Source: a virus
Lineage: Duplodnaviria; Heunggongvirae; Uroviricota; Caudoviricetes
IMG/VR virus record: IMGVR_UViG_2563366861_000002
Direction: 5' to 3' (one strand)
Length of the DNA stretch: 49,107 nt
Within the stretch, counting starts at the first letter, position 1; every line of letters starts with the position of its first letter. The notes under the pieces were generated by a model. The model was not told the origin of the DNA. It saw nothing but the letters and a program-made list of their open reading frames with translations, and did no database searches. A program made the position numbers and the translations under genes. Positions 1 through 49,107 of the stretch are shown here, one piece after another.

Positions 1-1080
1 CTAAATCAGTAAGTTGGCAGCATCACCCAAAATTTGGGTATCAATTCCCTGCTCTCTGAACAATCGCTCTGATAAAGATCTCTGCTCATGGAAAGAGGGT
101 GGGGTGCCATTAGCACGCCAGTTGTAATCCACAGAATCCCGCGCTTTTTTAAATGCAACGGTTAACGTTGCTGGCTTAACCATCCCGCCGCGCTTAGCTG
201 TCCCTTTCGCGTGATGATGGTGCAATAGCCACGGACTAAGAACGCAATCGCGACAGGATGACACCACATCATCCAGGGTGAGATTTAATTTATCGCAACG
301 CAGAGCCAGAGGGATGGCAATCCGGGTTCCTGTTTTTTGCTGTTCGACATGAAGATAACCATCCCGGATATCCGAAAATTGCATTTTGCAAATATCTGAA
401 AGGCGCTGGCCTGTCATCAGTGCCAGCAGCATACCGCGCTGTAAAAAGTAACCATCCTTTTCCGCTGCGTTATAAATCATCGTCCACTCATCAAAAGTCA
501 GTCGCTGTCTTGATATCCGCACCTGTGGTTTTTTTGCCGATTCTGCAGGATTAAAGCCTGGCGGGGCATCGCCCGTTTGCTGAGCCTCCCGGAAAACATC
601 GATCAGTACCTTCCTGAAAATTTGTCCCATTCTGTTATGTCCTCTGGACTTGTACTCTTCCAGCACCGATACCACATCCTTTACGGTTATGGCATCTAAC
701 GGTCTGGTGCCAAAACGTTCATCAAAAACCCTGAGAGGGGCCGCTTTCTGTTTCAGCGTGTTGAGTTTGATTTCTCCGTTTTCATATCTTTCCTGTTGAA
801 TTTTTCTGTAATTATTCAGAAAAATGGAAACGGTTGATGAACCGCCGGTATCATTAATAATTTTCTCCTGCAGACTGAGCATTTGCTCCATTTGTTGTCT
901 GGCAAGACGGCTGTTCGCTTCTGCTGCAATGGTTTCCGCCAGTTTCTGGTCAATACTGCCGAGACCGTGATTTTTGCCTGTTATGGGATGCCTGTAACGC
1001 CAGTAAACTTTGTTATTTCTTTTGTCAAAATACGGAGATAATCCCGGAACATCGGTTTTATATTTTCGCGGGCGCGCCAT
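1..1080 (-). CDS. int: tyrosine integrase (lambda Int-like); C-terminus ends before the expected catalytic His/Tyr segment
   Basis: 359-aa ORF; collinear with lambda Int including box I (TGQRLSDI) and HxxR (FHEQRSL), but terminates ...ILGDAANLLI* where lambda Int continues LLGH...ASQY (catalytic Tyr). Stop codon is window positions 1-3. Confidence 0.85.
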   Translation of the reverse strand: MARPRKYKTDVPGLSPYFDKRNNKVYWRYRHPITGKNHGLGSIDQKLAETIAAEANSRLARQQMEQMLSLQEKIINDTGGSSTVSIFLNNYRKIQQERYENGEIKLNTLKQKAAPLRVFDERFGTRPLDAITVKDVVSVLEEYKSRGHNRMGQIFRKVLIDVFREAQQTGDAPPGFNPAESAKKPQVRISRQRLTFDEWTMIYNAAEKDGYFLQRGMLLALMTGQRLSDICKMQFSDIRDGYLHVEQQKTGTRIAIPLALRCDKLNLTLDDVVSSCRDCVLSPWLLHHHHAKGTAKRGGMVKPATLTVAFKKARDSVDYNWRANGTPPSFHEQRSLSERLFREQGIDTQILGDAANLLI

Positions 1081-1306
1081 CTTCCAGTATCCTCTTCAAA
1101 GCAGGGTGATCTGTGGCGATCACCTCCGGCTTGTTTACCATTCCGACAAAGCGAGCTTGCGGATCCACTCGCCAGCGTCTTCCAACTTTTTTGGGGAGAG
1201 GAAATATCATTCCGGCTTTAGCGTATTTACTTAACGTGCCCGGAGTAGGGACCGGTTCACTGAATTCCTCTTTTGCCCACTCAGTGAGCAGAATAAGTCT
1301 TGCCAT
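1058..1306 (-). CDS. xis: excisionase (Xis-like DNA-binding protein)
   Basis: 82-aa ORF overlapping int start as in lambda; LTEW...IFPLPKK resembles lambda Xis LTLQEW...IFPPPVK. Confidence 0.7.
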   Translation of the reverse strand: MARLILLTEWAKEEFSEPVPTPGTLSKYAKAGMIFPLPKKVGRRWRVDPQARFVGMVNKPEVIATDHPALKRILEDGAPAKI

Positions 1307-1427
1307 GGGCGTCGTTCGCTAATCATGGTCGCCGCCACTATAGCTGGTGGGCAACGACCGGGGTTGAACATTAAAAATCAGCCTGACTCGGGATCAGTTT
1401 TTGCCAGATAACTGAAACGTATTTTGC

Positions 1428-3842
1428 CTAGTAACGGGCGTCATCAAGTGCATTATGGCGCTCACCTTCGAATGGAATAGCCGTTCTGGCATCGAAGTCT
1501 ATGGCTTTCCCCAGCTCAACGATTGTGCGTACATCGCGATCGTTGTAGTAACGCCACGGGCAGGGGATCCCCTGCCGTTCGTATGAACGGCGCAAAATCG
1601 TGTTGTCGAAGTTGGCTCCATTTCCCCAAACCTGAACAAAAAATTCACCGGAGTTTTCGTCGATAAATTCCCGCAATTGTAACAGTGCATCATCTAACGG
1701 GATTTCATCGGTCATAATGGCAGATTGCGCTTCGCGTGATTGCTTAAGCCACCATTTAATGGTGTCCCGATCAATGACTCCGCCAGCAGTTTCCAGATCG
1801 ATAGTCTTACTAAATTCCGGTCCCATATCTCCGGTTTGCGGATCGAAAAATATTGCACCTATTGAGATGATCGGGGCATCAGGATTTTTTCCCATGGTTT
1901 CAAGGTCTATCATTAGATGGTCACACGTCCTGCTGGTGGATGTGATTACGTGATGACTGTTCACCTTAATTGAGTGATTTGCCGTCTCGCCAGTTTCATT
2001 ATCGCTATCGTGATGCTGATTGCCGCCAGTGTTCTCCTTGTGTGGATGTTCAGCGCCTTCCATTTCCTCCGGATCATCTTCCTGAACTTCAACCTGATAC
2101 TCTTCATCGAATGTTTCCTGGTATGTTGCGTCGCCCATCACCGCGCCACAATCAGGGCAATTGCCGCCGCCGGTCTGACCGCAGGCGGTGCAGACTTTTT
2201 CCACTTCCTGTTGCGCCACTGGTTCAGGCTGTTTCGTTTCTGGCTCGTTTTGTAACGCATTTGGGCTGTTTTGTTCCGCTTTTTGGTAGTTCCGTTCCGA
2301 TTCATGCTGGTTCTGGTTTACAGAATCGCGGGTCTGGATCCCCTTAACCCATTTCGGATCATTCGGGTCGCTAATCCCTGCAACAAATTCTCCGCGAGAG
2401 GCAGCAAGCAACTTATCGGCGTCAGGCTGGCTGATATTGGCTGCCTGCATAATTTTGTTTACTTCGTCAGCGGTAACTTTTACCGGCCCTGGTTGTGCGG
2501 TCGTGTCAGATGCACCAGTATTTTGTTGTGAACCTGAGTATGTACCGTTTTTGTGGGCGAAATATTCTTCTTTCGTGATTTCAGTAGCCCCGGCAGCCAG
2601 TGCCTTATCCAGACCAGAAAGTTTGTTTGCGCGACCGTATTTTTCGCCATCCTTGTCGGTGAAGAGGAAGTAGAACGGCCCCTCACGCTCTACAGATGGT
2701 TCGACTTCCACTTTGCATTCGGTTTTTTCGTTGTCCGGAATTGCCGTTTCCACTGCATCAGTTTCTGGTACTGGCGACGAGAGAGTATCAGTTGCGCTCT
2801 GATTTCTTCCTTCATCTTCAAACACGCCCTTTGTAGTCAGGTATTCAGTAATGTATTTGTTCAGTGCCACAGGGTCTTTGTGAATGTCGATCGGACGTTC
2901 ACGGACAAGGCCAAAAATAGTCTGGCGGTCGTAGCGAAGGGCATCAGGCTGTTTGCGCATTGATGCCGAGATACGCTTCCAGTCTTCGCGGTCGTTGTCG
3001 ATAACTTCATTTTTTGCCCAGCGATGGATGCTGCCGTCAATGTTTCCGGCATCCACATCACCAGGCCAGAGAGCGTAGGCCAGTTCGTCATCCAGTGTTT
3101 TCCATGTCTGCTTGTATTCGCGATGAATGGCAGCAATGACCAGGCTGATTTTTCCTGTTGAATTTTCAGTGTGCTGTTGATTGACTCTGGCGCGGGCGAG
3201 ATCAACAACAGACGTGTATTTTCCGGTTTCCTTGCGTTCACCTTCGCGACGTTTTTTCCAGATGCGCATCTCTGCCTGAATTTCGGGCCATTTGGCACCA
3301 GGCTTACATTTATGCTTAACCCACCCGATGGCATGCAGCTTAAGCTCCGGATACATGGCGTTAACATCTGGCATTTTCATCAACGCTTCAACGATATGTC
3401 CGTCGAATGTTGCCATGTCTTCCTGCAACAATTCCTGTGCGCTAATAACCATATCAACGGTGATGTTTTCACATGTGTCGAACTTAACCATGACAGCGTT
3501 CTGTACTTCAGGGGCCAGCTTGTCAAAAGTGACGTTCATCGGATCGGATTCAGTCTCAACCGGGACAAAGGAAGCAGACTCCTCATCCCAGCGGTTTTCC
3601 TGCATATATTCAGCATCCCAGGAATCGAGGGCAGGGCGGGGTATACCGGGTTTATCCTCGCAGACAAGAAATTTATAAGCGCAGTCCTGAGCAGCCGGAT
3701 AATGTTCCAGGAATTGCCAGTGAAATTTTGCGCGGGCGCGACGTTCATCACCGGCTTCAATGGCAGTGGCTACAGCGACGGCACCTTCTTCCTTTATTGC
3801 CTGTTCGTCCGGAATGGCGGCGCAAATAAAGACTTTACTCAT
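1428..3842 (-). CDS. large exonuclease-domain protein (DEDDh 3'-5' exonuclease fold at C-terminus, Cys4 zinc-ribbon in middle)
   Basis: 804-aa ORF; C-terminal motifs MIDLETMG (Exo I), GNGANFD (Exo II), HNALDDARY (Exo III) match DnaQ/RNase T-like DEDDh; CTACG...CPDCG zinc ribbon; acidic/Q-rich linker. Confidence 0.8.
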   Translation of the reverse strand: MSKVFICAAIPDEQAIKEEGAVAVATAIEAGDERRARAKFHWQFLEHYPAAQDCAYKFLVCEDKPGIPRPALDSWDAEYMQENRWDEESASFVPVETESDPMNVTFDKLAPEVQNAVMVKFDTCENITVDMVISAQELLQEDMATFDGHIVEALMKMPDVNAMYPELKLHAIGWVKHKCKPGAKWPEIQAEMRIWKKRREGERKETGKYTSVVDLARARVNQQHTENSTGKISLVIAAIHREYKQTWKTLDDELAYALWPGDVDAGNIDGSIHRWAKNEVIDNDREDWKRISASMRKQPDALRYDRQTIFGLVRERPIDIHKDPVALNKYITEYLTTKGVFEDEGRNQSATDTLSSPVPETDAVETAIPDNEKTECKVEVEPSVEREGPFYFLFTDKDGEKYGRANKLSGLDKALAAGATEITKEEYFAHKNGTYSGSQQNTGASDTTAQPGPVKVTADEVNKIMQAANISQPDADKLLAASRGEFVAGISDPNDPKWVKGIQTRDSVNQNQHESERNYQKAEQNSPNALQNEPETKQPEPVAQQEVEKVCTACGQTGGGNCPDCGAVMGDATYQETFDEEYQVEVQEDDPEEMEGAEHPHKENTGGNQHHDSDNETGETANHSIKVNSHHVITSTSRTCDHLMIDLETMGKNPDAPIISIGAIFFDPQTGDMGPEFSKTIDLETAGGVIDRDTIKWWLKQSREAQSAIMTDEIPLDDALLQLREFIDENSGEFFVQVWGNGANFDNTILRRSYERQGIPCPWRYYNDRDVRTIVELGKAIDFDARTAIPFEGERHNALDDARY

Positions 3843-3934
3843 TTTGTTTTACCTCATTACAGATTTAAGGGTGAACAAATCCCTGCCATTGCTGGCATAT
3901 AAGAATGAAACCGGATATTTATTACGGAACTGTT

Positions 3935-4135
3935 TTAAAGACCTGCCGGGATTTCGTTATTATCCTGGTGAATAACTTTATCGACCGGGTAACAGTTACC
4001 GGGAATTTTCTGTTCGGTTGCTGCAGTCACACACTCCTGCATTGTCCTGTGAACACTGACTGCAATATCAACTGGCTCTCCGGAAACAAGAAAAACTGTC
4101 AGAACAAGTGCAAATGCTGTATTCATTGCCAGCAT
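3935..4135 (-). CDS. hypothetical small secreted protein (signal-peptide-like N-terminus)
   Basis: Internal start MLAMNTAFALVLTVFLVSG... of the 81-aa ORF; hydrophobic N-terminus; AT-rich region; no homology recognised. Confidence 0.3.
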   Translation of the reverse strand: MLAMNTAFALVLTVFLVSGEPVDIAVSVHRTMQECVTAATEQKIPGNCYPVDKVIHQDNNEIPAGL

Positions 4136-4416
4136 CCTTTTTGTATCGGACGTAAACGGGCCAGCATTGAAAGAATGCATATTTTATTTAATAGCTCCCG
4201 TTCGTGTTTTCTCTTGTTAATGGCATCTTCAGTAAATACAGGGTTACTGATATTGACACCAATTTCAAAACAACCTTCAGACGTATTAACGTTTGGTAAT
4301 AACGTTTCCATTATCGCGTCCTCAACAATGAATTTTGTGATGCGGTGCCTGGTGCCTCCAGGTGACGTTAACCAGTTAACAATTAACGCCGGATACAGAG
4401 AATCCACCCATAACAC
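4123..4416 (-). CDS. hypothetical protein
   Basis: 97-aa ORF in AT-rich early-left region; better RBS (GAGGA) precedes internal start METLLP (4311); function unknown. Confidence 0.3.
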   Translation of the reverse strand: MLWVDSLYPALIVNWLTSPGGTRHRITKFIVEDAIMETLLPNVNTSEGCFEIGVNISNPVFTEDAINKRKHERELLNKICILSMLARLRPIQKGCWQ

Positions 4417-4873
4417 TGTTTTTGGTTTTAACTGTTCCGCGTGCGCTCAGCCGCATTCACCACATCACAAAATTCACTTTAAAAAGGGCGGCAGAGCAGT
4501 CACGGAGTAAAACTGATACCGCCAAACGTCACCAGAAAATTGATAACAGAGGGCGTTGCAGCGGGGTTGTCACTTAAGCGTATGGTCAACCTGACAACCC
4601 GGTGTCCTCAACGGGGGAAGGAATAACCCCGCCATACTTACCGCCGCGCCATTTCGCGGATTGCCACAACCGGAAGCGCACGGTCGACGAAAATTTAACG
4701 ACAGGCTATCTATGAACCAGCTACCTCGCCGTGCGCTTTCGCGTTATGGTCTGACTTTTCAGGGAAATATCCTTTCAGTAAACTGTCAGTGCCGGATGCT
4801 CACCCGTGTCCGGCGCACGCACTCCACCTCACCCGTGGAGAACTCCTTAATCACCAACCCTCAGGAGGGTGAA

Positions 4874-5149
4874 ATGTCGACTGAAAATGATGAAATCATT
4901 AACTCCCTGATACGCCAGATTAATAATTTTGATAAAGCATTGCAACATGCTGCGGCGCGTAGTGATATAACTCTTTTAGCAATTTCATTTCTTGCATCTG
5001 TTATGGATAAAAATGAAGTCGTACGACAGAGTCTTGTTGATTATATCGACTCGCTTCAACCCGGCACTTTCAATCATGAGAGCTTCAATCATGAGAAAGA
5101 GCATGTTAAGTCTGTAATTAATTCTCTTATTTTGAATCAAAAGAATTAA
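4874..5149 (+). CDS. hypothetical protein (AT-rich moron-like gene, opposite to early-left operon)
   Basis: ATG at 4874 preceded by GGAGGG RBS; 91 aa; visibly AT-rich; 3' end overlaps convergent gene 5127-5459 by 23 bp. Confidence 0.5.
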   Translation: MSTENDEIINSLIRQINNFDKALQHAAARSDITLLAISFLASVMDKNEVVRQSLVDYIDSLQPGTFNHESFNHEKEHVKSVINSLILNQKN

Positions 5150-5459
5150 TGCTTTTTGTTGCAAAGTAATTTTCAAGGGGTTCTATTCGAATCCCTTTCT
5201 TTTTCATTAACAAGCCAAACCCCTTATCAATGATGTCCATTAGATCCAGGAAGTATTTTTCATGTAAATCCTGGTTATCAGAGAGCTGCTTCTCTTCGTA
5301 CAGCCCGATAAAGGCTCGGCGTACGTTACCGGATATATTGTCGATGGTTTCTTTTTCTACGGTACTCAGGTCAAGAGTCGCCAGTTGAGAGCGAACCACA
5401 TTCGATGCCATTTCCTGGAATGGGACTGGTAAATCTTTAAATTCCATCGTCAACCTCAT
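5127..5459 (-). CDS. hypothetical protein (early-left operon)
   Basis: 110-aa ORF; start overlaps stop of upstream gene in ATGA arrangement (translational coupling). Confidence 0.5.
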   Translation of the reverse strand: MRLTMEFKDLPVPFQEMASNVVRSQLATLDLSTVEKETIDNISGNVRRAFIGLYEEKQLSDNQDLHEKYFLDLMDIIDKGFGLLMKKKGIRIEPLENYFATKSINSFDSK

Positions 5460-5692
5460 CAGTCAGTGTTTCTGGTTAACCAGCGACGTGCGCCAGCTTC
5501 AGTTTTAAACGTTTTGCTTCTGGTATATGTCATCGCGGTAAACGTGCCGTCCTGGTTGGGAAACACGCCGCATACCAGAGATTCGTTGTTGCCAAGCTCG
5601 ATAGTATCCATGCTGACCTCATTTCCCCTTAACGCCGGGGTAGCGGAACAAAAACCTGCTGCATAGTTATTAAAGTTGAACCCTGCCGTCAT
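5459..5692 (-). CDS. hypothetical protein, first gene downstream of leftward early promoter
   Basis: 77-aa ORF immediately downstream (leftward) of candidate PL/OL; not similar to lambda N. Confidence 0.55.
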   Translation of the reverse strand: MTAGFNFNNYAAGFCSATPALRGNEVSMDTIELGNNESLVCGVFPNQDGTFTAMTYTRSKTFKTEAGARRWLTRNTD

Positions 5693-5789
5693 GTTCTTAC
5701 GCCTCGGGCTGGCTACTTAACCCCTGACCACTGCCTGGTAACTCGAGGTATTGCCCTGTATTGTGTGGGACGGGATGGGTTGGTATGGG

Positions 5790-5836
5790 AAAACTATAGG
5801 AAATGCCTAATTACTTGTCAATAGGCTATGCCTAAT
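5790..5836 (-). promoter_or_regulatory. candidate leftward early promoter PL with operator OL
   Basis: Minus strand: -35 TTGACA (plus 5816-5821), 17-bp spacer, -10 TATAGT (plus 5793-5798); overlapped by palindrome TAGGCTATGCCTA (5822-5834) and half-sites GCCTAA. Confidence 0.5.
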
Positions 5837-5929
5837 AATTTGGGCGCAACCTAATAGGTGATGGTTTGTGGGAGAGGTAGTAGGAGTTAACTAACGGGAA
5901 CTAGGAATTTCCCGTCGGACCATATAAGT

Positions 5930-6406
5930 TTAAGTTCCTGTCTTGGTGATGTTCTGGCTTTTCCGTTTTGATTCTTGATTTTTCAGATAGTTAGCTACCT
6001 TCATTTCCATTGCGGCAATGTAGGCGCGAACGTCATGATCAACCCAACTAGGCTCCGTAGCATTTCCAGATAAGATGAAAGCCACAATTGCTCTTTTTTC
6101 ATCAGAGGCGGCTTGATAAAGGCTGTTTATGTCTAAAAGTTCACTTTTTGTATCTGAAGTGGATGGGGTTGGTATGGGGTATTCGTTAAGCCCCCAATGC
6201 TCTGGACCAACCACATCAGAAAAGAAACGCCATAGTTCTGGAAGTTTGTCTTTACTTATCGAACCTTTCTTAATCCAGTCATGGATTGATGGTGGTTGGA
6301 CTTTGAAATGACGTGCGATTTCCGCCTTTGATTTGACGGCTCCTGATGCAATTTTTTTGTTAATGGCCTGCTCTATCGCTCGGCCTAAGTCTTTACCACT
6401 AAGCAT
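5930..6406 (-). CDS. CI-type prophage repressor (RacR-like HTH protein)
   Basis: 158-aa ORF with N-terminal HTH (SKAEIARHFKVQPPSIHDWIKKG); divergent from Cro-like gene; flanked by operator palindromes; resembles my memory of E. coli RacR. Confidence 0.8.
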   Translation of the reverse strand: MLSGKDLGRAIEQAINKKIASGAVKSKAEIARHFKVQPPSIHDWIKKGSISKDKLPELWRFFSDVVGPEHWGLNEYPIPTPSTSDTKSELLDINSLYQAASDEKRAIVAFILSGNATEPSWVDHDVRAYIAAMEMKVANYLKNQESKRKSQNITKTGT

Positions 6407-6458
6407 TGCTTAATAGTCTCCTATGCGCATCGCGTTAGGCAATCCCTACTCTCGATGT

Positions 6459-6503
6459 ATTAGGCATAGCCTATTGACAATTTCATTAGGCTAAGCCTAA
6501 TAT
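6459..6503 (+). promoter_or_regulatory. candidate rightward early promoter PR with operators OR
   Basis: -35 TTGACA (6474-6479), -10 TAATAT (6498-6503); two 15-bp palindromes TTAGGC-N3-GCCTAA at 6460-6474 and 6487-6501 overlap -35 and spacer/-10. Confidence 0.55.
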
Positions 6504-6530
6504 TGTTGCGTGTTTTTTGGAGTTCATTCG

Positions 6531-6854
6531 ATGAAAAAAGATAACTATTCATTCAAACGAGCTTGTGCTGTTGTCGGTGGGCAATCAGCAATGGCTAGGC
6601 TTTTAGGTGTATCTCCTCCAAGCGTAAATCAATGGATCAAAGGTGTACGTCAGTTACCTGCTGAGAGATGTCCTGCGATTGAACGAGCAACAAAAGGTGG
6701 TGTCCTGTGTGAAGAACTTCGTCCTGATGTTGATTGGACATACTTACGACGCTCGTCATGTTATTCGCAGAATATGTCGATGAAGCAACCAAATGACGAA
6801 AACGATCATACCCGAAGCATCAAGAGGCAAATGATTCATGAAAATCAAACATGA
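6531..6854 (+). CDS. Cro/YdaS-like HTH protein
   Basis: ATG 6531 with GGAG RBS; HTH (QSAMARLLGVSPPSVNQWIKG); first gene of rightward operon, position of cro / Rac ydaS. Confidence 0.75.
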   Translation: MKKDNYSFKRACAVVGGQSAMARLLGVSPPSVNQWIKGVRQLPAERCPAIERATKGGVLCEELRPDVDWTYLRRSSCYSQNMSMKQPNDENDHTRSIKRQMIHENQT

Positions 6855-7263
6855 GCACATCCGCATGGCGATGAATGCCTGGGCATACCCTGATGGTGAG
6901 AAAGTTCCTGCAGCTGAAATAGCCCGGACTTATTTCGAACTGGGGATGACGTTCCCTGAACTGTACGACGACAGCCATCCGGAAGCCCTGGCCCGTAATA
7001 CCCAGAAAATTTTCCGTTGGCTGGATAAAGACACCCCTGATGCTGTTGAAAAAATGCAGGCTCTGTTACCGGCGATCGAAAAGGCGATGCCGCCTTTGCT
7101 GGTGGCCCGTATGCGCAGCCACAGTTCTGAATATTACCGTGAGATCGTCGAACGGAGGGATCGGCTGGTGAAGGATGTCGATGATTTTGTTGCGTCAGCG
7201 GTTGTTTTGTATGACCAGATGAATCGCGGCGGCCCGGCAGGGAATGCTGTGGTGATGCACTAA
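6838..7263 (+). CDS. YdaT-like protein (CII-position regulator / putative toxin)
   Basis: 141-aa ORF beginning MKIKHEHI..., matching my recollection of Rac YdaT; follows Cro-like gene. Confidence 0.7.
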   Translation: MKIKHEHIRMAMNAWAYPDGEKVPAAEIARTYFELGMTFPELYDDSHPEALARNTQKIFRWLDKDTPDAVEKMQALLPAIEKAMPPLLVARMRSHSSEYYREIVERRDRLVKDVDDFVASAVVLYDQMNRGGPAGNAVVMH

Positions 7264-7285
7264 AAGCACGGTGTTCGGGGGTTTT

Positions 7286-8248
7286 ATGAGCAGCAAGCTT
7301 CATGGTCTTGTCTGGGAAGGGTGCGCCTTCACCGGCATGATCTTATCCAGGGTGGCGGTTATGGCCCGTCTTGCAGACTACAGCAATGACGAGGGCGTGT
7401 CATGGCCTGCCATTGAAACTATCCGGCGTCAGATCGGTGCAAGAAGTGAATCCACAGTGAAATCGGCTATTGCAGAACTGGCGAAAGAGGGCTGGCTGAC
7501 GAAGGAAGAGCGTAAGGTCGGTGGGCGTAATGTAAGCAATATCTATCGGCTTAATGTGGAAAAACTCGAAGCAGCTGCGGCGGCGGCGCGTGAGTCATAT
7601 AAACCGAAAAGAAAAATTAGCCCGGCAAAAAATGACCCGTTAACAGTTGACCCGTCAAATATTGACCCCTCAACGGTTGACCCGTCAAATTTTGATGGAT
7701 CAACTGTTGATAAAAAACTGCCGATTAGGGGGGCGATGATTGACCCCGATCCGTCAGTATTAAAACCTGATCCGTCAGATAAAAGATCTTCTTGTCCGGA
7801 CGCTTCGCAACCGGACCCGCAGACGGCTGAACAGGATTTTTTAACCCGACACCCTGACGCGGTTGTGTTCAGTGCGAAAAAACGCCAGTGGGGAAGTCAG
7901 GAAGATTTGGTGTGCGCACAGTGGATCTGGGGACGAATCGTGAGTCTTTACGAGCAGGCGGCCAGCGATGATGGCGAGATCACTAGACCGAAAGAACCCA
8001 ACTGGACAGCATGGGCCAATGACGTTCGCACAATGCGGATGCTGGATGGCAGAACTCACAGACAAATTTGTGAAATGTTTGGGCGTCTCCAGCGGGATTC
8101 GTTCTGGGTAAAAAACATCATGAGTCCGGCAAAACTCCGGGAAAAATGGGATGAACTGGTTATCCGCCTGGGGCGTTCGCCTGCGCAGCGTTGCGTGAAT
8201 CACATTTCTGAACCGGACACTGAAATTCCGCCGGGCTTCAGGGGGTAA
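7286..8248 (+). CDS. replication initiation protein (lambda O-like / YdaU-like, winged-helix N-terminus)
   Basis: ~320-aa ORF; N-terminal winged-helix-like region; contains tandem iterons within its coding sequence like lambda O. Confidence 0.75.
   Translation: MSSKLHGLVWEGCAFTGMILSRVAVMARLADYSNDEGVSWPAIETIRRQIGARSESTVKSAIAELAKEGWLTKEERKVGGRNVSNIYRLNVEKLEAAAAAARESYKPKRKISPAKNDPLTVDPSNIDPSTVDPSNFDGSTVDKKLPIRGAMIDPDPSVLKPDPSDKRSSCPDASQPDPQTAEQDFLTRHPDAVVFSAKKRQWGSQEDLVCAQWIWGRIVSLYEQAASDDGEITRPKEPNWTAWANDVRTMRMLDGRTHRQICEMFGRLQRDSFWVKNIMSPAKLREKWDELVIRLGRSPAQRCVNHISEPDTEIPPGFRG
7632..7706. repeat. iteron array (candidate replication origin) inside the O-like gene
   Basis: Five ~15-bp direct repeats: ATGACCCGTTAACAG, TTGACCCGTCAAATA, TTGACCCCTCAACGG, TTGACCCGTCAAATT, TTGATGGATCAACTG, followed by A-rich TTGATAAAAAACTG. 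Confidence 0.55.
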
Positions 8249-8288
8249 GTGTTAATTTCTGGTCATGAGGTAATTTTCAGGAGGGCTT

Positions 8289-8711
8289 GTGGCAAAAGTT
8301 TTTACACAAGAAGAGCGGGAAAAAATTAAAGGGCAGGTTGTTGAACTCGTACGCCAGAGTGGGCGCGAGACGTTACGACAACTGGAAACTAAAACTGGGG
8401 CAACAAGATATCTGATGAGCGTTCTGGCCAGAGAGCTGGTTGCCAGTGGCGATGTATACAACTCTGGTTACGGGTTATTCCCGTCTGAACAGGCGCGTAA
8501 GGACTGGCAAAATGCCCGTAAAAAGCTCTCAAGGGCAAAGCTGAAGAAACCATCTGCGGTTGATCCGGACCTTATCTGGTCATTACCTGACGGAGAAATA
8601 CGTCGCTACGACAGGCGTCAGAACATAATCTGTCGCGAGTGCCGGAAGAGCGAAGTTATGCAGCGCATATTGTCGTTTTATCAGGGTAATTTTCAGAAGG
8701 TGCTGTTGTGA
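8289..8711 (+). CDS. hypothetical protein (replication-module position)
   Basis: 140-aa ORF, GTG start preceded by AGGAGGG RBS; occupies position of lambda P / Rac ydaV but no AAA+ motif seen. Confidence 0.55.
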   Translation: MAKVFTQEEREKIKGQVVELVRQSGRETLRQLETKTGATRYLMSVLARELVASGDVYNSGYGLFPSEQARKDWQNARKKLSRAKLKKPSAVDPDLIWSLPDGEIRRYDRRQNIICRECRKSEVMQRILSFYQGNFQKVLL

Positions 8712-8816
8712 GCCAAATTAACAATCGGAACTTCGTGAAGAGAAAGCATAATCCAAATCTGAATAATTAAGTTCAGCACTGTAAATAAAATTTAATCCTT
8801 AACTGGAGGTATATCT

Positions 8817-9029
8817 ATGTCAAATACACAGAAAATTATTAACACTGAAAAATATAACGAGTGGGTGAAAAAATTCTCTGAACAGATTTTTAAAATTACT
8901 GGCGACGAGAATGTGGCAAAAAATGAATTAGAACCGTGGACACCTGAAGGAAACGCACCAAATTATTGCTGGTGGGAAGTTGATCCGGTTGATGCTGCAA
9001 ATGAAGCCATGAGTTACCACAACGATTAA
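8817..9029 (+). CDS. hypothetical protein (nin-like region)
   Basis: 70-aa ORF with strong RBS (CTGGAGG) 7 nt upstream. Confidence 0.6.
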   Translation: MSNTQKIINTEKYNEWVKKFSEQIFKITGDENVAKNELEPWTPEGNAPNYCWWEVDPVDAANEAMSYHND

Positions 9030-9061
9030 TGTCGGGAGGCCGCCCGAAAGGGCGGTAAGAA

Positions 9062-9280
9062 ATGACTACATTATTCAGAAAAGAATATCCGCAAAAAAGT
9101 AGAGCGACAGAATTTTTGTTTCTCATTCTGTTTATCGTATTGATGATACCGATATCCCCTCTAATTTTTGTCTGGGCAATCGGGAAAATAATTGAGCCAG
9201 TTACTGAATTGTATACCGACGTTGTATGGGCGTCGTTCAACACACTGCACAATAAAATTAATCCGTATAAGGAAAACTGA
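9062..9280 (+). CDS. hypothetical small membrane protein
   Basis: 72-aa ORF with hydrophobic segment FLFLILFIVLMIPISPLIFVWAIG; stop adjoins next start. Confidence 0.4.
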   Translation: MTTLFRKEYPQKSRATEFLFLILFIVLMIPISPLIFVWAIGKIIEPVTELYTDVVWASFNTLHNKINPYKEN

Positions 9281-9281
9281 T

Positions 9282-9545
9282 ATGGCAACTTTGACAAAAA
9301 AAGAACGGGCATGGTTGAACGAATTACAGGAAGTTCTTGATCGCTGTCCATCACCGAAAAAAATTGGCTTTTACACCATTGGCGATAAAAGCATTTACCT
9401 GTATGACCTACGCCGCATGGATGAAATCATGGAGGCTCTTGATAATCGTTCGTCGATGGATTGGTGTGTTGCTGTTCATGATATGAATGCAGGGTTTGAT
9501 GAAAAGATTTTGTTCCCCTCATCAGTTGAAAGCACTGCGGGTTAA
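9282..9545 (+). CDS. hypothetical protein
   Basis: Internal ATG (MATLTKKERAWLNEL...) of the 117-aa ORF; 87 aa. Confidence 0.55.
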   Translation: MATLTKKERAWLNELQEVLDRCPSPKKIGFYTIGDKSIYLYDLRRMDEIMEALDNRSSMDWCVAVHDMNAGFDEKILFPSSVESTAG

Positions 9546-9555
9546 GGAGTAACAC

Positions 9556-9723
9556 ATGACCACTATTACCAAAGAACGTATTGAATTGTTCATTAAAAAC
9601 CCGCTTGAAAACGGGCTTACCCGTGGTGAACAAATGGAACTGGCACGGATTGCGCTGGCATCGCTGGAAGCAGAGCCGGTTGTGTTCTGGTTTGAAAAAT
9701 ATCAAGAAGGGGCTACGGCATGA
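9556..9723 (+). CDS. hypothetical small protein (paralogous to N-terminal part of next ORF)
   Basis: 55-aa ORF not in the track (<60 aa); AAGGAG RBS; shares motif [10 protein letters not shown] with [10 protein letters not shown] of 9720-10064; ATGA overlap with next gene. Confidence 0.45.
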
Positions 9724-10064
9724 CGACTTTTACCAGAGAGCAGTTAATAGCTCACGCAGAGGAGACTATTGAAGCACAGAGACTGTGCATACCGGGCACA
9801 ATCGACCATGACATCATCCGCACATATAAGATGGATATTGCTGTTCTGGAAATCGCACTGGTATCGCTGGCAGCAGAGCCAGCCGGTAAATTGCATGAAT
9901 ACAAACCAGTGGGATATCAGCGTCTGGTCGATGAGTTAACCATGCTGGTAAAGCAGTTAACCTGGCAACTGAGGAAAGCGAAGCCAGACTGCAAATTACC
10001 GGATAAGGCGATGAGTTATCTGGAGCGGAACGGACTGATAAGCGTGGAGGATATTTTACGATGA
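9720..10064 (+). CDS. hypothetical protein
   Basis: 114-aa ORF, translationally coupled to neighbours. Confidence 0.6.
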
Positions 10065-10144
10065 CCTGGCCTGAAGCATTAACAACGGTAGGAATTGCGA
10101 TGGCGGTGGCGCTGGTGGTGTATTCGATTTGCCGCTGGGGATAA
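10061..10144 (+). CDS. possible 27-aa hydrophobic peptide
   Basis: ATG overlaps preceding stop (ATGA); [27 protein letters not shown] is a single TM-like helix; very short, speculative. Confidence 0.3.
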
Positions 10145-10355
10145 AAACGGTTTGCGGGAAAAGGAGAGTTAAGTAGAATTGCAGCGGGTGCTTGAGGCTA
10201 TCTGTCTCAGGCATGAACACCAAAAGGCAGATAGAGAAAAGCCCCAGTTAACATTACGCGTCCGGCAAGACGCTTAACATTAATCTGAGGCCATATCTAT
10301 GCTCTACACACGTAGGTTAGCCTCTTACGTGCCGAAAGGCAAGGAGAAGCAGGCT

Positions 10356-10511
10356 ATGAAGCAGCAAAAGGCGATGCTAATCGCCCTGATCGTCATCTGT
10401 TTAACCGTCATTGTGACGGCACTGGTAACGAGGAAAGACCTCTGCGAGGTACGAATCCGAACCGGCCAGACGGAGGTCGCTGTCTTCACAGCTTACGAAC
10501 CTGAGGAGTAA
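10356..10511 (+). CDS. Hok/Gef-family type I toxin (small membrane toxin)
   Basis: MKQQKAMLIALIVICLTVIVTALVTRKDLCEVRIRTGQTEVAVFTAYEPEE matches Hok/Gef family signature (TM helix + LTRKxLCE...EVAxFxAYE); in-frame upstream ATG at 10299. Confidence 0.8.
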   Translation: MKQQKAMLIALIVICLTVIVTALVTRKDLCEVRIRTGQTEVAVFTAYEPEE

Positions 10512-10580
10512 GAGACCTGGCGGGGGAGAAATCCCTCGCCACCTCTGATGTGTCAGGCATCCTCAACGCACCCGCACTTA

Positions 10581-10610
10581 ACCCGCTTCGGCGGGTTTTG
10601 TTCTTTTTGT
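10581..10610 (+). terminator. rho-independent terminator
   Basis: CCCGCTTCGGCGGG hairpin followed by TTTTGTTCTTTTT; identical hairpin recurs at 11937-11966. Confidence 0.7.
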
Positions 10611-10755
10611 GAAAAAAATTCCCTTAAAGGAGATTTTTTTAACTAAAAAGGTTTACTTTGCTTTCGTATATGGTAAATTTTAGGAATTAGAATTTAAGCG
10701 CCCATCAGGCTTGCGTTAGGCAAGTCTGCTAAATCAACAAATTGAGGATAAAATC

Positions 10756-11115
10756 ATGGCACTCACTGAATTCGGTAAGGCCGTTAGAAAAGCGAGGATC
10801 GATACTGACAGTACTCTTCTGACTATGTCTCAAGAACTGGGCACTACGCCAGCGTTTCTTAGCGGTTTAGAAACTGGTAGCAAAAAAATACCTCTGAAGT
10901 GGGTTAAGAAGATTGATTCTTACTTCAAGGCCAAAGGTGTAGAAATTGAAGGGTTACAGGAGCTAGCGGCAGTTGCGAATGACTCAGTTCCAGTAAACGG
11001 TTTGTCTCAGCAACAGAAAATGCTTGTAGCGGGATTCGCTAAGTCGCAGTTTACGCCGGAACAGCTAAAGAGTTTTGCAGATTTATTGCAAAAGATTAAT
11101 AACAATGAGGGGTAA
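10756..11115 (+). CDS. XRE-family HTH transcriptional regulator
   Basis: 119-aa ORF; HTH (STLLTMSQELGTTPAFLSGLETG); GAGGA RBS; own promoter-like AT-rich upstream region. Confidence 0.8.
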   Translation: MALTEFGKAVRKARIDTDSTLLTMSQELGTTPAFLSGLETGSKKIPLKWVKKIDSYFKAKGVEIEGLQELAAVANDSVPVNGLSQQQKMLVAGFAKSQFTPEQLKSFADLLQKINNNEG

Positions 11116-11117
11116 TT

Positions 11118-11594
11118 ATGTATCAAATGAGAGGTAACAGGGTGTCACCGATGCAAGAAGAAGAAATAGCCTACAGAGCTATAAACTTCTGTAATGCTAT
11201 TGGTCTTACAGCCTCAAAGCGCAAAAGAAAGCGTTATGATATGTTCTTTGAAAGCCTGTCAATTTATGGGGTTACTCTTGACGTCAGGACCGACAAAGAG
11301 TGGGAGGCTCTGACGTATGATCTAACTATCGGACATTGTGACCCCGCTTCTCTAACAATTACGGTTCCCAATAAAATATATGTGAATGCTTGCCTTGGGG
11401 AAGAGCATGCACTTGCTGTTATCTTCCACGAGCTAGGTCATTTGCTTCTTGGACACAAAGCAGTTTTACACTTTTCAGTTAAAGAACCTACTCGTATTGA
11501 GGATGCAGAATGGCAGGCAGATACATTTGCGGATATCGTACTGGAAACAATTGGCGTGAGAACACAACAGATGTCGTTCGATTTTTATATGTAA
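11118..11594 (+). CDS. ImmA/IrrE-family zinc metallopeptidase
   Basis: 158-aa ORF with HExxH motif (HELGHLLLGH) typical of ImmA/IrrE (COG2856-like) peptidases; immediately downstream of XRE gene. Confidence 0.8.
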   Translation: MYQMRGNRVSPMQEEEIAYRAINFCNAIGLTASKRKRKRYDMFFESLSIYGVTLDVRTDKEWEALTYDLTIGHCDPASLTITVPNKIYVNACLGEEHALAVIFHELGHLLLGHKAVLHFSVKEPTRIEDAEWQADTFADIVLETIGVRTQQMSFDFYM

Positions 11595-11620
11595 AAGCCC
11601 TGCGCTAACAGGGCTTTTAG
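11594..11620 (+). terminator. rho-independent terminator
   Basis: AAAAGCCCTG-cgctaa-CAGGGCTTTT hairpin directly after ImmA stop. Confidence 0.6.
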
Positions 11621-11761
11621 GGACGGAAAGTGCGCTAACACATTCCGTAGTGTATGGAGATAATCCAATCACAACACTTTTTGTAGACAAGCGAAGTGTA
11701 GTGGTTCTCCCAACAAAGTGCAACCTGTGTGGATTCACAGGTGAGCAGGGAAAACGAAATC

Positions 11762-11911
11762 ATGGCAATGGGTACCTGTCGCAAATGTGGCTGTCCATGT
11801 GAGATCATTTTTCGCTACTCTGTGTGTGTAGATGGTGTAATGCGCCACGCGAAAAAAGGGAAGCCTTTCCCGATCCCACTTTGCAGTTGTAGTGGCAAGC
11901 ACGCAGCTTGA
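11762..11911 (+). CDS. hypothetical Cys-rich small protein
   Basis: 49 aa with 7 Cys (CRKCGCPCE...CSCSG), possible metal-binding; ATG within the 60-aa track ORF. Confidence 0.4.
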   Translation: MAMGTCRKCGCPCEIIFRYSVCVDGVMRHAKKGKPFPIPLCSCSGKHAA

Positions 11912-11936
11912 TATTCAGTACTGACAAAACCCGCTT

Positions 11937-11966
11937 CGGCGGGTTTTGTTTTTTCTTGGCATTCAG
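11937..11966 (+). terminator. rho-independent terminator (copy of 10581-10610 hairpin)
   Basis: AAACCCGCTTCGGCGGGTTTTGTTTTTTC. Confidence 0.7.
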
Positions 11967-12026
11967 GTTTACAATTCGCACGTCAGCCTGAACAACTGGC
12001 ACCTGCTGCGCCAGCAGAGAAAGACG

Positions 12027-12305
12027 ATGGCGCACAATACCAAATCACACAATTCTGATAATTCAGCTGTCTTTGCCAGCAGGCACGGGCGGCGTTCCCG
12101 CACATTCAAATCTGATTGGTACCAGCATCCCCCATGTACTGAAGAACAAGCTGAATGGCTAATTCAGTGCTACCGCAGACACGGATACGAGATTAAGAAA
12201 GCCCTCAGCCTCGATTATCGTCACTGGATAATCTCCGTCAGGCTTCCTTACTCTGAACGCCCACCGCGTCCGTCCCGCACATTCCAGCAACGCATCTGGA
12301 GGTAA
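12027..12305 (+). CDS. hypothetical protein
   Basis: Internal ATG (MAHNTKSH...) of 119-aa ORF; 92 aa; basic. Confidence 0.5.
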   Translation: MAHNTKSHNSDNSAVFASRHGRRSRTFKSDWYQHPPCTEEQAEWLIQCYRRHGYEIKKALSLDYRHWIISVRLPYSERPPRPSRTFQQRIWR

Positions 12306-12306
12306 C

Positions 12307-13353
12307 GTGCGGGTATTACTTCGACCTGTTCTGGTACCGGAACTCGGGCTGGTGATCGTTAAGCCGGGCCGTGAATCCATGCCGGTATTCCACAATACCC
12401 GGGTACTGGTGGAGCCGGAACCGAAAAGCATGCGTAATCTGTCGTCCGGGGTCGTTCCTGCCGTTCGCCAGCCGCTGGCGGAGGATAAATCATTACTGCC
12501 ATTTTTCAGCGACGAACGAGTGATTCGTGCTGCTGGTGGCGCTGGCGCATTGTCTGACTGGTTACTGCGCCATGTTAAATCCTGCCAGTGGCCACACGGC
12601 GATTATCACCACAGTGAAACCGTCATTCACCGTTATGGTACCGGCGCAATGGTGTTGTGCTGGCACTGCGACAACCAGCTGCGCGACCAGACCTCCGAAT
12701 CACTCGGGCAACTTGCTCACCAAAACCTGTCTGCATGGATGATTGACGTCATACGCCATGCAATGAATGGCTCGCAGGAACGGGAATTATCGCTGGCTGA
12801 ATTATCCTGGTGGGCGGTCCGCAATCAGGTGGCGGACGCGCTACCGGAAGCGGTATTACGTCGTTCGCTGGGGTTGCGTGCGGAAAAAATCCGCTCAATG
12901 TACCGTGAAAGCGACATCGTACCGGGAGAGCAGACCGCCACCAGCATACTGAAGCAGCGCACAAAAAATCTTGCGCCGCTGCCTCACGCCCACCAGCAAA
13001 ACCCGCCACAGGAAGAGACGGTGGTCAGCATTGCCGTTGATCCTGAGTCTCCGGAATCTTTCATGAAACGACCTAAACGTCGCCGCTGGGTTAACGAGAA
13101 ATACACACGCTGGGTGAAGACACAGCCGTGTGCGTGTTGTGGTAAGCCAGCCGACGATCCCCATCACCTGATTGGTCATGGTCAGGGCGGAATGGGGACA
13201 AAATCTCACGATATTTTCACGCTACCGCTGTGTCGGGAGCATCACAACGAGCTTCATGCGGATCCTCTGGCGTTCGAAGAAAAGCATGGTTCTCAGGTTG
13301 ATTTAATTTTTCGTTTTCTTGATCACGCCTTTGCAACTGGCGTGCTTGGGTAA
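12307..13353 (+). CDS. DUF968-like protein with C-terminal Cys/His (HNH-like) motif
   Basis: 348-aa ORF; C-terminal CACCGK...HHLIGHG...CREHHNELH; position upstream of rusA typical of lambdoid prophages. Confidence 0.7.
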   Translation: MRVLLRPVLVPELGLVIVKPGRESMPVFHNTRVLVEPEPKSMRNLSSGVVPAVRQPLAEDKSLLPFFSDERVIRAAGGAGALSDWLLRHVKSCQWPHGDYHHSETVIHRYGTGAMVLCWHCDNQLRDQTSESLGQLAHQNLSAWMIDVIRHAMNGSQERELSLAELSWWAVRNQVADALPEAVLRRSLGLRAEKIRSMYRESDIVPGEQTATSILKQRTKNLAPLPHAHQQNPPQEETVVSIAVDPESPESFMKRPKRRRWVNEKYTRWVKTQPCACCGKPADDPHHLIGHGQGGMGTKSHDIFTLPLCREHHNELHADPLAFEEKHGSQVDLIFRFLDHAFATGVLG

Positions 13354-13365
13354 AAGAGGTGACTG

Positions 13366-13740
13366 ATGCTCATAGATTTGGTTTTACCTTACCCGCCGAC
13401 GGTGAACACTTACTGGCGACGCCGTGGCAGCACATATTTTATCTCGGAGGAGGGAAAGCGTTATCGCCGGGCTGTGGCGCTTATTGTTCGCCAGCAGCGG
13501 CTGAAATTAAGCCTGTCCGGAAGGCTGGCGATAAAGGTGATTGCAGAGCCACCGGATAAGCGTCGTCGCGACCTGGACAATATTCTGAAAGCACCACTGG
13601 ATGCGCTGACGCATGCCGGACTTCTCATAGACGACGAGCAGTTTGATGAAATCAATATTGTGCGCGGTCAGCGCGTTCCTGGGGGGCGGCTGGGCGTGAA
13701 GATTTACCCCATAATGCTTGAAGGGCAGGTCAAAAAATGA
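13366..13740 (+). CDS. rusA: Holliday-junction resolvase RusA
   Basis: 124-aa ORF; PDKRRRDLDN and DALT...DD motifs match RusA; AGAGG RBS. Confidence 0.85.
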   Translation: MLIDLVLPYPPTVNTYWRRRGSTYFISEEGKRYRRAVALIVRQQRLKLSLSGRLAIKVIAEPPDKRRRDLDNILKAPLDALTHAGLLIDDEQFDEINIVRGQRVPGGRLGVKIYPIMLEGQVKK

Positions 13741-14558
13741 AACTGGAAGATTTACCGAAATACTACTCCCCAAAATCCCCCGGCCTGACTGATGCATCGG
13801 CCTCAACGTCGAAAGATGCGCTGAGTATCACTGATGTGATGGCCGCGCAGGGCATGACACAGAATCGGGCTGAGATGGGGTTTTCTGCGTTCCTTGGGAA
13901 AATGGGCATTAGTATGAATGACAGAGAGCGGGCAACAGAATTGCTGACAGAATATGCACTCAGTCGGTGTGATCGCGTGGCGGCGTTAAGAAAACTCCCG
14001 GCAGAAATAAAACCGGCAGTGATGCGTATTATGGCTTCGTATGCGTTTGAAGATTATGCCCGCAGCGCGGCGAGCAAAAAACAGTGCTCCTGCTGTCACG
14101 GAAACAAATTTATTGAAAGCGAGGTTTTTACAAACAAGATCCAGTATCCGGATGGTAAGCCGCCGGTATGGGCAAAGTGTACGAAAGGTGTGTATCCGTC
14201 TTACTGGGAAGAATGGAAAAAAGTCAGGGAGGTGGTAAAAGTTGCCTGTCCGGAGTGTGGCGGAAAGGGTGAGGTTTCCACCGCCTGTAAGGATTGCCGT
14301 GGGCGTGGTGTCGCCATTCATCGTGAAGAGTCGGTAAAACGTGGTATGCCTGTTATCAGAGACTGCCAGCGTTGTGGTGGTCGTGGCTGTGAAAGACTAC
14401 CATCAACGGAGGCATTTAATGCCATATGCAAAGTGACGAGTGCTATCACGCTTGATACGTGGAAAAAATCAGTGAAACGCTTTTACGATACGTTGGTGGT
14501 TCGGTTTGACATTGAAGAGGCATGGGCGGAGCGGCAGTTAAAGAGGGTAACGCGATAG
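13737..14558 (+). CDS. Q: late-gene antiterminator Q (lambda-Q family with Cys-rich insert)
   Basis: 273-aa ORF; N-terminal YSPKSP...DVMAAQGM and C-terminal FYDTLVV resemble lambda Q; followed by lambda-like pR'. Confidence 0.8.
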   Translation: MKLEDLPKYYSPKSPGLTDASASTSKDALSITDVMAAQGMTQNRAEMGFSAFLGKMGISMNDRERATELLTEYALSRCDRVAALRKLPAEIKPAVMRIMASYAFEDYARSAASKKQCSCCHGNKFIESEVFTNKIQYPDGKPPVWAKCTKGVYPSYWEEWKKVREVVKVACPECGGKGEVSTACKDCRGRGVAIHREESVKRGMPVIRDCQRCGGRGCERLPSTEAFNAICKVTSAITLDTWKKSVKRFYDTLVVRFDIEEAWAERQLKRVTR

Positions 14559-14560
14559 TG

Positions 14561-14592
14561 TTGTTGATTTTTCCCGAATCTGTGGTAAATTT
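14561..14592 (+). promoter_or_regulatory. late promoter pR' (with qut-like region)
   Basis: TTGATT -35 and TAAATT -10; downstream CTCTAACGATGGG nearly identical to lambda pR' region (GACTCAACGATGGG). Confidence 0.6.
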
Positions 14593-14638
14593 GCTCTAAC
14601 GATGGGCGTTTTATGCCTGACGTTAGAAGATTTTTTAC

Positions 14639-14663
14639 ACCCCGCCGCCTGGCGGGTTTTTTA
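14639..14663 (+). terminator. tR'-like terminator of short late leader RNA
   Basis: CCCGCCgcctGGCGGG hairpin plus TTTTTT. Confidence 0.65.
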
Positions 14664-14784
14664 TGACTGAAATCGCGTCAGTATAGTAAACGCGCTGGTG
14701 GCGGTGAATACCTGTCTTTCAGCTTGCTGGCTTTTTCGACAAGAGTTATTGGTGTGTCACGTTAACCGGAAAAGGGAAAAAGAC

Positions 14785-14982
14785 ATGCTAAAACAGCAGG
14801 ATATGACAGAAACCGCCAGAGTGGTGTTTAATGAATTAAGCGTTACCGAACCGGCGACAGTCGGGGAGATAGCGCAGAATACTTACCTTTCACGCGAACG
14901 CTGCCAGTTAATACTGACCCAGCTGGTTATGGCGGATCTGGCAGACTATCAGTTCGGTTGTTACAGACGCCTTCCGCAGTGA
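14785..14982 (+). CDS. hypothetical protein
   Basis: Internal ATG (MLKQQDMTE...) of 94-aa ORF; stop lies inside a terminator hairpin. Confidence 0.45.
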   Translation: MLKQQDMTETARVVFNELSVTEPATVGEIAQNTYLSRERCQLILTQLVMADLADYQFGCYRRLPQ

Positions 14983-14992
14983 AGGCTTTTTT
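14969..14992 (+). terminator. rho-independent terminator
   Basis: GCCTTC-cgcagt-GAAGGC followed by TTTTTTATTT. Confidence 0.6.
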
Positions 14993-15132
14993 ATTTGTGG
15001 TAAATGGGCGGCTGGTGGGTGTTAGGGGCACCCACCAGCCATCTGCTCATGCGTTGGGTTCACAAGCAAACCTCAGGCCCACTGCTTTGCGCAAAAGCAG
15101 AATGAGCCTATCAGAGACAGGCTTAATGATCC

Positions 15133-16182
15133 ATGCTTAATACTGTAAAAATATCCAGTTGTGAGTTAATCAACGCCGACTGCCTGGAATTTATCCGGTC
15201 GTTACCCGAAAATTCTGTTGACCTGATAGTCACGGACCCGCCGTACTTTAAAGTGAAGCCTGAGGGCTGGGATAACCAGTGGAAGGGCGACGATGATTAC
15301 CTGAAGTGGCTGGACCAGTGTCTGGCGCAGTTCTGGCGGGTGCTGAAACCTGCCGGAAGTCTTTACCTGTTCTGTGGTCATCGCCTGGCATCTGATATCG
15401 AAATCATGATGCGTGAACGCTTCAGTGTGCTGAACCATATTATCTGGGCGAAGCCGTCCGGACGCTGGAACGGATGCAACAAGGAAAGCCTGCGGGCGTA
15501 TTTCCCCGCCACAGAGCGCATTCTGCTCGCGGAACATTATCAGGGGCCGTATCGTCCGAAAGATGCCGGGTATGCGGCGAAGGGCAGTGCACTGAAACAG
15601 CATGTGATGGCCCCGCTGATTTCTTACTTTCGTGATGCGCGCGCGGCCCTGGGGATAACGGCAAAACAGATTGCAGATGCCACAGGAAAGAAAAACATGG
15701 TGTCGCACTGGTTCAGTGCCAGTCAGTGGCAGCTACCGAACGAAAGCGATTATCTGAAATTACAGTCGCTGTTTGCCCGGGTGGCAGAAGAGAAACATCA
15801 GCGCGGTGAACTGGAAAAGCCCCACCACCAGCTGGTGGATACGTATACGTCACTGAACCGGCAGTATGTGGAGCTGCAGAGTGAATATAAGCATCTGCGG
15901 CGGTATTTTGGTGTGACGGCGCAGGTGCCGTACACGGATGTGTGGACACATAAACCGGTGCAGTTCTATCCCGGGAAACATCCGTGCGAAAAACCGGCAG
16001 AAATGCTGCAGCAGATAATCAGCGCAAGCAGTCGTCCGGGTGACCTGGTTGCAGATTTTTTTATGGGCTCAGGTTCAACGGTAAAAGCGGCACTGGCGCT
16101 CGGGCGTCGTGCGATTGGCGTTGAGCTGGAGACCGGACGTTTTGAGCAGACAGTCAGGGAAGTTCAGGATTTAATCGTTTGA
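15133..16182 (+). CDS. orphan DNA methyltransferase (beta-class amino-MTase, DPPY motif)
   Basis: 349-aa ORF; motif IV VTDPPYF near N-terminus and motif I FFMGSGST near C-terminus; no adjacent restriction endonuclease. Confidence 0.85.
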   Translation: MLNTVKISSCELINADCLEFIRSLPENSVDLIVTDPPYFKVKPEGWDNQWKGDDDYLKWLDQCLAQFWRVLKPAGSLYLFCGHRLASDIEIMMRERFSVLNHIIWAKPSGRWNGCNKESLRAYFPATERILLAEHYQGPYRPKDAGYAAKGSALKQHVMAPLISYFRDARAALGITAKQIADATGKKNMVSHWFSASQWQLPNESDYLKLQSLFARVAEEKHQRGELEKPHHQLVDTYTSLNRQYVELQSEYKHLRRYFGVTAQVPYTDVWTHKPVQFYPGKHPCEKPAEMLQQIISASSRPGDLVADFFMGSGSTVKAALALGRRAIGVELETGRFEQTVREVQDLIV

Positions 16183-16231
16183 AACGGATGAGATTGCAGA
16201 ATTAATTACGCACCATTATTATTCTGCTCCC

Positions 16232-16307
16232 GGCCCTTTAGCTCAGTGGTGAGAGCGAGCGACTCATAATCGCCAGGTCGCTGGTTCAAATCCAGCAAGG
16301 GCCACCA
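16232..16307 (+). tRNA. tRNA-Ile (anticodon CAT, ileX-like)
   Basis: 76-nt cloverleaf GGCCCTT...AAGGGCC-A-CCA; anticodon loop CTCATAA; near-identical to E. coli tRNA-Ile2 as I recall it. Confidence 0.85.
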
Positions 16308-16316
16308 TATCACATA

Positions 16317-16393
16317 CCACCATTAGCTCATCGGGATAGAGCGCCAGCCTTCGAAGCTGGTTGCGCGGGGTTCGAGTTCTCGATGGCGGTCCA
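16317..16393 (+). tRNA. tRNA-Arg (anticodon TCG), imperfect stems
   Basis: D-arm GCTC-ATCGGGATA-GAGC, anticodon stem CCAGC/GCTGG with loop CTTCGAA, T-loop TTCGAGT, 3' CCA; one acceptor mismatch and wobble-rich T-stem. Confidence 0.55.
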
Positions 16394-16407
16394 TTTATCG
16401 GTATTCT

Positions 16408-16455
16408 GCGTTGTTAGCTCAGCCGGACAGAGCAATTGCCTTCTAAGCAGCTGTG
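16408..16455 (+). pseudogene. truncated tRNA-Arg-like fragment (5' half only)
   Basis: GCGTTGT-TA-GCTC-AGCCGGACA-GAGC and anticodon arm with CTTCTAA loop (TCT), but no T-arm or matching 3' acceptor strand downstream. Confidence 0.35.
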
Positions 16456-16644
16456 GTTGCACTCCTGTTGTTTCTGGTGGTGATGGTGGACTTCAGCAGC
16501 CGGATAATGTCGGTGCTGTCTGATGGTGTTTTGGTGGCGGGTGTGTGGTTGTTGCTTTCCCGTTGCTGAAAAAGAAAGCATCAGGCGATTAGCAGGGTAT
16601 CAGTTACACGTTGAAATTTTTAAATACCTCACAATTCCACAGCT

Positions 16645-16848
16645 TGATGATTGTCTGGCTGCCGGAGAATTTGTTAAAAATTACATCGCATGGTGAATCC
16701 CCCTCAGCGGCGGGGCATCTGGCAAAGTGTATGATCCAGAGAACATGCAAATTCAGTAGACAGGCTGAATTTACCGGGAGGCCCCTGGCACCATGCGACA
16801 GACAGAAATTAGGCTATACTTCAGCCCCTCTCCGGAGGGGCTTTTCTG
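16645..16848 (+). ncRNA. candidate structured small RNA / small transcription unit, copy A
   Basis: Promoter-like TTGTCT-17-TAAAAA, conserved GCATGGTG...CACCATGC segments, GC hairpin, and terminator AGCCCCTC-TCCG-GAGGGGCT + TTTTCTG; paralog at 17115-17308. Confidence 0.35.
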
Positions 16849-17114
16849 TGCAGGATGTGTCACAGTTTCCTGAATTCTGAGTACTGTCCTGTTACTCAGG
16901 GTGCTATATTTTCTGACGTGATGAAAGTCTGCCGGAAGGCGGAACGTATCGGAAATGACCCAGTAGAGAAAACGTTGACTCAGATACCGATGCTGAGTTA
17001 CCGGGAAACCGGCATCACATGACCGCTATCCTTCCAGGCTCGCTCCGGCGGGCCTTTTTACTGCAGAAAACAGTTTTCCCGTAAAATGCCACGTTGCTCA
17101 TAATTCAGGCTGGC

Positions 17115-17308
17115 GATTATTGTCTGGCCGGCGGGAAGTTTGTTAAAAAATTTCGCATGGTGAATCCCCCTGTGCGGAGGGGTAATCAGCGAGTAGGTAT
17201 ATGGGATAATCGCGGATTCAGGTGCTGGTACTGAATTCACCGGGAGGCACCCGGCACCATGCAATGGCACATAGCGCCACTCTCCAGCCCCTCTCCGGAG
17301 GGGCTGTT
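17115..17308 (+). ncRNA. candidate structured small RNA / small transcription unit, copy B
   Basis: Same architecture as copy A; internal hairpin differs by compensatory changes (CCCCTCAGCGGCGGGG vs CCCCCTGTGCGGAGGGG). Confidence 0.35.
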
Positions 17309-17340
17309 TATATTGATTTTGTCAGATGTGAGTAAACTCC

Positions 17341-17676
17341 TTATGGACTTTGTTGTTTTAGCCCATAAGGACATATTTGCAGAGTGCAACGGTTATTAAA
17401 GCATTCATTCAATACGTTATCTGTATTTGTAGGGCATTCCTGGCTGTTTTTGATTAAATTCCAGAATGTTTTATTGAATGGTACTACGTTGTAAATGGTT
17501 ACAGGTAGCACTTTGTTATTGAGCATGATGCCTGTGTGAGTCAGTGTAAATATACTTTCAGGAGGTAAGAAAGCATCCGATTGATACCAGATTATTAATT
17601 TTATTTTACTCCATATGACTGAAAAAGATATTCCGCATGATGGCTGGATAACTGTATCAATCACAATCCACTTCAT
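17341..17676 (-). CDS. hypothetical protein (very AT-rich ORF)
   Basis: 111-aa ORF in AT-rich segment upstream of esterase gene; no homology recognised; may be spurious. Confidence 0.25.
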
Positions 17677-17936
17677 TTAGTTTCCTTGTTTATGCCTTGC
17701 TGGTGATGTTCTGAAAAGTATAAATGATATTTTTGATTGTAAACCATAGAGCAGAATTATTTTTCTGATGTTGTTTATTGTTTATTTAAATGCAGGGTGG
17801 TTTATATCTCGTCTTGTAGTTTATCCATGCATATCTGCTTGATGATGAGGTTTTTATTTAAGGTATGGTTTTGTGTTTTTTCTGTATTACATGTCAGGTA
17901 TTTTAAAGAATCATTTTTCAGATGGTGGAAAGAACC

Positions 17937-19793
17937 ATGGCATTTAAACACTATGATGTTGTCAGGGCGGCGTCGCCGTCAGATCTTGCGGAAAAGCTGA
18001 CACATAAACTGAAAGAGGGCTGGCAGCCGTTTGGTAGTCCGGTGGCCATAACCCCTTATACCCTGATGCAGGCGATTGCAGCAGAAGGTGATGTGGTCGT
18101 CAGTGGTGCAACTGAGCCGGAGTGGTACTACGTCATCGTACTGGCCGGGCAATCCAATGCCATGGCTTACGGTGAAGGGCTTCCGCTTCCGGATTCATAC
18201 GATGCGCCCCATCCGCGCATTAAGCAACTGGCCCGTCGTAACACAGTGACTCCCGGTGGTGAAGTATGCGTATTTAACGACATCATTCCTGCTGACCATT
18301 GTCTGCATGATGTTCAGGATATGAGTACGATTAATCATCCCCGGGCTGACCTGAGCAAAGGGCAGTACGGCTGTGTCGGACAGGGCTTACATATTGCCAA
18401 AAAACTGCTTCCGTATATCCCTAATAACGCGGGGATCCTGCTGGTACCATGCTGTCGTGGTGGTTCGGCATTCACCCAGGGCACGGAGGGGACATTCAGC
18501 GAGTCCACGGGGGCCAGTCAGGATTCGGCTCGCTGGGGAGTGGGTAAGCCGTTATATCAGGATCTGCTTTTCCGCACGAAGGCAGCATTGCAGAAAAATC
18601 CGAAAAACGTTTTGCTGGCGATATGCTGGATGCAGGGGGAATTCGATATGACGAATGCCAGTTACGCCCAGCAGCCAGCAGCATTTCTTGCAATGGTACA
18701 GCAGTTCCGTGCTGACCTTGCCGGGCTGGCGGCGCAGTGTCACGGTGGAAGTCCGGCATCAGTCCCCTGGATTTGTGGCGACACGACATACGCGTGGAAA
18801 CAAGAACACGGTACGCAATATGAAGTGGTATATGGTGCATATAAAGGTAAAGAATCCCAGCAGATTTATTTTGTTCCCTTTATGACCGATGGTAGCGGAG
18901 TTAATACACCGACAAACAACCCGTCAGAAGATCCTGATATTGCCGGGTCTGGTTATTACGGTTCGGCATCCCGAACGAACAAAAACTGGGTATCATCAAA
19001 TCGCCCGACGCATTTCAGCTCATGGGCGCGTCGTGGCATTATTCCCGATCGTATGGCAACTGCTATTCTGAACGTAGCCGGTCGCACCTTAGCCTTCATT
19101 AGTGGTAAGGCACCGGAAATCAAACCCTCGCCCGGCGGCGACACTCCATCGGGGCCGTCTGATGGTGACACATCCGTTCGTACAGTCTCCCTGCTGCCGA
19201 CAGCCGGAGAGGCTGCTGCGCAGGGCTGGACCATCACCGGCGGCAGTGTTGCGCTGGAAGATGGTGTGTTTAAGGTTACCAAGCAGAGCAATAAAACTTG
19301 GTCCCTGATGCATCCGGTGGATGACGCAGTCTCCCTGCTGACACGGGGTGGCAGACTGAGCTGTAAGTTTCGACTGTCAGGCGCACTGACCAACAACCAG
19401 TTCGGTCTGGGAATTTATCTGTATACCGATGTAGCGTTACCTGACGTCGTGGCGATGACCGGGACTGGTAACCCGTTCCTGATGTCGTTCTTCACCCAGA
19501 CCACAGACGGCAAACTGAATCTGATGCATCACAGGAAAGCAGGAAACACAAAGTTGGGCGAGTTCGGGAATTACAGTAACGACTGGCAGACGCTGGAGCT
19601 GGTGTTCACCGCCGGCAGTGCCACGGTTACTCCGAAACTGAATGGAGTGGCTGGCCCGGCATTCCAGGTCATAAAAGACAGTCTGACACTGGGGCTGAAT
19701 GCGCTGACGCTGACGGATATTACCAAAAATGCAGCGTATGGCGTTGAGATAGAAAGTCTGGTGCTGGAGATAAATGCACCAGCATCATCATAA
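17937..19793 (+). CDS. sialate O-acetylesterase-like protein (prophage NanS-p-type, SGNH/SASA fold)
   Basis: ~618 aa; GQSN motif (VLAGQSNAMAYGEG) of SGNH-type esterases; occupies the Q-tRNA-[stx]-esterase-lysis position known from Stx and related lambdoid prophages. Confidence 0.8.
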   Translation: MAFKHYDVVRAASPSDLAEKLTHKLKEGWQPFGSPVAITPYTLMQAIAAEGDVVVSGATEPEWYYVIVLAGQSNAMAYGEGLPLPDSYDAPHPRIKQLARRNTVTPGGEVCVFNDIIPADHCLHDVQDMSTINHPRADLSKGQYGCVGQGLHIAKKLLPYIPNNAGILLVPCCRGGSAFTQGTEGTFSESTGASQDSARWGVGKPLYQDLLFRTKAALQKNPKNVLLAICWMQGEFDMTNASYAQQPAAFLAMVQQFRADLAGLAAQCHGGSPASVPWICGDTTYAWKQEHGTQYEVVYGAYKGKESQQIYFVPFMTDGSGVNTPTNNPSEDPDIAGSGYYGSASRTNKNWVSSNRPTHFSSWARRGIIPDRMATAILNVAGRTLAFISGKAPEIKPSPGGDTPSGPSDGDTSVRTVSLLPTAGEAAAQGWTITGGSVALEDGVFKVTKQSNKTWSLMHPVDDAVSLLTRGGRLSCKFRLSGALTNNQFGLGIYLYTDVALPDVVAMTGTGNPFLMSFFTQTTDGKLNLMHHRKAGNTKLGEFGNYSNDWQTLELVFTAGSATVTPKLNGVAGPAFQVIKDSLTLGLNALTLTDITKNAAYGVEIESLVLEINAPASS

Positions 19794-19943
19794 AAAGTGA
19801 GCCAGTCAAATGGAAGGTATCGTTAAACTCACCGGTAGTGTCAGTGGGTCGTCTGAGATGCCTGCATGAGTTATCAGAGCCATCAGTACTTAACTGGTGG
19901 CTTTTTTTATTGTTGTCAGCTTCCGGATAACGGGAGACGGGGT

Positions 19944-20159
19944 ATGTACCAGATGGAAAAAATCACAACAGGTGTGTCATACACCACGTCAGCGGTGGGA
20001 ACGGGCTACTGGTTCCTGCAGTTGCTGGACAGGGTTTCCCCGTCTCAGTGGGCGGCAATAGGCGTGCTGGGGAGTCTGCTGTTTGGGCTGCTGACATATC
20101 TGACTAACCTGTATTTCAAAATCAGAGAGGACCGTCGTAAGGCTGCACGGGGAGAGTAA
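19944..20159 (+). CDS. S: class II holin / pinholin (phage 21 S21-like) with dual-start motif
   Basis: MYQMEK dual Met starts; WFLQLLD...[39 protein letters not shown] closely matches S21 as I recall it. Confidence 0.85.
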
Positions 20160-20163
20160 TTCA

Positions 20164-20478
20164 ATGACTCAAAACTATGAACTGATTGTGAAAGGGATCC
20201 GCAATTTTGAGAATAAAGTTACGGTAACTTTAGCGTTACGGGACAAAAAACGCTTTGACGGTGAAATTTTTGACCTGGACATCTCGCTGGACCGTGTTGA
20301 AGGTGCCGCGCTGGAGTTTTATGAGGCAGCAGCCAGAAGGAGCATCAGACAGGTCTTCATGGATGTTGCTGCCGGGTTATGTGAAGGGGACGAGCTGTTG
20401 CCAGAAACGCGCCCCTGTTCAGAGGCGCGGTATACCATAAAAATTAACAGTTCTGATAACTCGATTACGGGTTGTTAG
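20164..20478 (+). CDS. hypothetical protein inserted between holin and endolysin
   Basis: 104-aa ORF with GGGGAGAG RBS; no TM segment; not present at this position in lambda or phage 21 as far as I recall. Confidence 0.55.
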   Translation: MTQNYELIVKGIRNFENKVTVTLALRDKKRFDGEIFDLDISLDRVEGAALEFYEAAARRSIRQVFMDVAAGLCEGDELLPETRPCSEARYTIKINSSDNSITGC

Positions 20479-20533
20479 CTTTTTGCAGTTGGCTTTCCAG
20501 TATCTTTCATTGGTAGCATCCTGATAAATATCC

Positions 20534-21067
20534 ATGAGCGCAAAAATCAAATACGGCCTGTCAGCTGCTGTTCTGGCGCTGATTGCTGCAGGCGCGTCTG
20601 CTCCTCAAATACTTGACCAGTTTCTGGATGAAAAAGAGGGTAACCACACTACGGCATACCGCGATGGTTCCGGTATATGGACCATCTGTCGTGGTGCCAC
20701 AATGGTGGATGGTAAGCCCGTCATACCGGGAATGAAGCTGTCGAAGGAAAAATGCGACCAGGTTAACGCTATTGAACGTGATAAGGCGCTGGCATGGGTG
20801 GAGCGCAATATTAAAGTACCACTGACCGAACCACAGAAAGCGGGTATAGCGTCATTCTGTCCCTATAACATTGGCCCCGGTAAGTGTTTCCCGTCGACGT
20901 TTTATAAGCGGCTGAATGCCGGTGATCGTAAGGGCGCATGCGAGGCGATTCGCTGGTGGATAAAAGATGGTGGGCGCGATTGCCGCATACGTTCAAATAA
21001 CTGCTATGGACAGGTTATTCGTCGTGACCAGGAAAGCGCATTAGCCTGTTGGGGGATAGATCAGTGA
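20534..21067 (+). CDS. R: SAR-endolysin (lysozyme, phage 21 R21-like)
   Basis: 177 aa; N-terminal signal-anchor-release segment ([16 protein letters not shown]), T4-lysozyme-like core with E/D/T catalytic region ([20 protein letters not shown]). Confidence 0.9.
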
Positions 21068-21522
21068 GCAGAGTCGCAGCGATTATTTATACTCTGGTTA
21101 TCTGCACCATCGTCTGCCTGTCATGGGCTGTTAATCATTACCGCGATAACGCCATTACCTACAAAGCCCAGCGCGACAAAAATGCCAGAGAACTGAAGCT
21201 GGCGAACGTGGTAATTACTGACATGCAGATGCGTCAGCGTGATGTAGCAGATCTCGACGCCAGATACACAAAGGAGCTTGCTGATGCTAACGCGACTATC
21301 GAAAGTCTTCGTGCTGATGTTTCTGCTGGGCGTAAGCGCCTGCAAGTCGCCGCCACCTGTGCAAAGTCAACGACCGGAGCCAGCAGCATGGGCGATGGAG
21401 AAAGCCCAAGACTTACAGCAGATGCTGAACTCAATTATTACCGTCTCCGAAGTGGAATCGACAAGATAACCGCTCAGGTCAACTACCTGCAGGAGTACAT
21501 CAGGACGCAGTGCTTAAAATAA
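21064..21522 (+). CDS. Rz: i-spanin Rz
   Basis: N-terminal TM helix then coiled-coil-rich periplasmic domain; overlaps endolysin stop; contains embedded +1-frame Rz1. Confidence 0.75.
21278..21469 (+). CDS. Rz1: o-spanin Rz1 (lipoprotein embedded in Rz)
   Basis: Signal peptide with lipobox (LLGVSAC), Pro-rich mature part ([16 protein letters not shown]), fully within Rz in another frame. Confidence 0.65.
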
Positions 21523-21562
21523 TTTTAATTTCACTGAAATTTAATACGTGACTTTCAGGAAA

Positions 21563-21589
21563 ATGCCTCGCAGATGCGGGGCATTTTTG
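21563..21589 (+). terminator. rho-independent terminator after lysis cassette
   Basis: ATGCCTCGCA-ga-TGCGGGGCAT hairpin followed by TTTTT. Confidence 0.65.
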
Positions 21590-21938
21590 TACAGGTATTT
21601 CACCGCGCACCGCAGCGCACTCAACCACGTCGAACCAAACCCTTTGGAATGAGCCTTTGAGTAGTCAGTTAGTGCTGGTGAGCCTTGACGGGCTGATCTC
21701 CTATGCAGCAAAGGTTCATCTCAAAGTAAGACGAACGCTATGACAAACCAAGATTCTATAGACCTATCTGATCTTCGTGGAATGGTCAGTTTTCCAGACA
21801 AAAGGTAATCACCATAGTCGTATGGCTATGAATCTTGTTGCTGCAGATAAGCATTTTGTGATTGAAGTGGTCAAATCTCTCAAATGCAGTAAAATGCAGT
21901 GCGCTATAATTCAATAACGGAGGGAGTAAGGAGAAGTC

Positions 21939-22559
21939 ATGAAAGATCAAGATGTTAGGTTCGCGGTGCATCATAAGCTTTTGAAAGAATCGCATTTAGA
22001 TCCAGACTGCCTTGTGGTCGATGAATTTTCCATATCCCTTGGCGCCAGTAGAGCAGACATTGCTGTAATAAATGGTGTTATACACGGGTACGAGCTCAAA
22101 AGTGAATATGACTCTTTGGAGCGTTTGCCTCTTCAAATCAAGCATTATTCTTCTGTAATGGACAAGGTTACTCTTGTCGTAGCTGAGAAACACCTTGAGG
22201 GAGCATTAAAGTTAATCCCAGGTTGGTGGGGCGTTAAAACGGTTTCTGTTGGGCCAAAAGGCGCCATTCTTATAAAGCACATGCGTGGAGAAAAGCTTAA
22301 TCGAAACCATGACACATTGATGCTCGCTCAATTGCTTTGGAAAGATGAATGTATCGACGTACTTGAACGATGGGGCTATTCCAAAGGAATCAAAAGCAAG
22401 CCCCGATTTGAGTTATGGAATATTATTGCGGAAAATATTCCAATAGCGAATCTCAGGCCTGAAGTCAGAACAGCCTTAAAGAAACGCGTAGGCTGGAAAG
22501 TTAAGGCTTGGCAGGCTGAGTCTGCGCCAACCAATAAAGCTGTCTCACGACTAACGTAA
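21939..22559 (+). CDS. predicted PD-(D/E)xK-fold nuclease-like protein (uncharacterised accessory gene)
   Basis: 206-aa ORF, AT-rich; own -10 TATAAT (21905-21910) and AAGGAG RBS; motif VVDEF...RADIAVINGVIHGYELK fits D...D...ExK nuclease core. Confidence 0.7.
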   Translation: MKDQDVRFAVHHKLLKESHLDPDCLVVDEFSISLGASRADIAVINGVIHGYELKSEYDSLERLPLQIKHYSSVMDKVTLVVAEKHLEGALKLIPGWWGVKTVSVGPKGAILIKHMRGEKLNRNHDTLMLAQLLWKDECIDVLERWGYSKGIKSKPRFELWNIIAENIPIANLRPEVRTALKKRVGWKVKAWQAESAPTNKAVSRLT

Positions 22560-23568
22560 TATGGTGCGTATGTGCAACTTTACGCCATTCTTTAGAGCCG
22601 CCAGATTTGTTAGCGCCTAATGATCTTTGGTAAATGTAATCATCCCCCCAACTAAATTTGGAGCCAAAGACTTGATACTCTGGCGAACTAACAAGGGTAG
22701 TACATAAGTTTTTAGTTTGGCCCCATCCATTTCCTTTAACTGCGGTACCTTTTACAAAGATCCATGAGGTATCGTTCGAATATCTCACTGAGACATACTG
22801 AGACATGAAGCGTGGGTCTACGCTCGTAATGGTAGAGCTAGCGGTGGGATAATCACTAAAACTTGGCGTTCTTCCATTGCTAAAATTCTGTACTACGTAC
22901 ATCCAAAGATCGTATTCATGGCGCGGAATATGATGAACTTGATGTTGCGGTATCCCTGCCTGTGATGCCGGGTATGCGGTTGAAGATAAAATCAAGTTTC
23001 TCCACGGAGCTTGGCCTGATAATGTGTTGACCATGCTTAATGCTTGTTGTTTTAAACTATCAGTTGCGTTTTGAATATCTCCAAAATCAATGATTACATC
23101 AATTAAACTAGGATGAATATTTAAGTGGTTAACCAGACTTGTGAATTGGTGCCATGTCTGGGGGGTGATAGACATAGCGAGCCCATTGATTAAGTTGCGT
23201 TGAACAGCATGTATATAGTTTGTTGAATATGCGGGAGAAACAACAGGGATAATTTCCTTACCATTTACTCTAGCATCTTGGATACACATATCTAGAGGAT
23301 GATGGCGGCTCGAACCATGTTTATCTAAATATTTAACATCCAGCAAAACAGGACGATTGGCTTTCCAGGATGCCGCAAGGTTAATACCGAAGTCAGATAA
23401 GTAAGAACTCAAACTCTTCTTGTAGCATTCGTTTTCATAATCCCAGTCTATGTCTGGAATGGTAATGATCGGAGTAAAACCAGAGAGCGTAGTTTGATCT
23501 AAAAGCATCAGAGATTCATATTCAGCAGGCTTCCATTTCAGCTGTGGATAATATTGATGTTGACTCAT
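22501..23568 (-). CDS. uncharacterised 355-aa protein, convergent partner of the nuclease-like gene
   Basis: AT-rich ORF with AAGGAG RBS and promoter-like upstream region; 3' end overlaps 21939-22559 by 59 bp on opposite strand; no catalytic motif recognised by eye. Confidence 0.7.
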   Translation of the reverse strand: MSQHQYYPQLKWKPAEYESLMLLDQTTLSGFTPIITIPDIDWDYENECYKKSLSSYLSDFGINLAASWKANRPVLLDVKYLDKHGSSRHHPLDMCIQDARVNGKEIIPVVSPAYSTNYIHAVQRNLINGLAMSITPQTWHQFTSLVNHLNIHPSLIDVIIDFGDIQNATDSLKQQALSMVNTLSGQAPWRNLILSSTAYPASQAGIPQHQVHHIPRHEYDLWMYVVQNFSNGRTPSFSDYPTASSTITSVDPRFMSQYVSVRYSNDTSWIFVKGTAVKGNGWGQTKNLCTTLVSSPEYQVFGSKFSWGDDYIYQRSLGANKSGGSKEWRKVAHTHHITLVVRQLYWLAQTQPAKP

Positions 23569-23739
23569 TAAAACTCCTTAAAATCTTTACTTATCCTAAG
23601 TATAGTGTTATGGCGTAACGCCAATTGTTTTTATACACTTGAAAACATTGGGAAAAGTTGAGCTATATCTAAATTTACAAAATTGGATGTTATAGAAATC
23701 GAGGTTTCAACTAGGCATGGAACTGCAAAATTTTTAATG

Positions 23740-23972
23740 CCTGCACGCGAAAGTCGTTGGCGGGTCCTTTCCGGTGATCCAGATCGTTACGGGGCGGCGA
23801 CCTCGCGGGTTTTCGCTATTTATGAAAATTTTTAGGGAAAAATCAGATCCGTTCTTCTTCTTTTTAACTGATTGATTATCAATAGAATTTTAAAAATATA
23901 AAAGGATCTGACAAAGGCTGTTTTTGTTAGAAAACGCCATTTTCAGATCCTTTCTGGTTCCCGGGGGAGTGT
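23740..23972 (+). other. cos site (cosQ-cosN-cosB) for lambda-type DNA packaging
   Basis: GGGCGGCGACCT (23792-23803) is identical to lambda cohesive end; flanks (GTCGTTGGCGGGTCCTTTCCGGTGATCC ... CGCGGGTTTTCGCTATTTATGAAAATTTT) match lambda; directly upstream of Nu1. Confidence 0.8.
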
Positions 23973-24521
23973 ATGAACGTCAATAAGAAAAAACTGGCCG
24001 ATATTTTTGGCGTTGATGTCAGGACCATCACCGCCTGGCAGAGTCAGGGGTTACCACTAGTTTCTGGTGGAGGGAAAGGGACTGAATCAGTTTTTGATAC
24101 AACTGCTGCCATTCAGTGGTATGCGCAGAGGGAAGCTGATATTGAAAACGAAAAACTCCGTAAAGAGATCGAGGATTTGAGGGCTGCCAGCGAATCAGAC
24201 CTTCAGCCCGGCACCATTGATTACGAACGTTACCGACTGACGAAGGCACAGGCCGATGCACAGGAGCTGAAAAATGCTCGTGAGGAAGGCCTTGTCCTCG
24301 AGACGGAGTTATTTACCTACATCTTTCAGCGAGTGGCACAGAATATATCAGGGATCCTTGTCCGTGTCCCTCAGACACTGCAGCGTAAATACCCTGATAT
24401 ATCACCCGTACATCTTGATGCTGTGAAAACTGAAATCGCGAAAGCATCCGATGTGGCTTCTGAAGCCGGTGAGAATGTGCGCAGGTGGATTGATGATTTC
24501 AGACGAACTGAGGGCGGCTAA
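23973..24521 (+). CDS. nu1: terminase small subunit Nu1
   Basis: 182 aa; [19 protein letters not shown]...GGGKG closely matches lambda Nu1. Confidence 0.9.
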
Positions 24522-26421
24522 TTCTGCAGGAGCGATAGCAACCGGCCTCCTTGCGCTAAAAATTCCTGTCCCTCTGACGACAGTTCAGTGGGCAGATCGA
24601 CATTATTACCTTCCGAAAGAGTCATCTTACACCCCGGGGCGGTGGGAAACACTGCCGTTTCAGGTTGCCATCATGAACAGCATGGGGAATGACCGGATCC
24701 GCACTGTTAATCTGATTAAATCTGCCCGTGTTGGTTATACAAAGATGTTGCTGGGAGTGGAGGCTTATTTTATTGAGCATAAATCACGCAACAGCCTTCT
24801 TTTCCAGCCCACGGATTCTGCTGCTGAAGATTTTATGAAATCTCATGTGGAACCCACGATCAGGGATGTGCCGGTTTTACTCGATCTTGCACCGTGGTTT
24901 GGGCGTAAACATCGTGATAATACCCTCACGCTGAAACGTTTTTCATCGGGCGTGGGCTTCTGGTGCCTGGGCGGGGCTGCCGCTAAAAACTACCGTGAAA
25001 AATCCGTGGACGTGGTCTGCTATGACGAACTTTCCTCGTTCGAACCGGATGTCGAAAAAGAGGGTTCGCCAACCCTGCTTGGGGATAAACGTATTGAGGG
25101 CTCTGTATGGCCCAAATCCATTCGCGGCTCGACGCCTAAAATCAAAGGCACCTGCCAGATCGAAAAAGCGGCCAACGAGTCGGCGCATTTCATGCGTTTT
25201 TATGTGCCCTGCCCACACTGTGGGGAGGAGCAGTATCTGAAATTTGGCGATGAATCCACGCCTTTTGGCCTTAAATGGGAGAAGGACAGCCCCGAAAGCG
25301 TTTTCTACCTCTGTGAACATCATGGCTGCGTGATCCATCAGTCTGAGCTTGACCAGAGCAACGGGCGGTGGATCTGTGAAAACACGGGGATGTGGACCCG
25401 TGACGGTCTGACGTTTTTCAGCGCCGCGGATAATGAAATTCCGCCGCCGCGCTCCATCACGTTCCATATCTGGACGGCGTACAGTCCGTTCACCACCTGG
25501 GTACAGATAGTCTATGACTGGCTGGATGCACTGAAAGATCCCAACGGCCTGAAAACCTTTGTGAACACCACGCTGGGCGAGACCTGGGAAGAGGCCGTGG
25601 GCGAAAAACTCGATCACCAGGTACTGATGGATAAGGTCGTGCATTACACGGCGGCGGTGCCAGCCCGGGTGGTTTATCTGACGGCGGGCATTGACTCGCA
25701 GCGAAACCGTTTTGAGATGTATGTCTGGGGATGGGCACCGGGAGAGGAAGCTTTTCTGGTGGATAAAATCATCATTATGGGCCGTCCCGATGAGGAAGAG
25801 ACGCTGTTACGTGTGGATGCGGCGATCAACAAAAAATACTGCCATGCAGACGGAACCGAAATGACCATTTCCCGTGTCTGCTGGGACACCGGGGGGATCG
25901 ATGGTGAAATTGTCTATCAGAGGTCAAAAAAACACGGTGTTTTCCGGGTGCTGCCGGTAAAAGGCGCATCTGTCTATGGCAAGCCGGTGATCACCATGCC
26001 GAAAACCCGCAATCAGCGGGGCGTGTATCTGTGTGAAGTGGGGACGGACACCGCAAAAGAAATTCTCTATGCCCGTATGAAAGCCGATCCCACGTCTGCG
26101 GATGAAGCCACGTCGTATGCCATCCGTTTTCCTGATGATCCGGAGATTTTTTCGCAGACAGAGGCGCAGCAACTGGTCGCGGAAGAGCTTGTGGAGAAGT
26201 GGGAAAAAGGAAAGATGCGTCTGCTGTGGGATAACAAAAAGCGGCGTAACGAAGCGCTGGACTGCCTGGTGTATGCCTATGCGGCATTACGTGTGTCCGT
26301 GCAACGCTGGCAGCTTGATCTGGCTGTACTGGCAAAATCCCGGGAAGAAGAGACGACCCGGCCAACCCTTAAAGAACTGGCAGCGAAGCTGTCCGGAGGA
26401 GTGAATGGTTACAGTCGCTGA
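24493..26421 (+). CDS. A: terminase large subunit A
   Basis: ~642 aa; extensive identity to lambda gpA ([12 protein letters not shown]..., [10 protein letters not shown]..., [18 protein letters not shown]); overlaps nu1 3' end. Confidence 0.9.
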
Positions 26422-26611
26422 ACTACAGGCGCTGCGTCAGGCGCGCCTTGATTTATTAACCGGTAAACGGGTGGTGTCTGTCCAGAAAGATGGTCGCAGA
26501 ATTGAATATACGGCGGCTTCTCTGGATGAGCTTAACCGGGCGATCAATGATGCGGAGTCGGTACTGGGGACAACCCGACGTCGCCGTCGTCCGCTGGGAG
26601 TGAGGTTATGA
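26405..26611 (+). CDS. W: head-tail connector protein W
   Basis: 68 aa; TGKRVVSVQKDGRRIEYTAASL matches lambda gpW. Confidence 0.85.
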   Translation: MVTVAELQALRQARLDLLTGKRVVSVQKDGRRIEYTAASLDELNRAINDAESVLGTTRRRRRPLGVRL

Positions 26612-28200
26612 AACGAACGCCTGTCCTGATTGATGTGAACGGCGTTCCGCTTCGTGAGAGTCTCAGCTACAACGGGGGCGGCGCAGGATTTGGCGGGCAA
26701 ATGGCGGAGTGGTTGCCACCGGCGCAGAGTGCCGATGCGGCCCTGCTACCCGCGTTGCGTCTGGGGAATGCCCGGGCAGATGATCTGGTGCGCAATAACG
26801 GAATAGCGGCTAATGCGGTGGCTCTGCATAAGGATCACATTGTCGGGCATATGTTTCTGATCAGCTACCGTCCGAACTGGCGCTGGCTGGGGATGCGGGA
26901 GACCGCAGCAAAAAGCTTTGTCGATGAGGTGGAGGCGGCCTGGTCGGAATACGCCGAAGGGATGTTTGGTGAGATCGACGTGGAAGGAAAACGCACGTTC
27001 ACGGAATTTATCCGTGAAGGTGTGGGCGTTCATGCGTTTAACGGCGAAATCTTTGTGCAGCCGGTCTGGGATACGGAAACCACGCAGTTATTCCGTACGC
27101 GTTTTAAAGCCGTGAGTCCGAAACGGGTGGACACGCCTGGACACGGTATGGGGAACCGTTTTCTGCGGGCCGGTGTGGAGGTCGATCGATATGGCCGTGC
27201 CGTCGCGTACCATATTTGTGAGGACGATTTTCCGTTCTCTGGTAGTGGACGATGGGAACGGATCCCGCGTGAACTTCCCACCGGGCGTCCGGCCATGCTG
27301 CATATTTTCGAGCCGGTGGAGGACGGGCAGACCCGTGGGGCTAATCAGTTTTACAGCGTCATGGAACGGCTGAAGATGCTCGATTCCCTGCAGGCAACAC
27401 AGCTTCAGTCGGCCATAGTGAAGGCGATGTATGCAGCGACGATTGAAAGTGAACTTGATACCGAAAAGGCCTTTGAATATATCGCCGGTGCGCCGCAGGG
27501 GCAGAAGGATAATCCGCTTATTAATATTCTGGATAAGTTCTCCACCTGGTATGACACGAATCACGTGACGCTGGGCGGTGTCAAAATTCCGCACCTTTTC
27601 CCCGGTGATGATCTGAAACTTCAGACCGCGCAGGATTCAGACAATGGATTTTCGGCGCTTGAACAGGCGCTGCTGCGGTATATCGCCGCCGGTCTTGGCG
27701 TTTCCTACGAACAGTTGTCCCGTGATTACTCGAAGGTCAGTTATTCAAGTGCCCGCGCCTCCGCCAATGAGTCGTGGCGCTATTTTATGGGGCGGCGAAA
27801 ATTTATTGCGTCCCGGCTGGCCACGCAGATGTTTTCCTGCTGGCTGGAAGAGGCACTTCTTCGGGGGATTATTCGTCCGCCACGGGCACGTTTTGATTTT
27901 TATCAGGCGCGATCAGCCTGGTCACGGGCTGAGTGGATTGGAGCCGGAAGAATGGCCATTGACGGGCTCAAGGAGGTTCAGGAATCAGTGATGCGCATTG
28001 AGGCCGGACTGAGCACGTATGAGAAAGAGCTGGCGCTGATGGGCGAGGATTATCAGGACATTTTCCGCCAGCAGGTCAGGGAATCTGCAGAGCGGGAAAA
28101 AGCCGGACTCTCACGTCCGGTGTGGATAGCGCAGGCGTATCAGCAGCAGATAGCGGAGAGTCGCAGGCCGGAAGAGGAGACAACACCACGTGAGACGTAA
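26608..28200 (+). CDS. B: portal protein B
   Basis: 530 aa, lambda gpB-like in size and position. Confidence 0.9.
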   Translation: MKRTPVLIDVNGVPLRESLSYNGGGAGFGGQMAEWLPPAQSADAALLPALRLGNARADDLVRNNGIAANAVALHKDHIVGHMFLISYRPNWRWLGMRETAAKSFVDEVEAAWSEYAEGMFGEIDVEGKRTFTEFIREGVGVHAFNGEIFVQPVWDTETTQLFRTRFKAVSPKRVDTPGHGMGNRFLRAGVEVDRYGRAVAYHICEDDFPFSGSGRWERIPRELPTGRPAMLHIFEPVEDGQTRGANQFYSVMERLKMLDSLQATQLQSAIVKAMYAATIESELDTEKAFEYIAGAPQGQKDNPLINILDKFSTWYDTNHVTLGGVKIPHLFPGDDLKLQTAQDSDNGFSALEQALLRYIAAGLGVSYEQLSRDYSKVSYSSARASANESWRYFMGRRKFIASRLATQMFSCWLEEALLRGIIRPPRARFDFYQARSAWSRAEWIGAGRMAIDGLKEVQESVMRIEAGLSTYEKELALMGEDYQDIFRQQVRESAEREKAGLSRPVWIAQAYQQQIAESRRPEEETTPRET

Positions 28201-29695
28201 TCTTTCACACATTATTGCCGCAGCATTCAATGAACCGCTGCTTCTGGAGCCCGCCTATGCGCGGGTTTTCTTTTGCGCGCTCGGGCGCGAGATGGGGGCA
28301 GCAAGTCTTTCGGTACCACAACAGCAGGTACAGCTTGATGCTCCCGGAATGCTGGCTGAAACGGACGAGTACATGGCCGGAGGTAAACGACCGGCCCGTG
28401 TTTACCGGGTGGTGAACGGTATTGCGGTACTGCCGGTGAGCGGCACGCTGGTGCACCGGCTGGGGGGGATGCGGCCATTTTCCGGAATGACTGGCTATGA
28501 CGGCATTGTCGCCTGTCTTCAGCAGGCAATGGCAGATAGCCAGGTGCGGGGCATACTGCTGGACATTGACAGTCCGGGCGGGCAGGCCGCCGGCGCGTTT
28601 GACTGCGCTGACATGATTTACCGCCTCCGTCAGCAGAAGCCGGTCTGGGCACTGTGCAATGACACGGCCTGTTCTGCAGCCATGCTGCTGGCGTCGGCCT
28701 GCTCCCGACGGCTGGTTACCCAGACATCCCGTATCGGCTCCATTGGCGTGATGATGAGCCATGTCAGCTATGCCGGTCATCTGGCGCAGGCCGGTGTGGA
28801 TATCACGCTGATTTATGCCGGGGCGCACAAGGTGGATGGCAATCAGTTTGAAGCGTTGCCGGCAGAGGTTCGCCAGGATATGCAGCAGCGGATTGATGCG
28901 GCGCACCGGATGTTTGCCGAAAAAGTGGCGATGTATACCGGGTTGTCTGTGGATGCGGTCACGGGAACAGAGGCCGCCGTTTTTGAAGGTCAGTCCGGCA
29001 TTGAGGCCGGGCTGGCGGATGAATTAATCAATGCGTCGGATGCCATCAGTGTGATGGCCACGGCGCTGAACAGTAATGTCAGAGGAGGCACTATGCCGCA
29101 ATTAACTGCAACGGAAGCCGCCGTGCAGGAGAACCAGCGAGTGATGGGGATCCTGACATGCCAGGAAGCGAAAGGACGTGAACAGCTTGCCACGATGCTG
29201 GCAGGGCAACAGGGCATGAGCGTTGAACAGGCCCGGGCGATTCTGGCCGCGGCGGCACCGCAGCAGCCGGTGGCATCCGCGCAGAGTGAAGCCGATCGCA
29301 TTATGGCGTGTGAAGAAGCGAACGGTCGTGAACAACTGGCAGTAACGCTGGCGGCGATGCCGGAGATGACGGTGGAAAAAGCCCGCCCGATCCTGGCTGC
29401 TTCACCGCAGGCGAATGCCGGACCATCACTCCGTGATCAGATCATGGCCCTGGATGAGGCAAAAGGGGCTGAGGCGCAGGCTGAACAGCTGGCTGCCTGC
29501 CCGGGAATGACCGTGGAGAGCGCCCGGGCTGTGCTGGCTGCGGGATCAGGTAAGGCAGAACCGGTCTCTGCATCCACAACCGCCCTGTTTGAACATTTCA
29601 TGGCGAACCATTCACCGGCTGCGGTCCAGGGGGGCGTGTCACAGGCGTCAGAAGACGGTGATGCGGACGTGAAAATGCTCATGGCCATGCCATGA
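28190..29695 (+). CDS. C: head maturation protease C with C-terminal Nu3-like scaffold repeats
   Basis: 501 aa; ClpP/S49-like core (GIAVLPVSGTL...) as in lambda gpC; C-terminal three ~35-aa tandem repeats. Confidence 0.85.
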   Translation: MRRNLSHIIAAAFNEPLLLEPAYARVFFCALGREMGAASLSVPQQQVQLDAPGMLAETDEYMAGGKRPARVYRVVNGIAVLPVSGTLVHRLGGMRPFSGMTGYDGIVACLQQAMADSQVRGILLDIDSPGGQAAGAFDCADMIYRLRQQKPVWALCNDTACSAAMLLASACSRRLVTQTSRIGSIGVMMSHVSYAGHLAQAGVDITLIYAGAHKVDGNQFEALPAEVRQDMQQRIDAAHRMFAEKVAMYTGLSVDAVTGTEAAVFEGQSGIEAGLADELINASDAISVMATALNSNVRGGTMPQLTATEAAVQENQRVMGILTCQEAKGREQLATMLAGQQGMSVEQARAILAAAAPQQPVASAQSEADRIMACEEANGREQLAVTLAAMPEMTVEKARPILAASPQANAGPSLRDQIMALDEAKGAEAQAEQLAACPGMTVESARAVLAAGSGKAEPVSASTTALFEHFMANHSPAAVQGGVSQASEDGDADVKMLMAMP

Positions 29696-29731
29696 AGTCA
29701 GTGCTGAACATCAATACGAGGTTTTAACAAT

Positions 29732-30079
29732 ATGGTGACGAAAACCATCACTGAACAGCGTGCGGAAGTACGTATTTTTGCCGGTAATGATCCGGCTCAC
29801 ACCGCCACAGGCAGCAGCGGGATTTCCTCGGCAACACCGGCACTGACACCCCTGATGCTGGATGGGGCCACCGGGAAACTGGTGGTCTGGGACGGACAGA
29901 AAGCCGGTAGTGCGGTTGGCATACTGGTACTGCCGCTTGAAGGCACAGAGGCGGTGCTGACCTATTACAAGTCGGGGACCTTTGCGACGGAGGCAATCCG
30001 CTGGCCTGAAAGTGTGGATGAACACAAAAAGGCCAACGCCTTTACCGGCAGTGCCCTGAGTCACGCGGCGCTGCCGTAA
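29732..30079 (+). CDS. D: head decoration protein D
   Basis: 115 aa; DPAHTAT...PLMLD...VGIL...YKSGTF matches lambda gpD. Confidence 0.85.
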   Translation: MVTKTITEQRAEVRIFAGNDPAHTATGSSGISSATPALTPLMLDGATGKLVVWDGQKAGSAVGILVLPLEGTEAVLTYYKSGTFATEAIRWPESVDEHKKANAFTGSALSHAALP

Positions 30080-30136
30080 CACGTTATCAGGCCACCGCGT
30101 TGGCCTGACTGATTTCTTAATGAAAGGAACTGATTT

Positions 30137-31165
30137 ATGGGATTGTTTACGACCCGCCAGTTACTCGGTTATACCGAACAAAAAGTTAAATTCCGTGCGC
30201 TGTTTCTGGAGCTGTTTTTCCGCCGTACGGTGAATTTCCACACCGAAGAGGTGATGCTGGACAAAATTACCGGAAAAACGCCGGTGGCGGCCTATGTCTC
30301 CCCGATCGTTGAAGGAAAAGTGCTTCGCCATCGCGGTGGTGAAACCCGCGTGTTACGTCCGGGCTACGTCAAGCCCAAACACGAATTTAATTACCAGCAG
30401 GCGGTTGAGCGCCTTCCTGGTGAAGATCCGGCTCAGCTGAACGACCCGGCCTACCGTCGTCTGCGTATCATTACCGATAACCTCAAACAGGAAGAGCACG
30501 CCATTGTCCAGGTGGAAGAAATGCAGGCGGTGAATGCCGTGCTGTATGGCAAATACACCATGGAAGGGGAACAGTTTGACACGGTCGAGGTGGATTTCGG
30601 ACGCTCTGAAGGAAATAACATTGAGCAGGCCGACGGTAAAAAATGGTCTGAGCAGGACCGTGATACGTTTGATCCGACGCATGATATTGACCTTTACTGC
30701 GATCAGGCCAGCGGTCTTGTAAATATTGCCATTATGGACGGTACGGTCTGGCGTCTGCTGAATGGCTTTAAGCTGTTCCGCGAAAAACTGGATACCCGTC
30801 GCGGCTCAAATTCACAACTCGAAACGGCAGTGAAAGACCTGGGAGCGGTGGTGTCTTTCAAAGGGTATTACGGTGATCTGGCCATTGTGGTGGCGAAAAC
30901 GTCTTATGTGGCAGACGACGGTACCGAAAAACGTTATCTGCCGGTGGGCACACTGGTCCTGGGGAATACGGCAGCAGAGGGCATTCGTTGCTATGGTGCC
31001 ATTCAGGATGCGCAGGCGTTGTCCGAAGGTGTGGTGGCCTCTTCCCGTTATCCGAAACACTGGCTGACTGTGGGCGATCCGGCCCGTGAATTCACCATGA
31101 CGCAGTCCGCACCGCTGATGGTGCTGCCGGATCCGGATGAGTTTGTGGTGGTGCAGGTGAAATAA
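30137..31165 (+). CDS. E: major capsid protein E
   Basis: 342 aa; strong identity to lambda gpE (YVSPIV, GYVKPKHE, TRRGSNS.LETAVKDLG, GDPAREFTM.QSAPLM). Confidence 0.9.
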   Translation: MGLFTTRQLLGYTEQKVKFRALFLELFFRRTVNFHTEEVMLDKITGKTPVAAYVSPIVEGKVLRHRGGETRVLRPGYVKPKHEFNYQQAVERLPGEDPAQLNDPAYRRLRIITDNLKQEEHAIVQVEEMQAVNAVLYGKYTMEGEQFDTVEVDFGRSEGNNIEQADGKKWSEQDRDTFDPTHDIDLYCDQASGLVNIAIMDGTVWRLLNGFKLFREKLDTRRGSNSQLETAVKDLGAVVSFKGYYGDLAIVVAKTSYVADDGTEKRYLPVGTLVLGNTAAEGIRCYGAIQDAQALSEGVVASSRYPKHWLTVGDPAREFTMTQSAPLMVLPDPDEFVVVQVK

Positions 31166-31216
31166 TCCGTGAGCGGGGGCGAAATGCCCCCGTGTCTTTT
31201 TTCACAGGAGGCTGAG

Positions 31217-31600
31217 ATGGCAACAAAAGAAGAAAATCTGAATCGTCTTCGTCAACTGGCTGGCCTGCTGGGGCGCGAGGCGGATATGTCGGGGAGTGCT
31301 GCGGATATTGCGCAACGTGTGTCTGAGTGGGAAGAGGAGCTTGCTGTTTCCCCGGAGGGCATTATGCACTCTGATGAGAGCGGGGCTGATCAAAATCACA
31401 CAGACGATGGTGAGCAGTTGAACAACACGGATGCTCCGGATGATGTTAAAGCCGTCCGGGTACGGAAGTGCCTGCAAGTAATGGGGTATTGCCCGGAGAC
31501 AGGTCGTCCCGTTGAGCTGGCGTTACGGGGTATGCGTGTTCTGGTGCCATCATCACTGGCAACGGCCATGATACAGCACGGAACGGCTGAATATGCGTGA
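31217..31600 (+). CDS. FI: DNA packaging protein FI
   Basis: Internal ATG with AGGAGG RBS; acidic 127-aa protein at FI position. Confidence 0.7.
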   Translation: MATKEENLNRLRQLAGLLGREADMSGSAADIAQRVSEWEEELAVSPEGIMHSDESGADQNHTDDGEQLNNTDAPDDVKAVRVRKCLQVMGYCPETGRPVELALRGMRVLVPSSLATAMIQHGTAEYA

Positions 31601-31946
31601 TTTTCAGAATGCCTTTGATGCTGCCCTCGCCGGGGTAGACAGTACGATCGTTGAAGTGATGGGACTCTGTGCGCAGTTCACCTCGGGGGCACAGTGTGGC
31701 AGCGAAGTTCAGGGGGTTTTTGACGATCCGGAGTCGCTGGGGGTTGCCGGTGGCGGGGTCCGTATTGAAGGAAGCTGCCCGTCATTATTTGTGCGGACGG
31801 ATACGGTTCGTGCCGTGCGGCGTGGTGACACGCTGACCATTAATGGTGAGACATTCTGGGTGGATCGTGTTTCTCCGGATGACGGGGGCAGCTGTTATCT
31901 CTGGCTCAACCGTGGGCAACCACCCGCAGTTAACCGGCGACGATAA
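31593..31946 (+). CDS. FII: head-tail joining protein FII
   Basis: 117 aa; C-terminal GDTLTI..E.FWVDRVSPDDGGSC.LWL.RG.PPAVNRRR matches lambda FII. Confidence 0.85.
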   Translation: MRDFQNAFDAALAGVDSTIVEVMGLCAQFTSGAQCGSEVQGVFDDPESLGVAGGGVRIEGSCPSLFVRTDTVRAVRRGDTLTINGETFWVDRVSPDDGGSCYLWLNRGQPPAVNRRR

Positions 31947-31960
31947 ACGCAGGGTGAATT

Positions 31961-32536
31961 ATGGCGATAAAAGGGCTTGATCAGGCGATTGACAATCTGA
32001 GCCGGGTTCGTAAAAACGCCATTCCGGCTGCTTCTGCAATGACCATTAACCGCGTGGCCATAACGGCGATTAATCAGTCTTCGTCACAGGTTGCCCGGGA
32101 AACCAGGGTGAGACGGAAACTGGTAAAGGAACGGTCCAGACTGAAACGGGCGACGGTCAGAAATCCGAATGCCAGAATTATCGTTAACCGCGGTGATCTC
32201 CCTGTGATTAAGCTGGGGATCAGAATGCTGGGGCGTCGTCCGAACAGCATACTCAAAGCCGGTCAGCATCGTTATCAGCGGGCATTTATCCAGCGATTAA
32301 ATAATGGGCGCTGGCATGTTATGCAACGTCTTCCCCAGGCCAGATATGAGGAGGGCAATGACGACAAGGGAAGGAAAAAGCGTAATCGCCTTCCCATTCA
32401 GGTGGTGAAAATCCCGATGGCGGCCCCACTGAAACAGGCATTTGATGAGAATGTTGACCGTATCCGGCGTGAACGCCTGCCTAAAGAACTGGCATACGCG
32501 CTGAAACAACAACTGAGGATTGCGATAAAACGATGA
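31961..32536 (+). CDS. Z: minor tail protein Z
   Basis: 191 aa; MAIKGL.QA..NLSR...INRVA...QVARET.VRRKLVKER.RLKRATV matches lambda gpZ. Confidence 0.85.
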   Translation: MAIKGLDQAIDNLSRVRKNAIPAASAMTINRVAITAINQSSSQVARETRVRRKLVKERSRLKRATVRNPNARIIVNRGDLPVIKLGIRMLGRRPNSILKAGQHRYQRAFIQRLNNGRWHVMQRLPQARYEEGNDDKGRKKRNRLPIQVVKIPMAAPLKQAFDENVDRIRRERLPKELAYALKQQLRIAIKR

Positions 32537-32928
32537 AAAACACTGACATTCGTGCCGCAGTGCTGGATGCACTCGAGCAGCATGAACACGGGGCGACGCT
32601 GTTTGATGGTCGCCCCGTTGTTTTTGACGAAGAGGATTTTCCTGCGATCGCGGTTTATCTGACGGATGCAGAGTATACCGGTGAAGAGCTGGATGCAGAT
32701 ACCTGGCGGGCCACGCTGCATATTGAGGTGTTTTTACCGGCACAGGTACCGGATTCAGAGCTTGATCAGTGGATGGAAAGCCGGATTTACCCGGCGATGA
32801 CCGCGATCCCGGCACTGGCAGGACTGATTACCACGATGGTTACGCAGGGCTATGAGTATCGTCGTGATGACGATATGGCGTTATGGAGTTCTGCAGATCT
32901 GACTTATTCCATTACATACGAGATGTGA
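32533..32928 (+). CDS. U: tail terminator protein U
   Basis: 131 aa; near-collinear with lambda gpU ([26 protein letters not shown]). Confidence 0.85.
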
Positions 32929-32935
32929 GGACGAT

Positions 32936-33688
32936 ATGGCAACACCAAATCCCCTTGAGCCGGTAAAAGGTGCCGGTACCACTCTGTGGGTTTACAACGG
33001 CAAGGGTGATGCTTATGCAAACCCGTTGTCAGACGATGACTGGCAGCGACTGGCTAAGGTGAAGGATCTGACGCCGGGCGAGATGACGGCAGAATCCTAC
33101 GATGATAACTACCTGGATGATGAAGACGCGGACTGGACCGCGACCGGGCAGGGGCAGAAATCTGCAGGTGATACCAGTTTTACGCTGGCCTGGAAACCGG
33201 GAGAGGAAGGCCAGAAAGGGCTTATAGGCTGGTTTGAAAGCGGCGATGTCCGGGCCTATAAAATCCGTTTTCCGAATGGCACGGTGGATGTGTTTCGTGG
33301 CTGGGTCAGCAGTATCGGTAAGGCCGTGACGGCGAAAGAAGTGATCACCCGCACGGTGAAAGTCACTAACGTGGGTAAACCTTCTGTAGCGGAAGAACGC
33401 AGCAAAATTACGCCGGTCAGTGCGATTAAGGTGACGCCGACATCCGGTACGGTGGCAAAAGGGAAAACAACCACCCTGACGGTTTCTTTTGAGCCGGAAA
33501 GTGCAACCGACAAGACGTTCAGAGCGGTTTCCGCCGATCCGTCGAAAGCCACCATTAGTGTGAAAGATATGACAATTACGGTAAACGGCGTGGCGACAGG
33601 TAAGGTGCAGATCCCTGTGGTGAGCGGAAATGGTCAGTTCGCCGCAGTGGCTGAAGTCACCGTTACTGAAGCGGGCGCTGCAGGGTAA
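32936..33688 (+). CDS. V: major tail tube protein V
   Basis: 250 aa; very similar to lambda gpV ([70 protein letters not shown]). Confidence 0.9.
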
Positions 33689-33701
33689 ACGGAGGTAATA
33701 C

Positions 33702-34133
33702 ATGTTTCTGAAAACAGAACAATTTGAATATAACGGTGTGTCTGTCACGCTTTCCGAATTGTCTGCGCTGCAGCGTATCGAGCATCTTGCCCTCCTGAAA
33801 CGGCGTGCAGAACAGGCAGAATCCTGCGGCAACCTGCAGGTTAGCGTGGAAGATCTCGTCAGAACCGGCGCGTTTCTGGTGGCGATGTCCCTGTGGCATA
33901 ACCATCCACAGAAAACGCAGTCACCGTCAATGAATGAGGCCGTGATGAAGATAGAGCAGGAAGTGCTCACCACCTGGCCTGCCGATGCCATTGCCCGGGC
34001 GGAAGACGTGGTGTTGTGCCTGTCCGGGATGATCGAAGCTGTTCGTCCGGATACTGATATTACTGAAGTGGCGAAAAATAACACGCTGACTGATGATGAT
34101 TTTTCTGCGGGAAAGTCTTCGACGGCGAGCTGA
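33702..34133 (+). CDS. G: tail assembly chaperone G
   Basis: 143 aa; MFLKTE.FE.NGV.VTLSELSALQRIEHLAL.KR.AEQAES matches lambda gpG. Confidence 0.85.
   Translation: MFLKTEQFEYNGVSVTLSELSALQRIEHLALLKRRAEQAESCGNLQVSVEDLVRTGAFLVAMSLWHNHPQKTQSPSMNEAVMKIEQEVLTTWPADAIARAEDVVLCLSGMIEAVRPDTDITEVAKNNTLTDDDFSAGKSSTAS
34109..34115 (+). promoter_or_regulatory. programmed -1 ribosomal frameshift slippery heptamer (G-T fusion)
   Basis: GGGAAAG in G frame as gcG GGA AAG, same heptamer as lambda G/T; T ORF (34160-34573) is in the -1 frame. Confidence 0.6.
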
Positions 34134-34159
34134 ACTTTGCCCTCAGACTGGCGCGTGAG

Positions 34160-34573
34160 ATGGGGAGACCCGACTGGCGCGCCATGCTTGCCGGGATGAC
34201 ATCCACCGAATATGCCGACTGGCACCGTTTTTACCGCACGCATTATTTTCAGGATACCCAGCTGGATATGCATTTTTCCGGGCTGACGTACGCTGTACTC
34301 AGCCTGTTTTTTTGCGATCCGGATATGCATCCCTCTGATTTCAGTCTGCTTGTCCCCCGGCATGAGGAAGAGCAGGTGGAGAGGCCGGATGAGGACAAAA
34401 TGCTGATGCAGAAAGCGGCAGGACTTGCCGGAGGCGTCCGGTTCGGTGGGGACGGAGGGCGCGATATTTTATCGTCTGCGGATGTGGCGGATGTCATGGT
34501 GGATGATGCCGCATTAATGATGGCTTCAGCGGGGATTCCGGGAGGTGTGAGATATGTCCCAGCCGGTTGGTGA
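34160..34573 (+). CDS. T: tail assembly protein T (expressed as G-T fusion via -1 frameshift)
   Basis: 137-aa ORF in -1 frame relative to G, directly downstream of the slippery site. Confidence 0.75.
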   Translation: MGRPDWRAMLAGMTSTEYADWHRFYRTHYFQDTQLDMHFSGLTYAVLSLFFCDPDMHPSDFSLLVPRHEEEQVERPDEDKMLMQKAAGLAGGVRFGGDGGRDILSSADVADVMVDDAALMMASAGIPGGVRYVPAGW

Positions 34574-37127
34574 TCTTGTTATTGACCTGAGTCTGGATGC
34601 TGTCCGTTTCGATGAGCAGATGAGCCGGGTAAGGCGTCATTTTTCAGGTCTGGATACCGACGCCAGAAAAACCGCCAGTGCTGTTGAACAGGGCCTGAGC
34701 CGCCAGGCGCTGGCTGCACAAAAAGCCGGGATTTCCGTCGGGCAGTATAAAGCGGCCATGCGAACCCTGCCCGCACAGTTTACGGATATCGCCACGCAGC
34801 TTGCCGGTGGTCAGAATCCCTGGTTGATCCTGCTGCAACAGGGCGGTCAGGTGAAGGACTCCTTCGGCGGGATGATCCCCATGTTCAGGGGGCTTGCCGG
34901 TGCGATCACCCTGCCGATGGTCGGGGTCACCTCGCTGGCGGTGGCGACAGGTGCGCTGGCGTACGCCTGGTACCAGGGCGACGCCACGCTTTCAGAATTT
35001 AATAAAACGCTGGTCCTTTCCGGCAATCAGGCCGGACTGACTGCCGATCGTATGCTGACGCTCTCAAGAGCCGGGCAGGCAGCAGGGCTGACGTTTAACC
35101 AGGCGAGAGAGTCACTGGCAGCCCTGGTGAATGCCGGTGTGCGTGGTGGTGAACAGTTTGATGCCATCAACCAGAGTGTCGCGCGTTTTGCGTCTGCATC
35201 CGGTGTGGAGGTGGATAAAGTCGCTGAAGCCTTCGGGAAGCTGACCACTGACCCGACGTCGGGACTGATGGCGATGGCGCGCCAGTTCCGTAACGTGACG
35301 GCAGAGCAGATTGCGTATGTTGCACAGCTGCAGCGTTCCGGAGACGAGGCCGGGGCATTGCAGGCGGCGAACGATATCGCCACGAAAGGCTTTGATGAGC
35401 AGACCCGTCGCCTGAAAGAAAACATGGGAACACTGGAGACCTGGGCGGATAAAACAGGGAAGGCATTCAAATCGATGTGGGATGCCATTCTGGATATCGG
35501 TCGTCCGGAATCCTCAGCGGATATGCTCGCCAGTGCGCAGAAGGCATTTGATGAGGCGGATAAAAAATGGCAGTGGTACCAGAGCCGGAGCCAGCGCCGG
35601 GGAAAGACCTCCTCTTTTCGTGCGAACCTTCAGGGGGCATGGGATGACCGGGAAAATGCCCGTCTGGGTCTGGCAGCGGCCACGCTGCAGTCGGATATGG
35701 AAAAAGCCGGTGAACTGGCGGCAAGGGACAGGGCTGAGCGTGAGTCGTCACAGCTGAAGTATACCGGAGAGGCGCAGAAGGCGTATGAGCGCCTGCAGAC
35801 GCCGCTGGATAAATATACCGCCCGTCAGAAAGAGCTGAATAAGGCCCTGAAAGACGGAAAAATCCTGCAGGCGGATTACAACACGCTGATGGCGTCGGCA
35901 AAAAAGGATTATGAATCGACGCTGAAAAAGCCGTCAGGTGTGAAGGTGTCTGCCGGTGAGCGCCAGGAAGACCGGGCGCATGCAGCCCTGCTGGCGCTTG
36001 AAACCGAGCTCAGGACGCTGGAAAAACACAGCGGTGTGAATGAGAAAATCAGCCAGCAGCGCCGGGATTTATGGGAAGCGGAAAGTCAGTATGTGGTCCT
36101 GAAAGAGGCCGCCACGAAACGGCAGTTATCTGAGCAGGAAAAATCCCTGCTGGCTCATGAGAAAGAGACGCTGGAGTACAAACGCCAGCTGGCTGAGCTG
36201 GGAGACAAGATTGAACACCAGAAGCGGCTGAATGAGCTGGCACAGCAGGCGGCGCGGTTTGAACAGCAGCAAAGCGCGAAGCAGGCGGCAATCAGCGCAA
36301 AAGCCCGCGGCCTCACCGACCGTCAGGCGCAGCGGGAGTCGGAAGAGCAGCGCCTTCGTGAGGTGTACGGTGATAATCCGGCTGCGCTGGCGAAGGCCAC
36401 ATCGGCACTGAAGAACACCTGGTCTGCGGAGGAGCAGCTTCGTGGAAGCTGGATGGCCGGGATGAAGTCCGGCTGGGGAGAGTGGGCGGAAAGTGCGACG
36501 GACAGTTTTTCGCAGGTTAAAAGTGTGGCCACGCAGACCTTTGACGGTATTGCACAGAATATGGCGGCGATGCTGACCGGCAGCGAACAGAACTGGCGGG
36601 GATTCACCCGTTCCGTGCTGTCCATGATGACAGAAATTCTGCTTAAGCAGGCAATGGTGGGGATTGTCGGGAGTATCGGCAGCGCCATTGGCGGGGCTGT
36701 TGGTGGCGGCGCATCCGCGTCAGGCGGTACAGCCATTCAGGCCGCTGCGGCGAAATTCCATTTTGCAACCGGAGGATTTACGGGAACCGGCGGCAAATAT
36801 GAGCCAGCGGGGATTGTTCACCGTGGTGAATTTGTCTTCACAAAGGAGGCAACCAGCCGGATTGGCGTGGGGAATCTCTACCGGCTGATGCGCGGCTATG
36901 CCACCGGTGGTTATGTCGGTACACCGGGCAGTCTGGCTGACAGCCGGTCGCAGGCGTCCGGGACGTTTGAGCAGAATAACCATGTGGTGATTAACAACGA
37001 CGGCACGAACGGGCAGATAGGTCCGGCTGCTCTGAAGGCGGTGTATGACATGGCCCGCAAGGGTGCCCGTGATGAAATTCAGACACAGATGCGTGATGGT
37101 GGACTGTTCTCCGGAGGTGGACGATGA
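34554..37127 (+). CDS. H: tail tape-measure protein H
   Basis: 857 aa; position, size and coiled-coil-rich sequence as lambda gpH. Confidence 0.9.
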   Translation: MSQPVGDLVIDLSLDAVRFDEQMSRVRRHFSGLDTDARKTASAVEQGLSRQALAAQKAGISVGQYKAAMRTLPAQFTDIATQLAGGQNPWLILLQQGGQVKDSFGGMIPMFRGLAGAITLPMVGVTSLAVATGALAYAWYQGDATLSEFNKTLVLSGNQAGLTADRMLTLSRAGQAAGLTFNQARESLAALVNAGVRGGEQFDAINQSVARFASASGVEVDKVAEAFGKLTTDPTSGLMAMARQFRNVTAEQIAYVAQLQRSGDEAGALQAANDIATKGFDEQTRRLKENMGTLETWADKTGKAFKSMWDAILDIGRPESSADMLASAQKAFDEADKKWQWYQSRSQRRGKTSSFRANLQGAWDDRENARLGLAAATLQSDMEKAGELAARDRAERESSQLKYTGEAQKAYERLQTPLDKYTARQKELNKALKDGKILQADYNTLMASAKKDYESTLKKPSGVKVSAGERQEDRAHAALLALETELRTLEKHSGVNEKISQQRRDLWEAESQYVVLKEAATKRQLSEQEKSLLAHEKETLEYKRQLAELGDKIEHQKRLNELAQQAARFEQQQSAKQAAISAKARGLTDRQAQRESEEQRLREVYGDNPAALAKATSALKNTWSAEEQLRGSWMAGMKSGWGEWAESATDSFSQVKSVATQTFDGIAQNMAAMLTGSEQNWRGFTRSVLSMMTEILLKQAMVGIVGSIGSAIGGAVGGGASASGGTAIQAAAAKFHFATGGFTGTGGKYEPAGIVHRGEFVFTKEATSRIGVGNLYRLMRGYATGGYVGTPGSLADSRSQASGTFEQNNHVVINNDGTNGQIGPAALKAVYDMARKGARDEIQTQMRDGGLFSGGGR

Positions 37128-37453
37128 AAACCTTCCGCTGGAAAGTGAAACCCGGGATGGATGTGACATCGGCTCCTTCCGTCAGGGAGGTGCGCTTTGG
37201 TGATGGCTATTCCCAGCGTGCGCCTGCCGGGCTGAACGCTGACCTGAAAACGTACAGCGTGACGCTGTCTGTTCCCCGTTGGGAGGCCACGGCGCTTGAG
37301 TCGTTTCTGGCTGAGCACGGGGGCTGGAAGGCCTTTCTGTGGACGCCGCCTTATGGCTACCGGCAGATAAAGGTGACCTGCGCAAAATGGTCGTCGCGGG
37401 TCAGTATGCTGCGTGTTGAGTTCAGCGCAGAGTTTGAACAGGTGGTGAACTGA
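37124..37453 (+). CDS. M: minor tail protein M
   Basis: 109 aa; almost identical to lambda gpM (MKTFRWKVKPGMDV...CAKWSSRVSMLRVEFSAEFEQVVN). Confidence 0.9.
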   Translation: MKTFRWKVKPGMDVTSAPSVREVRFGDGYSQRAPAGLNADLKTYSVTLSVPRWEATALESFLAEHGGWKAFLWTPPYGYRQIKVTCAKWSSRVSMLRVEFSAEFEQVVN

Positions 37454-38151
37454 TGCAGGATATCCGACAGGAAACACTGAATGAATGCACCCGTGCGGAG
37501 CAGTCGGCCAGCGTGGTGCTCTGGGAAATCGATCTGACAGAGGTCGGTGGAGAACGTTATTTTTTCTGTAATGAGCAGAACGAAAAAGGTGAGCCGGTCA
37601 CCTGGCAGGGGAGGCAGTATCAGGCGTATCCCATTCAGGGGAGCGGTTTTGAACTGAATGGCAAAGGCACCAGTACGCGGCCCACGCTGGCAGTCTCTAA
37701 CCTGTACGGCATGGTCACCGGTATGGTGGAAGATATGCAGAGTCTGGTCGGCGGAACGGTGGTCCGGCGTAAGGTTTACGCCCGTTTTCTGGATGCGGTG
37801 AACTTCGTCAACGGAAACAGAGACGCCGATCCGGAGCAGGAGGTGATCAGCCGCTGGCGCATCGAGCAGTGCAGCGAACTGAGCGCGGTCAGTGCCTCCT
37901 TTGTACTGTCCACGCCGACGGAAACGGACGGCGCTGTTTTTCCGGGACGTATCATGCTGGCCAACACCTGCACCTGGACCTATCGCGGCGATGAGTGCGG
38001 TTATCACGGTCCGGCGGTCGCGGATGAATATGACCAGCCAACGTCCGATATCACGAAGGATAAATGCAGCAAATGCCTGAGCGGTTGTAAGTTTCGCAAT
38101 AACGTCGGCAACTTTGGCGGCTTCCTTTCCATTAACAAACTTTCGCAGTAA
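37453..38151 (+). CDS. L: minor tail protein L
   Basis: 232 aa, lambda gpL-like. Confidence 0.9.
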   Translation: MQDIRQETLNECTRAEQSASVVLWEIDLTEVGGERYFFCNEQNEKGEPVTWQGRQYQAYPIQGSGFELNGKGTSTRPTLAVSNLYGMVTGMVEDMQSLVGGTVVRRKVYARFLDAVNFVNGNRDADPEQEVISRWRIEQCSELSAVSASFVLSTPTETDGAVFPGRIMLANTCTWTYRGDECGYHGPAVADEYDQPTSDITKDKCSKCLSGCKFRNNVGNFGGFLSINKLSQ

Positions 38152-38155
38152 TCCC

Positions 38156-38899
38156 ATGACAGAGACAGAATCAGCGATTCTGGCGCACGCCCGGCGATGT
38201 GCGCCAGCGGAGTCGTGCGGCTTCGTGGTAAGCACGCCGGAGGGGGAAAGATATTTCCCCTGCGTGAATATCTCCGGTGAGCCGGAGGCGTATTTCCGGA
38301 TGGCTCCGGAGGACTGGCTGCAGGCAGAGATGCAGGGTGAGATTGTGGCGCTGGTCCACAGCCACCCCGGTGGTCTGCCCTGGCTGAGTGAGGCTGACAG
38401 GCGGCTGCAGGTGCAGAGCGATTTGCCGTGGTGGCTGGTCTGCCGGGGGGCGATTCACAAGTTCCGCTGTGTGCCGCATCTCACCGGGCGGCGCTTTGAG
38501 TACGGGGTGACGGACTGTTACACACTGTTCCGGGATGCTTACCATCTGGCGGGGATTGAGATGCCGGATTTTCATCGCGGGGATGACTGGTGGCGTCACG
38601 GTCAGAATCTCTATCTTGACAATATGGAGGCTACTGGTTTTTACCGTGTCGCACTGACAGAGGCGCAGCCGGGCGATGTGCTGCTGTGCTGTTTTGGTTC
38701 ATCGGTGCCGAATCACGCCGCCATTTACTGCGGCGACGGTGAGCTGCTGCACCATATTCCTGAACAACTGAGTAAACGAGAGAGGTATACCGACAAATGG
38801 CAGCGACGCACACACTCCCTCTGGCGTCACCGGGAATGGCACGCATCTGCCTTTACGGGGATTTGCAACGATTTGGCCGCCGCATCGACCTTCGTGTGA
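38156..38899 (+). CDS. K: tail assembly protein K (JAB/MPN + NlpC/P60-like)
   Basis: ATG at 38156; HSHPGG (JAMM-like) and cysteine-peptidase-like C-terminus as in lambda gpK. Confidence 0.85.
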   Translation: MTETESAILAHARRCAPAESCGFVVSTPEGERYFPCVNISGEPEAYFRMAPEDWLQAEMQGEIVALVHSHPGGLPWLSEADRRLQVQSDLPWWLVCRGAIHKFRCVPHLTGRRFEYGVTDCYTLFRDAYHLAGIEMPDFHRGDDWWRHGQNLYLDNMEATGFYRVALTEAQPGDVLLCCFGSSVPNHAAIYCGDGELLHHIPEQLSKRERYTDKWQRRTHSLWRHREWHASAFTGICNDLAAASTFV

Positions 38900-39438
38900 A
38901 AACGGGGGCTGAAGCCATCCGGGCACTGGCCACACAGCTCCCGGCGTTTCGTCAGAAACAGAGCGATGGCTGGTATCAGGTACGGATTGCCGGGCGGGAT
39001 GCAGGAGAAACCGAATTATCATCCCGTCTTAATGAGCCGCTGGCAAATGGTGCCGTGATCCACATCGTGCCGCGTCTTGCGGGAGCAAAAAGTGGCGGTG
39101 TGTTTCAGGCGGTGCTGGGTGCGGCGTTGATTGCTACGGCAATCTGGATGCCGGGGATCAGTATCGCTTTCAGTGACATTCTCTTTTCAATGGGTGCGGC
39201 GATGACGCTTGGTGGTGTGGCGCAGATGCTGGCACCGAAAGCCAGAACTCCCCGTACACAGACAACGGATAACGGCAAACAGAACACCTATTTCTCCTCA
39301 CTGGATAACATGGTTGCCCAGGGCAATGTCCTGCCTGTTCTGTACGGTGAAATGCGCGTGGGGTCACGTGTGGCATCTCAGGAGATCAGCACGGCAGATG
39401 AAGGGGATGGTGGTCAGGTTGTGGTAATTGGGCGGTAA
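38797..39438 (+). CDS. I: tail assembly protein I
   Basis: 213 aa; MAATHTLPLASPGMARICLYGDLQRFGRRIDL matches lambda gpI. Confidence 0.85.
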   Translation: MAATHTLPLASPGMARICLYGDLQRFGRRIDLRVKTGAEAIRALATQLPAFRQKQSDGWYQVRIAGRDAGETELSSRLNEPLANGAVIHIVPRLAGAKSGGVFQAVLGAALIATAIWMPGISIAFSDILFSMGAAMTLGGVAQMLAPKARTPRTQTTDNGKQNTYFSSLDNMVAQGNVLPVLYGEMRVGSRVASQEISTADEGDGGQVVVIGR

Positions 39439-39498
39439 TATTATTTACTCATGTTCTAACTGATTTAATATTTATATCGAACACTGATAATTATTCTA

Positions 39499-39849
39499 TT
39501 GGTTAGCTATATGAACAAAACGATTTTATTCTGCACGATTATTGCCTTAACAGGATGTAAATCTTTGGATTACGTAAAATCCGGAAAACCTGTAATGGAA
39601 GGTAATTCATTAAAAAATATTGATGAATTGTCAGGCTGCATATCCAGACAATGGGCTGGTAATGGAACACCTATAACATCCCTTCCTATTGAGAATGGGG
39701 TAAGCCTTTTAGTTCCACAGGCTATGGGGGGATATGATGTTGTGCTTGATATCAAAAAAGCAGGAAATGGCAGTAGTTTTACTCTTTATGAACGTGTACC
39801 AGCATTAACGCCAAAAATTTTTGCTGATAGTGTTAATGCATGTAAATAA
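39499..39849 (+). CDS. putative lipoprotein (AT-rich moron between I and J)
   Basis: Signal peptide with lipobox (IIALTGC); visibly AT-rich; followed by terminator; not part of the lambda tail module. Confidence 0.6.
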   Translation: MVSYMNKTILFCTIIALTGCKSLDYVKSGKPVMEGNSLKNIDELSGCISRQWAGNGTPITSLPIENGVSLLVPQAMGGYDVVLDIKKAGNGSSFTLYERVPALTPKIFADSVNACK

Positions 39850-39873
39850 TAGTTAATCCTGCCGTAACTCATG

Positions 39874-39903
39874 AGCCGCCTTTTGGGCGGCTTTGTTGTT
39901 TAT
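39874..39903 (+). terminator. rho-independent terminator after lipoprotein moron
   Basis: AGCCGCC-ttttg-GGCGGCT followed by TTGTTGTTT. Confidence 0.6.
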
Positions 39904-39915
39904 GGAGTGTGAGGA

Positions 39916-42900
39916 ATGGGTAAAGGAAGCAGTAAGGGGCATACCCCGCGCGAAGCGAGGGACAACCTGAAGTCCACGCAGCTGCTGAGTGTGCTCGATG
40001 CCATCAGCGAAGGGCCGGTTGAAGGTCCGGTGGACGGATTAAAAAGCGTGCTGCTGAACAGTACGCCGGTGCTGGACAGTGAGGGGAATACCAATATATC
40101 CGGTGTCACGGTGGTGTTCCGGGCAGGTGAGCAGGAGCAGACACCGCCGGAGGGATTTGAATCCTCCGGCTCCGAGACGGTGCTGGGTACGGAAGTGAAA
40201 TATGACACGCCGATCACCCGGACCATCACGTCGGCAAACATCGACCGTCTGCGCTTTACCTTCGGTGTGCAGGCACTGGTGGAAACCACCTCAAAGGGGG
40301 ACAGGAATCCGTCGGAAGTCCGCCTGCTGGTTCAGATCCAGCGTAACGGTGGCTGGGTGACGGAAAAAGACATCACCATTAAGGGCAAAACCACCTCGCA
40401 GTATCTGGCCTCGGTGGTGGTGGATAACCTGCCGCCGCGCCCGTTTAATATCCGGATGCGCAGAATGACGCCGGACAGCACCACAGACCAGCTGCAGAAC
40501 AAAACGCTCTGGTCGTCATACACCGAAATCATCGATGTGAAACAGTGCTACCCGAACACGGCACTGGTCGGCGTGCAGGTGGACTCGGAACAGTTCGGCA
40601 GCCAGCAGGTGAGCCGTAATTATCATCTTCGCGGGCGTATTCTGCAGGTGCCGTCGAACTATAACCCGCAGACGCGGCAATACAGCGGTATCTGGGACGG
40701 AACGTTTAAACCGGCATACAGCAACAACATGGCCTGGTGTCTGTGGGATATGCTGACCCATCCACGCTACGGCATGGGGAAACGTCTTGGTGCGGCGGAT
40801 GTGGACAAATGGGCGCTGTATGTCATCGGCCAGTACTGCGACCAGTCAGTGCCGGATGGCTTTGGCGGCACGGAGCCGCGCATTACCTGTAATGCGTACC
40901 TGACCACACAGCGCAAGGCGTGGGATGTGCTCAGTGATTTCTGCTCGGCGATGCGCTGTATGCCGGTATGGAACGGGCAGACGCTGACGTTCGTGCAGGA
41001 CCGACCATCAGATAAGGTGTGGACCTATAACCGCAGTAATGTGGTGATGCCGGATGATGGCGCGCCGTTCCGCTACAGCTTCAGCGCCCTGAAGGACCGC
41101 CATAATGCCGTTGAGGTGAACTGGATTGACCCGAACAACGGCTGGGAGACGGCGACAGAGCTTGTGGAGGATACGCAGGCCATTGCCCGTTACGGTCGTC
41201 ACGTCACGAAGATGGATGCCTTTGGCTGTACCAACCGGGGGCAGGCGCACCGTGCCGGGCTGTGGCTGATTAAAACGGAACTGCTGGAAACGCAGACCGT
41301 GGACTTCAGCGTGGGTGCAGAAGGGCTTCGCCATGTACCGGGCGATGTCATTGAAATCTGTGATGATGACTATGCCGGTATCAGCACCGGCGGGCGCGTG
41401 CTGGCGGTGAACAGCCAGACCCGGACGCTGACGCTCGACCGTGAAATCACGCTGCCATCCTCCGGTACCACGCTGATAAGCCTGGTTGACGGAAGTGGTA
41501 ATCCGGTCAGCGTGGAGGTTCAGTCCGTCACCGACGGACTTAAGGTGAAAGTAAACCGGGTTCCTGACGGCGTTGCAGAATACAGTGTGTGGGGGCTGAA
41601 GTTGCCGACGTTGCGTCAGCGCCTGTTCCGCTGTGTGAGTATCCGTGAGAACGATGACGGCACGTATGCCATCACTGCCGTGCAGCATGTACCGGAAAAA
41701 GAGGCCATCGTGGATAACGGGGCGCACTTTGACGGCGACCAGAGCGGCACGGTGAATGGTGTCACGCCGCCAGCGGTGCAGCACCTGACCGCAGAAGTCA
41801 CCGCAGACAGCGGGGAATATCAGGTGCTGGCGCGCTGGGACACGCCGAAGGTGGTGAAGGGCGTGAGCTTCCTGCTTCGCCTGACCGTGGCAGCGGACGA
41901 TGGCAGTGAGCGGCTGGTCAGCACGGCCAGGACGACGGAAACTACATACCGCTTCACGCAACTGGCGCTGGGAAATTACAGGCTGACAGTCCGGGCAGTA
42001 AATGCGTGGGGACAGCAGGGCGATCCGGCATCGGTATCGTTCCGGATTGCCGCACCGGCAGCACCGTCGCGGATTGAGCTGACGCCGGGCTATTTTCAGA
42101 TAACCGCCACGCCGCATCTTGCTGTTTATGACCCGACGGTACAGTTTGAGTTCTGGTTCTCGGAAAAGCGGATTACCGATATCAGGCAGGTTGAAACCAC
42201 AGCCCGCTATCTTGGTACGGCGCTGTACTGGATAGCCGCCAGTATCAATATCAAACCGGGCCATGATTATTATTTTTACGTTCGCAGTGTGAACACCGTT
42301 GGCAAATCGGCATTCGTGGAGGCTGTCGGTCGGGCGAGCGATGATGCGGAAGGTTACCTGGATTTTTTCAAAGGAGAAATCGGGAAAACACATCTGGCCC
42401 AGGAGTTGTGGACGCAGATTGATAACGGTCAGCTTGCGCCGGACCTGGCTGAAATCAGGACGTCCATTACGAATGTCAGCAATGAAATCACGCAGACCGT
42501 CAATAAAAAACTGGAAGACCAGAGTGCGGCAATCCAGCAGATACAGAAAGTTCAGGTTGATACAAATAATAACCTGAACAGCATGTGGGCCGTGAAACTG
42601 CAGCAGATGAAGGACGGACGCCTTTATATTGCGGGTATCGGAGCCGGTATTGAGAATACGCCAGCAGGTATGCAGAGTCAGGTGCTTCTGGCTGCTGACC
42701 GGATTGCGATGATTAATCCTGCGAATGGCAACACAAAGCCGATGTTTGTTGGTCAGGGCGATCAGATATTCATGAACGACGTGTTCCTGAAACGCCTGAC
42801 GGCTCCGACCATTACCAGCGGCGGTAATCCTCCGGCATTTTCCCTGACACCGGACGGGCGGCTGACGGCGAAAAATGCCGATATCAGCGGTAACGTGAAT

Positions 42901-43395
42901 GCGAACTCCGGGACGCTCAACAACGTCACGATTAACGAGAACTGTCGGGTTCTGGGAAAATTGTCCGCCAACCAGATTGAAGGCGATCTCGTTAAAACAG
43001 TGGGCAAAGCTTTCCCCCGGGACTCCCGTGCACCGGAACGGTGGCCATCAGGGACCATCACCGTCAGGGTTTATGACGATCAGCCGTTTGACCGGCAGAT
43101 TGTTATTCCGGCGGTGGCATTCAGCGGCGCTAAACATGAGCGGGAGAATAACGATATTTATTCGTCATGCCGCCTGATAGTACGGAAAAACGGTGCTGAA
43201 ATTTATAACCGTACCGCGCTGGATAATACGCTGATTTACAGTGGTGTTATTGATATGCCAGCTGGTCGCGGCCACATGACGCTGGAGTTTTCGGTGTCAG
43301 CATGGCTGGTGAATAACTGGTATCCCACAGCAAGTATCAGCGATTTGCTGGTTGTGGTGATGAAGAAAGCCACCGCAGGCATCAGTATCAGCTGA
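39916..43395 (+). CDS. J: central tail fiber / host specificity protein J
   Basis: 1159 aa; size, position and fibronectin-III-like middle region as lambda gpJ. Confidence 0.9.
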
Positions 43396-43414
43396 ATTTT
43401 ATAACCCATATACG

Positions 43415-43439
43415 GGCGCCAGAAATGGCGCCTTTTTTA
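43415..43439 (+). terminator. rho-independent terminator after J
   Basis: GGCGCC-agaaat-GGCGCC hairpin plus TTTTTT. Confidence 0.7.
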
Positions 43440-43462
43440 TTGCAGAAAAGCGAGAGGTAATT

Positions 43463-44062
43463 ATGCGTAAAGTTTGTGCAGTCATTTTGTCCGCAGCCAT
43501 CTGTCTGTCCGTATCCGGTGCGCCTGCATGGGCGTCTGAACATCAGTCCACACTGAGCGCAGGGTATCTTCATGCCCGTACGAACGCTCCCGGCAGCGAT
43601 AATCTGAACGGGATTAACGTGAAATACCGTTATGAGTTTACGGACGCGCTGGGGCTGATTACGTCCTTCAGTTATGCCAATGCTGAGGATGAGCAAAAAA
43701 CGCACTACAGCGATACCCGCTGGCATGAAGATTCCGTGCGTAACCGCTGGTTCAGCGTGATGGCGGGGCCGTCTGTACGCGTGAATGAATGGTTCAGCGC
43801 GTATTCGATGGCGGGTGTGGCTTACAGCCGTGTGTCGACTTTCTCCGGGGATTATCTCCGCGTAACTGACAACAAGGGGAAAACGCACGATGTGCTGACC
43901 GGAAGTGATGACGGTCGCCACAGCAACACGTCTCTGGCGTGGGGGGCTGGCGTGCAGTTTAACCCGACCGAATCCGTGACCATTGACCTTGCTTATGAAG
44001 GTTCCGGTAGTGGCGACTGGCGAACGGATGCATTTATTGTTGGTATCGGATACCGTTTCTGA
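43463..44062 (+). CDS. lom: Ail/Lom-family outer-membrane beta-barrel protein
   Basis: 199 aa with signal peptide and C-terminal GYRF; same position as lambda lom. Confidence 0.85.
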   Translation: MRKVCAVILSAAICLSVSGAPAWASEHQSTLSAGYLHARTNAPGSDNLNGINVKYRYEFTDALGLITSFSYANAEDEQKTHYSDTRWHEDSVRNRWFSVMAGPSVRVNEWFSAYSMAGVAYSRVSTFSGDYLRVTDNKGKTHDVLTGSDDGRHSNTSLAWGAGVQFNPTESVTIDLAYEGSGSGDWRTDAFIVGIGYRF

Positions 44063-44213
44063 CAACAGACGCCGATTTATCTTCTGTAAATATTGTTATG
44101 ATACGCAGGTTCATCCACTTTATGGGGTGAACTGCGTTTGAGGAAACGTAAAGTTACACTGTCCTGAAGCCCGTGGCGTCACTGCTGCGGGCTTTTTTTA
44201 TTGGTGGAAAAGT

Positions 44214-47189
44214 ATGACAGTAAAAATTTCTGGCGTGCTTAAAGATGGCACAGGAAAACCAGTACAGAACTGCACCATTGTGCTGAAGGCCAGACGAACC
44301 AGCAGCACGGTGGTGGTGAACACGGTGGCCTCTGAAAATCCGGATGAAGCCGGACGTTACAGCATGGATGTTGAGCATGGTCAGTACAGCGTCACCCTGC
44401 TGGTTGAAGGTTTTCCGCCTTCACATGCCGGGACCATTACCGTCTATGAAGGTTCCAGACCAGGTACGCTGAATGATTTTCTCGGTGCCATGACGGAGGA
44501 TGATGTCCGACCGGAGGCACTGCGCCGCTTTGAGCAGATGGTGGAAGAGGTGTCACGTAACGCCTCCGCGGTTGCACAGAATACGGCAGCCGCGAAAAAA
44601 TCAGCCAGCGATGCCAGTGCATCAGCCAGCGAGGCGGCAACTCATGCAACCGATGCTGCAGCCTCAGCACGTGCCGCCAGCACGTCAGCCGGACAGGCCG
44701 CGTCGTCGGCTCAGTCAGCGTCTTCCAGCGCAGGAACGGCATCGACAAAGGCCCGTGAAGCAGCAAAAAGTGCTGCTGCTGCAGAGTCATCAAAAAGCGC
44801 GGCAGTTACCAGCGCCAGTGCCGCGAAAACGTCAGAAACGAATGCCGCAGCGTCACAACAATCAGCAGCCACTTCTGCATCCACCGCGACCACGAAAGCG
44901 TCAGAAGCAGCCACTTCAGCACGGGATGCGTCGGCTTCAAAAGAGGCGGCAAAATCATCAGAAACGAACGCAGCCTCGAGCGCCAGCAGCGCAGCTTCCT
45001 CGGCAACGGCGGCAGCAAATTCTGCGAAGGCGGCAAAAACGTCCGAGACGAACGCCAGGTCTTCTGAAACGGCAGCGGGACAGAGCGCCTCAGCTGCGGC
45101 AGACTCAAAAACAGCGGCTGCATTATCTGCCAGTGCCGCGTCAACAAGTGCCGGGCAGGCCTCAGCCAGTGCCACCGCCGCCGGAAAATCGGCAGAAAGT
45201 GCTGCATCGTCTGCTTCAACAGCCACAACGAAGGCTGGCGAAGCCGCTGTACAGGCCAGCGCAGCAGCGAGGTCTGCTTCCGCAGCGAAGACATCCGAGA
45301 CGAACGCGAAAGCGTCGGAAACCAGCGCAGAATCCTCAAAAACGGCTGCCGCATCGTCCGCCAGTTCGGCGGCGTCATCGGCATCATCTGCGTCTGCTTC
45401 AAAAGATGAGGCGACCAGACAGGCGTCAGCAGCAAAGGGCAGCGCCACGACGGCATCCACGAAGGCGACAGAGGCAGCTGGCAGTGCGACGGCGGCAGCT
45501 CAGAGCAAAAGTACGGCGGAATCCGCGGCAACGCGCGCTGAGACAGCGGCAAAACGGGCAGAGGATATTGCATCCGCCGTGGCGCTTGAGGATGCGAGCA
45601 CGACGAAAAAGGGGATAGTTCAGCTCAGCAGTGCGACTAACAGCACTTCCGAGTCACTGGCGGCAACGCCAAAAGCCGTTAAGGCCGCGTATGAGCTGGC
45701 TAACGGGAAATACACCGCACAGGATGCAACGACAGCACAGAAAGGGATAGTTCAGCTTAGCAACGCGACCAACAGCACATCTGAAATGCTGGCGGCAACG
45801 CCAAAGTCGGTAAAGGCAGCCTATGACCTTGCTAACGGGAAATATACTGCTCAGGACGCTACGACAGCACAAAAAGGAATTGTCCAGCTCAGTAGTGCAA
45901 CCAACAGCGCATCTGAAACGCTTGCCGCGACACCGAAAGCAGTGAAAGCAGCTAATGATAATGCGAATGGTCGGGTACCTTCTGCCCGTAAGGTGAATGG
46001 TAAGGCGCTTTCAGCGGATATAACACTGACGCCGAAAGATATTGGTACGCTTAACTCAACAACAATGTCATTCAGCGGTGGTGCTGGTTGGTTCAAATTA
46101 GCAACGGTAACCATGCCACAGGCGAGTTCTGTTGTTTCAATTACGTTGATTGGTGGTGCGGGATTTAACGTGGGGTCACCTCAACAGGCAGGTATATCTG
46201 AACTTGTTTTGCGTGCAGGTAATGGTAATCCGAAGGGGATTACTGGTGCTTTATGGCAGCGCACATCGACAGGGTTTACAAATTTTGCCTGGGTCAATAC
46301 ATCTGGTGATACTTACGATATTTACGTTGCAATCGGAAATTATGCGACTGGTGTAAATATTCAATGGGATTATACCAGTAATGCCAGCGTGACGATTCAT
46401 ACGTCACCAGCATATTCTGCTAATAAGCCGGAAGGGTTAACGGACGGTACAGTTTATTCACTCTATACGCCATCAGAGCAGTTTTATCCGCCTGGCGCAC
46501 CAATCCCGTGGCCATCAGATACCGTTCCGTCTGGCTATGCCCTGATGCAGGGGCAGACTTTTGACAAATCTGCATACCCGAAACTTGCAGCCGCTTATCC
46601 GTCAGGCGTGATCCCTGATATGCGTGGCTGGACGATTAAGGGCAAACCCGCCAGTGGTCGTGCCGTATTGTCTCAGGAACAGGACGGCATTAAATCGCAC
46701 ACCCACAGCGCCAGCGCATCCAGTACGGATTTGGGGACGAAAAACACATCGTCGTTTGATTACGGAACCAAATCCACGAATAACACCGGGGCGCATACGC
46801 ACAGTCTGAGTGGCTCTACGGGGTCTGCCGGTGATCATACTCATGGTAATGGTATTCGTTGGCCAGGAGGCGGCGGTTCTGCGTTAGCATTTTATGATGG
46901 CGGTGGGTTCACTTATGTCCAGGATTCACAGTATCAAGTAAGCCCGGGGACTTCTTCCCGTAGATCGTATTATCAACGTATTCAGACACAGTCAGCAGGT
47001 GCTCATACCCACTCGCTGTCTGGTACTGCAGCAAGTTCTGGCGCACATGCACATACTGTAGGTATTGGTGCGCATACGCACTCCGTTGCGATTGGTTCAC
47101 ATGGACACACCATCACCGTTAACGCTGCTGGTAACGCGGAAAACACCGTCAAAAACATCGCATTTAACTATATTGTGAGGCTTGCATAA
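44214..47189 (+). CDS. stf: side tail fiber protein Stf
   Basis: 991 aa; N-terminus near-identical to lambda Stf ([20 protein letters not shown]); Ala/Ser-rich low-complexity region, three ~42-aa tandem fiber repeats, C-terminal His-rich receptor-binding region. Confidence 0.9.
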
Positions 47190-47773
47190 TGGCATTCAGA
47201 ATGAGTGAACAAGCACGGACCATAAAAATTTATAATCTGCTGGCCGGAACTAATGAATTTATTGGTGAAGGTGACGCATATATTCCGCCTCATACAGGTC
47301 TGCCAGCAAACAGTACCGATATTGCACCACCAGATATTCCTGCTGGCTTTGTGGCTGTTTTCAACAGTGATGAGGCATCGTGGCATCTCGTTGAAGACCA
47401 TCGGGGTAAAACGGTTTATGACGTAGCGTCAGGGGACGAGTTATTTATTTCTGAACTCGGTCCGTTACCGGAAAATGTTACCTGGTTATCGCCGGAAGGG
47501 GAGTTTCAGAAGTGGAACGGCACAGCCTGGGTGAAGGATACGGAAGCAGAAAAAATGTTCCGGATCCGGGAGGCGGAAGAAACAAAAAACAACCTGATGC
47601 AGGTAGCCAGTGAGCATATTGCGCCGCTTCAGGATGCTGCAGATCTGGAAATTGCAACGGAGGAAGAAACCTCATTGCTGGAAGCCTGGAAAAAGTATCG
47701 GGTGTTGCTGAACCGTGTTGATACATCAACTGCACCTGATATTGAGTGGCCTACGAACCCTGTCAGGGAGTAA
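47189..47773 (+). CDS. tfa: tail fiber assembly protein Tfa
   Basis: 194 aa; [17 protein letters not shown]... matches lambda Tfa; start overlaps stf stop. Confidence 0.85.
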
Positions 47774-47827
47774 TCATTGGGATTATGCCGCAGCACGTCT
47801 TAAGCAAGAACGTGCTGCGGTTGGATG

Positions 47828-48496
47828 CTATTTTTTCCCTGAAGCGGAAAACATTACTACAGTACCTTGAACCTTGGTTTTAACATTCTCGAAATGCTCT
47901 GAGAGTATATGTGTTAAGCCTTCTTCGGAATCTTTTGTGTTTGAAAAGATGCCTTTCTGATTGTAAATGCGCATCAGTTTTTGACCGAAGCTATTGTGCA
48001 CAACTCCATCGCCAAGAATTGTGGCTCCGTATAGAGTTCCATCGTCAGTTAAGGCCTGCGCCGCATTGCGTATTACACAGCTTTTTGTAGATATATTTCC
48101 AGGCAGGCAGTGAAGAAGGTAAAACATGGAAATGGAATCAAATTGACCATGTAACGCCGCGGGATAAGGTTCAAAAACATCATGGCTAATTTTATGTTTA
48201 ATTTTTGATTCCCCAGCCCTTGTAGATGCCGCGTTCAGGCTAGCTTCGTTCAAATCCATTAAAGATATCAGACTACTCTCAGGTACGTGAGTAAGGTAAA
48301 ACCCAGTTCCAACACCAATATCCAGATGGTTGTTACCTACATGTTCCAGAAAGTGTGGAAGAAGGTGTTCCTTTGTAGGACATCCCCATGCAAGCCGATT
48401 TGATACTCCCAAAACCCACCAGTCATAAAGCTTTAGGGTAAGTGGTGTGTAAATTTTAGCCCCATCATCTGTGTTTTTTTTCATTGATTTCACCAT
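47828..48496 (-). CDS. class I SAM-dependent methyltransferase (moron in tail-fiber region)
   Basis: 222-aa ORF with motif I LDIGVGTGFY; AT-rich; opposite strand to tail genes; flanked by duplicated tfa 3' ends. Confidence 0.7.
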   Translation of the reverse strand: MVKSMKKNTDDGAKIYTPLTLKLYDWWVLGVSNRLAWGCPTKEHLLPHFLEHVGNNHLDIGVGTGFYLTHVPESSLISLMDLNEASLNAASTRAGESKIKHKISHDVFEPYPAALHGQFDSISMFYLLHCLPGNISTKSCVIRNAAQALTDDGTLYGATILGDGVVHNSFGQKLMRIYNQKGIFSNTKDSEEGLTHILSEHFENVKTKVQGTVVMFSASGKK

Positions 48497-48552
48497 GTTA
48501 TAGTTTTATTTGTGAATTAAATCAATTATGGCGATGAATTACAAGGGGTTAA

Positions 48553-48822
48553 ATGCTGCCGCAGCATAGCGATATTGAAATAGCCTGGTATGCTTCGATA
48601 CAGCAGGAGCCGAATGGCTGGAAGACCGTCACCACACAGTTCTACATCCAGGAATTCAGTGAGTATATTGCGCCACTGCAGGATGCTGTAGATCTGGAAA
48701 TCGCAACGGAGGAAGAAAGATCGTTGCTGGAGGCATGGAATAAATATCGGGTATTGTTGAATCGTGTTGATACATCAACTGCACCTGATATTGAGTGGCC
48801 TGCAAATCCTGTCAGGGAGTAA
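48553..48822 (+). pseudogene. tfa-like fragment (duplicated 3' portion of tail fiber assembly gene)
   Basis: 89-aa ORF whose C-terminal ~50 aa repeat the tfa C-terminus; DNA about 205 bp similar to 47617-47822 including downstream hairpin. Confidence 0.5.
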
Positions 48823-48936
48823 TCATTGGGATTATGCCGCAGACACGTCGTATGCAGGAACGTGCTGCGGTTAGTTTGTGAGCTTTCGATAGTGGTTGTT
48901 ATTTTTGCCCTTATTTGTTCCGGAGGCCATGGTTCA

Positions 48937-49107
48937 ATGGTCCGTCTGCCCCCTGTGGTGATGTCAGCAAAATCAGCCACTGCGCGAACCACAATAGCCC
49001 GGGAAGATGCTGAAGATCACCAGGTAAAGCTATCAGCGCAGAAACTGGAAGAACTGCTCGCATCAATGGTTAAGGATGAGGTTGATCGCAATGATGGGAT
49101 TTATTGA
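48937..49107 (+). CDS. hypothetical small protein
   Basis: Internal ATG (MVRLPP...) with GGAGG upstream; 56 aa; no homology recognised. Confidence 0.3.
   Translation: MVRLPPVVMSAKSATARTTIAREDAEDHQVKLSAQKLEELLASMVKDEVDRNDGIY

Follow-up and report, generated by a model that had tools for sequence, protein, structure and literature searches.

Evidence that IS1 insertion separated the catalytic tyrosine codon from the integrase gene of a lambda-like prophage at the ompW locus of Escherichia coli

The window (the whole 49,107-nt stretch of DNA analysed here) represents a lambda-like prophage of the PPompW type, at whose left end the integrase gene int and the excisionase gene xis are encoded on the minus strand. 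Its source is scaffold KB732958.1 of the draft assembly GCA_000352045.1 (L003 below), which is identical to window positions 1-11080 and continues to the left of the window. The features on which the analysis is based are as follows, with coordinates referring to the window unless another sequence is named.

1-27, minus strand: outermost 27 bp of IS1 with its left inverted repeat GGTGATGCTGCCAACTTACTGATTTAG; the remaining IS1 sequence is found left of the window
28-35, minus strand: prophage-side copy of the target-site duplication AAATTTTG, in the region of int codons 349-351
1-1080, minus strand: Int open reading frame of 359 aa, with the C-terminus FHEQRSLSERLFREQGIDTQILGDAANLLI / PPSFHEQRSLSERLFREQGIDTQILGDAANLLI followed by TAG (from the ORF list)
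28-1080, minus strand: native part of the integrase, codons 1-351 of 376, defined by Pfam, by alignment with lambda Int and by 100% identity to int of strain JKHS016
403-405, 334-336, 88-90 and 79-81, minus strand: codons of the catalytic residues R226, K249, H331 and R334, respectively, present in the Int ORF according to the lambda alignment
1058-1306, minus strand: intact xis, an excisionase of 82 aa (Pfam Exc, PF07825), overlapping the start of int
1428-49107: remainder of the lambda-like PPompW-type prophage, with the early region, Q, the lysis cassette and the late genes
L003 11054-11558: IS1 in the source scaffold, from the left repeat (window 1-27) to the end of the right repeat
L003 11559-11566: far copy of the duplication AAATTTTG, beyond IS1 and outside the window
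L003 11781-11808: attL, 28-bp core CAGTGTGGTACATGGATATCGATACCAC, 701-728 bp to the left of window position 1 when counted in scaffold coordinates
L017 15204-15231: attR, 28-bp core CAGTGTGGTACATGGATATCGATACCAC, identical to the attL core and located 310-337 bp past the right end of the window

The TAG stop codon of the Int ORF is the reverse complement of window positions 1-3, in agreement with the preliminary description of this DNA, which had placed the stop inside the window and excluded an edge artefact. The native part of the gene encodes the arm- and core-binding domains and the greater part of the catalytic domain. The arm-type domain is recognized by Pfam (PF09003, Arm-DNA-bind_1; residues 2-71, E 8.1e-22), whereas the match to the Phage_integrase family (PF00589) covers only positions 2-150 of the 172-position profile and ends at residue 351. 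Similarly, the alignment with the lambda Int structures (PDB 1z1g and 5j0n; E 4.5e-48) reaches only residue 324 of 356. The two proteins have the three-domain architecture in common, and R226, K249, H331 and R334 of the ORF correspond to R212, K235, H308 and R311 of lambda Int; thus, the box I arginine, the lysine and the HxxR motif of a lambda-type tyrosine integrase are all present. In contrast, box II, comprising the second histidine and the tyrosine nucleophile (LLGH...Y), is absent. The last tyrosine of the ORF, Y319, lies upstream of HxxR (H331, R334), and no Tyr or His was found when the ORF was scanned downstream of this motif. Compared with lambda Int, the ORF ends at the equivalent of L331 and is devoid of H333, Y342 and the C-terminal tail. 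The absence of the catalytic tyrosine segment had been noted in the preliminary description, where alignment to lambda-family integrases was proposed as a check and a profile alignment placing a catalytic Tyr and a second His inside the ORF as a refutation; neither residue is there.

The final residues of the ORF have a different origin. In the int frame, window positions 1-27 encode GDAANLLI and the TAG stop. When window positions 1-1320 were compared by megablast with 5426 complete E. coli genomes (1865 matching records), all of the matches listed began at base 28, two of them being 100% identical over positions 28-1320. As none of the listed E. coli matches extends into bases 1-27, this segment does not belong to int. 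Its bases are identical to positions 1-27 of a 768-bp IS1 copy from strain EC96 (L021 760-1527), which is annotated as "IS1-like element IS1B family transposase", resides in ompF, is likewise flanked by an 8-bp repeat and served as our reference. Because these bases are an IS1 end, GDAANLLI and the following stop represent IS1 sequence rather than a diverged integrase. The preliminary description had missed the IS1 origin of the last 27 bases and had taken GDAANLLI as the point where lambda Int continues with GHKSDTMA, while these residues are in fact the translated IS1 inverted repeat and the native int sequence in the window ends at L351.

The source scaffold contains the remainder of this element and of the integrase gene. 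Going left from the window, it carries IS1, AAATTTTG, CTGGGTCATTCGAATCAAAAAATGACCGATATTTACAACGATGCACGCGGCAAGGAGTGGAAAAAACTGGTCATTTGA, the attL region and the 3' end of ompW, in this order. Within IS1 follow the InsA zinc-ribbon ORF, a 75-N gap, the DDE_Tnp_IS1 ORF and the right inverted repeat; the two ORFs were assigned by Pfam (Zn_ribbon_InsA and DDE_Tnp_IS1), and terminal inverted repeats GGTGATGCTGCCAACTTACTGAT / GGTAATGACTCCAACTTATTGAT are found at both ends of the element. The inverted repeats and the insA/insB' flanking segments are 100% identical to the annotated IS1B copy (IS1 family, 768 bp) over all readable parts, i.e., reference positions 1-212 and 551-768, while the middle of the copy described here (positions 213-550) falls in the N gap and is unread in the draft. 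It should be noted that this gap (L003 11266-11340) is shorter than the missing 338 bp of IS1, and therefore scaffold coordinates understate the distance between the window and attL by about 263 bp. Because the draft gap is inside IS1, a length of 768 bp with no additional DNA between its ends is an assumption.

In the scaffold, the two junctions read CAAATTTTG|GGTGATGCTGCC...(IS1)...GAGTCATTACC|AAATTTTGCTGGGTCATTCGAATCAAAAAATGACCGATATTTACAAC...TGA; that is, int is interrupted as CCCAAATTTTG|IS1|AAATTTTGCTGGG, compared with CCCAAATTTTGCTGGG in the intact allele. Since AAATTTTG occurs on both sides of IS1 and only once in the intact allele, it represents an 8-bp target-site duplication, as expected for IS1 with its short direct target duplications of 8-9 bp; the target is A/T-rich. 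The last 25 int codons (LGHSNQKMTDIYNDARGKEWKKLVI*) are displaced to the far side of IS1, where they lie next to attL and ompW. In silico deletion of IS1 together with one copy of the duplication yields an int gene of 1131 bp with no mismatches to that of strain JKHS016 (WP_032179013.1, 376 aa), which was used as the intact reference, and the next 800 bp, including the int 3' end, attL and ompW, also show no mismatches to JKHS016. The intact Int aligns with lambda Int over lambda residues 12-354 (E 2e-55) with conservation of R, K, HxxR, H and Y: its segment ILLGHSNQKMTDIYNDARGKEWKKLV falls on HLLGHKSDTMASQYRDDRGREWDKIE of lambda Int, and LLGH354 and Y363 correspond to LLGH333 and Y342. In lambda Int, Tyr342 acts as the nucleophile, forming the 3'-phosphotyrosyl link (PMC4880445). 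Because H354 and Y363, which are missing from the ORF, are encoded beyond IS1, the Int ORF is a disrupted gene and not a functional member of the family. A naturally short or divergent integrase was considered and rejected, as the missing codons are intact behind IS1. In annotation, the gene thus should be described as an IS1-interrupted int pseudogene rather than a novel short integrase.

The other components needed for excision appear in order. The xis gene is 100% identical to a region annotated as encoding the excisionase WP_000113187.1. The prophage is integrated at the 3' end of E. coli ompW; attL is bordered by ompW itself and attR by a fragment of the ompW 3' end. The phage brings a diverged copy of the ompW 3' end, about 121-126 bp long and 78-81% identical; downstream of the 28-bp core, it substitutes roughly the last 100 bp of ompW at 78% identity, and for this reason ompW stays intact after integration. 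With the attL/ompW region as a query, only chance matches of 10-12 bp were obtained inside the window for attR, and both att sites are located just outside it; attR was located in the source scaffold sequence reached through the tail-fibre protein (L017). Both window edges are stop codons, which suggests that the window was cut on gene boundaries. The core-to-core length of the element is about 50 kb, i.e., lambda-sized. The preliminary description had recommended inspecting the sequence left of the window for the displaced int 3' end and attL, and both were found in the source scaffold.

Altogether, it is almost certain that IS1 transposed into int of an ompW-integrated lambda-like prophage, thereby removing the segment with the catalytic tyrosine. 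In this scenario, IS1 entered between codons 351 and 352 of 376, 25 codons before the end of the gene, duplicating 8 bp of the target (AAATTTTG). As the window begins 27 bp inside IS1, the int frame reads eight IS1 codons and then the TAG of IS1, and the codons for H354 and Y363 are displaced across IS1, next to the intact attL and ompW. The truncated Int is predicted to still bind arm and core sites; having lost its nucleophile, it should be unable to cleave DNA and to form the 3'-phosphotyrosyl intermediate, and because of that the prophage is probably unable to excise or re-integrate unaided. Failure to excise should be expected by analogy with the prophages Sp3, Sp11 and Sp12 of strain Sakai. 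With respect to excision, nothing but the last 25 residues of Int is missing, as xis and both att sites are intact. An induced excision-defective lambda lysogen is expected to undergo in situ replication and cell killing. Three ways of rescue can be envisaged: a related Int could act in trans, recombination with another lambdoid phage could restore int, or IS1 could be lost precisely, in rare cases, via the 8-bp repeats. Since the target duplication and the int 3' end are both intact, the lesion is in principle reversible.

The first of these ways would also underlie a different reading, in which the prophage is functionally not grounded because a second, closely related Int encoded elsewhere in the genome acts in trans and the effect of IS1 is small. 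Only the enzyme is missing, xis and both att cores being intact; complete E. coli genomes hold up to three places matching this int; and complementation between prophages has been documented in O157 Sakai (PMC2669165). We nevertheless regard such complementation as unlikely, given that the median copy number is one per genome having this int and that no circles were obtained from the three int-disrupted prophages of Sakai, even though many other lambdoid prophages reside in that strain (PMC2669165). The truncated Int retains four of the six catalytic residues and both the arm- and core-binding domains. It seems very improbable that it is kept as a catalytically dead, dominant-negative att binder that blocks integration or excision of incoming PPompW-type phages, or that precise loss of IS1 serves as a reversible re-arming switch.

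There is also a very slim chance that int is really intact and the junction is an artefact of assembly or scaffolding, with a contig end wrongly attached to an IS1 repeat. Assemblies classically go wrong at IS copies, and the scaffold is a short-read draft with an N gap inside IS1; however, both IS1-int junctions are read through and carry the matching 8-bp direct repeat, a signature of real transposition, and int is reconstituted exactly from the two. Moreover, a contig from a separate assembly of SRR639983 (L004), made with a different assembler, ends in the same left int-IS1 junction, these reads possibly being from the same strain. Finally, the preliminary description had offered remodelling of the 3' end at the attachment junction as an alternative. 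Read as a loss of the C-terminal codons by imprecise recombination or deletion at attL, this accounts for the truncated ORF itself and nothing more, and it is refuted by the source scaffold. Beyond IS1, which is cleanly inserted with its 8-bp duplication, the scaffold retains the 25 missing codons with their stop codon, attL and ompW; this flank is unchanged and identical to the intact locus. As these codons are intact, a deletion at attL was rejected. Moreover, the insertion point is 78 nt inside int, at a distance of about 214 bp from the att core.

Having favoured transposition of IS1 into int, we turn to the rest of the prophage. The early region includes the genes for an exonuclease, dicB and racR/ydaS/ydaT, and the late region those for terminase, portal, protease, capsid, tail, J, lom and tail fibre proteins. 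Strong PHROGs matches were obtained for nine late proteins (terminase small and large subunits, portal, protease, major head, major tail, tape measure, J and tail fibre), spanning all or almost all of the ORF in six of the nine. In RefSeq, the annotation of a prophage with 99.98% identity lists the lysis cassette, Q, RusA and racR/ydaS/ydaT as intact genes. No lesion other than int::IS1 was seen in the parts examined, and the prophage looks otherwise complete. The preliminary description had likewise regarded the rest of the prophage as intact and had suggested a recently grounded prophage as one of two possibilities; the intact xis, att cores and nine late genes can be added to this, and the picture of a grounded prophage, defined by loss of recombinase function or att sites, fits at the sequence level, where the nucleophile is lost and the att cores are intact.

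Several other features of the prophage were observed in passing. Adjacent to xis (1428-3842, minus strand) is a gene for an 804-aa "exonuclease" whose Pfam matches are YdfE_N, YdfE_C and, at the C-terminus, an Rv2179c-like 3'-5' exonuclease domain. The middle of this protein is long, acidic and of low complexity, and no PADLOC match was found for the protein. The interval separating the lysis cassette from the terminase genes contains an overlapping convergent gene pair (21939-23568), which encodes a 206-aa P4 cII-like protein ("sce7726 family" in RefSeq) and a 355-aa "beta family protein". The PADLOC models matched by the pair are cll (E 4e-31), beta (E 3e-10) and PD-Lambda-2_C (E 4e-32, C-terminal half only), and the two genes may constitute anti-phage defence cargo. 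Downstream of a DNA methyltransferase gene (15133-16182), there are two phage tRNA genes (16232-16393). The first of them was identified by ARAGORN as tRNA-Met (CAT), whereas the same gene in JKHS016 is annotated in RefSeq as tRNA-Ile, which presumably reflects lysidine modification of the CAT anticodon; the second one encodes tRNA-Arg (TCG).

An int of 1131 bp without interruption is present in 1720 of the 5426 complete E. coli genomes, with carriers including O157:H7 EDL933, O104:H4 C227-11 and an ST131 strain. The copy number per carrying genome has a median of one and ranges up to three, and only eight matching records in the same genome set cover less than 80% of the gene. No place covering at least 80% of window positions 1-70, which span the int::IS1 junction, was found in these 5426 genomes, and the allele looks rare and strain-specific. 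Perfect identity of the reconstituted int to an intact allele suggests that the insertion is recent, and the lesion looks recent also because xis, both att cores and the nine late genes tested are intact. The prophage provides a clean, datable example of the first step of prophage domestication, with one lesion and the rest examined intact. No open question becomes testable through int::IS1, and its value is mainly for annotation and for the reading of this genome.

Among relatives, the ompW prophage of strain JKHS016 (L005; NZ_CP147059.1, 1769700-1819690) shares window positions 28-26290 and 45976-49107 at 99.98% identity and retains an intact int. The intervening 19.7 kb (window positions 26291-45975) are absent from it, as a result of which its large terminase gene is fused to the tail-fibre gene. 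Judged from their sequences, these are two near-identical prophages disabled by different single lesions, int::IS1 in the window and loss of 19.7 kb of head and tail genes in JKHS016. L016 (GCA_052185235.1) appears to have lost a different segment, which extends from terminase through the end of J.

PPompW prophages were described by Nakamura et al. (2021) as lambda-like prophages integrated in ompW of E. coli (PMC8112680), with membership defined by an Int of more than 90% identity over more than 90% of the length and by integration in ompW. The reconstituted Int is 98.1% identical to PPompW intE over 100% of its length and is encoded next to xisE, and the element is integrated in ompW; it therefore belongs to this type. 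The att site of PPompW is about 121 bp (PMC8112680), and that of the present prophage matches it. The integration site and the replacement of the ompW 3' end by a diverged copy are common to both, and the late genes are lambda-like in the window prophage as well. The 21-bp secondary attB that lets Stx2a phages integrate into PPompW prophages of O145:H28 (PMC8112680) was searched for as GTCATGCAGTTAAAGTGGCGG and is absent from the whole window with up to two mismatches allowed. In comparison with the PPompW prophages described there, the late and lysis genes of the window prophage look intact, and int is the broken gene.

Disruption of a prophage integrase by an IS element is a known kind of event and an ordinary route to a grounded prophage, a concept (Ramisetty and Sudhakari, 2019; PMC6379469) that covers the same case. 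In O157 Sakai, Sp3, Sp11 and Sp12, whose int genes are disrupted, were predicted to be unable to excise, and no circular forms of them were found (Asadulghani et al., 2009; PMC2669165). Like the window prophage, these are lambdoid prophages with a disrupted int; however, the Sakai prophages have many further defects, whereas int::IS1 is the sole lesion seen in the parts of the window prophage that were examined.

Follow-up and report, generated by a model that had tools for sequence, protein, structure and literature searches.

The dicBF operon of the Qin prophage (ydfA-ydfB-ydfC-dicF-dicB-ydfD) is characterized by a long untranslated spacer upstream of the DicF sRNA, and processing of the operon by RNase III has been documented (PMC5069750). 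Antisense control is also on record for such early regions, as in phage P22, where the antisense RNA sas switches translation of sieB (PMC12197685). In the Rac prophage of K-12, the gene order is kilR (minus), kilS sRNA (minus), sieB (plus), ydaF/DUF1391 (minus), ydaG (minus) and racR (minus), with a 4-nt tail overlap between sieB and ydaF. In lambda, sieB (plus) ends exactly where N (minus) ends, tail to tail; we read this orientation of sieB from the ORF list, the GenBank table having no sieB entry.

Morons, a concept of Hendrix and colleagues, are accessory genes with transcription of their own that have become inserted between conserved genes of a phage, and the classic moron brings along its own promoter and terminator. 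Accessory loci that are expressed in lysogeny have also been described (PMC7067206).

The locus analyzed here lies in a window (the whole stretch of DNA under analysis, 49,107 nt, IMG/VR record IMGVR_UViG_2563366861_000002) that corresponds to a lambdoid, Rac/Qin-like E. coli prophage adjoining ompW. Read along the minus strand, the region contains a RacR-like repressor, a promoter, a DUF1391 gene, a 106-aa gene, the opposed plus-strand ORF91, an untranslated region, DicF, dicB, a DUF1482 gene and an exonuclease. The features of the operon backbone are as follows:

5930-6406, minus strand: RacR-like repressor gene
5793-5821, minus strand: early-left (dicBp/pL-like) promoter, TTGACA-17-TATAGT, near-consensus and with the top score (14.9)
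5459-5611, minus strand: DUF1391 (YdfA/YdaF-like) gene, the first of the operon (PF07151, 9e-28)
4538-4873, minus strand: long, conserved untranslated spacer of the dicBF operon, upstream of DicF (336 nt)
4486-4537, minus strand: DicF sRNA (Rfam RF00039, 76.7 bits, E 2.8e-15)
4123-4311, minus strand: dicB, cell-division inhibitor (PF05358, 4e-36)

The presence of DicF, DicB, DUF1391 and a repressor-controlled promoter indicates that the convergent gene pair sits in a dicBF-type early-left operon. As in Qin, a promoter-proximal DUF1391 gene is combined with a ~340-nt untranslated region containing a hairpin, with DicF, with DicB and with a DUF1482/YdfD gene, and phages Tritos and PPompW have a near-identical spacer. 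Unlike Qin, the window has a gene of the MEFKDLP family and the opposed ORF91 where Qin has ydfB and ydfC, and its repressor is of the RacR type whereas that of Qin is DicA. The pair itself, and the segment by which related loci differ, comprise the following features:

4863-4869, plus strand: Shine-Dalgarno AGGAGGG, 4-5 nt before the ORF91 ATG
4874-5149, plus strand: ORF91, ATG at 4874, TAA at 5147-5149, 91 aa
5069-5098, plus strand: 15-nt tandem duplication (FNHES/FNHEK codons) inside ORF91
5127-5149, both strands: 23-bp 3' overlap, from the end of the minus ORF at 5127 to the stop of the plus ORF at 5147-5149
4838-5130: 293-nt segment present in the window and missing in 24 IMG/VR and 2 E. 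albertii loci
5127-5447, minus strand: 106-aa early-left gene of the 'MEFKDLP' family (phrog_6937), from RefSeq coordinates and homologue starts
5289-5447, minus strand: conserved N-terminal domain of this gene, codons 1-53, with the GC content of the backbone (47-49%)
5130-5288, minus strand: variable AT-rich C-terminal region of this gene, type A, codons 54-106

An initial annotation of this DNA had described a plus-strand 91-aa gene at 4874-5149 with its own ribosome-binding site, converging over 23 bp on a minus-strand gene of 110 aa, both of them AT-rich. We find the coordinates of the plus-strand gene to be right, with AGGAGGG at 4863-4869 as its ribosome-binding site, and the shared stretch at 5127-5149 is likewise borne out. 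The minus-strand ORF also exists, but its length needs correction, as it probably encodes 106 aa from the ATG at 5447 (MEFKDLP...): all homologues begin there, the upstream ATG at 5459 is lost in relatives, and RefSeq calls the gene at 5127-5447, so that a start at 5447 rather than 5459 is most likely. As for base composition, AT-richness holds for ORF91 and for the C-terminal half of the minus-strand gene (32-36% GC), but not for its N-terminal half (47-49%).

To assess the coding status of ORF91, we compared 80 related loci retrieved from IMG/VR. The frame is intact in every carrier locus (~55), and its two alleles share 79% amino-acid identity across 44 nucleotide differences with no indels and with the stop kept (TAA changed to TAG). 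Between these two alleles dN/dS is 0.28, the lowest value among the six reading frames. The 15-nt repeat occurs in 1, 2 or 3 copies among relatives, in frame each time. Because about 7% of random codons would be stops at the local 35% GC, simple arithmetic puts the chance of 91 open codons at ~0.001, which makes a chance origin unlikely. Conservation of both ORFs in homologues, on which the earlier proposal had depended, is indeed what we observe (dN/dS 0.28 for ORF91 and 0.18-0.27 for the minus-strand gene). Collectively, these comparisons indicate that ORF91 is a genuine protein gene under purifying selection. Of 5426 complete E. coli genomes, 197 carry the gene. A tblastn search of 50,697 deposited phage genomes found it in none, so that it is known only from prophages.

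Gene callers disagree on where ORF91 starts, with RefSeq calling a 145-aa protein from the ATG at 4712. We rejected this long form (145/162 aa): the extension consists of conserved, GC-rich untranslated sequence that is also found in relatives without the plus ORF, it is out of frame with the plus ORF of the PPompW phages, and the other cassette ORFs cannot be extended in this way. Since the extension lies in the shared untranslated region and is out of frame in PPompW, the 91-aa form is preferred over that of 145 aa.

The predicted product of ORF91 is an acidic (pI 5.4), soluble protein with four predicted helices, for which the AF2 model reached a pLDDT of 64.7 and no transmembrane segment was found (maximum 19-residue Kyte-Doolittle hydropathy 1.43). 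Searches against Pfam (E<=0.1), PHROGs, PADLOC and NCBIfam returned nothing. A word-indexed search of 5.8e9 proteins gave no relatives below 76% identity, and an exhaustive phmmer search of 1.8e9 representatives recovered nothing beyond fragments of this protein, apart from one weak match that is probably spurious. A sequence profile search of the PDB gave nothing, and Foldseek against the PDB gave no match with E<1 for either ORF91 or the minus-strand protein. Similarity of ORF91 to defence or anti-defence families was likewise not found in Pfam, NCBIfam, PADLOC, PHROGs or the protein searches. The homology and structure analysis that the initial annotation had proposed as a check gives a helical prediction for ORF91 and no family, distant homologue or PDB fold match, and in these searches ORF91 is an orphan.

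We next compared the position of ORF91 with that of the superinfection-exclusion gene sieB. Like ORF91, the sieB gene of Rac is a rightward gene placed tail to tail within a leftward early operon, between the kil/sRNA block and DUF1391, and the gene orders indicate that the slot occupied by ORF91 corresponds in position to sieB of Rac and of lambda. The two proteins are otherwise different: SieB is basic, 162-184 aa long and has membrane segments (maximum hydropathy 2.19 in Rac), whereas ORF91 is acidic, 91 aa long and soluble (1.43). Pfam PF14163 matches the SieB of Rac at 1.5e-31, which served as a positive control, but does not match ORF91, and an in-frame internal start of the kind that gives Esc is not evident in ORF91. 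The possibility that ORF91 is a SieB homologue was rejected on the grounds that there is no PF14163 match, no membrane segment and no phmmer relative.

Alignment with the 24 IMG/VR and two E. albertii loci that are without the segment 4838-5130 reveals how the overlap arose. In these loci the minus-strand gene takes a 124-aa form, and homology to them resumes at 5131, so that the last six codons of ORF91 and its stop are resident minus-gene sequence. Conversely, the stop of the 106-aa form (5127-5129) lies within the inserted DNA, which takes the place of the final 18 codons in the 124-aa form. With the insertion flush against the end of the minus-strand gene and the stops swapped between the two genes, the 23-bp overlap is a by-product. 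The ORF91 segment has a GC content of 35%, compared with ~50% in its flanks, and it begins only ~35 nt ahead of the ORF91 ATG, which implies that the cassette carries no promoter of its own.

The slot between the spacer and the end of the minus-strand gene is polymorphic among related loci. In addition to ORF91 (two alleles), it may hold the unrelated ORF73 (loci L051/L052 and 30 more), the unrelated ORF77 (PPompW phages and phage Evi), ORF92 (intact in 49 loci and frameshifted in 8), ORF100 (locus L087), ORF66 (the cultured phage mEp460), or no ORF (24 IMG/VR and two E. albertii loci); in phages such as Tritos, ydfC adjoins the spacer instead. When the slot ORFs were compared with one another, no similarity was detectable. 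A kinship of ORF91, ORF92 and ORF73 suggested by eye, from a central Ala/Leu-rich helix, was rejected as unsupported by BLASTP and hhalign. Four of the five sister ORFs match a PHROG family of their own, the function of each family being unassigned. The ORFs of the slot (66 to 100 aa) are all soluble and most are acidic, and most of the unrelated plus ORFs of the sister cassettes share the ribosome-binding context CAGGAGGGTGAA(A)TG. ORF73 also varies in the manner of a coding sequence, having a dN/dS of 0.19 and 3, 1 and 11 polymorphic sites at codon positions 1, 2 and 3, respectively. Overlaps with the minus-strand gene in the sister cassettes amount to 11, 23, 32, 32, 41 and 77 nt. Together, these comparisons indicate that in related phages the slot is either empty or taken by one of at least six small soluble ORFs that are unrelated to each other.

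This pattern recalls morons in several respects, namely the atypical composition, the presence, absence and replacement among near-identical phages, the insertion exactly at a gene boundary and the orientation opposing the surrounding operon. In contrast to the classic moron, any promoter of ORF91 would be situated in the resident spacer, and the terminator-like hairpin of cassette type A is situated in resident coding sequence. ORF91 is plausibly a horizontally acquired accessory ('moron'-type) gene. With regard to function, the initial annotation had offered host takeover, exclusion or anti-defence. An exclusion or accessory class agrees with the sieB-like position, the foreign composition and the presence, absence and replacement of the gene, while host takeover or anti-defence in an early operon fits poorly, since ORF91 points against early-left transcription.

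The minus-strand gene is under purifying selection in both halves (dN/dS 0.18-0.27), loci without a plus ORF included, and in the two no-ORF loci that were measured the value is 0.23-0.27. Its AF2 model is helical, with a pLDDT of 74.4 that rises to 84-89 in an N-terminal helical hairpin, and neither Pfam, NCBIfam, PADLOC and PHROGs nor Foldseek against the PDB gave a family or fold match of known function. The C-termini of the family fall into at least five unrelated types, in proteins between 106 and 135 aa long. A further 62 phage records, mostly of Stx-converting phages, contain distant homologues (38-50% identity); PA2 gp25, the only one from an Stx phage to be examined, has no convergent ORF. 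When the N-terminal 53 aa served as the sole query, most of the matches were fragments, and a scan of genome contigs found only the two E. albertii loci. These data point to the MEFKDLP-family gene being an independent early gene in which the N-terminal helical hairpin is conserved and the C-terminus can be exchanged.

We then searched both strands for signals that could govern expression of ORF91, with the following candidates on the plus strand:

4756-4784, plus strand: best candidate plus-strand promoter, TTTTCA-17-TAAACT (score 10.0)
4789-4841, plus strand: two hairpins, strong in plus-strand RNA only (-28.1 kcal/mol, z -4.4; minus RNA z -0.6)
5175-5197, plus strand: terminator-like hairpin followed by TCTTTTTC (-11.6 kcal/mol, z -4.3)

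No strong plus-strand promoter was found ahead of ORF91. The best candidate ranks second on the plus strand of the 2.3-kb region, but its score of 10.0 does not stand out from those of shuffled sequences, which have a median of 7.25 and reach 10.9 at the 95th percentile. Both of its hexamers are conserved across all relatives, including those without a plus ORF. The terminator-like hairpin lies 26 nt past the ORF91 stop, within resident minus-gene coding sequence, and a plus-strand terminator after the slot ORF was found only in cassette types A/A' and in none of types B, C and D. On these signals, independent rightward transcription of ORF91 is plausible. RNA of the leftward operon, starting from the promoter at 5821-5793, is fully antisense to ORF91.

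The reading that we favour, tentatively and at somewhat below an even chance, is that ORF91 is a prophage accessory gene that is silenced on induction by convergent early-left transcription. Under this model, the repressed prophage would transcribe ORF91 rightward at a low level, possibly from the TTTTCA-17-TAAACT element at 4756-4784, giving an mRNA whose 5' untranslated region would open with stable hairpins. On induction, the strong leftward promoter at 5821-5793 would then shut the gene off by driving transcription that converges on it. The target of the small, acidic, helical product may be an incoming phage or a host protein, in what would be an exclusion or lysogenic-conversion function.

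An alternative, which we regard as unlikely, is that the two genes form a cognate module, in which the variable C-terminal domain of the MEFKDLP protein would be an early lytic effector and the convergent protein its specific inhibitor or partner (an antidote, an immunity or self-immunity protein, or an Esc-like factor), the two moving and diversifying as a unit. A family gene is paired with a convergent, 3'-overlapping small ORF in six of the seven module types (overlaps of 11, 23, 23, 32, 32, 41 and 77 nt), and each plus ORF occurs with one C-terminal type only, such that ORF92 always accompanies the type C 133-aa gene and ORF91 always the type A 106/109-aa gene. Such association is, however, physically forced by adjacency and overlap. 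In phage Evi, a 135-aa/77-aa pair is nearly unchanged (81/82 and 76/77 identical residues) on a backbone that has Kil instead of DicB and in a protein whose N-terminus has diverged, and in the window the AT-rich stretch covers both ORF91 and the C-terminal domain. Toxin-antitoxin and polymorphic toxin/immunity pairs likewise combine a constant N-terminus, exchangeable C-termini and a small variable neighbour gene, but the arrangement here is convergent rather than co-directional and the partner is dispensable (24+2 loci are without it), and in comparison with toxin-antitoxin pairs there are no family matches and no hydrophobic type I toxin peptide. Specifically, neither protein matches a toxin, antitoxin or defence family, and the type A C-terminal domain has ORF91 as its neighbour in some loci, the unrelated ORF73 in others and no partner in 24+2 loci, its gene still being intact. 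The two partnerless loci that were measured show purifying selection on the minus-strand gene, ORF92 is frameshifted beside an intact 133-aa gene in 8 of 57 type C loci, and the Stx-phage homologue PA2 gp25 has no partner. That the family stays intact without a partner argues against an obligate toxin/antidote pair.

A bolder version of this idea, to which we assign a low probability, would make the MEFKDLP gene and its opposed ORF an unrecognised, fast-diversifying two-component module of lambdoid prophages. It would consist of an early protein whose constant N-terminal docking hairpin is fitted with exchangeable C-terminal effectors and of a matched small acidic protein made by the prophage (e.g., a new exclusion factor combined with its self-immunity determinant), both under convergent control, with the cassette-free form being derived and disarmed.

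It is also rather improbable that the inserted DNA acts mainly in cis through RNA, with the ORFs as passengers, such that rightward transcription would interfere or form duplexes with the leftward dicBF RNA and thereby help to silence the toxic DicF and DicB in the lysogen. The fully antisense relation between the operon RNA and the plus ORF would suit such a role, as would the candidate promoter and plus-specific hairpins, which are located in a spacer conserved in all dicBF operons, even those without a plus ORF. RNase III processing of the dicBF operon (PMC5069750) and the precedent of antisense control in such a region set by sieB/sas of P22 (PMC12197685) are in keeping with it as well. 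Against this, the protein sequences of ORF91 and ORF73 are under purifying selection, the Shine-Dalgarno is strong and conserved together with the ATG, the plus-strand promoter is only a candidate, and cassette-free operons are common, which shows the inserted DNA to be dispensable for operon control.

Finally, it is very improbable that ORF91 is a non-expressed, decaying or accidental frame in AT-rich filler (the 3' untranslated region of the minus-strand gene), as might be supposed from the lack of a clear promoter, the orphan status without homologues, the low-confidence structure model, the frameshifts of the sister ORF92 in 8 of 57 loci and the start that differs between gene callers, given a 91-codon frame at 35% GC with a chance of ~0.001, an optimal Shine-Dalgarno, a dN/dS of 0.28 with the stop kept through 44 substitutions and no indels, intact copies in all ~55 IMG/VR carrier loci, and five more unrelated ORFs in the same orientation and register in the sister cassettes.

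If the ORFs of the slot are expressed from the prophage, the slot would form a hot spot for small accessory genes that is compact and easy to recognise, being bounded by the DicF untranslated region on one side and by the MEFKDLP gene on the other. It is found in E. coli prophages including the PPompW prophages, into which Stx2a phages integrate. Expression would turn its occupants into a defined candidate set for new exclusion or host-modulating functions, and would add to sieB a second natural case in which convergent early-left transcription turns a gene off; the slot may also affect the amounts of DicF and DicB in the lysogen. If the ORFs are not expressed, the locus would represent routine lambdoid mosaicism. 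Lambdoid early regions typically contain mosaic small genes of this kind, which keeps the weight of the ORF91 finding modest, and aside from its plausible accessory role ORF91 is ordinary lambdoid mosaicism. A defined slot with six unrelated occupants is nonetheless a useful experimental handle.

One further element concerns the spacer rather than the gene pair:

4564-4600: 9-bp hairpin inside the spacer, GGGTTGTCA (4564-4572) ... TGACAACCC (4592-4600), with a 19-nt loop

The initial annotation had listed this hairpin with the convergent genes. The structure exists, but its tie to the pair does not hold, as it is an element of the conserved DicF precursor untranslated region and is identical in Qin of K-12; on the operon RNA the DicF 5' end follows it after 27 nt, which places it in that precursor. 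It is not unusually stable (z -0.9 in minus RNA, z -1.4 in plus RNA), and no T-run follows it on either strand. With respect to covariation, locus L087 alone carries two changes together, which would fit an alternative inner stem, GGTTG/CAACC, while the other variants are single changes that break pairs. The hairpin is retained even where both of its flanks diverge.

Within the conserved untranslated spacer of the dicBF-type operon, two neighbouring hairpins at window 4789-4841 form a highly stable fold in plus-strand RNA (-28.1 kcal/mol, z = -4.4, with 0 of 200 shuffles as stable), whereas the same stretch in the operon's own minus-strand RNA is far less stable (z = -0.6). The hairpins begin where a transcript from the weak candidate rightward promoter at 4756-4784 (+) would be expected to start, and the stretch is kept in all dicBF spacers, including that of K-12 Qin. 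The plus-strand hairpins may thus indicate a conserved RNA running rightward, against the operon. We also observed a conserved promoter-like site further left which, if active, would produce RNA antisense to DicF:

Window 4376-4403, plus strand: TTAACA-16-GAGAAT, between dicB and dicF
L089 1006-1033 and L181 1477-1504: the site is present here as well

Across the DicF region and spacer (window 4540-4873, and 2861-3388 and 2877-3305 in the related loci L179 and L180), the plus strand has almost no stop codons, probably because it is T-poor, leaving open frames of 112-175 codons whose register differs between relatives. The scarcity of stops likely explains why gene callers lengthen plus-strand ORFs or invent them here.

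In K-12 Rac (L177), the kilS sRNA (3406-3503) is placed upstream of kilR just as DicF is placed upstream of dicB, and it is flanked by sequence similar to window 4340-4490. A layout of sRNA plus division inhibitor is common to the Rac and Qin early-left operons.

Of 57 type C loci, 8 have a 1-nt frameshift that breaks up the 92-aa ORF (phrog_18692) in the slot of ORF91, with the adjoining 133-aa gene intact:

L085/L086 3058-3141 and 2862-3056, and L138-L142: the split ORF

The C-terminal region of the 133-aa minus-strand product (P0101, residues 69-117) additionally matches PHROG families 30817, 12693, 32391 and 2982, in each case from the second profile position, so that C-domains of this type seem also to occur by themselves as small proteins or attached to different N-termini. 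As for ORF91 itself, 4 of 200 copies lie on plasmid records of 217-238 kb (E. coli genome matches H33 and H37), indicating that the cassette or prophage occasionally resides on large plasmids.

Other features of the window are as follows:

1428-3842, minus strand: exonuclease, 804 aa
10186-10361, plus strand: sok antitoxin RNA (Rfam, 117 bits), adjoining a hokD-type toxin gene
16232-16390, 16658-16851 and 17127-17315, plus strand: two tRNA genes, then two tandem STnc100 sRNA copies (138 and 132 bits)
47532-47730, plus strand: Rfam IS009, matched over its full length (223.8 bits), close to the right end

The hokD-type gene, which is annotated in the identical RefSeq region, and sok give the prophage a type I toxin-antitoxin locus. 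For the exonuclease, the RefSeq call in the identical region is slightly longer; relatives have YdfE_N/YdfE_C or Exonuc_VIII domains alongside an Rv2179c-like domain.

Follow-up and report, generated by a model that had tools for sequence, protein, structure and literature searches.

A probable Rac-type immunity region with mirror-image operator cassettes on both sides of racR in an Escherichia coli lambdoid prophage

Genes, operators and promoters around racR

The whole stretch of phage DNA analysed here (the window, 49,107 bases) carries a repressor gene on the minus strand and, divergent from it, the gene pair ydaS-ydaT in the expected order and orientation, with matches to PF15943 and PF06254 (Table 1). 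The succession of repressor, YdaS-like and YdaT-like gene, previously likened to that of the Rac prophage, is borne out by these matches. The repressor, which the sequence-only reading had called RacR-like, is RacR itself: its score with the NCBIfam equivalog NF049929, 246.3 bits, exceeds the cut-off of 200, its identity with K-12 RacR is 91% across all 158 residues, the length of both proteins, and the PGAP annotation of the identical region in E. coli genomes is racR. Profile searches with the ORF gave no PHROG match and no Pfam domain (E up to 0.01), and RacR therefore lacks an S24 peptidase domain, which would allow RecA-stimulated autocleavage; it also has no sequence relative in the PDB. 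The published fold consists of an N-terminal lambda-CI-like domain and an unrelated C-terminal domain (PMC11014345). Fourteen residues differ between the two RacR proteins, including residue 42 (H42 here, Y42 in K-12), which lies inside the recognition helix named in PMC11014345. Since position 42 varies in distant RacR homologues that keep TTAGGC half-sites, this exchange is probably not a specificity determinant.

YdaS, the product of the first gene of PR, is 85% identical to K-12 YdaS and matches Cro and YdaS profiles. YdaT is near-identical to PDB 8BT1 (E 3e-89) and just 31% identical to K-12 YdaT; its family assignment is based on the YdaT domain and on the presence of (A/T)TGATT-N6-AATCAA, an inverted repeat, where ydaT begins. 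YdaT here is of the CP-933P type, and yet the 18-mer of this YdaT-box agrees in every letter with one known from footprinting of K-12 Rac (PMC11879457). DNA similarity to K-12 ends at about 6861, and a mosaic joint therefore adjoins the box. Profile searches identified an O-like replication initiator 3' of ydaT, followed by a DUF977/Ren-like gene.

The whole window was searched for TTAGGC-N3-GCCTAA with up to two mismatches. Six matches were found where 1.33 are expected, a number reached in none of 100 shuffles, and all six are located in the two intergenic gaps flanking the repressor gene, three downstream of racR (OL1 to OL3) and three between racR and the cro-like ydaS (OR1 to OR3). The three repeats named in the sequence-only reading are all real, with the third at 6486-6500 and not, one base off, at 6487-6501; the search for further copies suggested there added OL1, OL3, OR3 and a degenerate site over the racR start codon. 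OL2 and OR2 are one outer base each off the strict pattern and match the published (T/A)TAGGC-N3-GCCTA(T/A) exactly. The degenerate site is the O3 of the 2022 paper and lies inside the region footprinted in K-12 (PMC9638921). Palindrome-like matches at 225 and 8656, each with two mismatches, are located within genes in about the number predicted by chance and were discarded.

A consensus scan of 5300-6900 returned only two promoter-like sites, and these are the divergent TTGACA promoters on whose -35 and -10 elements the palindromes had been placed before. In each of the two cassettes one operator lies between -35 and -10 and a second one abuts the -35, and the cassettes are mirror images of each other. 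A 23-bp perfect inverted repeat (5815-5837 / 6458-6480), common to OL2 and OR2, joins one operator and the -35 box on either side. Operator sets are thereby present on both PL (three sites) and PR/PRM (three plus one). The hexamers of PR are identical to those of the experimentally mapped K-12 PydaS (PMC9638921). The -10 boxes of two K-12 racR promoters are changed in the alignment, GAGAAT to GAGACT and AGTAAG to ATCGAG; the first of these, at 6415-6420, is the likely racR -10, judged by its alignment position with K-12 and by the promoter mapping in PMC9638921.

A hairpin follows directly after the racR stop codon. It folds no better than shuffles (z -1.7) and is without a T-run; it is kept in K-12, with paired loss of one G:C, and a terminator scan of 5300-6900 called no terminator. 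An exact 13-nt direct repeat, GGGTTGGTATGGG, is found at 5777-5789, just downstream of the PL -10, and at 6166-6178 inside racR; the copy within the gene shows no variation among 51 relatives, and the one in the leader is largely conserved.

Table 1. Features of the region, in window coordinates
Feature	Position	Strand	Description
DUF1391 (YdaF/YdfA-like) gene	5459-5692	-	first gene of the PL operon; profile matches
PL	5821 to 5793	-	-35 TTGACA 5821-5816, 17-nt spacer, -10 TATAGT 5798-5793; 11/12 consensus
OL1	5796-5810		ATAGGAAATGCCTAA; between PL -35 and -10, overlapping -10
OL2	5821-5835		ATAGGCTATGCCTAA; abuts PL -35, one-base overlap
OL3	5840-5854		TTGGGCGCAACCTAA; weak site
Hairpin	5893-5916	-	GACGGGAA-N8-UUCCCGUU; weak terminator candidate
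racR	5930-6406	-	158-aa prophage repressor; NF049929 equivalog
Degenerate operator over racR ATG	6399-6413		CTAAGCATTGCTTAA; 3 mismatches
Candidate -10 of leaderless racR promoter	6415-6420	-	GAGACT; K-12 PracR3 -10 is GAGAAT
OR3	6435-6449		TTAGGCAATCCCTAC
OR2	6460-6474		TTAGGCATAGCCTAT; abuts PR -35
PR	6474-6503	+	TTGACA, 18-nt spacer, TAATAT; 10/12 consensus
OR1	6486-6500		TTAGGCTAAGCCTAA; perfect palindrome, 0 mismatches; between PR -35 and -10
ydaS	6531-6854	+	Cro analogue; PF15943 3.8e-30, PF14549 P22_Cro 1e-8, HTH_3 3e-5
YdaT-box	6831-6848		ATGATTCATGAAAATCAA; ydaT ATG within its spacer
ydaT	6838-7263	+	CII analogue, CP-933P type; PF06254, phrog_163 'CII-like activator'

Conservation of the cassettes in close and distant relatives

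The region is present in 3730 of 5426 complete E. coli genomes (megablast), where it is annotated as racR, YdaS and YdaT. K-12 Rac aligns at about 87% from OL through ydaS and contains all six sites, and its differences from the window are found in the central three bases of the sites (the spacers) and in the flanks. Loci spanning OL to OR were collected from species-representative genomes and IMG/VR, and the 83 loci obtained gave 51 distinct sequences. Among these, 10 of 78 half-site columns are variable versus 98 of 236 other intergenic columns (Fisher p 2e-6); 12 of the 19 N3 spacer columns vary, and the promoter hexamers, including both of PL, are invariant. In OR1 nearly all variation falls on the three central bases and the one next to them, and in OL1 only position 6 and the spacer vary. 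OL3 has a fixed ACCTAA half and a variable other half; its poor conservation raises the possibility that it is not a genuine operator. The degenerate operator over the racR ATG is invariant in the 51 sequences and closer to the motif in distant relatives.

Distant RacR homologues, 57-78% identical, were found in Mixta, a Pseudomonadota MAG, Proteus mirabilis, Klebsiella phage KpF5 and two Achromobacter, in each case in otherwise unrelated DNA. At all of these loci operator, TTGACA, operator and -10 follow each other upstream of the repressor, a further site lies over its ATG, and the same cassette, with the layout of PL, recurs downstream, 90 bp to 2.3 kb past the stop codon. By our own arithmetic, 6.4 kb should contain about 0.0015 perfect sites, and thus the sites in the distant relatives are not due to chance. 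Non-conservation in related prophages, which the sequence-only reading had named as an argument against itself, was not seen; the palindromes are kept in related and distant prophages alike.

That the right-hand sites alone are functional and the left copies are an inert remnant of a duplicated promoter cassette is very improbable. Two operators, a -35 and a -10 have been retained on the downstream side of the repressor in Mixta, Proteus, KpF5 and Achromobacter amid unrelated DNA, and half-sites and hexamers stay fixed within E. coli as the spacers drift. In favour of a remnant are the degeneracy of OL3 and the 23-bp identity with OR2, which a recent duplication or gene conversion could have produced.

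In Klebsiella phage KpF5 (L096) a DUF450 gene, in the place of lambda rexAB, separates the RacR-like repressor from the OL cassette (5373-5412), which follows 1.4 kb downstream. Pseudomonas phage vB_PaeS-D14H (L097, 3501-4352) encodes a 284-aa repressor with a RacR-like N-terminal domain (52% identity over residues 1-75), the longer C-terminal part of which looks S24/LexA-like (GQSM motif, by eye only); TTAGGC half-sites are found over the repressor ATG and in the downstream cassette. The RacR-type DNA-binding module seems to be common to repressors with different C-terminal domains.

The leftward operon and the surrounding prophage

Leftward from PL, the DUF1391 gene is followed by an unnamed PHROG, the DicF sRNA, DicB, DUF1482 and a RecE-like exonuclease, and comparison with a related genome places excisionase and integrase next in the operon. 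The match to DicF (4486-4537, minus strand) reaches 76.7 bits in Rfam, with a gathering score of 48, and adjoins dicB (4123-4416, minus strand; PF05358). The operon under the Rac-type PL/OL is therefore a Qin-type dicBF cell-division-inhibition operon and not the kilR/sieB operon of K-12 Rac. A plus-strand ORF at 4661-5149 was considered as SieB, since K-12 Rac has a sieB ORF of the same size in the corresponding leftward stretch, and was rejected. No lambda N homologue was found in profile searches, in which the leftward ORFs match DUF1391, the unnamed PHROG, DicB and DUF1482 only; at this level the earlier statement that the leftward operon has none holds.

The 5' end of the predicted PL leader RNA (5693-5787, minus strand) is C-rich and G-poor, with a plus-strand GC skew of +0.35, and the leader contains neither significant structure in folding nor a boxA. 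It is thus closer in appearance to a Rho-loading (rut-like) leader than to an N-utilisation site. In an Achromobacter relative (locus L011), a boxA-like CGCTCTTTAACAA is located about 60 nt downstream of the OL cassette.

In K-12, xisR and intR went up 100-fold when RacR was lowered; the regulon was called uncharacterised and xisR/intR were described as 'far away' from RacR (PMC11014345). For ydaF, ydaG, kilR and racC, increases of 40- to 70-fold have been reported (PMC6765115). If the leftward genes form a RacR-repressed PL operon, a reading made by likeness to lambda and CP-933P (PMC8630535), the leftward derepression in Rac (kilR, recET, xis, int, 40- to 100-fold) would be explained. It is highly unlikely, with the left cassette conserved as it is, that the leftward rise after RacR loss is an indirect effect, for example via YdaS/YdaT or excision.

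The prophage has full-length ORFs for terminase, portal, protease, capsid, tail tube, tape measure, J, side fibre and endolysin. Phage 21-like and ECOR-derived phages share this module at about 90% identity, and head, tail and lysis genes are of the lambda/21 type. As far as full-length ORFs go, it is the structurally complete lambda-like phage that it had been taken for, and judged by its ORFs this appears to be a reasonable description. The prophage of E. coli EC21Z-078 (NZ_CP101257.1) is 100% identical to the window over 5700-7300. About 21 kb with head and tail genes are gone from this sister prophage (L002), which is integrated next to ompW and identical in its immunity region, and what remains of the terminase small subunit is fused to a piece of the tail tip; the case shows decay of a Rac-type prophage with racR retained. 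The idea that the prophage in the window is defective like that of EC21Z-078 was dropped in view of the full-length ORFs; in BLAST, 20415-41377 is absent from EC21Z-078 and the window is a different, larger relative.

The nin region contains an HTH protein gene (10756-11115, plus strand) followed by a gene for an M78/IrrE-like metalloprotease (11118-11594, plus strand; PF06114, phrog_87), and the whole stretch 10756-11594 is absent from the EC21Z-078 relative. An ImmA-like anti-repressor protease is one possibility here, an Xre/COG2856 pair another. Scanning of nin-region ORFs revealed no recognisable antirepressor, the M78/IrrE-like protease being the sole candidate. Between the lysis genes and the terminase lies a convergent gene pair, 21939-22559 (plus strand), encoding an sce7726-family protein (PADLOC 'cll'), and 22501-23568 (minus strand), encoding a Beta_protein (PF14350) with PD-Lambda-2_C-like matches, which looks like an anti-phage defence moron. 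Further Rfam matches, at 10186-10361, 16232-16390, 16658-17315 and 47532-47730, comprise a sok antitoxin RNA, two tRNAs, two STnc100 copies and IS009; in a related genome hokD is found near the sok antitoxin RNA.

A probable lambda-style switch and its relation to known systems

The system is not new: for K-12 Rac the literature already contains the right-hand operators with their consensus, the promoter, the footprints and the octamer. RacR was shown to bind the racR-ydaS gap with its GCCTAA/TTAGGC repeats, forming three EMSA complexes and repressing ydaS (Krishnamurthi 2017, PMC5700373). Wisniewska 2022 mapped PydaS (TTGACA/TAATAT) and the leaderless racR promoter, and the DNase I footprint of RacR yielded the consensus (T/A)TAGGC-n3-GCCTA(T/A) (PMC9638921), so that binding of K-12 RacR at OR has been demonstrated by EMSA, ChIP and DNase I (PMC5700373, PMC9638921). 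In 2023, four inverted repeats at OR and a RacR octamer were described (PMC11014345). YdaS and YdaT were argued to be Cro and CII analogues (PMC5917428) and shown to be so (PMC11879457); the YdaT structure has been solved (PMC9986795), and the YdaT-box and the reverse promoter have been described (PMC11879457). The EMSA and footprinting that had been proposed for the repressor on these palindromes are thus largely done already, with the K-12 orthologue on the same half-sites. Full-size Rac-like prophages have been reported as well, according to the citation of Jobling 2016 in PMC5917428. In literature outside subscription journals we found no description of operators or a promoter downstream of racR, the OL/PL of Rac, and the conserved PL/OL cassette, the sole increment over published work, may be new.

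With K-12 Rac the window shares the repressor family, the operator half-sites at all positions, the PR hexamers, the leaderless racR arrangement and the YdaT-box 18-mer. It differs in its YdaT, in the two racR promoter -10 boxes and in the leftward operon, which carries kilR and sieB in K-12 and the Qin-like DicF and DicB here; in addition, K-12 Rac is defective whereas the prophage in the window retains full-length structural genes. As in lambda, PRM and PR diverge from a region of at least three operators and PL has an operator set of its own; the repressor has a leaderless mRNA and forms octamers (PMC9638921, PMC11014345), and a CII-like protein activates a reverse promoter located within the cro-like gene (PMC11879457). 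In contrast to lambda, RacR is without the S24 autocleavage domain and no N homologue was detected in the window; the operators are 15 bp long instead of 17 bp, OR has four sites, OL and OR are about 0.67 kb apart and not 2.4 kb, and YdaS of K-12 is reported not to repress racR (PMC9638921). CP-933P of E. coli O157:H7 (PaaR2/YdaS/YdaT) has the same gene order, an octameric repressor and a YdaT near-identical to that of the window. Both its OR and its OL/PL sets have been demonstrated, regulated by repressor and YdaS (PMC8630535). Its repressor PaaR2, however, recognises another operator sequence (consensus GTTTAGTAA palindromes), and the paaA2-parE2 toxin-antitoxin pair that follows the repressor is absent in the window.

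The analysis establishes where the sites are, how they are placed on the promoters, that they are conserved and which proteins are encoded around them. We consider, with a probability of about 0.9, that this is the immunity region of a Rac-type lambdoid prophage of E. coli and acts as its lysis-lysogeny switch. The evidence best fits a lambda-style bistable switch whose repressor is non-cleavable. RacR dimers would bind the 15-bp palindromes; at OR1 on the -10 and OR2 on the -35 of PR they would shut off ydaS, ydaT and the replication genes behind them, and at OR3 and the site over the ATG they would act on the leaderless racR promoter, resulting in autoregulation. Judging from the half-sites and their position, RacR would also bind at OL, where the mirror-image cassette of OL2, -35, OL1 and -10, plus the weak OL3, would allow it to shut off PL and with it the DUF1391 gene, DicF, DicB, the RecE-like exonuclease, xis and int. 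YdaT on its box at the ydaS/ydaT junction would boost racR from a reverse promoter inside ydaS, comparable to lambda CII at PRE.

That racR-ydaS-ydaT forms instead a toxin-repressor or atypical toxin-antitoxin module, in which the palindromes merely silence two toxins and no phage switch exists, is hardly credible to us. Pfam does name both families 'toxin', and in K-12 ectopic YdaS/YdaT is toxic and racR is essential (PMC5700373, PMC5700377), but a second operator/promoter cassette facing recombination, excision and integration genes is at odds with such a module, as is the location of the unit at the lambda immunity position in a prophage with full-length structural and lysis genes. Moreover, YdaS matches Cro profiles and YdaT is a DNA-binding CII analogue of solved structure (PMC9986795, PMC11879457), and Jobling's letter argues likewise (PMC5917428). 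For a type II toxin-antitoxin system in particular, the sequence offers nothing that calls for antitoxin-toxin binding, and the literature is against it (PMC5917428, PMC11879457).

Within the switch reading, the RacR octamer would bridge OL and OR, which are about 665 bp apart. In the published octamer model four dimers occupy the four OR repeats and OL is not needed, which counts against a role of OL. It is a tentative reading, to which we give somewhat less than even odds, that the left cassette is a functional RacR target, that the octamer, in the manner of lambda CI, loops OL to OR over these 665 bp rather than filling the four OR repeats, and that the portable module is ancient. This module, operator-TTGACA-operator--10 together with the RacR-type DNA-binding domain, would on the same tentative reading extend from Enterobacteriaceae to Achromobacter and Pseudomonas phages.

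The region can be annotated as a Rac-type immunity switch, and the products of ydaS and ydaT are better described as analogues of Cro and CII than by their Pfam 'toxin' names; beyond annotation this matters little. The PL/OL cassette offers an alternative reading of the RacR octamer, namely OL-OR looping. Since the half-sites are identical and position 42 is free to vary in homologues that keep TTAGGC, the phage in the window is likely to be homoimmune with K-12 Rac. If it is, this apparently intact phage would be a convenient live model for a switch that has been studied so far only in a cryptic prophage.

Follow-up and report, generated by a model that had tools for sequence, protein, structure and literature searches.

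We propose that the segment at positions 7583-7816 of the stretch of viral DNA analyzed here (49,107 nucleotides; hereafter the window) is likely the cis-acting replication origin of a lambdoid prophage, that it lies within the codons for a disordered linker in the prophage's own initiator gene, and that it operates by the mechanism set out below. The 15-bp iteron array in this segment (Table 1) is very probably a phage replication origin with a lambda-like layout, albeit built from different parts and with no helicase loader encoded by the phage. From sequence comparison, we infer the replication function of the array, as well as the binding, the unwinding, the identity of the recruited host protein, and any role of Dam methylation.

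Table 1. Features of the candidate origin and its surroundings (positions in the window).
Feature	Position	Strand	Description
Immunity/early control region	5930-7263	.	Upstream of the initiator; profile searches; PGAP names, identical E. coli locus
RacR-like repressor	5930-6406	minus	
YdaS/Cro-like gene	~6531-6854	plus	
YdaT/CII-like gene	6838-7263	plus	
Replication initiator gene	7286-8248	+	320 aa; winged helix, origin-bearing disordered linker, lambda-O-type C-domain, DnaT-like tail
N-terminal winged-helix DNA-binding domain	7286-7597	+	Residues 1-104; AF2, Pfam HTH_36
Candidate origin	7583-7816	.	Codons 99-177; DNA-level constraint; ~230 bp
A-rich low-stability left flank of array	7591-7630	.	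Stability and AT skew +0.5
Iteron array	7631-7720	.	Five 15-bp units (R1-R5) and half unit R6, exact 15-bp phasing
Array unit R1	starts 7631		AATGACCCGTTAACA
Array unit R2	starts 7646		GTTGACCCGTCAAAT
Array unit R3	starts 7661		ATTGACCCCTCAACG
Array unit R4	starts 7676		GTTGACCCGTCAAAT
Array unit R5	starts 7691		TTTGATGGATCAACT
Array half unit R6	starts 7706		GTTGATAAAAAACTG
TGAY-NN-RTCA cores	7633-7642, 7648-7657, 7663-7672, 7678-7687, 7693-7702		Last core = R5, inverted
GATC element	7745-7788	.	Two boxes, A-rich tail, third GATC at 7785
GATC box 1	7745-7757		CCCGATCCGTCAG; repeat family
GATC box 2	7766-7778		CCTGATCCGTCAG; also iteron-like site (TGATCCGTCA)
Lambda-O-type C-terminal helical domain	7823-8176	+	~Residues 180-297; alignment to lambda O and phi80 gp15; AF2
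DnaT-like C-terminal tail	8183-8245	+	Residues 300-320, AQRCVNHISEPDTEIPPGFRG; presumed host-factor docking peptide
DUF977 (LygF/YdaW-like) gene	8289-8711	+	Pfam DUF977, E 1.5e-31; PHROG 142

The preliminary description of this DNA reported 15-bp direct repeats at exact phasing within the initiator gene, and we see the same arrangement, with five units and a half unit. Tandem Repeats Finder returned a period of 15 with 5 copies at 7612-7710 and, at the same place, a period of 30 with 2.5-3 copies (80-84% matches, score 96-101), and a repeat search of the array gave a spacing of 15/15/15. All of the seven matches to TTGACCCGTCAA with up to two mismatches fell in 7632-7703. Each unit is a dyad by itself (TGAY-NN-RTCA), and R5 represents the site of the other units turned round. 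The 12-bp palindrome TTGAYNNRTCA A was found five times in the 49-kb window (three of the five copies inside the array) against 0.33 expected, and none of 100 shuffles reached five. The initiator ORF (listed as 7271/7286-8248; the start at 7286 was taken from PGAP) translates the array as NDPLT VDPSN IDPST VDPSN FDGST VDKKL, in agreement with the earlier statement that the repeats encode a repeated peptide. The 'A-rich stretch' described after the array turned out to be merely a degenerate sixth unit with A6 at 7710-7715. The extent formerly given, 7632-7760, is too narrow for the element under constraint at the DNA level, which spans ~7583-7816 and includes two GATC boxes.

This constraint was assessed with ~75 full-length homologous genes from species-representative genomes, ranging from Escherichia to Providencia, Edwardsiella, Erwinia, and Yersinia. 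A 15-bp-phased array was found at the same position in all of the N-domain homologs examined (~75), and the N-domain and array were co-inherited in all of them. Conservation of the repeats as DNA, on which the preliminary description had made its reading depend, was found in the fixed synonymous sites of the array, and the comparison of iteron number that it had suggested gave 2 to ~8 units, changing by 15-bp steps. The normalised synonymous-codon entropy was 0.25 in codons 99-177 versus 0.82 in codons 2-98 and 0.73 in codons 178-200 (75 homologs; Mann-Whitney p 1e-22, noting that p-values overstate independence because the homologs are phylogenetically related). At identical residues, the same codon was used in a fraction of 0.84 in codons 99-177, as opposed to 0.42 and 0.48 in the flanks, and amino-acid identity was lower exactly where the codons were frozen (0.57 versus 0.76 in the N-domain). 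Among 357 homolog units, Ser was encoded by TCA in 85% (16% elsewhere), the base preceding GAY was T in 85% (22% elsewhere), and GAC took a share of 66% (20% elsewhere). Furthermore, the homologs use the DNA site both ways round, which yields the peptides DPS or EGS/DGS. Since codons are frozen despite the lower amino-acid identity and the motif occurs in both orientations, selection in codons 99-177 acts on the DNA, not on the peptide.

The DNA beside the array is of low stability. Stability across 7200-8300 is lowest in the 30-mer 7591-7620 (dG -33.2; the window-wide 99th percentile is -32.65), the third least stable 30-mer of the gene is 7758-7787, and all three of the gene's least stable 30-mers are in or beside the array, within the constrained stretch. 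The flanks reach only a moderate A+T content (GC 0.38-0.45) and contain no 40-bp tract of 75-80% AT of the lambda kind, which makes any assignment of the unwinding site tentative. The GATC boxes to the right are conserved in 76 homologs with the consensus GGGGATCCGTCAGTAAAT and GATCC(A/G)TCAGATAAAAAA, their synonymous sites being retained at 100% (GAT), 96% (CCG), and 97% (GTA). The two boxes are 24 bp apart in 68 of the 76 homologs and 21 bp apart in the window, where four GATCs fall in 7698-7788 versus 3.2 per kb window-wide. Clusters of GATC are a feature of the P1 oriR heptamers and the oriC 13-mers. We regard 7745-7788 as a candidate unwinding or methylation-sensitive element on the grounds of its sequence; given the conserved boxes and a Dam-type methylase gene that frequently lies directly after the initiator gene, origin firing may be methylation-dependent.

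Other kinds of elements were sought in the same region. DnaA boxes were rejected, as a single TTTTCCACA was found on the minus strand at 7555-7563 with neighboring codons that vary among homologs, and the total in the window was 5 versus 4.4 by chance. A structured or antisense RNA was dismissed as well, since Rfam gave sub-threshold chance matches alone (mir-250, 21 bits versus a gathering score of 58 bits). No promoter-like or terminator-like site was found in 7200-8300.

The initiator matched PHROG 391 ('replication initiation O-like') over its whole length (E 2.2e-115; residues 1-320 against profile positions 1-298 of 298), besides PHROGs 277, 2514, and 4880 (O-like, DnaD-like, and replisome organiser). 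Pfam detected HTH_36 at residues 25-71 (E 2e-6) and, weakly, DnaD_N; the protein matched neither Phage_rep_O (PF04492), which lambda O itself matches with an E-value of 5.7e-36, nor a Rep_3-type initiator profile in Pfam. AF2 predicted two folded domains, residues 1-104 and 205-295, and a disordered linker (residues 112-180), which places the array in the linker that joins the DNA-binding N-domain to the recruiting C-domain. The N-domain (pLDDT 72-89) consists of helices H3-15, H20-31, H43-50, and H55-67, a beta hairpin (71-89), and helix H91-104. A Foldseek search with the whole model matched only generic winged helices of the MarR/PadR/ArsR type, with weak E-values and over ~100 residues; the family assignment is not based on it. 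From the predicted fold, the N-terminal winged helix is presumed to read the iterons. The C-domain is predicted to be helical over 205-295 (pLDDT 70-89), and residues 153-304 aligned in tblastn with lambda O and phi80 gene 15 (35-39% identity, E 1e-18). The array-bearing N-domain homologs differ in their C-domains, which are of the lambda-O type, the Phg_2220_C type, or others. In phage HannyBb, the same C-domain is joined to another N-domain, and the gene has a set of 23-bp repeats of its own in the corresponding position.

The last 21 residues of the initiator, predicted to be disordered by AF2, resemble the C-terminus of the primosomal protein DnaT. They matched positions 159-179 of 179 of NCBIfam NF002770 (16.8 bits for the whole initiator versus a cut-off of 201 bits, the match being these residues alone) and the C-terminal end of DnaT in the PDB chains 2ru8_A, 6aep_A, and 9zbt_D. 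Fourteen of the 21 residues are identical to those of E. coli DnaT, including the terminal SEPDxxIPPGFRG, and the rest of the initiator is unrelated to DnaT. The label 'primosomal protein I' attached to relatives in databases is based on the tail alone. The tail occurs in three unrelated domain contexts, namely DnaT, the lambda-O-type C-domain, and Phg_2220_C, and its type co-varies with the neighboring gene in relatives: none of 43 species loci has an IPxGFRG tail beside a P-like gene, and all seven P-like neighbors go with W-type tails. About a third of the loader-less homologs bear different tails of the IWK/IWQ type. In E. coli, dnaT is followed by dnaC (PMC5778457), as the initiator gene is followed by a DnaC-like gene in some relatives, and no description of a function of the tail was found in the DnaT papers examined (PMC13377028, PMC5778457). 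The resemblance suggests that the initiator may recruit the host helicase-loading machinery directly. We put forward only tentatively the further idea that IPxGFRG is a portable docking motif, by which loader-less initiators would mimic DnaT and hijack DnaB-DnaC or PriA-primosome loading at a sequence-specific origin.

The absence of a lambda P or DnaC-like loader downstream, which had been noted at the outset, was borne out. The product of 8289-8711 is a DUF977 protein assigned to PHROG 142 ('Ren-like exclusion protein', E 2.8e-47), and the search for loader homology that had been called for gave no loader, AAA+, or P match in Pfam, PHROGs, or NCBIfam and no relative in PDB; in NCBIfam, this protein had no match at all. 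Such profile searches do recover true loaders in relatives (IstB_IS21 in L001 and Phage_lambda_P in L005). An identical E. coli locus annotated by PGAP has no loader gene in the remainder of the early region, from the repressor to Q, and contains int and xis. Given the upstream control region, rightward early transcription would pass through the origin. Among 79 IMG/VR contigs encoding a near-identical C-domain, approximately half have the order O, DnaC-like, DUF1627, and DUF977, and approximately half have O and DUF977. In the isolated phages HannyBb, mEp460, and PhiR42_1, DUF977 comes after an initiator gene with the same C-domain and tail, and a loader is absent. Our literature search on the origin of this initiator family, DUF977, or SfII/SfIV replication found nothing relevant.

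The established lambdoid origin combines iterons with an AT-rich tract in the central part of gene O (PMC7466680). The claim of a lambda-like origin in gene O stands for the position, the repeats, and the C-domain, but not for the N-domain, which is HTH_36 instead of Phage_rep_O, and the flanks have only a moderate A+T content. Both lambda ori and the array lie midway along the initiator gene, separating the portions encoding the DNA-binding N-domain and the recruiting C-domain (the first iteron is at codon 117 in lambda, and the array starts from codon 116), and A-rich DNA follows in both. As in the origins of lambda and Stx phages, the latter with six iterons, the direct repeats number four to six and carry an internal dyad, and iteron number differs between relatives. 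The C-domain is homologous to those of lambda O (35% identity, E 1e-18) and phi80 gp15 (36% identity, E 9e-19). In contrast, lambda has ~19-bp iterons ~24 bp apart, a strongly AT-rich 40-bp tract, and a W-containing O tail of the NTDWIYGV type, whereas the window has 15-bp abutting units, no such tract, a DnaT-like tail, two conserved GATC boxes, and no P gene. The 15-bp spacing is far tighter than that in lambda and leaves little room for one dimer per site. The N-domain of phi80 gp15 aligns with that of lambda O, not with that of the window initiator, and phi80 has a P-like gene 14 that the window lacks. One source names a homolog of the window initiator 'Replication protein 15'.

The window carries an O-only module. 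According to a Genome Res 2025 article (PMC12315714), such modules occur in 34 of 314 lambdoid phages including phage LLS, and how they replicate is not understood. The O protein of LLS belongs to the same N-domain family and ends in an IPEGFRG tail, and its gene contains an SDASK/15-bp array as well as both GATC boxes. LLS also has no loader or helicase gene, and it forms plaques on K-12. The differences are its C-domain (Phg_2220_C instead of the lambda-O type) and the next gene, a DNA methyltransferase instead of DUF977. The SfIV initiator has the same N-domain type as well.

In the mechanism we propose, dimers of the N-terminal winged helix would bind the TGAY-NN-RTCA dyads, five and a half sites packed at 15-bp spacing, and also the iteron-like GATC boxes further right, generating an O-some-like nucleoprotein complex. 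This complex would destabilise the adjoining low-stability, A-rich, GATC-containing DNA, and the lambda-O-type C-domain together with the DnaT-like tail would directly recruit the host machinery that loads the DnaB helicase, since neither a loader nor a helicase is encoded by the phage. In iteron plasmids (RepA, RepE, and pi type), a winged-helix initiator binds tandem iterons beside an unwinding element; there the iterons lie outside the initiator gene, whereas the array is intragenic.

Three alternatives were weighed against this proposal. The repeats could be a by-product of a low-complexity flexible linker, with DPSxx pentapeptides produced by replication slippage and DNA that is without function in cis. 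The predicted disorder of residues 112-180 and the shifts of copy number in whole units are what slippage would give, but the amino-acid sequence varies whereas synonymous sites stay frozen, every unit is a DNA dyad meaningless for the peptide, one DNA site in both orientations encodes different peptides, and the non-repetitive GATC boxes keep their third positions across genera. We thus consider this explanation extremely improbable, and a constraint on the peptide only is rejected by the codon analysis and the two site orientations. Recent horizontal homogenisation of the segment is rejected separately, by an amino-acid identity lower than that in the N-domain. It is also possible that the N-domain binds the element for a main role other than origin firing, such as an autoregulatory operator or roadblock inside the gene, handcuffing copy control, a centromere-like site, or a conserved joint favoring module exchange among lambdoid phages. 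As C-domains are swapped just 3' of the conserved stretch and megablast homology to other phages stops near the array, the array does sit at a mosaic joint; closely spaced palindrome arrays are found in plasmid centromeres as well, and one of the Foldseek matches was a centromere-binding winged helix (4rs8). Nevertheless, the C-domain and PHROG 391 place the protein among O-family initiators, the position equals that of lambda ori, and no further candidate resembling an origin was seen in the replication module. The prophage, with int and xis, integrates and therefore needs no partition site. Recent exchange alone cannot yield low amino-acid and high synonymous identity, and a recombination joint is compatible with an origin. 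We therefore regard a main role of this sort as unlikely.

The last alternative accepts the segment as an origin by descent but regards it as inactive in this prophage, a decaying remnant that lost its DnaC-like gene. The prophage copy could be replication-impaired because it lacks the DnaC-like and DUF1627 genes of the long module form, the former of which lies beside an identical initiator in approximately half of the related contigs and is also present in the relatives L001 and L002. On the contrary, the short form with the same C-domain and tail is that of the three isolated phages mentioned above, the viable phages LLS and SfIV have O only, DnaC comes from the host, and 1371 complete E. 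coli genomes carry the gene and array intact at an identity of 99% or more. A decayed origin is hence very unlikely, and we retain the reading of 7583-7816 as a probable functional origin.

The module of initiator and array was detected in 1520 of 5426 complete E. coli genomes, including O157:H7 strains, and its relatives are found across Enterobacterales. A candidate origin of ~230 bp has now been delimited for a whole class of lambdoid phages, and frozen synonymous sites in a disordered linker provide a simple signature for locating such origins elsewhere. Possible uses of the origin and initiator are as a compact replicon or as a marker for prophages able to replicate. The observation on the DnaT tail makes the question of O-only replication, as posed in PMC12315714, experimentally approachable. 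If the docking motif is true, it would explain replication with no phage P, DnaC, or DnaB genes and would give the tail of DnaT a function.

The preliminary description placed an array of 15-bp direct repeats inside the O-like replication gene (the initiator; 7286-8248, plus strand), and the sequence, the repeat tools and the translation of the ORF (7271/7286-8248) confirmed it. Tandem Repeats Finder recovered periods of 15 (5 copies) and 30 (80-84% matches, score 96-101), and a repeat search found the units to be spaced 15/15/15 and the entire array to be a 33-nt imperfect inverted repeat. Each unit contains the 12-bp palindrome TTGAY-NN-RTCAA, which is found at five places in the window, where chance would give 0.33 (0 shuffles reached 5), and three of these places are in the array; every match to TTGACCCGTCAA with ≤2 mismatches falls in 7632-7703. 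The array encodes NDPLT-VDPSN-IDPST-VDPSN-FDGST-VDKKL, and what had been taken for an A-rich stretch behind it is merely the degenerate sixth unit. Elsewhere, two identical copies of a palindrome fitting the same pattern, TTGATACATCAA, lie 1049 bp apart (47718-47729 and 48767-48778).

The homologs analyzed comprised 80 loci encoding N-domain homologs, from species-representative genomes of genera including Edwardsiella, Erwinia, Morganella, Providencia, Proteus, Yersinia, and Enterobacter. The pentapeptide/15-bp array was found right behind the winged helix in every full-length homolog examined, with 2 to about 8 units, and its length within E. coli shifts by 5-residue steps (initiators of 320, 315, 310, and 305 aa). 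Across 357 units, Ser is encoded by TCA in 85% (16% elsewhere in the same genes), a T precedes the Asp codon in 85% (22% elsewhere), and GAC makes up 66% of the D/E codons (20% elsewhere), yielding the DNA consensus T(C/T)TGAC-N-C-N-TCAAAA. Normalised synonymous entropy was 0.82 at codons 2-98, 0.25 at codons 99-177 and 0.73 beyond (Mann-Whitney p 1e-22), and the same-codon fractions were 0.42, 0.84, and 0.48, respectively. Recent exchange of the segment can be ruled out as the cause of the frozen codons, since its amino-acid identity (0.57) is below that of the N-domain (0.76). Furthermore, the iteron site is read in both orientations in one reading frame (e.g., loci L005 and L009, and the fifth unit of the window): TGAC-CC-NTCA gives D-P-S, and its complement, TGAG-GG-GTCA or TGATGGATCA, gives E-G-S or D-G-S. 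The constraint on this stretch therefore acts on the DNA. The preliminary description had made conservation of the repeats at the DNA level in homologs a test of its proposal, and they proved to be conserved.

The constrained stretch, 7583-7816, contains the span of 7632-7760 proposed earlier, which was too narrow. To the right of the array are two non-repetitive boxes, GGGGATCCGTCAGTAAAT and GATCC(A/G)TCAGATAAAAAA, with third positions conserved across genera; among 76 homologs, the codons GAT, CCG, and GTA are conserved in 100%, 96%, and 97%, and the box spacing is 24 bp in 68. GATC occurs four times in 7698-7788, compared with an overall density of 3.2 per kb. Within 7200-8300, the three 30-mers of lowest stability (7591-7620, 7687-7716, and 7758-7787) all fall within the stretch, but its GC drops to just 0.38-0.45 and no AT-rich tract comparable to the lambda unwinding tract was evident there; the site of unwinding within the candidate origin is uncertain. 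No Rfam family and no promoter-like or terminator-like site was found at the initiator or this stretch, and DnaA boxes were not above chance (5 TTWTNCACA matches in the window, 4.4 expected). A perfect consensus DnaA box, TTATCCACA, is located at 23543-23551 on the minus strand. Of the 43 species loci with a GFRG tail, 14 have a Dam-type N6-adenine methyltransferase gene, recognized by sequence motif, that overlaps the initiator stop; a match to Pfam PF05869 was verified in one, L025. Together with the conserved GATC boxes, this overlap suggests that methylation and origin function are linked.

Features of the candidate origin, the initiator and related loci
Feature	Position	Sequence or remark
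R1	first 15-mer of 7631-7720	AATGACCCGTTAACA
R2 and R4	second and fourth 15-mers of 7631-7720	GTTGACCCGTCAAAT; identical
R3	third 15-mer of 7631-7720	ATTGACCCCTCAACG
R5	fifth 15-mer of 7631-7720	TTTGATGGATCAACT
R6	sixth 15-mer of 7631-7720	GTTGATAAAAAACTG; degenerate
GATC box 1	7745-7757	CCCGATCCGTCAG
GATC box 2	7766-7778	CCTGATCCGTCAG; also a TGAY-NN-RTCA site
Winged-helix domain (AlphaFold2)	initiator residues 1-104	pLDDT 72-89
Disordered stretch (AlphaFold2)	initiator residues 112-180	pLDDT about 35
Helical domain (AlphaFold2)	initiator residues 205-295	
Disordered tail (AlphaFold2)	initiator residues 300-320	
IPxGFRG tail	window 8183-8245; L170 35035-35064; L003 2590-2628	
GFRG (DnaT-like) tail	43 species loci	next gene never P-like (0/43): PerC-like winged-helix proteins, Dam-type/other methylases, unknowns
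W-containing tail	7 species loci	HWNSPEAWENTL and similar, resembling lambda NTDWIYGV; next gene Phage_lambda_P in 7/7
Methyltransferase overlapping initiator	about 4-bp overlap at initiator stop	L025, L026, L028, L034-L037, L044, L048, L052, L058, L060, L062, L071
Methyltransferase after LLS initiator	L170 35064-35951	
Gene order, identical E. coli locus		int, xis, exonuclease, dicB; next racR, Cro/YdaS-like gene, YdaT/CII-like gene; next initiator, DUF977, small genes; last hokD, DUF968, rusA, Q, lysis genes

The initiator (320 aa) aligns over its whole length with PHROG 391 'replication initiation O-like' (E 2e-115). Its sole Pfam match is HTH_36 (residues 25-71); Phage_rep_O, the family of the lambda O N-domain, gave no match in Pfam, whereas lambda O itself matches (E 6e-36). 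In the AlphaFold2 model, built on a 24-sequence alignment, the N-domain resembled only generic MarR/PadR/ArsR-type winged helices in Foldseek. Homology to lambda O and phi80 gp15 covers residues 153-304, which correspond to the C-terminal domains of those proteins (35-39% identity, E about 1e-18). The N-domain and the array are inherited as a pair, while the C-terminal part varies (lambda-O type, Phg_2220_C type, and others). In phage HannyBb and relatives, the C-domain of the window, at 88% nucleotide identity, is fused to an unrelated N-domain, and both HannyBb and the relatives carry at the equivalent position 23-bp units of their own with GGTCAAAATG, followed by ACAGAGAATACA repeats (three in the HannyBb initiator, L088 3845-4000). 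The established layout of a lambdoid origin puts iterons and an AT-rich tract midway through gene O; lambda has four iterons and Stx phages have six (PMC7466680). The window array fits this layout in position: it starts from codon 116, and the four lambda iterons start from codon 117 of O, followed by an A-rich tract. Unlike lambda, the N-domain belongs to a different family, the iterons are close-packed 15-bp dyads, and conserved GATC boxes stand in place of a distinct AT tract; the module also has no loader.

The window is a lambdoid prophage, and an identical E. coli locus, whose annotation was used for gene order, sits beside ompW. No helicase or loader gene is annotated between the repressor and Q in that locus. 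The earlier remark that no lambda P or DnaC-like loader lies downstream was upheld: 8289-8711 encodes a DUF977 protein that belongs to PHROG 142 'Ren-like exclusion protein' and shows no homology to loaders in Pfam, PHROGs, NCBIfam, or PDB. At 6510-7263, genes matching Pfam 'toxin YdaS' and 'toxin YdaT' occupy the lambda cro and cII positions; they have matches to P22_Cro and PHROG 163 'CII-like transcriptional activator' as well, and the toxin names therefore look misleading in this setting. A 132-bp tandem repeat (45607-45952; 2.6 copies, 78% matches, TRF score 405) is presumably inside a coding region. Of 5426 complete E. coli genomes, 1520 contain the N-terminal half of the initiator gene with the array, 1371 of them at ≥99% identity. 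Among 79 IMG/VR contigs with an identical initiator, DnaC-like, DUF1627, and DUF977 genes follow in about half; in the remainder DUF977 comes directly next, which is also the order in the window; loci L001 and L002 also have a DnaC-like gene after the initiator. A 2025 study (PMC12315714) describes LLS and 34/314 lambdoid phages as possessing an O homolog only, with no helicase or loader. The LLS O protein (PQ299149) shares the N-domain family of the window initiator, bears an SDASK array with units such as TCTGACGCATCAAAA, and ends in ...KIPEGFRG; its gene carries both GATC boxes and is followed by a methyltransferase gene. As LLS forms plaques on K-12, the module works in a plaque-forming phage.

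The C-terminus of the window initiator, AQRCVNHISEPDTEIPPGFRG (extreme end, SEPDTEIPPGFRG), corresponds to the final 21 residues of host DnaT (14/21 identical), and the remainder is unrelated to DnaT. Initiators whose C-domains are unrelated to each other, of the lambda-O type or of the Phg_2220_C type found in LLS, share the IPxGFRG ending, and the tail was found on three unrelated domain contexts in all. Tail type co-varies with the gene after the initiator (L005-L081, L001, L002, and L089-L168), and a GFRG tail sometimes precedes a DnaC-like gene in the E. coli relatives, just as dnaT precedes dnaC. From the three contexts and the downstream DnaC-like gene in part of the family, we infer that the tail is a putative docking peptide for the host helicase-loading machinery. 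A DnaT-DnaC interaction is suspected but not documented (PMC5778457), and no description of the role of the tail was found in a preprimosome structure paper (PMC13377028). About a third of the loader-less homologs bear other tails, and thus the DnaT-like tail cannot be the sole route. The last residues of the L061 initiator (from an uncultured Serratia MAG), ...GGTDDDFI, resemble the acidic tip at the C-terminus of SSB, and a DnaC-like gene comes next; this may be another docking-tail swap.

The proposal of a candidate origin is supported in silico by the DNA-level constraint, the lambda-like position and the homology to the lambda O C-domain. As the best-supported reading, we predict from sequence that the array stretch at 7583-7816 is very probably the replication origin, which by analogy is assigned to the lambda-type origins inside an initiator gene. 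Iterons in an O-like gene would come as no surprise to specialists. The analysis contributes a defined candidate origin for a very common, unstudied module, and a concrete hypothesis, open to experiment, on how O-only lambdoid phages may recruit the helicase.

Follow-up and report, generated by a model that had tools for sequence, protein, structure and literature searches.

Genes and regulatory elements of the hok locus

The window examined here, a 49,107-nt stretch of DNA from an IMG/VR record of a virus of the Caudoviricetes (IMGVR_UViG_2563366861_000002), contains at 10299–10511 an open reading frame (ORF) with an internal ATG at 10356, from which a Hok/Gef membrane toxin of 51 aa is encoded. 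Both the 70-aa and the 51-aa forms matched the Pfam family HOK_GEF (PF01848), at E = 2.9e-23 and 1.2e-23, respectively, with scores of 82–83 (82.9 bits for the 51-aa form, against a cut-off of 22 bits), and the 51-aa Hok also matched PHROG 251, “MokW-like host killing” (E = 2.8e-33). The protein is identical to HokD (RelF) of Escherichia coli K-12 at 51 of 51 residues and to HokW at 47 of 51 (92%), and in identical chromosomal copies the gene is named hokD by PGAP. The toxicity of K-12 HokD/RelF, the same protein, we take to be established. A preliminary description of this DNA had recognised a 51-aa Hok/Gef toxin with an in-frame upstream start at 10299, a long leader and a strong terminator in a nin-like region, and all of these features were borne out, at a level far above chance: the ORF and its internal ATG carry the family matches given above, the leader matches Rfam RF01794 at 117 bits, a hairpin and T-run lie at 10580–10606, and the cassette sits between the replication genes and Q of a lambdoid prophage, for which “nin-like” is a fair description. 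The interval 10150–10610 extends almost exactly from promoter to terminator, and the elements placed in it are as follows.

10152–10179, plus strand: predicted hok/mok promoter, with a −35 TTGCGG (10152–10157), a 16-nt spacer and a −10 TAGAAT (10174–10179), read from the sequence.
10186–10605, plus strand: putative full-length hok/mok mRNA, about 420 nt long, running from GGGUGC as far as the U-tract of the terminator, its 5′ end placed by position 1 of RF01794 and its 3′ end by the terminator.
10186–10197, plus strand: tac (translational activator element), GGGUGCUUGAGG, pairing with 10561–10573 in the full-length minimum free energy (MFE) fold and with 10239–10245 in the Rfam consensus; invariant or covarying in 37 relatives.
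10237–10307, minus strand: putative Sok antisense RNA of about 71 nt, consisting of a 5′ tail, a long hairpin and a U-tract; coordinates transferred by alignment from the misc_RNA sokW of 933W.
10239–10245, plus strand: ucb, or anti-Shine-Dalgarno element, AAGCCCC; its partner in the closed form is the mok Shine-Dalgarno (SD) sequence, and in the open form tac.
10287–10290, plus strand: mok SD sequence GAGG, 8 nt upstream of mok; invariant in 67 close and 37 diverse relatives.
10299–10511, plus strand: mok, the leader ORF of 70 codons, which shares the frame of hok (a 19-codon N-terminal extension), laid out as in the annotated mokW and mokC.
10314–10342, minus strand: predicted Sok promoter, with a −35 TTGCCT (10342 to 10337), a 17-nt spacer and a −10 TAACCT (10319 to 10314), read from the sequence and conserved across relatives.
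10343–10346, plus strand: hok SD sequence GGAG, inside AAGGAGAAG, read from the sequence; CAAGGAG is nearly invariant in relatives.
10356–10511, plus strand: hok, encoding the 51-aa toxin.
10519–10540, plus strand: GC-rich hairpin GGCGGGGGAG-AAAU-CCCUCGCC directly 3′ of the stop codon, present in all folds and conserved across genera.
10561–10573, plus strand: fbi (fold-back inhibitory element), CCUCAACGCACCC, pairing with tac over 12 base pairs that leave one C bulged.
10580–10606, plus strand: intrinsic terminator of the hok mRNA, hairpin AACCCGCTTCGGCGGGTT followed by a T-run, found by a terminator scan; the same 27 nt are repeated at 11928–11954.

Within hok, the Tyr47 codon lies in a TACGAA hexamer (10494–10499) that was invariant in 37/37 aligned relatives. 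TACG is the context of TadA-dependent A-to-I editing reported for hokB and also for hokC/D/E (preprint 10.1101/2025.08.07.668861). The hexamer is thus a possible editing site, at which editing, if it occurs, would recode Tyr to Cys near the Hok C-terminus.

The hok mRNA and its predicted tac/fbi/ucb switch

The −10 hexamer of the predicted hok promoter, which is conserved in 933W and Rac and reads TATAAT in K-12 hokC, is separated by 6 nt from the start of the Rfam match downstream. Neither this promoter nor that of Sok was flagged by a consensus promoter scan (the hok −35 agrees at only 3/6 positions, and the Sok promoter fell below threshold); after that scan, both were placed by homology and with the help of a published mutation of the sokW −10. 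The sole match that the scan returned, at 10274–10303 on the plus strand, was at chance level (1 found, 1.3 expected) and was discarded.

The leader at 10186–10361 (about 170–176 nt) matched RF01794 with E = 2.5e-27, its 117 bits standing against a gathering score of 59. Although this model is named “sok antitoxin,” it matches the sense strand, running from the first base of the hok mRNA leader to the hok AUG, and not the antisense Sok, so that annotation pipelines using RF01794 put “sok” on the wrong strand and with the wrong length. Folding of the full-length mRNA gave an MFE of −173.2 kcal/mol (z = −6.4 vs. shuffled sequences). The hairpin directly 3′ of the hok stop codon is likely to be the stem-loop that protects the 3′ end of the processed mRNA, as judged by analogy with R1, in which the mRNA loses stability when the last stem-loop of Tr-hok is mutated (PMC9841398). 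A match to isrK on the hok 3′ UTR (27 bits vs. a gathering score of 50), which consisted mostly of the terminator, was rejected.

In the full-length MFE, which corresponds to the closed form, nt 1–12 of the mRNA pair with 10561–10573, and the GCCCC box at 10241–10245 (C57–C60) pairs with the mok SD region. Folding the leader for a long-range tac–fbi pairing, as had been suggested beforehand, thus yielded a 12-bp helix, and this helix is retained with compensatory changes in relatives of five genera: 11–12 of its 12 pairs are kept in 37 sequences representing 15 tac/fbi combinations. For the inner six pairs, 99.5% of cells were paired, vs. 20–60% when the partner was slid by 1–3 columns. A double compensatory change, U4-A to C4-G, occurs in 11 sequences; most of the inner six pairs never vary, and the covariation consists of this kind of evidence from one pair there together with G12-C to A12-U changes.

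The alternative, open pairing of tac with ucb is present in the consensus structure of RF01794. In the unconstrained MFE of the 3′-trimmed mRNA, a 5′ hairpin formed instead of the tac–ucb stem, and we therefore assessed the open form by constrained energies. Forcing tac to pair with ucb costs 13 kcal/mol while fbi is present but only 0.5–2 kcal/mol after 3′ trimming, so that with fbi removed the open conformer is nearly isoenergetic with the MFE. Because the unconstrained MFE does not choose the open form, the opening step in the trimmed RNA is one that we infer from R1.

The antisense Sok

A search of the minus strand for a Sok promoter and terminator, also suggested in the preliminary description, identified TTGCCT and TAACCT hexamers followed by a hairpin and U-tract, these being matches at the level of sequence. 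The predicted Sok fold comprises a hairpin of 23 base pairs, then GGGGCUUUU (z = −4.9), and is preceded by a 5′ tail that is predicted to be single-stranded and is complementary to the mok AUG and its flanking bases. The hairpin is about 18 nt longer than that of sokC, and the extension is common to the 933W, Rac and Kluyvera copies. Published work on sokW bears on the same positions: TAGGTTA (10313–10319) equals the heptamer replaced in the “promoter-less” sokW construct of Takada et al., as deduced from primers YO-421/422 (PMC8621323), and a northern probe covering the equivalent of 10279–10308 detected sokW (PMC8621323). By homology, we consider an antisense Sok gene to be present here. The suggested checks that can be made in silico, for the Sok promoter and terminator and for tac–fbi pairing, all agreed with the classical model, and the Sok/mok-type control named in the preliminary description is supported.

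An in-frame mok is the norm in this clade

The preliminary description had also proposed that, with mok in frame with hok, the regulatory architecture may differ from the classical one. This does not hold, as both mokW/hokW of 933W and mokC/hokC of K-12 are annotated with the same 19-codon extension: in the reference annotations, each pair has a common stop codon and starts 57 nt apart. We compared the mok start with that of hok in 37 relatives, which are non-identical loci from six genera (Escherichia, Kluyvera, Pseudocitrobacter, Citrobacter, Photorhabdus and Pantoea), and found it in frame at −57 in 26, at −58 in eight and at −56 in two, with one lacking an ATG. A second survey took in 84 sequences, 73 of them distinct, whose Hok is the same or almost so; they comprise the window itself, 78 loci from IMG/VR and five reference loci with annotation. 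Here too most mok starts were at −57, with one group at −56, phage Rac at −58 and three relBE-hokD fusions without a leader. Counts of intact ORFs among the IMG/VR loci are biased, those loci having been selected for 100% Hok identity, and we did not use them as evidence of selection.

Every leader-bearing relative has its mok start 56–58 nt ahead of that of hok, and all three frames are represented. Indels of 1 nt in the stretch from the mok AUG to the hok SD flip the frame (in phage Rac, L003, in loci L094/L095 and in L008-type loci) in DNA that is otherwise 94–95% identical, and the frame-flipped relatives keep hok and its own SD intact and encode the same 51-aa Hok. At −58, as in phage Rac, mok would give a 68-aa out-of-frame product; at −56 it is an ORF of 19 aa whose stop codon overlaps the hok ATG as ATGA. 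This overlap in the −56 variants is the classic layout of termination–reinitiation.

One could read the in-frame arrangement as a sign that the locus works unlike classical hok/sok, the 70-aa protein being the real product or hok being an internal start used without coupling. The layout with exactly 19 upstream codons does predominate in the clade (26/37), and translation of mok necessarily yields an N-terminally extended Hok. However, the extended protein changes with the frame in the −56 and −58 relatives while hok and its own SD are conserved, the N-terminal codons of mok are the most variable part of the locus, and in mokC and mokW the in-frame layout is already the reference annotation. 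We consider this reading very improbable, and the 70-aa product was rejected as the real toxin on the ground that the frame varies among near-identical relatives. For R1, what is reported to matter is that mok be translated as far as the start site of hok, and not the Mok product (PMC9841398). The free drift of the mok frame among the relatives supports the same view here, namely that only the act of translating mok would matter. An in-frame mok is, then, the norm in the HokC/HokD/HokW clade, which corrects the misconception that it is a departure.

A hypervariable patch at the Sok 5′ tail

Within the leader, variation is highest in a patch at 10292–10313 around the invariant mok AUG, with an entropy of 0.76 bits vs. 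0.17 in the rest. It occurs in 17–18 haplotypes, with a median of eight differences vs. 2–3 in control segments, and leader-bearing copies within one genome differ in patch haplotype (Shigella flexneri SFBU1023 and E. coli ECMA0423). These 22–27 nt encode the single-stranded 5′ recognition tail of the predicted Sok and are saturated with substitutions, whereas the rest of the cassette is 94–100% conserved. Relaxed constraint could account for the patch neutrally, as the least constrained stretch of the locus. A more speculative reading, which we put forward tentatively and regard as possible but less than probable, is that hok cassettes of prophages sharing a host have, through diversifying selection or shuffling of alleles, Sok antitoxins that are orthogonal to one another. 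If so, each prophage in a polylysogen would keep a private trigger for addiction or lysis.

Distribution and genomic setting

At least 16 complete E. coli chromosomes contain the 471-bp query at 100% identity, with the gene named hokD by PGAP. Of 5,426 complete E. coli genomes, 4,938 contained similar DNA, at 12,272 sites in all and with a median copy number of two. Related cassettes occur in 102 phage records, including 933W, VT2-Sakai/Sp5 and other Stx phages, and are called mokW/hokW/sokW there. A published survey reports a roughly four-fold enrichment of hok genes in prophages (preprint 10.1101/2025.08.07.668861). Homology to relatives extends from about 10139–10178 to about 10600–10608; these sharp ends mark a discrete module of about 440 bp. 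PADLOC contained no model matching Hok.

On one side, the cassette is flanked by phage replication-type genes, and on the other by DUF968/HNH, RusA and Q-like antiterminator genes. It is co-directional with the early-right genes, and the terminator scan detected no terminator between these and hok. Immediately upstream, a 27-aa hydrophobic ORF (10061–10144) begins in an ATGA that overlaps the stop codon of a 114-aa gene, with 8 nt separating its end from the hok −35; its sequence is also found upstream of hokW in Sp5, within primer YO-432 (PMC8621323). Pfam assigned no family to the flanking 27-aa and 114-aa ORFs or to a helix-turn-helix (HTH) protein encoded downstream.

The terminator duplication is direct, the two 27-nt copies (10580–10606 and 11928–11954) being identical at 26/27 positions. 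The 1.3–1.35 kb between them (10607–11954) encodes the HTH protein (10756–11115) and an ImmA/IrrE M78 metallopeptidase (11118–11594) with weak CapH/CapP-like matches. In 28 of 80 IMG/VR relatives this insert is absent and the hok terminator continues directly into 11928 onward; other complete loci have no window-like sequence directly after the hok terminator, and the HTH/ImmA insert is common only to L020 and the FDAARGOS_536 chromosome. The site at the shared hok terminator therefore looks like a candidate hot spot of cargo exchange.

Elsewhere in the window, Rfam matches above gathering scores were obtained for DicF (4486–4537, minus strand), STnc100 twice (16658–16851 and 17127–17315, plus strand) and IS009 (47532–47730, plus strand), which are typical small-RNA cargo of Qin/Rac-like lambdoid prophages. 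Two tRNA genes lie downstream of a DNA methyltransferase gene and upstream of the late region, one at 16232–16307 with anticodon CAT (Met according to ARAGORN, Ile in a related PGAP annotation) and one at 16317–16393 (Arg-TCG); the related FDAARGOS_536 prophage has three tRNAs there.

Comparison with known hok systems

The closest characterised system is hokW/mokW/sokW of 933W and Sp5, which is 93.6% identical to the window in DNA over 434 bp and has the same 70-aa in-frame mok, 51-aa hok, extended Sok hairpin and Sok promoter hexamers. The two differ at four residues of the Hok C-terminus (TAYEPEE in the window versus VDYESEK in HokW) and at 7 of 22 nt in the patch at the mok start and Sok 5′ tail. 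In addition, 933W lacks the downstream CCCGCTTCGGCGGG terminator, and its cassette lies near the end of the record, whereas that of the window lies between the replication genes and Q. [quoted passage not shown] At this locus Sok is reported to be lost after treatment with mitomycin C, HokW to be produced in a RecA-dependent manner and to reside in the inner membrane, and phage release to be two-fold higher with the locus than without it.

K-12 hokD (relF), in the Qin cryptic prophage, encodes the identical Hok, with the same 3′ UTR, fbi and terminator as in the window and a neighbourhood of the same nin type, but has no leader, mok or sok: relBE replaces everything upstream of about 10342, whereas the window keeps the complete regulatory region. 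The hokC (gef)/mokC/sokC locus has the in-frame 19-codon mok extension, tac, ucb, mok SD and Sok arrangement of the window, with a Hok that is 82% identical; it differs in its 18-nt shorter Sok hairpin and chromosomal location, and its K-12 copy is disrupted downstream by IS186.

The hok/mok/sok (parB) locus of plasmid R1 has the same elements as the window, with a GAGG mok SD at the same place, a 70-codon mok and the same tac/fbi/ucb logic (PMC9841398). The mok AUG is at nt 114 in the window and nt 116 in R1, and the hok AUG at nt 171 and nt 174, respectively (PMC9841398). In plasmids of the R1 type, mok is out of frame, offset by 97 nt in an annotated plasmid copy and by 58 nt according to the R1 positions (PMC9841398), while in the window it is in frame. 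HokW, which is 47/51 identical to the window Hok, shares 44% identity with R1 Hok, and R1 hok/sok is a plasmid stability locus, whereas the cassette in the window is a prophage moron. Processing at the mRNA 3′ end, RNase III cleavage of the Sok–mRNA duplex and the differential stability of the two RNAs have been shown for R1 (PMC9841398), and in part for hokW-sokW.

Identity, proposed mechanism and likely role of the cassette

We conclude with high confidence that the locus is an intact hok/mok/sok type I toxin–antitoxin cassette of the HokD/HokW subgroup, forming a self-contained moron of about 440 bp in a lambdoid E. coli prophage. It might instead be a decayed relic like the K-12 chromosomal hok loci, with little or no transcription and no effect on prophage or host. 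K-12 hokC has IS186 directly downstream and no fbi match (L099), in K-12 hokD relBE has taken the place of the entire leader, degenerate copies exist among the relatives (L127 and L131), and tests for post-segregational killing failed for chromosomal hok loci, those of hokA/B/C being reported not to mediate it (summarised in preprint 10.1101/2025.08.07.668861). A homolog is also labelled “RelF inactive” in some phage records. Against decay, all elements required in R1 are present in the window and in register (−10, tac, ucb, mok SD and AUG, hok SD and ORF, 3′ hairpin, fbi, terminator, and Sok promoter and terminator), dozens of prophages keep the cassette at 94–100% identity with boundaries that are sharp at promoter and terminator, and the close relative hokW-sokW is functional. 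We consider a relic unlikely.

If the R1 model is applied to this cassette, the weak promoter at 10152–10179 would give rise to a stable mRNA of about 420 nt, in which the 5′ tac is clamped to the 3′ fbi. In this closed form, ucb would sequester the mok ribosome-binding site, and there would be no translation. Slow 3′ trimming would then remove fbi, allowing tac to pair with ucb and exposing the mok start region. In the lysogen, the short-lived Sok (10307 to 10237) would bind via its 5′ tail and block translation of mok and of the coupled hok, and the duplex would be degraded. Once synthesis of Sok stops, mok would be translated and the hok start opened, and the 51-aa Hok would enter the inner membrane and kill or lyse the cell.

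In the prophage, the cassette most likely assists lysis on induction or brings it forward, by analogy with what was measured for hokW-sokW of Sp5; retention of the prophage and abortive infection are possible alternatives. The Sp5 cassette lies at a different phage position, and its role may not transfer to the copy in the window. Since the early-right genes are co-directional with hok and no terminator was detected before it, we speculate that read-through on induction could disturb the convergent Sok promoter.

The locus is already known: thousands of E. coli genomes and phages have it annotated as hokD or as hokW/mokW/sokW, and it lies here in a typical place. The way it works is a textbook paradigm, and experiments have already characterised a near-identical copy from a prophage, so we attach little weight to it as a discovery. 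What is useful is the element-by-element map of an intact copy, and the hypervariable Sok tail and the cargo hot spot at the hok terminator may serve as seeds for small studies.

Follow-up and report, generated by a model that had tools for sequence, protein, structure and literature searches.

Pairs of an XRE-family repressor and an M78 peptidase are among the commonest two-gene modules of phages and mobile elements, and most of them have no known output (Makarova et al.). ImmA cleaves ImmR, IrrE cleaves DdrO, and CapP cleaves CapH, the latter two reactions being stimulated by ssDNA (PMC13228613, PMC10904395, PMC2701414). CapP is a 288-residue protein composed of a peptidase (residues 1–141), an HTH domain (142–182), and a GAF domain (182–288), and in both IrrE and CapP the HTH and GAF domains form an ssDNA-binding groove (PMC13228613). 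Here, we analyze an E. coli prophage cassette that offers this subfamily a concrete candidate output, a small protein, together with a regulatory RNA, neither of which is matched in Pfam, NCBIfam, PHROGs, PADLOC, or Rfam. Our literature search found no described three-gene system of XRE, M78, and small-protein genes and no such RNA motif.

The cassette lies in the window, i.e., the whole 49,107-nucleotide stretch of IMG/VR record IMGVR_UViG_2563366861_000002 (Caudoviricetes), where it forms a discrete, AT-richer insertion of 1348 bp (~1.35 kb) at positions 10580–11957 between hok and rem. Three ORFs and one structured RNA make up its entire content, with the following features:

10580–10610, + strand: left copy of the terminator hairpin (AACCCGCTTCGGCGGGTT plus T-run), which is the hok terminator and the left insertion border
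10638–10656, no strand assigned: palindromic operator (TTTAACTAAAAAGGTTTAC), overlapping the −35 element; presumed XRE binding site
10652–10679, + strand: promoter as read from the sequence, with −35 TTTACT (10652–10657), a 16-nt spacer, and extended −10 TGgTAAATT (10671–10679)
10756–11115, + strand: gene for the XRE-fold HTH repressor (119 aa; N-terminal five-helix HTH, C-terminal helical part)
11118–11594, + strand: gene for a short single-domain Peptidase_M78 of the ImmA type (158 aa; motif FHELGHLLLGHK...EDAEWQADxFA)
11592–11761, + strand: structured leader RNA comprising P1–P4, with covariation
11592–11619, + strand: P1, loop CGCTAA (11603–11608)
11624–11647, + strand: P2, loop CGCTAA (11633–11638)
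11656–11710, + strand: P3, base GGAGA:UCUCC, apex TAGACA (11684–11689)
11725–11740, + strand: P4, a hairpin of the leader
11747–11752, + strand: weak SD of the small ORF in the window, inside the leader
11762–11911, + strand: gene for the small basic protein (49 aa from ATG; pI 9.2; CxxC...CxC; predicted all-beta)
11923–11957, + strand: right terminator hairpin (stem 11923–11950), which is the cassette's own terminator and the right insertion border

A reading made earlier from the sequence alone (the sequence-only reading) had described this segment as a moron-like AT-rich module acquired between duplicated terminators, and both parts of that description hold. The module has its own promoter and terminator, its GC content is 40–44% compared with 50–57% in the flanks, and the flanking genes are adjacent in related phages. 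The 49-kb window contains the hairpin sequence CCCGCTTCGGCGGG plus T-run at precisely two places, 10582 and 11930, whereas shuffles give 0.29 matches with up to two mismatches allowed. Both copies are parts of a 27-nt direct repeat, the arms of which (10580–10606 and 11928–11954) are identical at 26 of 27 positions and lie 1348 nt apart. Related phages, for example vB_EcoS-640R1, have an empty site with a single hairpin; cassette copies that are 85% identical and set in unrelated flanks stop at the same hairpins, and the same hairpin is found on both sides of the cassette in four unrelated contexts. The insertion borders are established, with one correction: the right hairpin had been placed at 11937–11966, which is ~9–14 nt too far to the right. 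A link to hok or to rusA–Q, also envisaged in that reading, was not found, and members of the cassette family occupy widely differing positions in Mu-like, F116-like, and other phages. Both the sok RNA and Hok are intact beside the cassette. The empty site and the other contexts of the cassette led us to reject a functional link to hok/sok in favor of mere adjacency; judged from these contexts, hok/sok is simply the neighbor whose terminator served as the insertion point.

By sequence comparison, the cassette belongs to a three-gene system that is widespread and borne mostly by phages. An XRE gene lies directly upstream of the peptidase gene in 78 of 80 genome loci, and an iterated HMM search places a small ORF ~160–230 nt downstream of it in at least 118 of 162 loci. 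All three genes are under strong purifying selection, with dN/dS values of 0.03 for the XRE gene (versus locus L095), 0.04 for the peptidase gene, and 0.01 for the small ORF, where 16 of the 17 differences from L095 fall at third codon positions. Gene linkage and coding selection are established.

The assignment of the first protein to the XRE type is borne out by its fold. Its own scores against Pfam HTH_3 and HTH_31 (15.9 and 13.5 bits; E 0.017 and 0.079) are below the cut-offs of 27 and 23; many relatives that are 60–70% identical to it carry precomputed PF01381 or PF13560, and the PADLOC model HTH_VI matches it at 1e-6. The AF2 model, with pLDDT >90 over residues 1–70, adopts the five-helix lambda-repressor-like fold, and Foldseek matches it with a probability of ~1.0 to the Phi106 repressor, SinR, ClgR, the 434 repressor, and DdrO. 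The protein is better conserved than the peptidase and contains a conserved motif, MLVAGFAKS (residues 89–97), in its C-terminal part.

The promoter positions are kept in a Klebsiella phage copy and in other loci. The palindrome follows the family consensus TTyAACC-N5-GGTTgAA, overlapping the −35 element; of 97 unique upstream regions, 78 (80%) score 10 or more out of 14, as opposed to 45 of 749 control windows (6%). The existence of the operator is established, and because this conserved palindrome overlaps the cassette's own −35 element, the XRE repressor, which presumably binds it, most probably controls its own operon. The pair had previously been described as a second, independent switch with an unknown target; the conserved operator supplies a probable target. 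No second operator was found before the small ORF, and scans of the spacer between the peptidase gene and the small ORF found no consistent sigma-70 promoter. A TTGACA-like P3 apex and the loop words were rejected as an internal sigma-70 promoter, with no −10 element at a usable distance and none conserved.

The peptidase gene starts after a 2-nt gap from the XRE stop codon, with GAGGGG as SD before its ATG, and appears to be translationally coupled to the XRE gene. As first proposed, this HExxH protein belongs to the ImmA/IrrE (M78) family: it passes the Pfam gathering score for PF06114 Peptidase_M78 (24.6 bits versus 22; E 2.4e-5), matches the phrog_87 metallo-protease at 7e-17, and has homologues named ImmA/IrrE family metallo-endopeptidase at NCBI. 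In 26 diverse homologues, H104, E105, H108, and E131-W-Q-A-D-x-F are invariant, and E131 aligns with the glutamate of ExQADLFA in CapP, the solved structure that the peptidase matches best, with an alignment covering the catalytic motif at a weak E of 0.03. At 147–190 residues, the peptidase and its homologues have no extra domain, and since they lack the ssDNA-binding HTH and GAF domains of IrrE and CapP, the trigger cannot be transferred from those proteins.

The 49-residue protein with seven cysteines (positions 6, 9, 11, 13, 22, 41, and 43) is present as reported. It is a conserved third component rather than an incidental ORF, and the cysteines are lineage-specific, the family including Cys-less forms. 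Its members span 35–60 residues, with a pI of 9–11 and a GRAVY of +0.14 in the window and −0.4 to −0.7 in five relatives. The structure model was built on three sequences. Searches for a profile or fold match in Pfam, NCBIfam, PHROG, and PDB returned none, the sole match being an uncharacterized close homologue in BFVD; no PADLOC model matches the protein, and no relative of known function was detectable. A search of 5.8 billion proteins gave only two clusters, because the small ORF is rarely called, and it is unannotated in most RefSeq E. coli copies among the matches listed.

Upstream of this ORF lies a covariation-supported leader RNA, which had been missed. The leader has a z-score of −4.2, 96% of cells are paired, and 24 of 33 pairs are changed on both sides (0 of 500 shuffles). 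Its covariance model yields 57 hits, each of them on the + strand and immediately following the stop codon of the peptidase gene, while Rfam gives no match inside 11595–11761 even at E up to 5. We rejected a coding role for this spacer, as the ORFs overlapping 11595–11761 are not conserved in frame and show a 1-nt indel relative to Klebsiella; the ‘hypothetical protein’ of the Klebsiella record over the spacer looks like a mis-call. The helices P1, P2, P4, and the middle of P3 are established. In addition, a CUCC element can pair either with the upstream GGAG or with the ribosome-binding site of the small ORF; the median energy gap between these states is 0.6 kcal/mol, and the anti-SD:SD pairing is present in the MFE structure of 24 of 49 unique leaders. 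Neither the basal P3 helix GGAG:CUCC nor the anti-SD:SD helix shows covariation, their columns being invariant or changed on one side, so the putative SD switch is a prediction from folding energies. P1 could end most transcripts, and expression of the small ORF would then require an unrecognized promoter. No antisense RNA gene was found.

We therefore propose, at roughly even odds, that the xre gene, the M78 peptidase gene, the leader, and the small ORF form a self-contained, horizontally moving operon that acts as a switch, with derepression triggered by the protease as in ImmR/ImmA and CapH/CapP and with a riboregulated small protein as output. Cassettes frequently adjoin DinI, SRAP/YedK, and UmuDC cargo, which counts in favor of such a switch. 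An XRE dimer on the palindrome over the −35 element would keep the whole operon low. On a signal, which by analogy may be DNA damage or phage-replication stress, the co-encoded ImmA-type metallopeptidase would cut the XRE protein, probably in its conserved C-terminal part. Increased transcription would then pass P1, a weak hairpin, and continue into the leader, provided that the genes are co-transcribed, and the leader would gate translation: UCUCC paired with the upstream GGAG would leave the ribosome site free, and UCUCC paired with the SD of the ORF would block it. The output would be the small basic beta-protein, an effector that most likely inhibits the host or a phage, has to be kept off, and acts in a defensive or TA-like manner. 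Both the damage-responsiveness and the TA-like behavior suggested for the cassette are arguments from analogy. If the small protein is indeed a host-directed inhibitor or defense effector, the cassette would constitute a compact and portable switch for killing or arrest, gated by damage or infection.

The same pair could alternatively be a classical two-gene type II TA module, in which the M78 peptidase is a toxin that cuts a host protein, the XRE protein is the antitoxin and autorepressor, and the neighboring RNA and small ORF do not belong to the module. Xre-COG2856 pairs have been predicted as TA modules (PMC2701414), one source lists ‘toxin’ for a Providencia homologue and ‘toxin-antitoxin system’ for its partner, and the peptidase shows a faint likeness to Lit (NCBIfam E 0.13), with precomputed PF10463 Peptidase_U49 in some homologues; a mobile, patchy distribution fits as well. 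We nevertheless consider this unlikely, because all characterized members (ImmA, IrrE, and CapP) cut their own XRE partner and not a host target (PMC13228613), because the small ORF and leader accompany the XRE/peptidase pair across phyla at a fixed distance, as would not be expected of an unrelated neighbor, and because no toxicity reports for this subfamily were found in the literature examined (e.g., PMC10538038).

One observation, the identity of the two loops of P1 and P2, is left unaccounted for by the proposed derepression switch. In 41 unique loci, P1 and P2 share one loop sequence, although the loop takes at least 12 different sequences overall, and the two loops change together between near-identical cassettes whose three proteins are 88–96% identical; co-evolution of the loops with the three proteins was rejected. 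This rule is an unusual evolutionary signature and may hint at RNA recognition by a new mechanism. A bolder and, in our judgment, improbable reading is that of an undescribed, widespread, phage-borne three-component system, in which a riboregulator of a new class would use the co-evolving identical loops as the address for a trans-acting nucleic acid (a tRNA anticodon loop, RNA of an invading phage, or a co-resident cassette's leader) that decides effector synthesis after the XRE/M78 pair has fired. Still somewhat less credible is the suggestion that the RNA is itself the main product, trans-acting or a decoy, with twin loops that pair with or mimic another nucleic acid (a tRNA anticodon loop, phage RNA, or host RNA) and with the small ORF as secondary. 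The joint change of the loops, the strong covariation, and the 7-nt loops of the form CU-NNN-AA in one clade would all suit an RNA product. However, most loops measure 6 nt rather than 7, there is discordance in five or six loop types, and the small ORF is both very strongly purified by selection and more widespread than this particular RNA architecture. Moreover, exact searches for the complement of the twin loops within 3 kb, in the whole window, and in each region separately with permutations as control gave nothing above chance; neither the cassette nor the window yielded a complementary partner.

The distribution of the cassette bears on a further alternative, in which the small protein is an accessory of prophage induction, namely an antirepressor that inactivates a non-cleavable repressor of the RacR type after the XRE/M78 pair has fired, coupling induction to damage. 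The resident prophage does have a 158-residue, RacR-sized repressor with no detectable S24 autocleavage domain beside YdaS/YdaT, and other temperate phages are known to encode small antirepressors under LexA control. ImmR/ImmA, furthermore, governs the mobilization of ICEBs1 and phages (PMC13228613, PMC2701414). This explanation seems very unlikely to us, since the cassette lies outside the immunity region and both the repressors and the cassette positions are unrelated among the lambdoid, Mu-like, and F116-like phages that harbor its family; the cassette is present in ~1% of complete E. coli genomes, O55:H7 RM12579 being one carrier strain, as well as in many other Proteobacteria, and ~99% of complete E. 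coli genomes are without it although the hok–rem flanks match in most.

Least probable of all is that the small ORF is an SOS gene controlled by LexA independently of the XRE protein and the peptidase, with the P4 palindrome as LexA box: P4 fits CTGT-N8-ACAG, scores 12.3 bits in the window and 10–18 in relatives against a shuffled-window maximum of 7.3 (with a matrix from known LexA boxes, and as a lead only), and the cassettes often adjoin SOS-related cargo (DinI, SRAP/YedK, and UmuDC), but these borderline scores are at or below those of the weakest genuine boxes (12.9–27 bits), the match is confined to one lineage, Rheinheimera and Pantoea members retaining the hairpin without CTGT..ACAG, and P4 contains G-U pairs and has no recognizable promoter nearby, and we rejected it as a LexA box.

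The proposed derepression switch can be compared with several described systems. Among known defense systems, PADLOC gives weak motif-level hits only (capH, capP, and RmrA), the architecture of PD-lambda-2 (Vassallo et al.) differs from that of the cassette, and no recognized defense operon lies next to the XRE/M78 pair in the insertion, which holds only the three ORFs and the RNA. CapH/CapP, which regulates CBASS and other immune operons, and DdrO/IrrE embody the principle that we propose here, an XRE repressor cut by an M78 peptidase with ensuing derepression, although for the cassette the cleavage is presumed. The PADLOC capH and capP models give weak hits to the cassette proteins. CapP and IrrE carry the HTH and GAF ssDNA groove (PMC13228613), whereas the cassette peptidase is without both domains; and while CapH/CapP adjoin a large immune operon, the sole downstream cargo of the cassette is a protein of 35–60 residues behind an RNA leader.

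The Rosmer toxin-antitoxin and defense systems, in which RmrT is paired with the XRE-M78 fusion RmrA (e.g., RipAB of S. pneumoniae), likewise couple an XRE and M78 unit to one small or variable effector gene. In Rosmer, however, RmrA is a single fusion protein with an upstream toxin, whereas the cassette has separate HTH and peptidase ORFs 2 nt apart, no upstream ORF belonging to the unit, and its candidate effector downstream behind the RNA; the PADLOC RmrA hits cover only the HExxH region and M78 motif (E 1e-3). Phage morons, i.e., promoter-gene-terminator units between conserved phage genes, share with the cassette the possession of their own promoter and terminator, the lower GC content, and flanking genes that are adjacent in relatives, but they comprise one gene, compared with three genes and an RNA between two copies of the same hairpin.

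Structured leaders that mask ribosome-binding sites combine a long leader, an anti-SD element with mutually exclusive pairings, and a very small downstream ORF. The cassette differs from these in that its product is hydrophilic and basic and its leader lies inside a longer operon that also codes for other proteins. The ImmR/ImmA pair, known from ICEBs1 and from Bacillus phages, shares with the cassette the operon order of repressor and then protease, a short single-domain protease (ImmA has ~170 residues, compared with 158 for the cassette peptidase), a seemingly autorepressed promoter, and a place on a mobile element. Sequence likeness to ImmR/ImmA is limited to the M78 motif, and ImmR governs the excision and transfer genes of its element, whereas the cassette has an operator only at its own promoter, includes a structured leader and a small protein in addition, and is an accessory insertion outside the immunity region.

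The cassette between hok and rem is best explained, at what we judge to be about an even chance, as an autorepressed switch like ImmR/ImmA whose output is a small protein under riboregulation. It lies directly downstream of an intact toxin–antitoxin locus:

10200-10361 and 10299-10511: hok/sok type I toxin–antitoxin locus, intact (Rfam sok, 87 bits; Pfam HOK_GEF, 2.9e-23)
10638-10656: window copy of an operator-like palindrome, overlapping the -35
10756-11115: xre
11118-11594: peptidase gene
11592-11761, + strand: leader RNA with helices P1–P4
11603-11608 and 11633-11638: twin loop word CGCTAA of P1 and P2 (within the 10-mers 11601-11610 and 11631-11640)
11723-11742: P4 hairpin, ACCTGTGTGGATTCACAGGT, matching the LexA-box core CTGT-N8-ACAG
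11762-11911, + strand: small ORF, encoding a 49-residue Cys-rich protein

The sequence-only reading had placed three ORFs, a promoter-bearing AT-rich stretch and two hairpins here, and these positions are borne out, with the right hairpin shifted by about 10 nt. Exactly two copies of CCCGCTTCGGCGGG occur in the 49-kb window, each within a 27-nt direct repeat (26 of 27 positions identical, spacing 1348 nt), and the GC content is 40–44% between the repeats versus 50–57% outside. Because hok, a single hairpin copy and rem are directly adjacent in many lambdoid phages (e.g., vB_EcoS-640R1), the window carries a clean 1348-bp insertion, and the insertion point is the hok/sok terminator. The insertion sits in a lambdoid prophage of Rac-like type, which has a RacR-size repressor together with YdaS and YdaT; around the cassette, its genes run hok/sok, cassette, rem, DUF968, RusA, Q. 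Of 5426 complete E. coli genomes, 47–48 carry the full cassette, in every case on the chromosome.

Loci encoding relatives of the peptidase qualified in 115 genome stretches and 170 viral contigs, of which 80 genome and 80 viral loci were fetched. Four of them (L094–L097) hold DNA copies ~85% identical to the window cassette in unrelated flanks, with homology starting at ~10633 (10574 for L096) and ending at ~11947–11956. Three of these copies, in L094, L095 and L096, have the same terminator at their end and also a CCCGCT(T/C)(C/A)GGCGGG hairpin in front. A CCCGCTTCGGCGGG-type hairpin is seen on both sides in four unrelated contexts (~5460–5520 and 6800–6840 in L094–L096; 10580–10610 and 11923–11957 in the window), the left copy following CACTTA or a slight variant of it; the hairpin may belong to the mobile unit or be the target that the unit prefers. 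The same hok–rem site, with flanks homologous to window positions 10170–12800, holds a different variant in L122–L124 and L154 (53% peptidase identity to the window for L122–L124), and the site looks like a hot spot for swapping cassette alleles. The shared border hairpins and the variant at hok–rem both support the earlier proposal of recombination at the hairpin.

Elsewhere, the cassette lies near the integrase in Pseudomonas phage H66 (whose annotation names the small ORF H66_0067); in a Mu-like phage of Pasteurella it follows mor; and in a Mu-like prophage of Neisseria meningitidis it lies between the tail sheath and tape-measure genes, after an unassigned 124-aa ORF. Homologues recur at enterobacterial prophage ends (L169–L172, L165, L001) beside DinI, SRAP/YedK and UmuDC, neighbours whose DNA-damage character is suggestive only. 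These varied positions argue for an autonomous accessory unit and against a role bound to hok, rusA–Q or one phage repressor type. The observation made in the sequence-only reading is borne out, and its interpretation holds in part.

The HExxH protein, previously assigned to the ImmA/IrrE family, passes the Pfam threshold for Peptidase_M78. Its subfamily is short and single-domain (147–190 aa), has the invariant signature FHELGHLLLGHK...EDAEWQADxFA, and at 50% identity amounts to 872 clusters for E up to 1e-3 and 37 at 1e-30. In addition to HExxH and E131, Cys74 (in GHCDP) is nearly invariant, and His113 and His118, which lie between the zinc ligands, are invariant; by analogy with the cysteine switch loop of CapP, these three residues might form an autoinhibitory switch. 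The XRE protein falls below the Pfam threshold; its predicted model has a five-helix XRE domain, resembling SinR, DdrO, ClgR and phage repressors, followed by a helical tail of low confidence. Within this C-terminal part, residues 89–97 (MLVAGFAKS) are strongly conserved and are a candidate site of recognition or cleavage by the peptidase. An XRE homologue is encoded immediately upstream of the peptidase in 78 of 80 genome loci, and is the more conserved of the two (e.g., 60% vs 41% in Burkholderiales); dN/dS relative to L095 is 0.03 for xre and 0.04 for the peptidase. The palindrome TTyAACC-N5-GGTTgAA, upstream of XRE and overlapping the -35, was found in 78 of 97 unique regions versus 45 of 749 control windows. 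Compared with an autorepressed switch, a two-gene toxin–antitoxin system with the peptidase as toxin is less likely, and so is an antirepressor module.

In nearly all close loci and many distant ones, an ORF for 35–60 residues starts 160–230 nt past the peptidase stop. An iterated HMM finds the family in 118 of 162 loci, and joins the Cys-rich enteric/Vibrio form to Cys-less forms from Burkholderiales, Pseudomonas, Pasteurellaceae, Neisseria and even Clostridia and CPR bacteria. Since both forms share a basic, β-hairpin-rich core (h-x-h-F/Y-R-x-x-I-T-K-x-G-K-x-I-Y...G-K-x-F-x-I), CxxC...CxC is a lineage-specific clip, presumably for zinc. Relative to L095, dN/dS is 0.01, with 16 of 17 differences at third codon positions. 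The ORF is unannotated in most listed RefSeq E. coli copies, and only two clusters of the protein occur among 5.8 billion proteins. In Klebsiella phage ST13-OXA48phi12.4 (L001), the deposited "hypothetical protein" (5836-6024) has been called over the leader, which is non-coding, and the true small ORF (6005-6154) lacks annotation.

Ten enteric-type spacers analysed with RNAalifold yielded four helices, and the window leader folds with z = -4.2. Searching with a covariance model recovered 57 full-length copies; every one lies on the + strand and begins at the stop codon of the peptidase gene. In their alignment, whose fitting to the model favours the structure, 96.1% of cells are paired, versus 35–48% with partners slid, and 24 of 33 pairs show both-side changes; none of 500 shuffles reached the observed values. 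The G-U content fits the + strand (e.g., G95-U152 in 27 rows), and an Rfam search of the region returned no family. At the base of P3, an upstream GGAG(R) pairs with (Y)CUCC, a helix beyond covariation support because its columns hardly vary. The same CUCC is also complementary to the Shine-Dalgarno (SD) sequence of the small ORF: among the minimum free energy structures of 49 unique leaders, 24 contain the anti-SD:SD helix and 12 the P3 base, and forcing either state has a similar cost (median difference 0.6 kcal/mol). From this folding, we infer that the leader may act as a bistable translational gate. The leaders of more distant lineages differ but are of similar length; they likewise open with a hairpin directly against the stop codon, and contain a (G)UUCUCC-like element. 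The P3 apex (11684-11689) carries a TTGACA-like word, always in + orientation (TAGACA in the window; TTGACA, TTGACG or TTGGCG in relatives), with no -10 at a usable distance.

The P1 and P2 loops of one locus carry an identical word, with five or six discordant loop types. At least 12 words occur across loci: CGCTAA, CTAGGA(A), TTGACG, TTGGCA, CGTCAA, CTTCGAA, CTGCAAA, GAGAA, TTTGCGG, TTTACGG, CGCCAA and CCGCAAA. Loosely, they form one family, with the pattern YKNCAA(A) or the reverse complement of that pattern. Both loops change or flip together between cassettes in which all three proteins are 88–96% identical: CTAGGA in L019 against CTTCGAA in L120, and CGTCAA in L013 against its reverse complement, TTGACG, in L018. 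A complementary partner, in cis or across the window, was not found beyond chance. In Providencia rustigianii (L003, 6482-7013), leader and small ORF are tandemly duplicated (two covariance-model matches, two small ORFs), with CGCTAA in all four hairpin loops. A function centred on the RNA itself is less likely than riboregulation of the small protein. LexA control through the P4 palindrome, which scores 12.3 bits (relatives 10–18) with a matrix built from LexA boxes, is also less likely; some lineages retain the hairpin without the motif. With the same matrix, the window's strongest LexA-box-like site is TACTGTAAAAATATCCAGTT (15141-15160, 23.7 bits); a DNA methylase gene located downstream of Q (15133-16182, PF01555) carries it at its 5′ end. 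Positions 4115-4134 hold a weaker site.

Nothing in the libraries and literature searched matches the conserved small protein, the leader RNA or the twin-loop rule, and no description came up there of a cassette with these three parts, or of its leader or small protein. The peptidase–repressor pair is of a known kind and already annotated. The literature contains the general prediction on Xre–COG2856 pairs (PMC2701414) and work on Rosmer/RipAB (PMC12795458), PD-lambda-2 (PMC9519451) and the mechanisms of CapH/CapP and IrrE (PMC13228613, PMC10904395). CapP is the best relative with a solved structure, aligning over the catalytic motif with a weak E of 0.03. CapP and IrrE bind ssDNA via HTH and GAF domains; the peptidase described here has neither.
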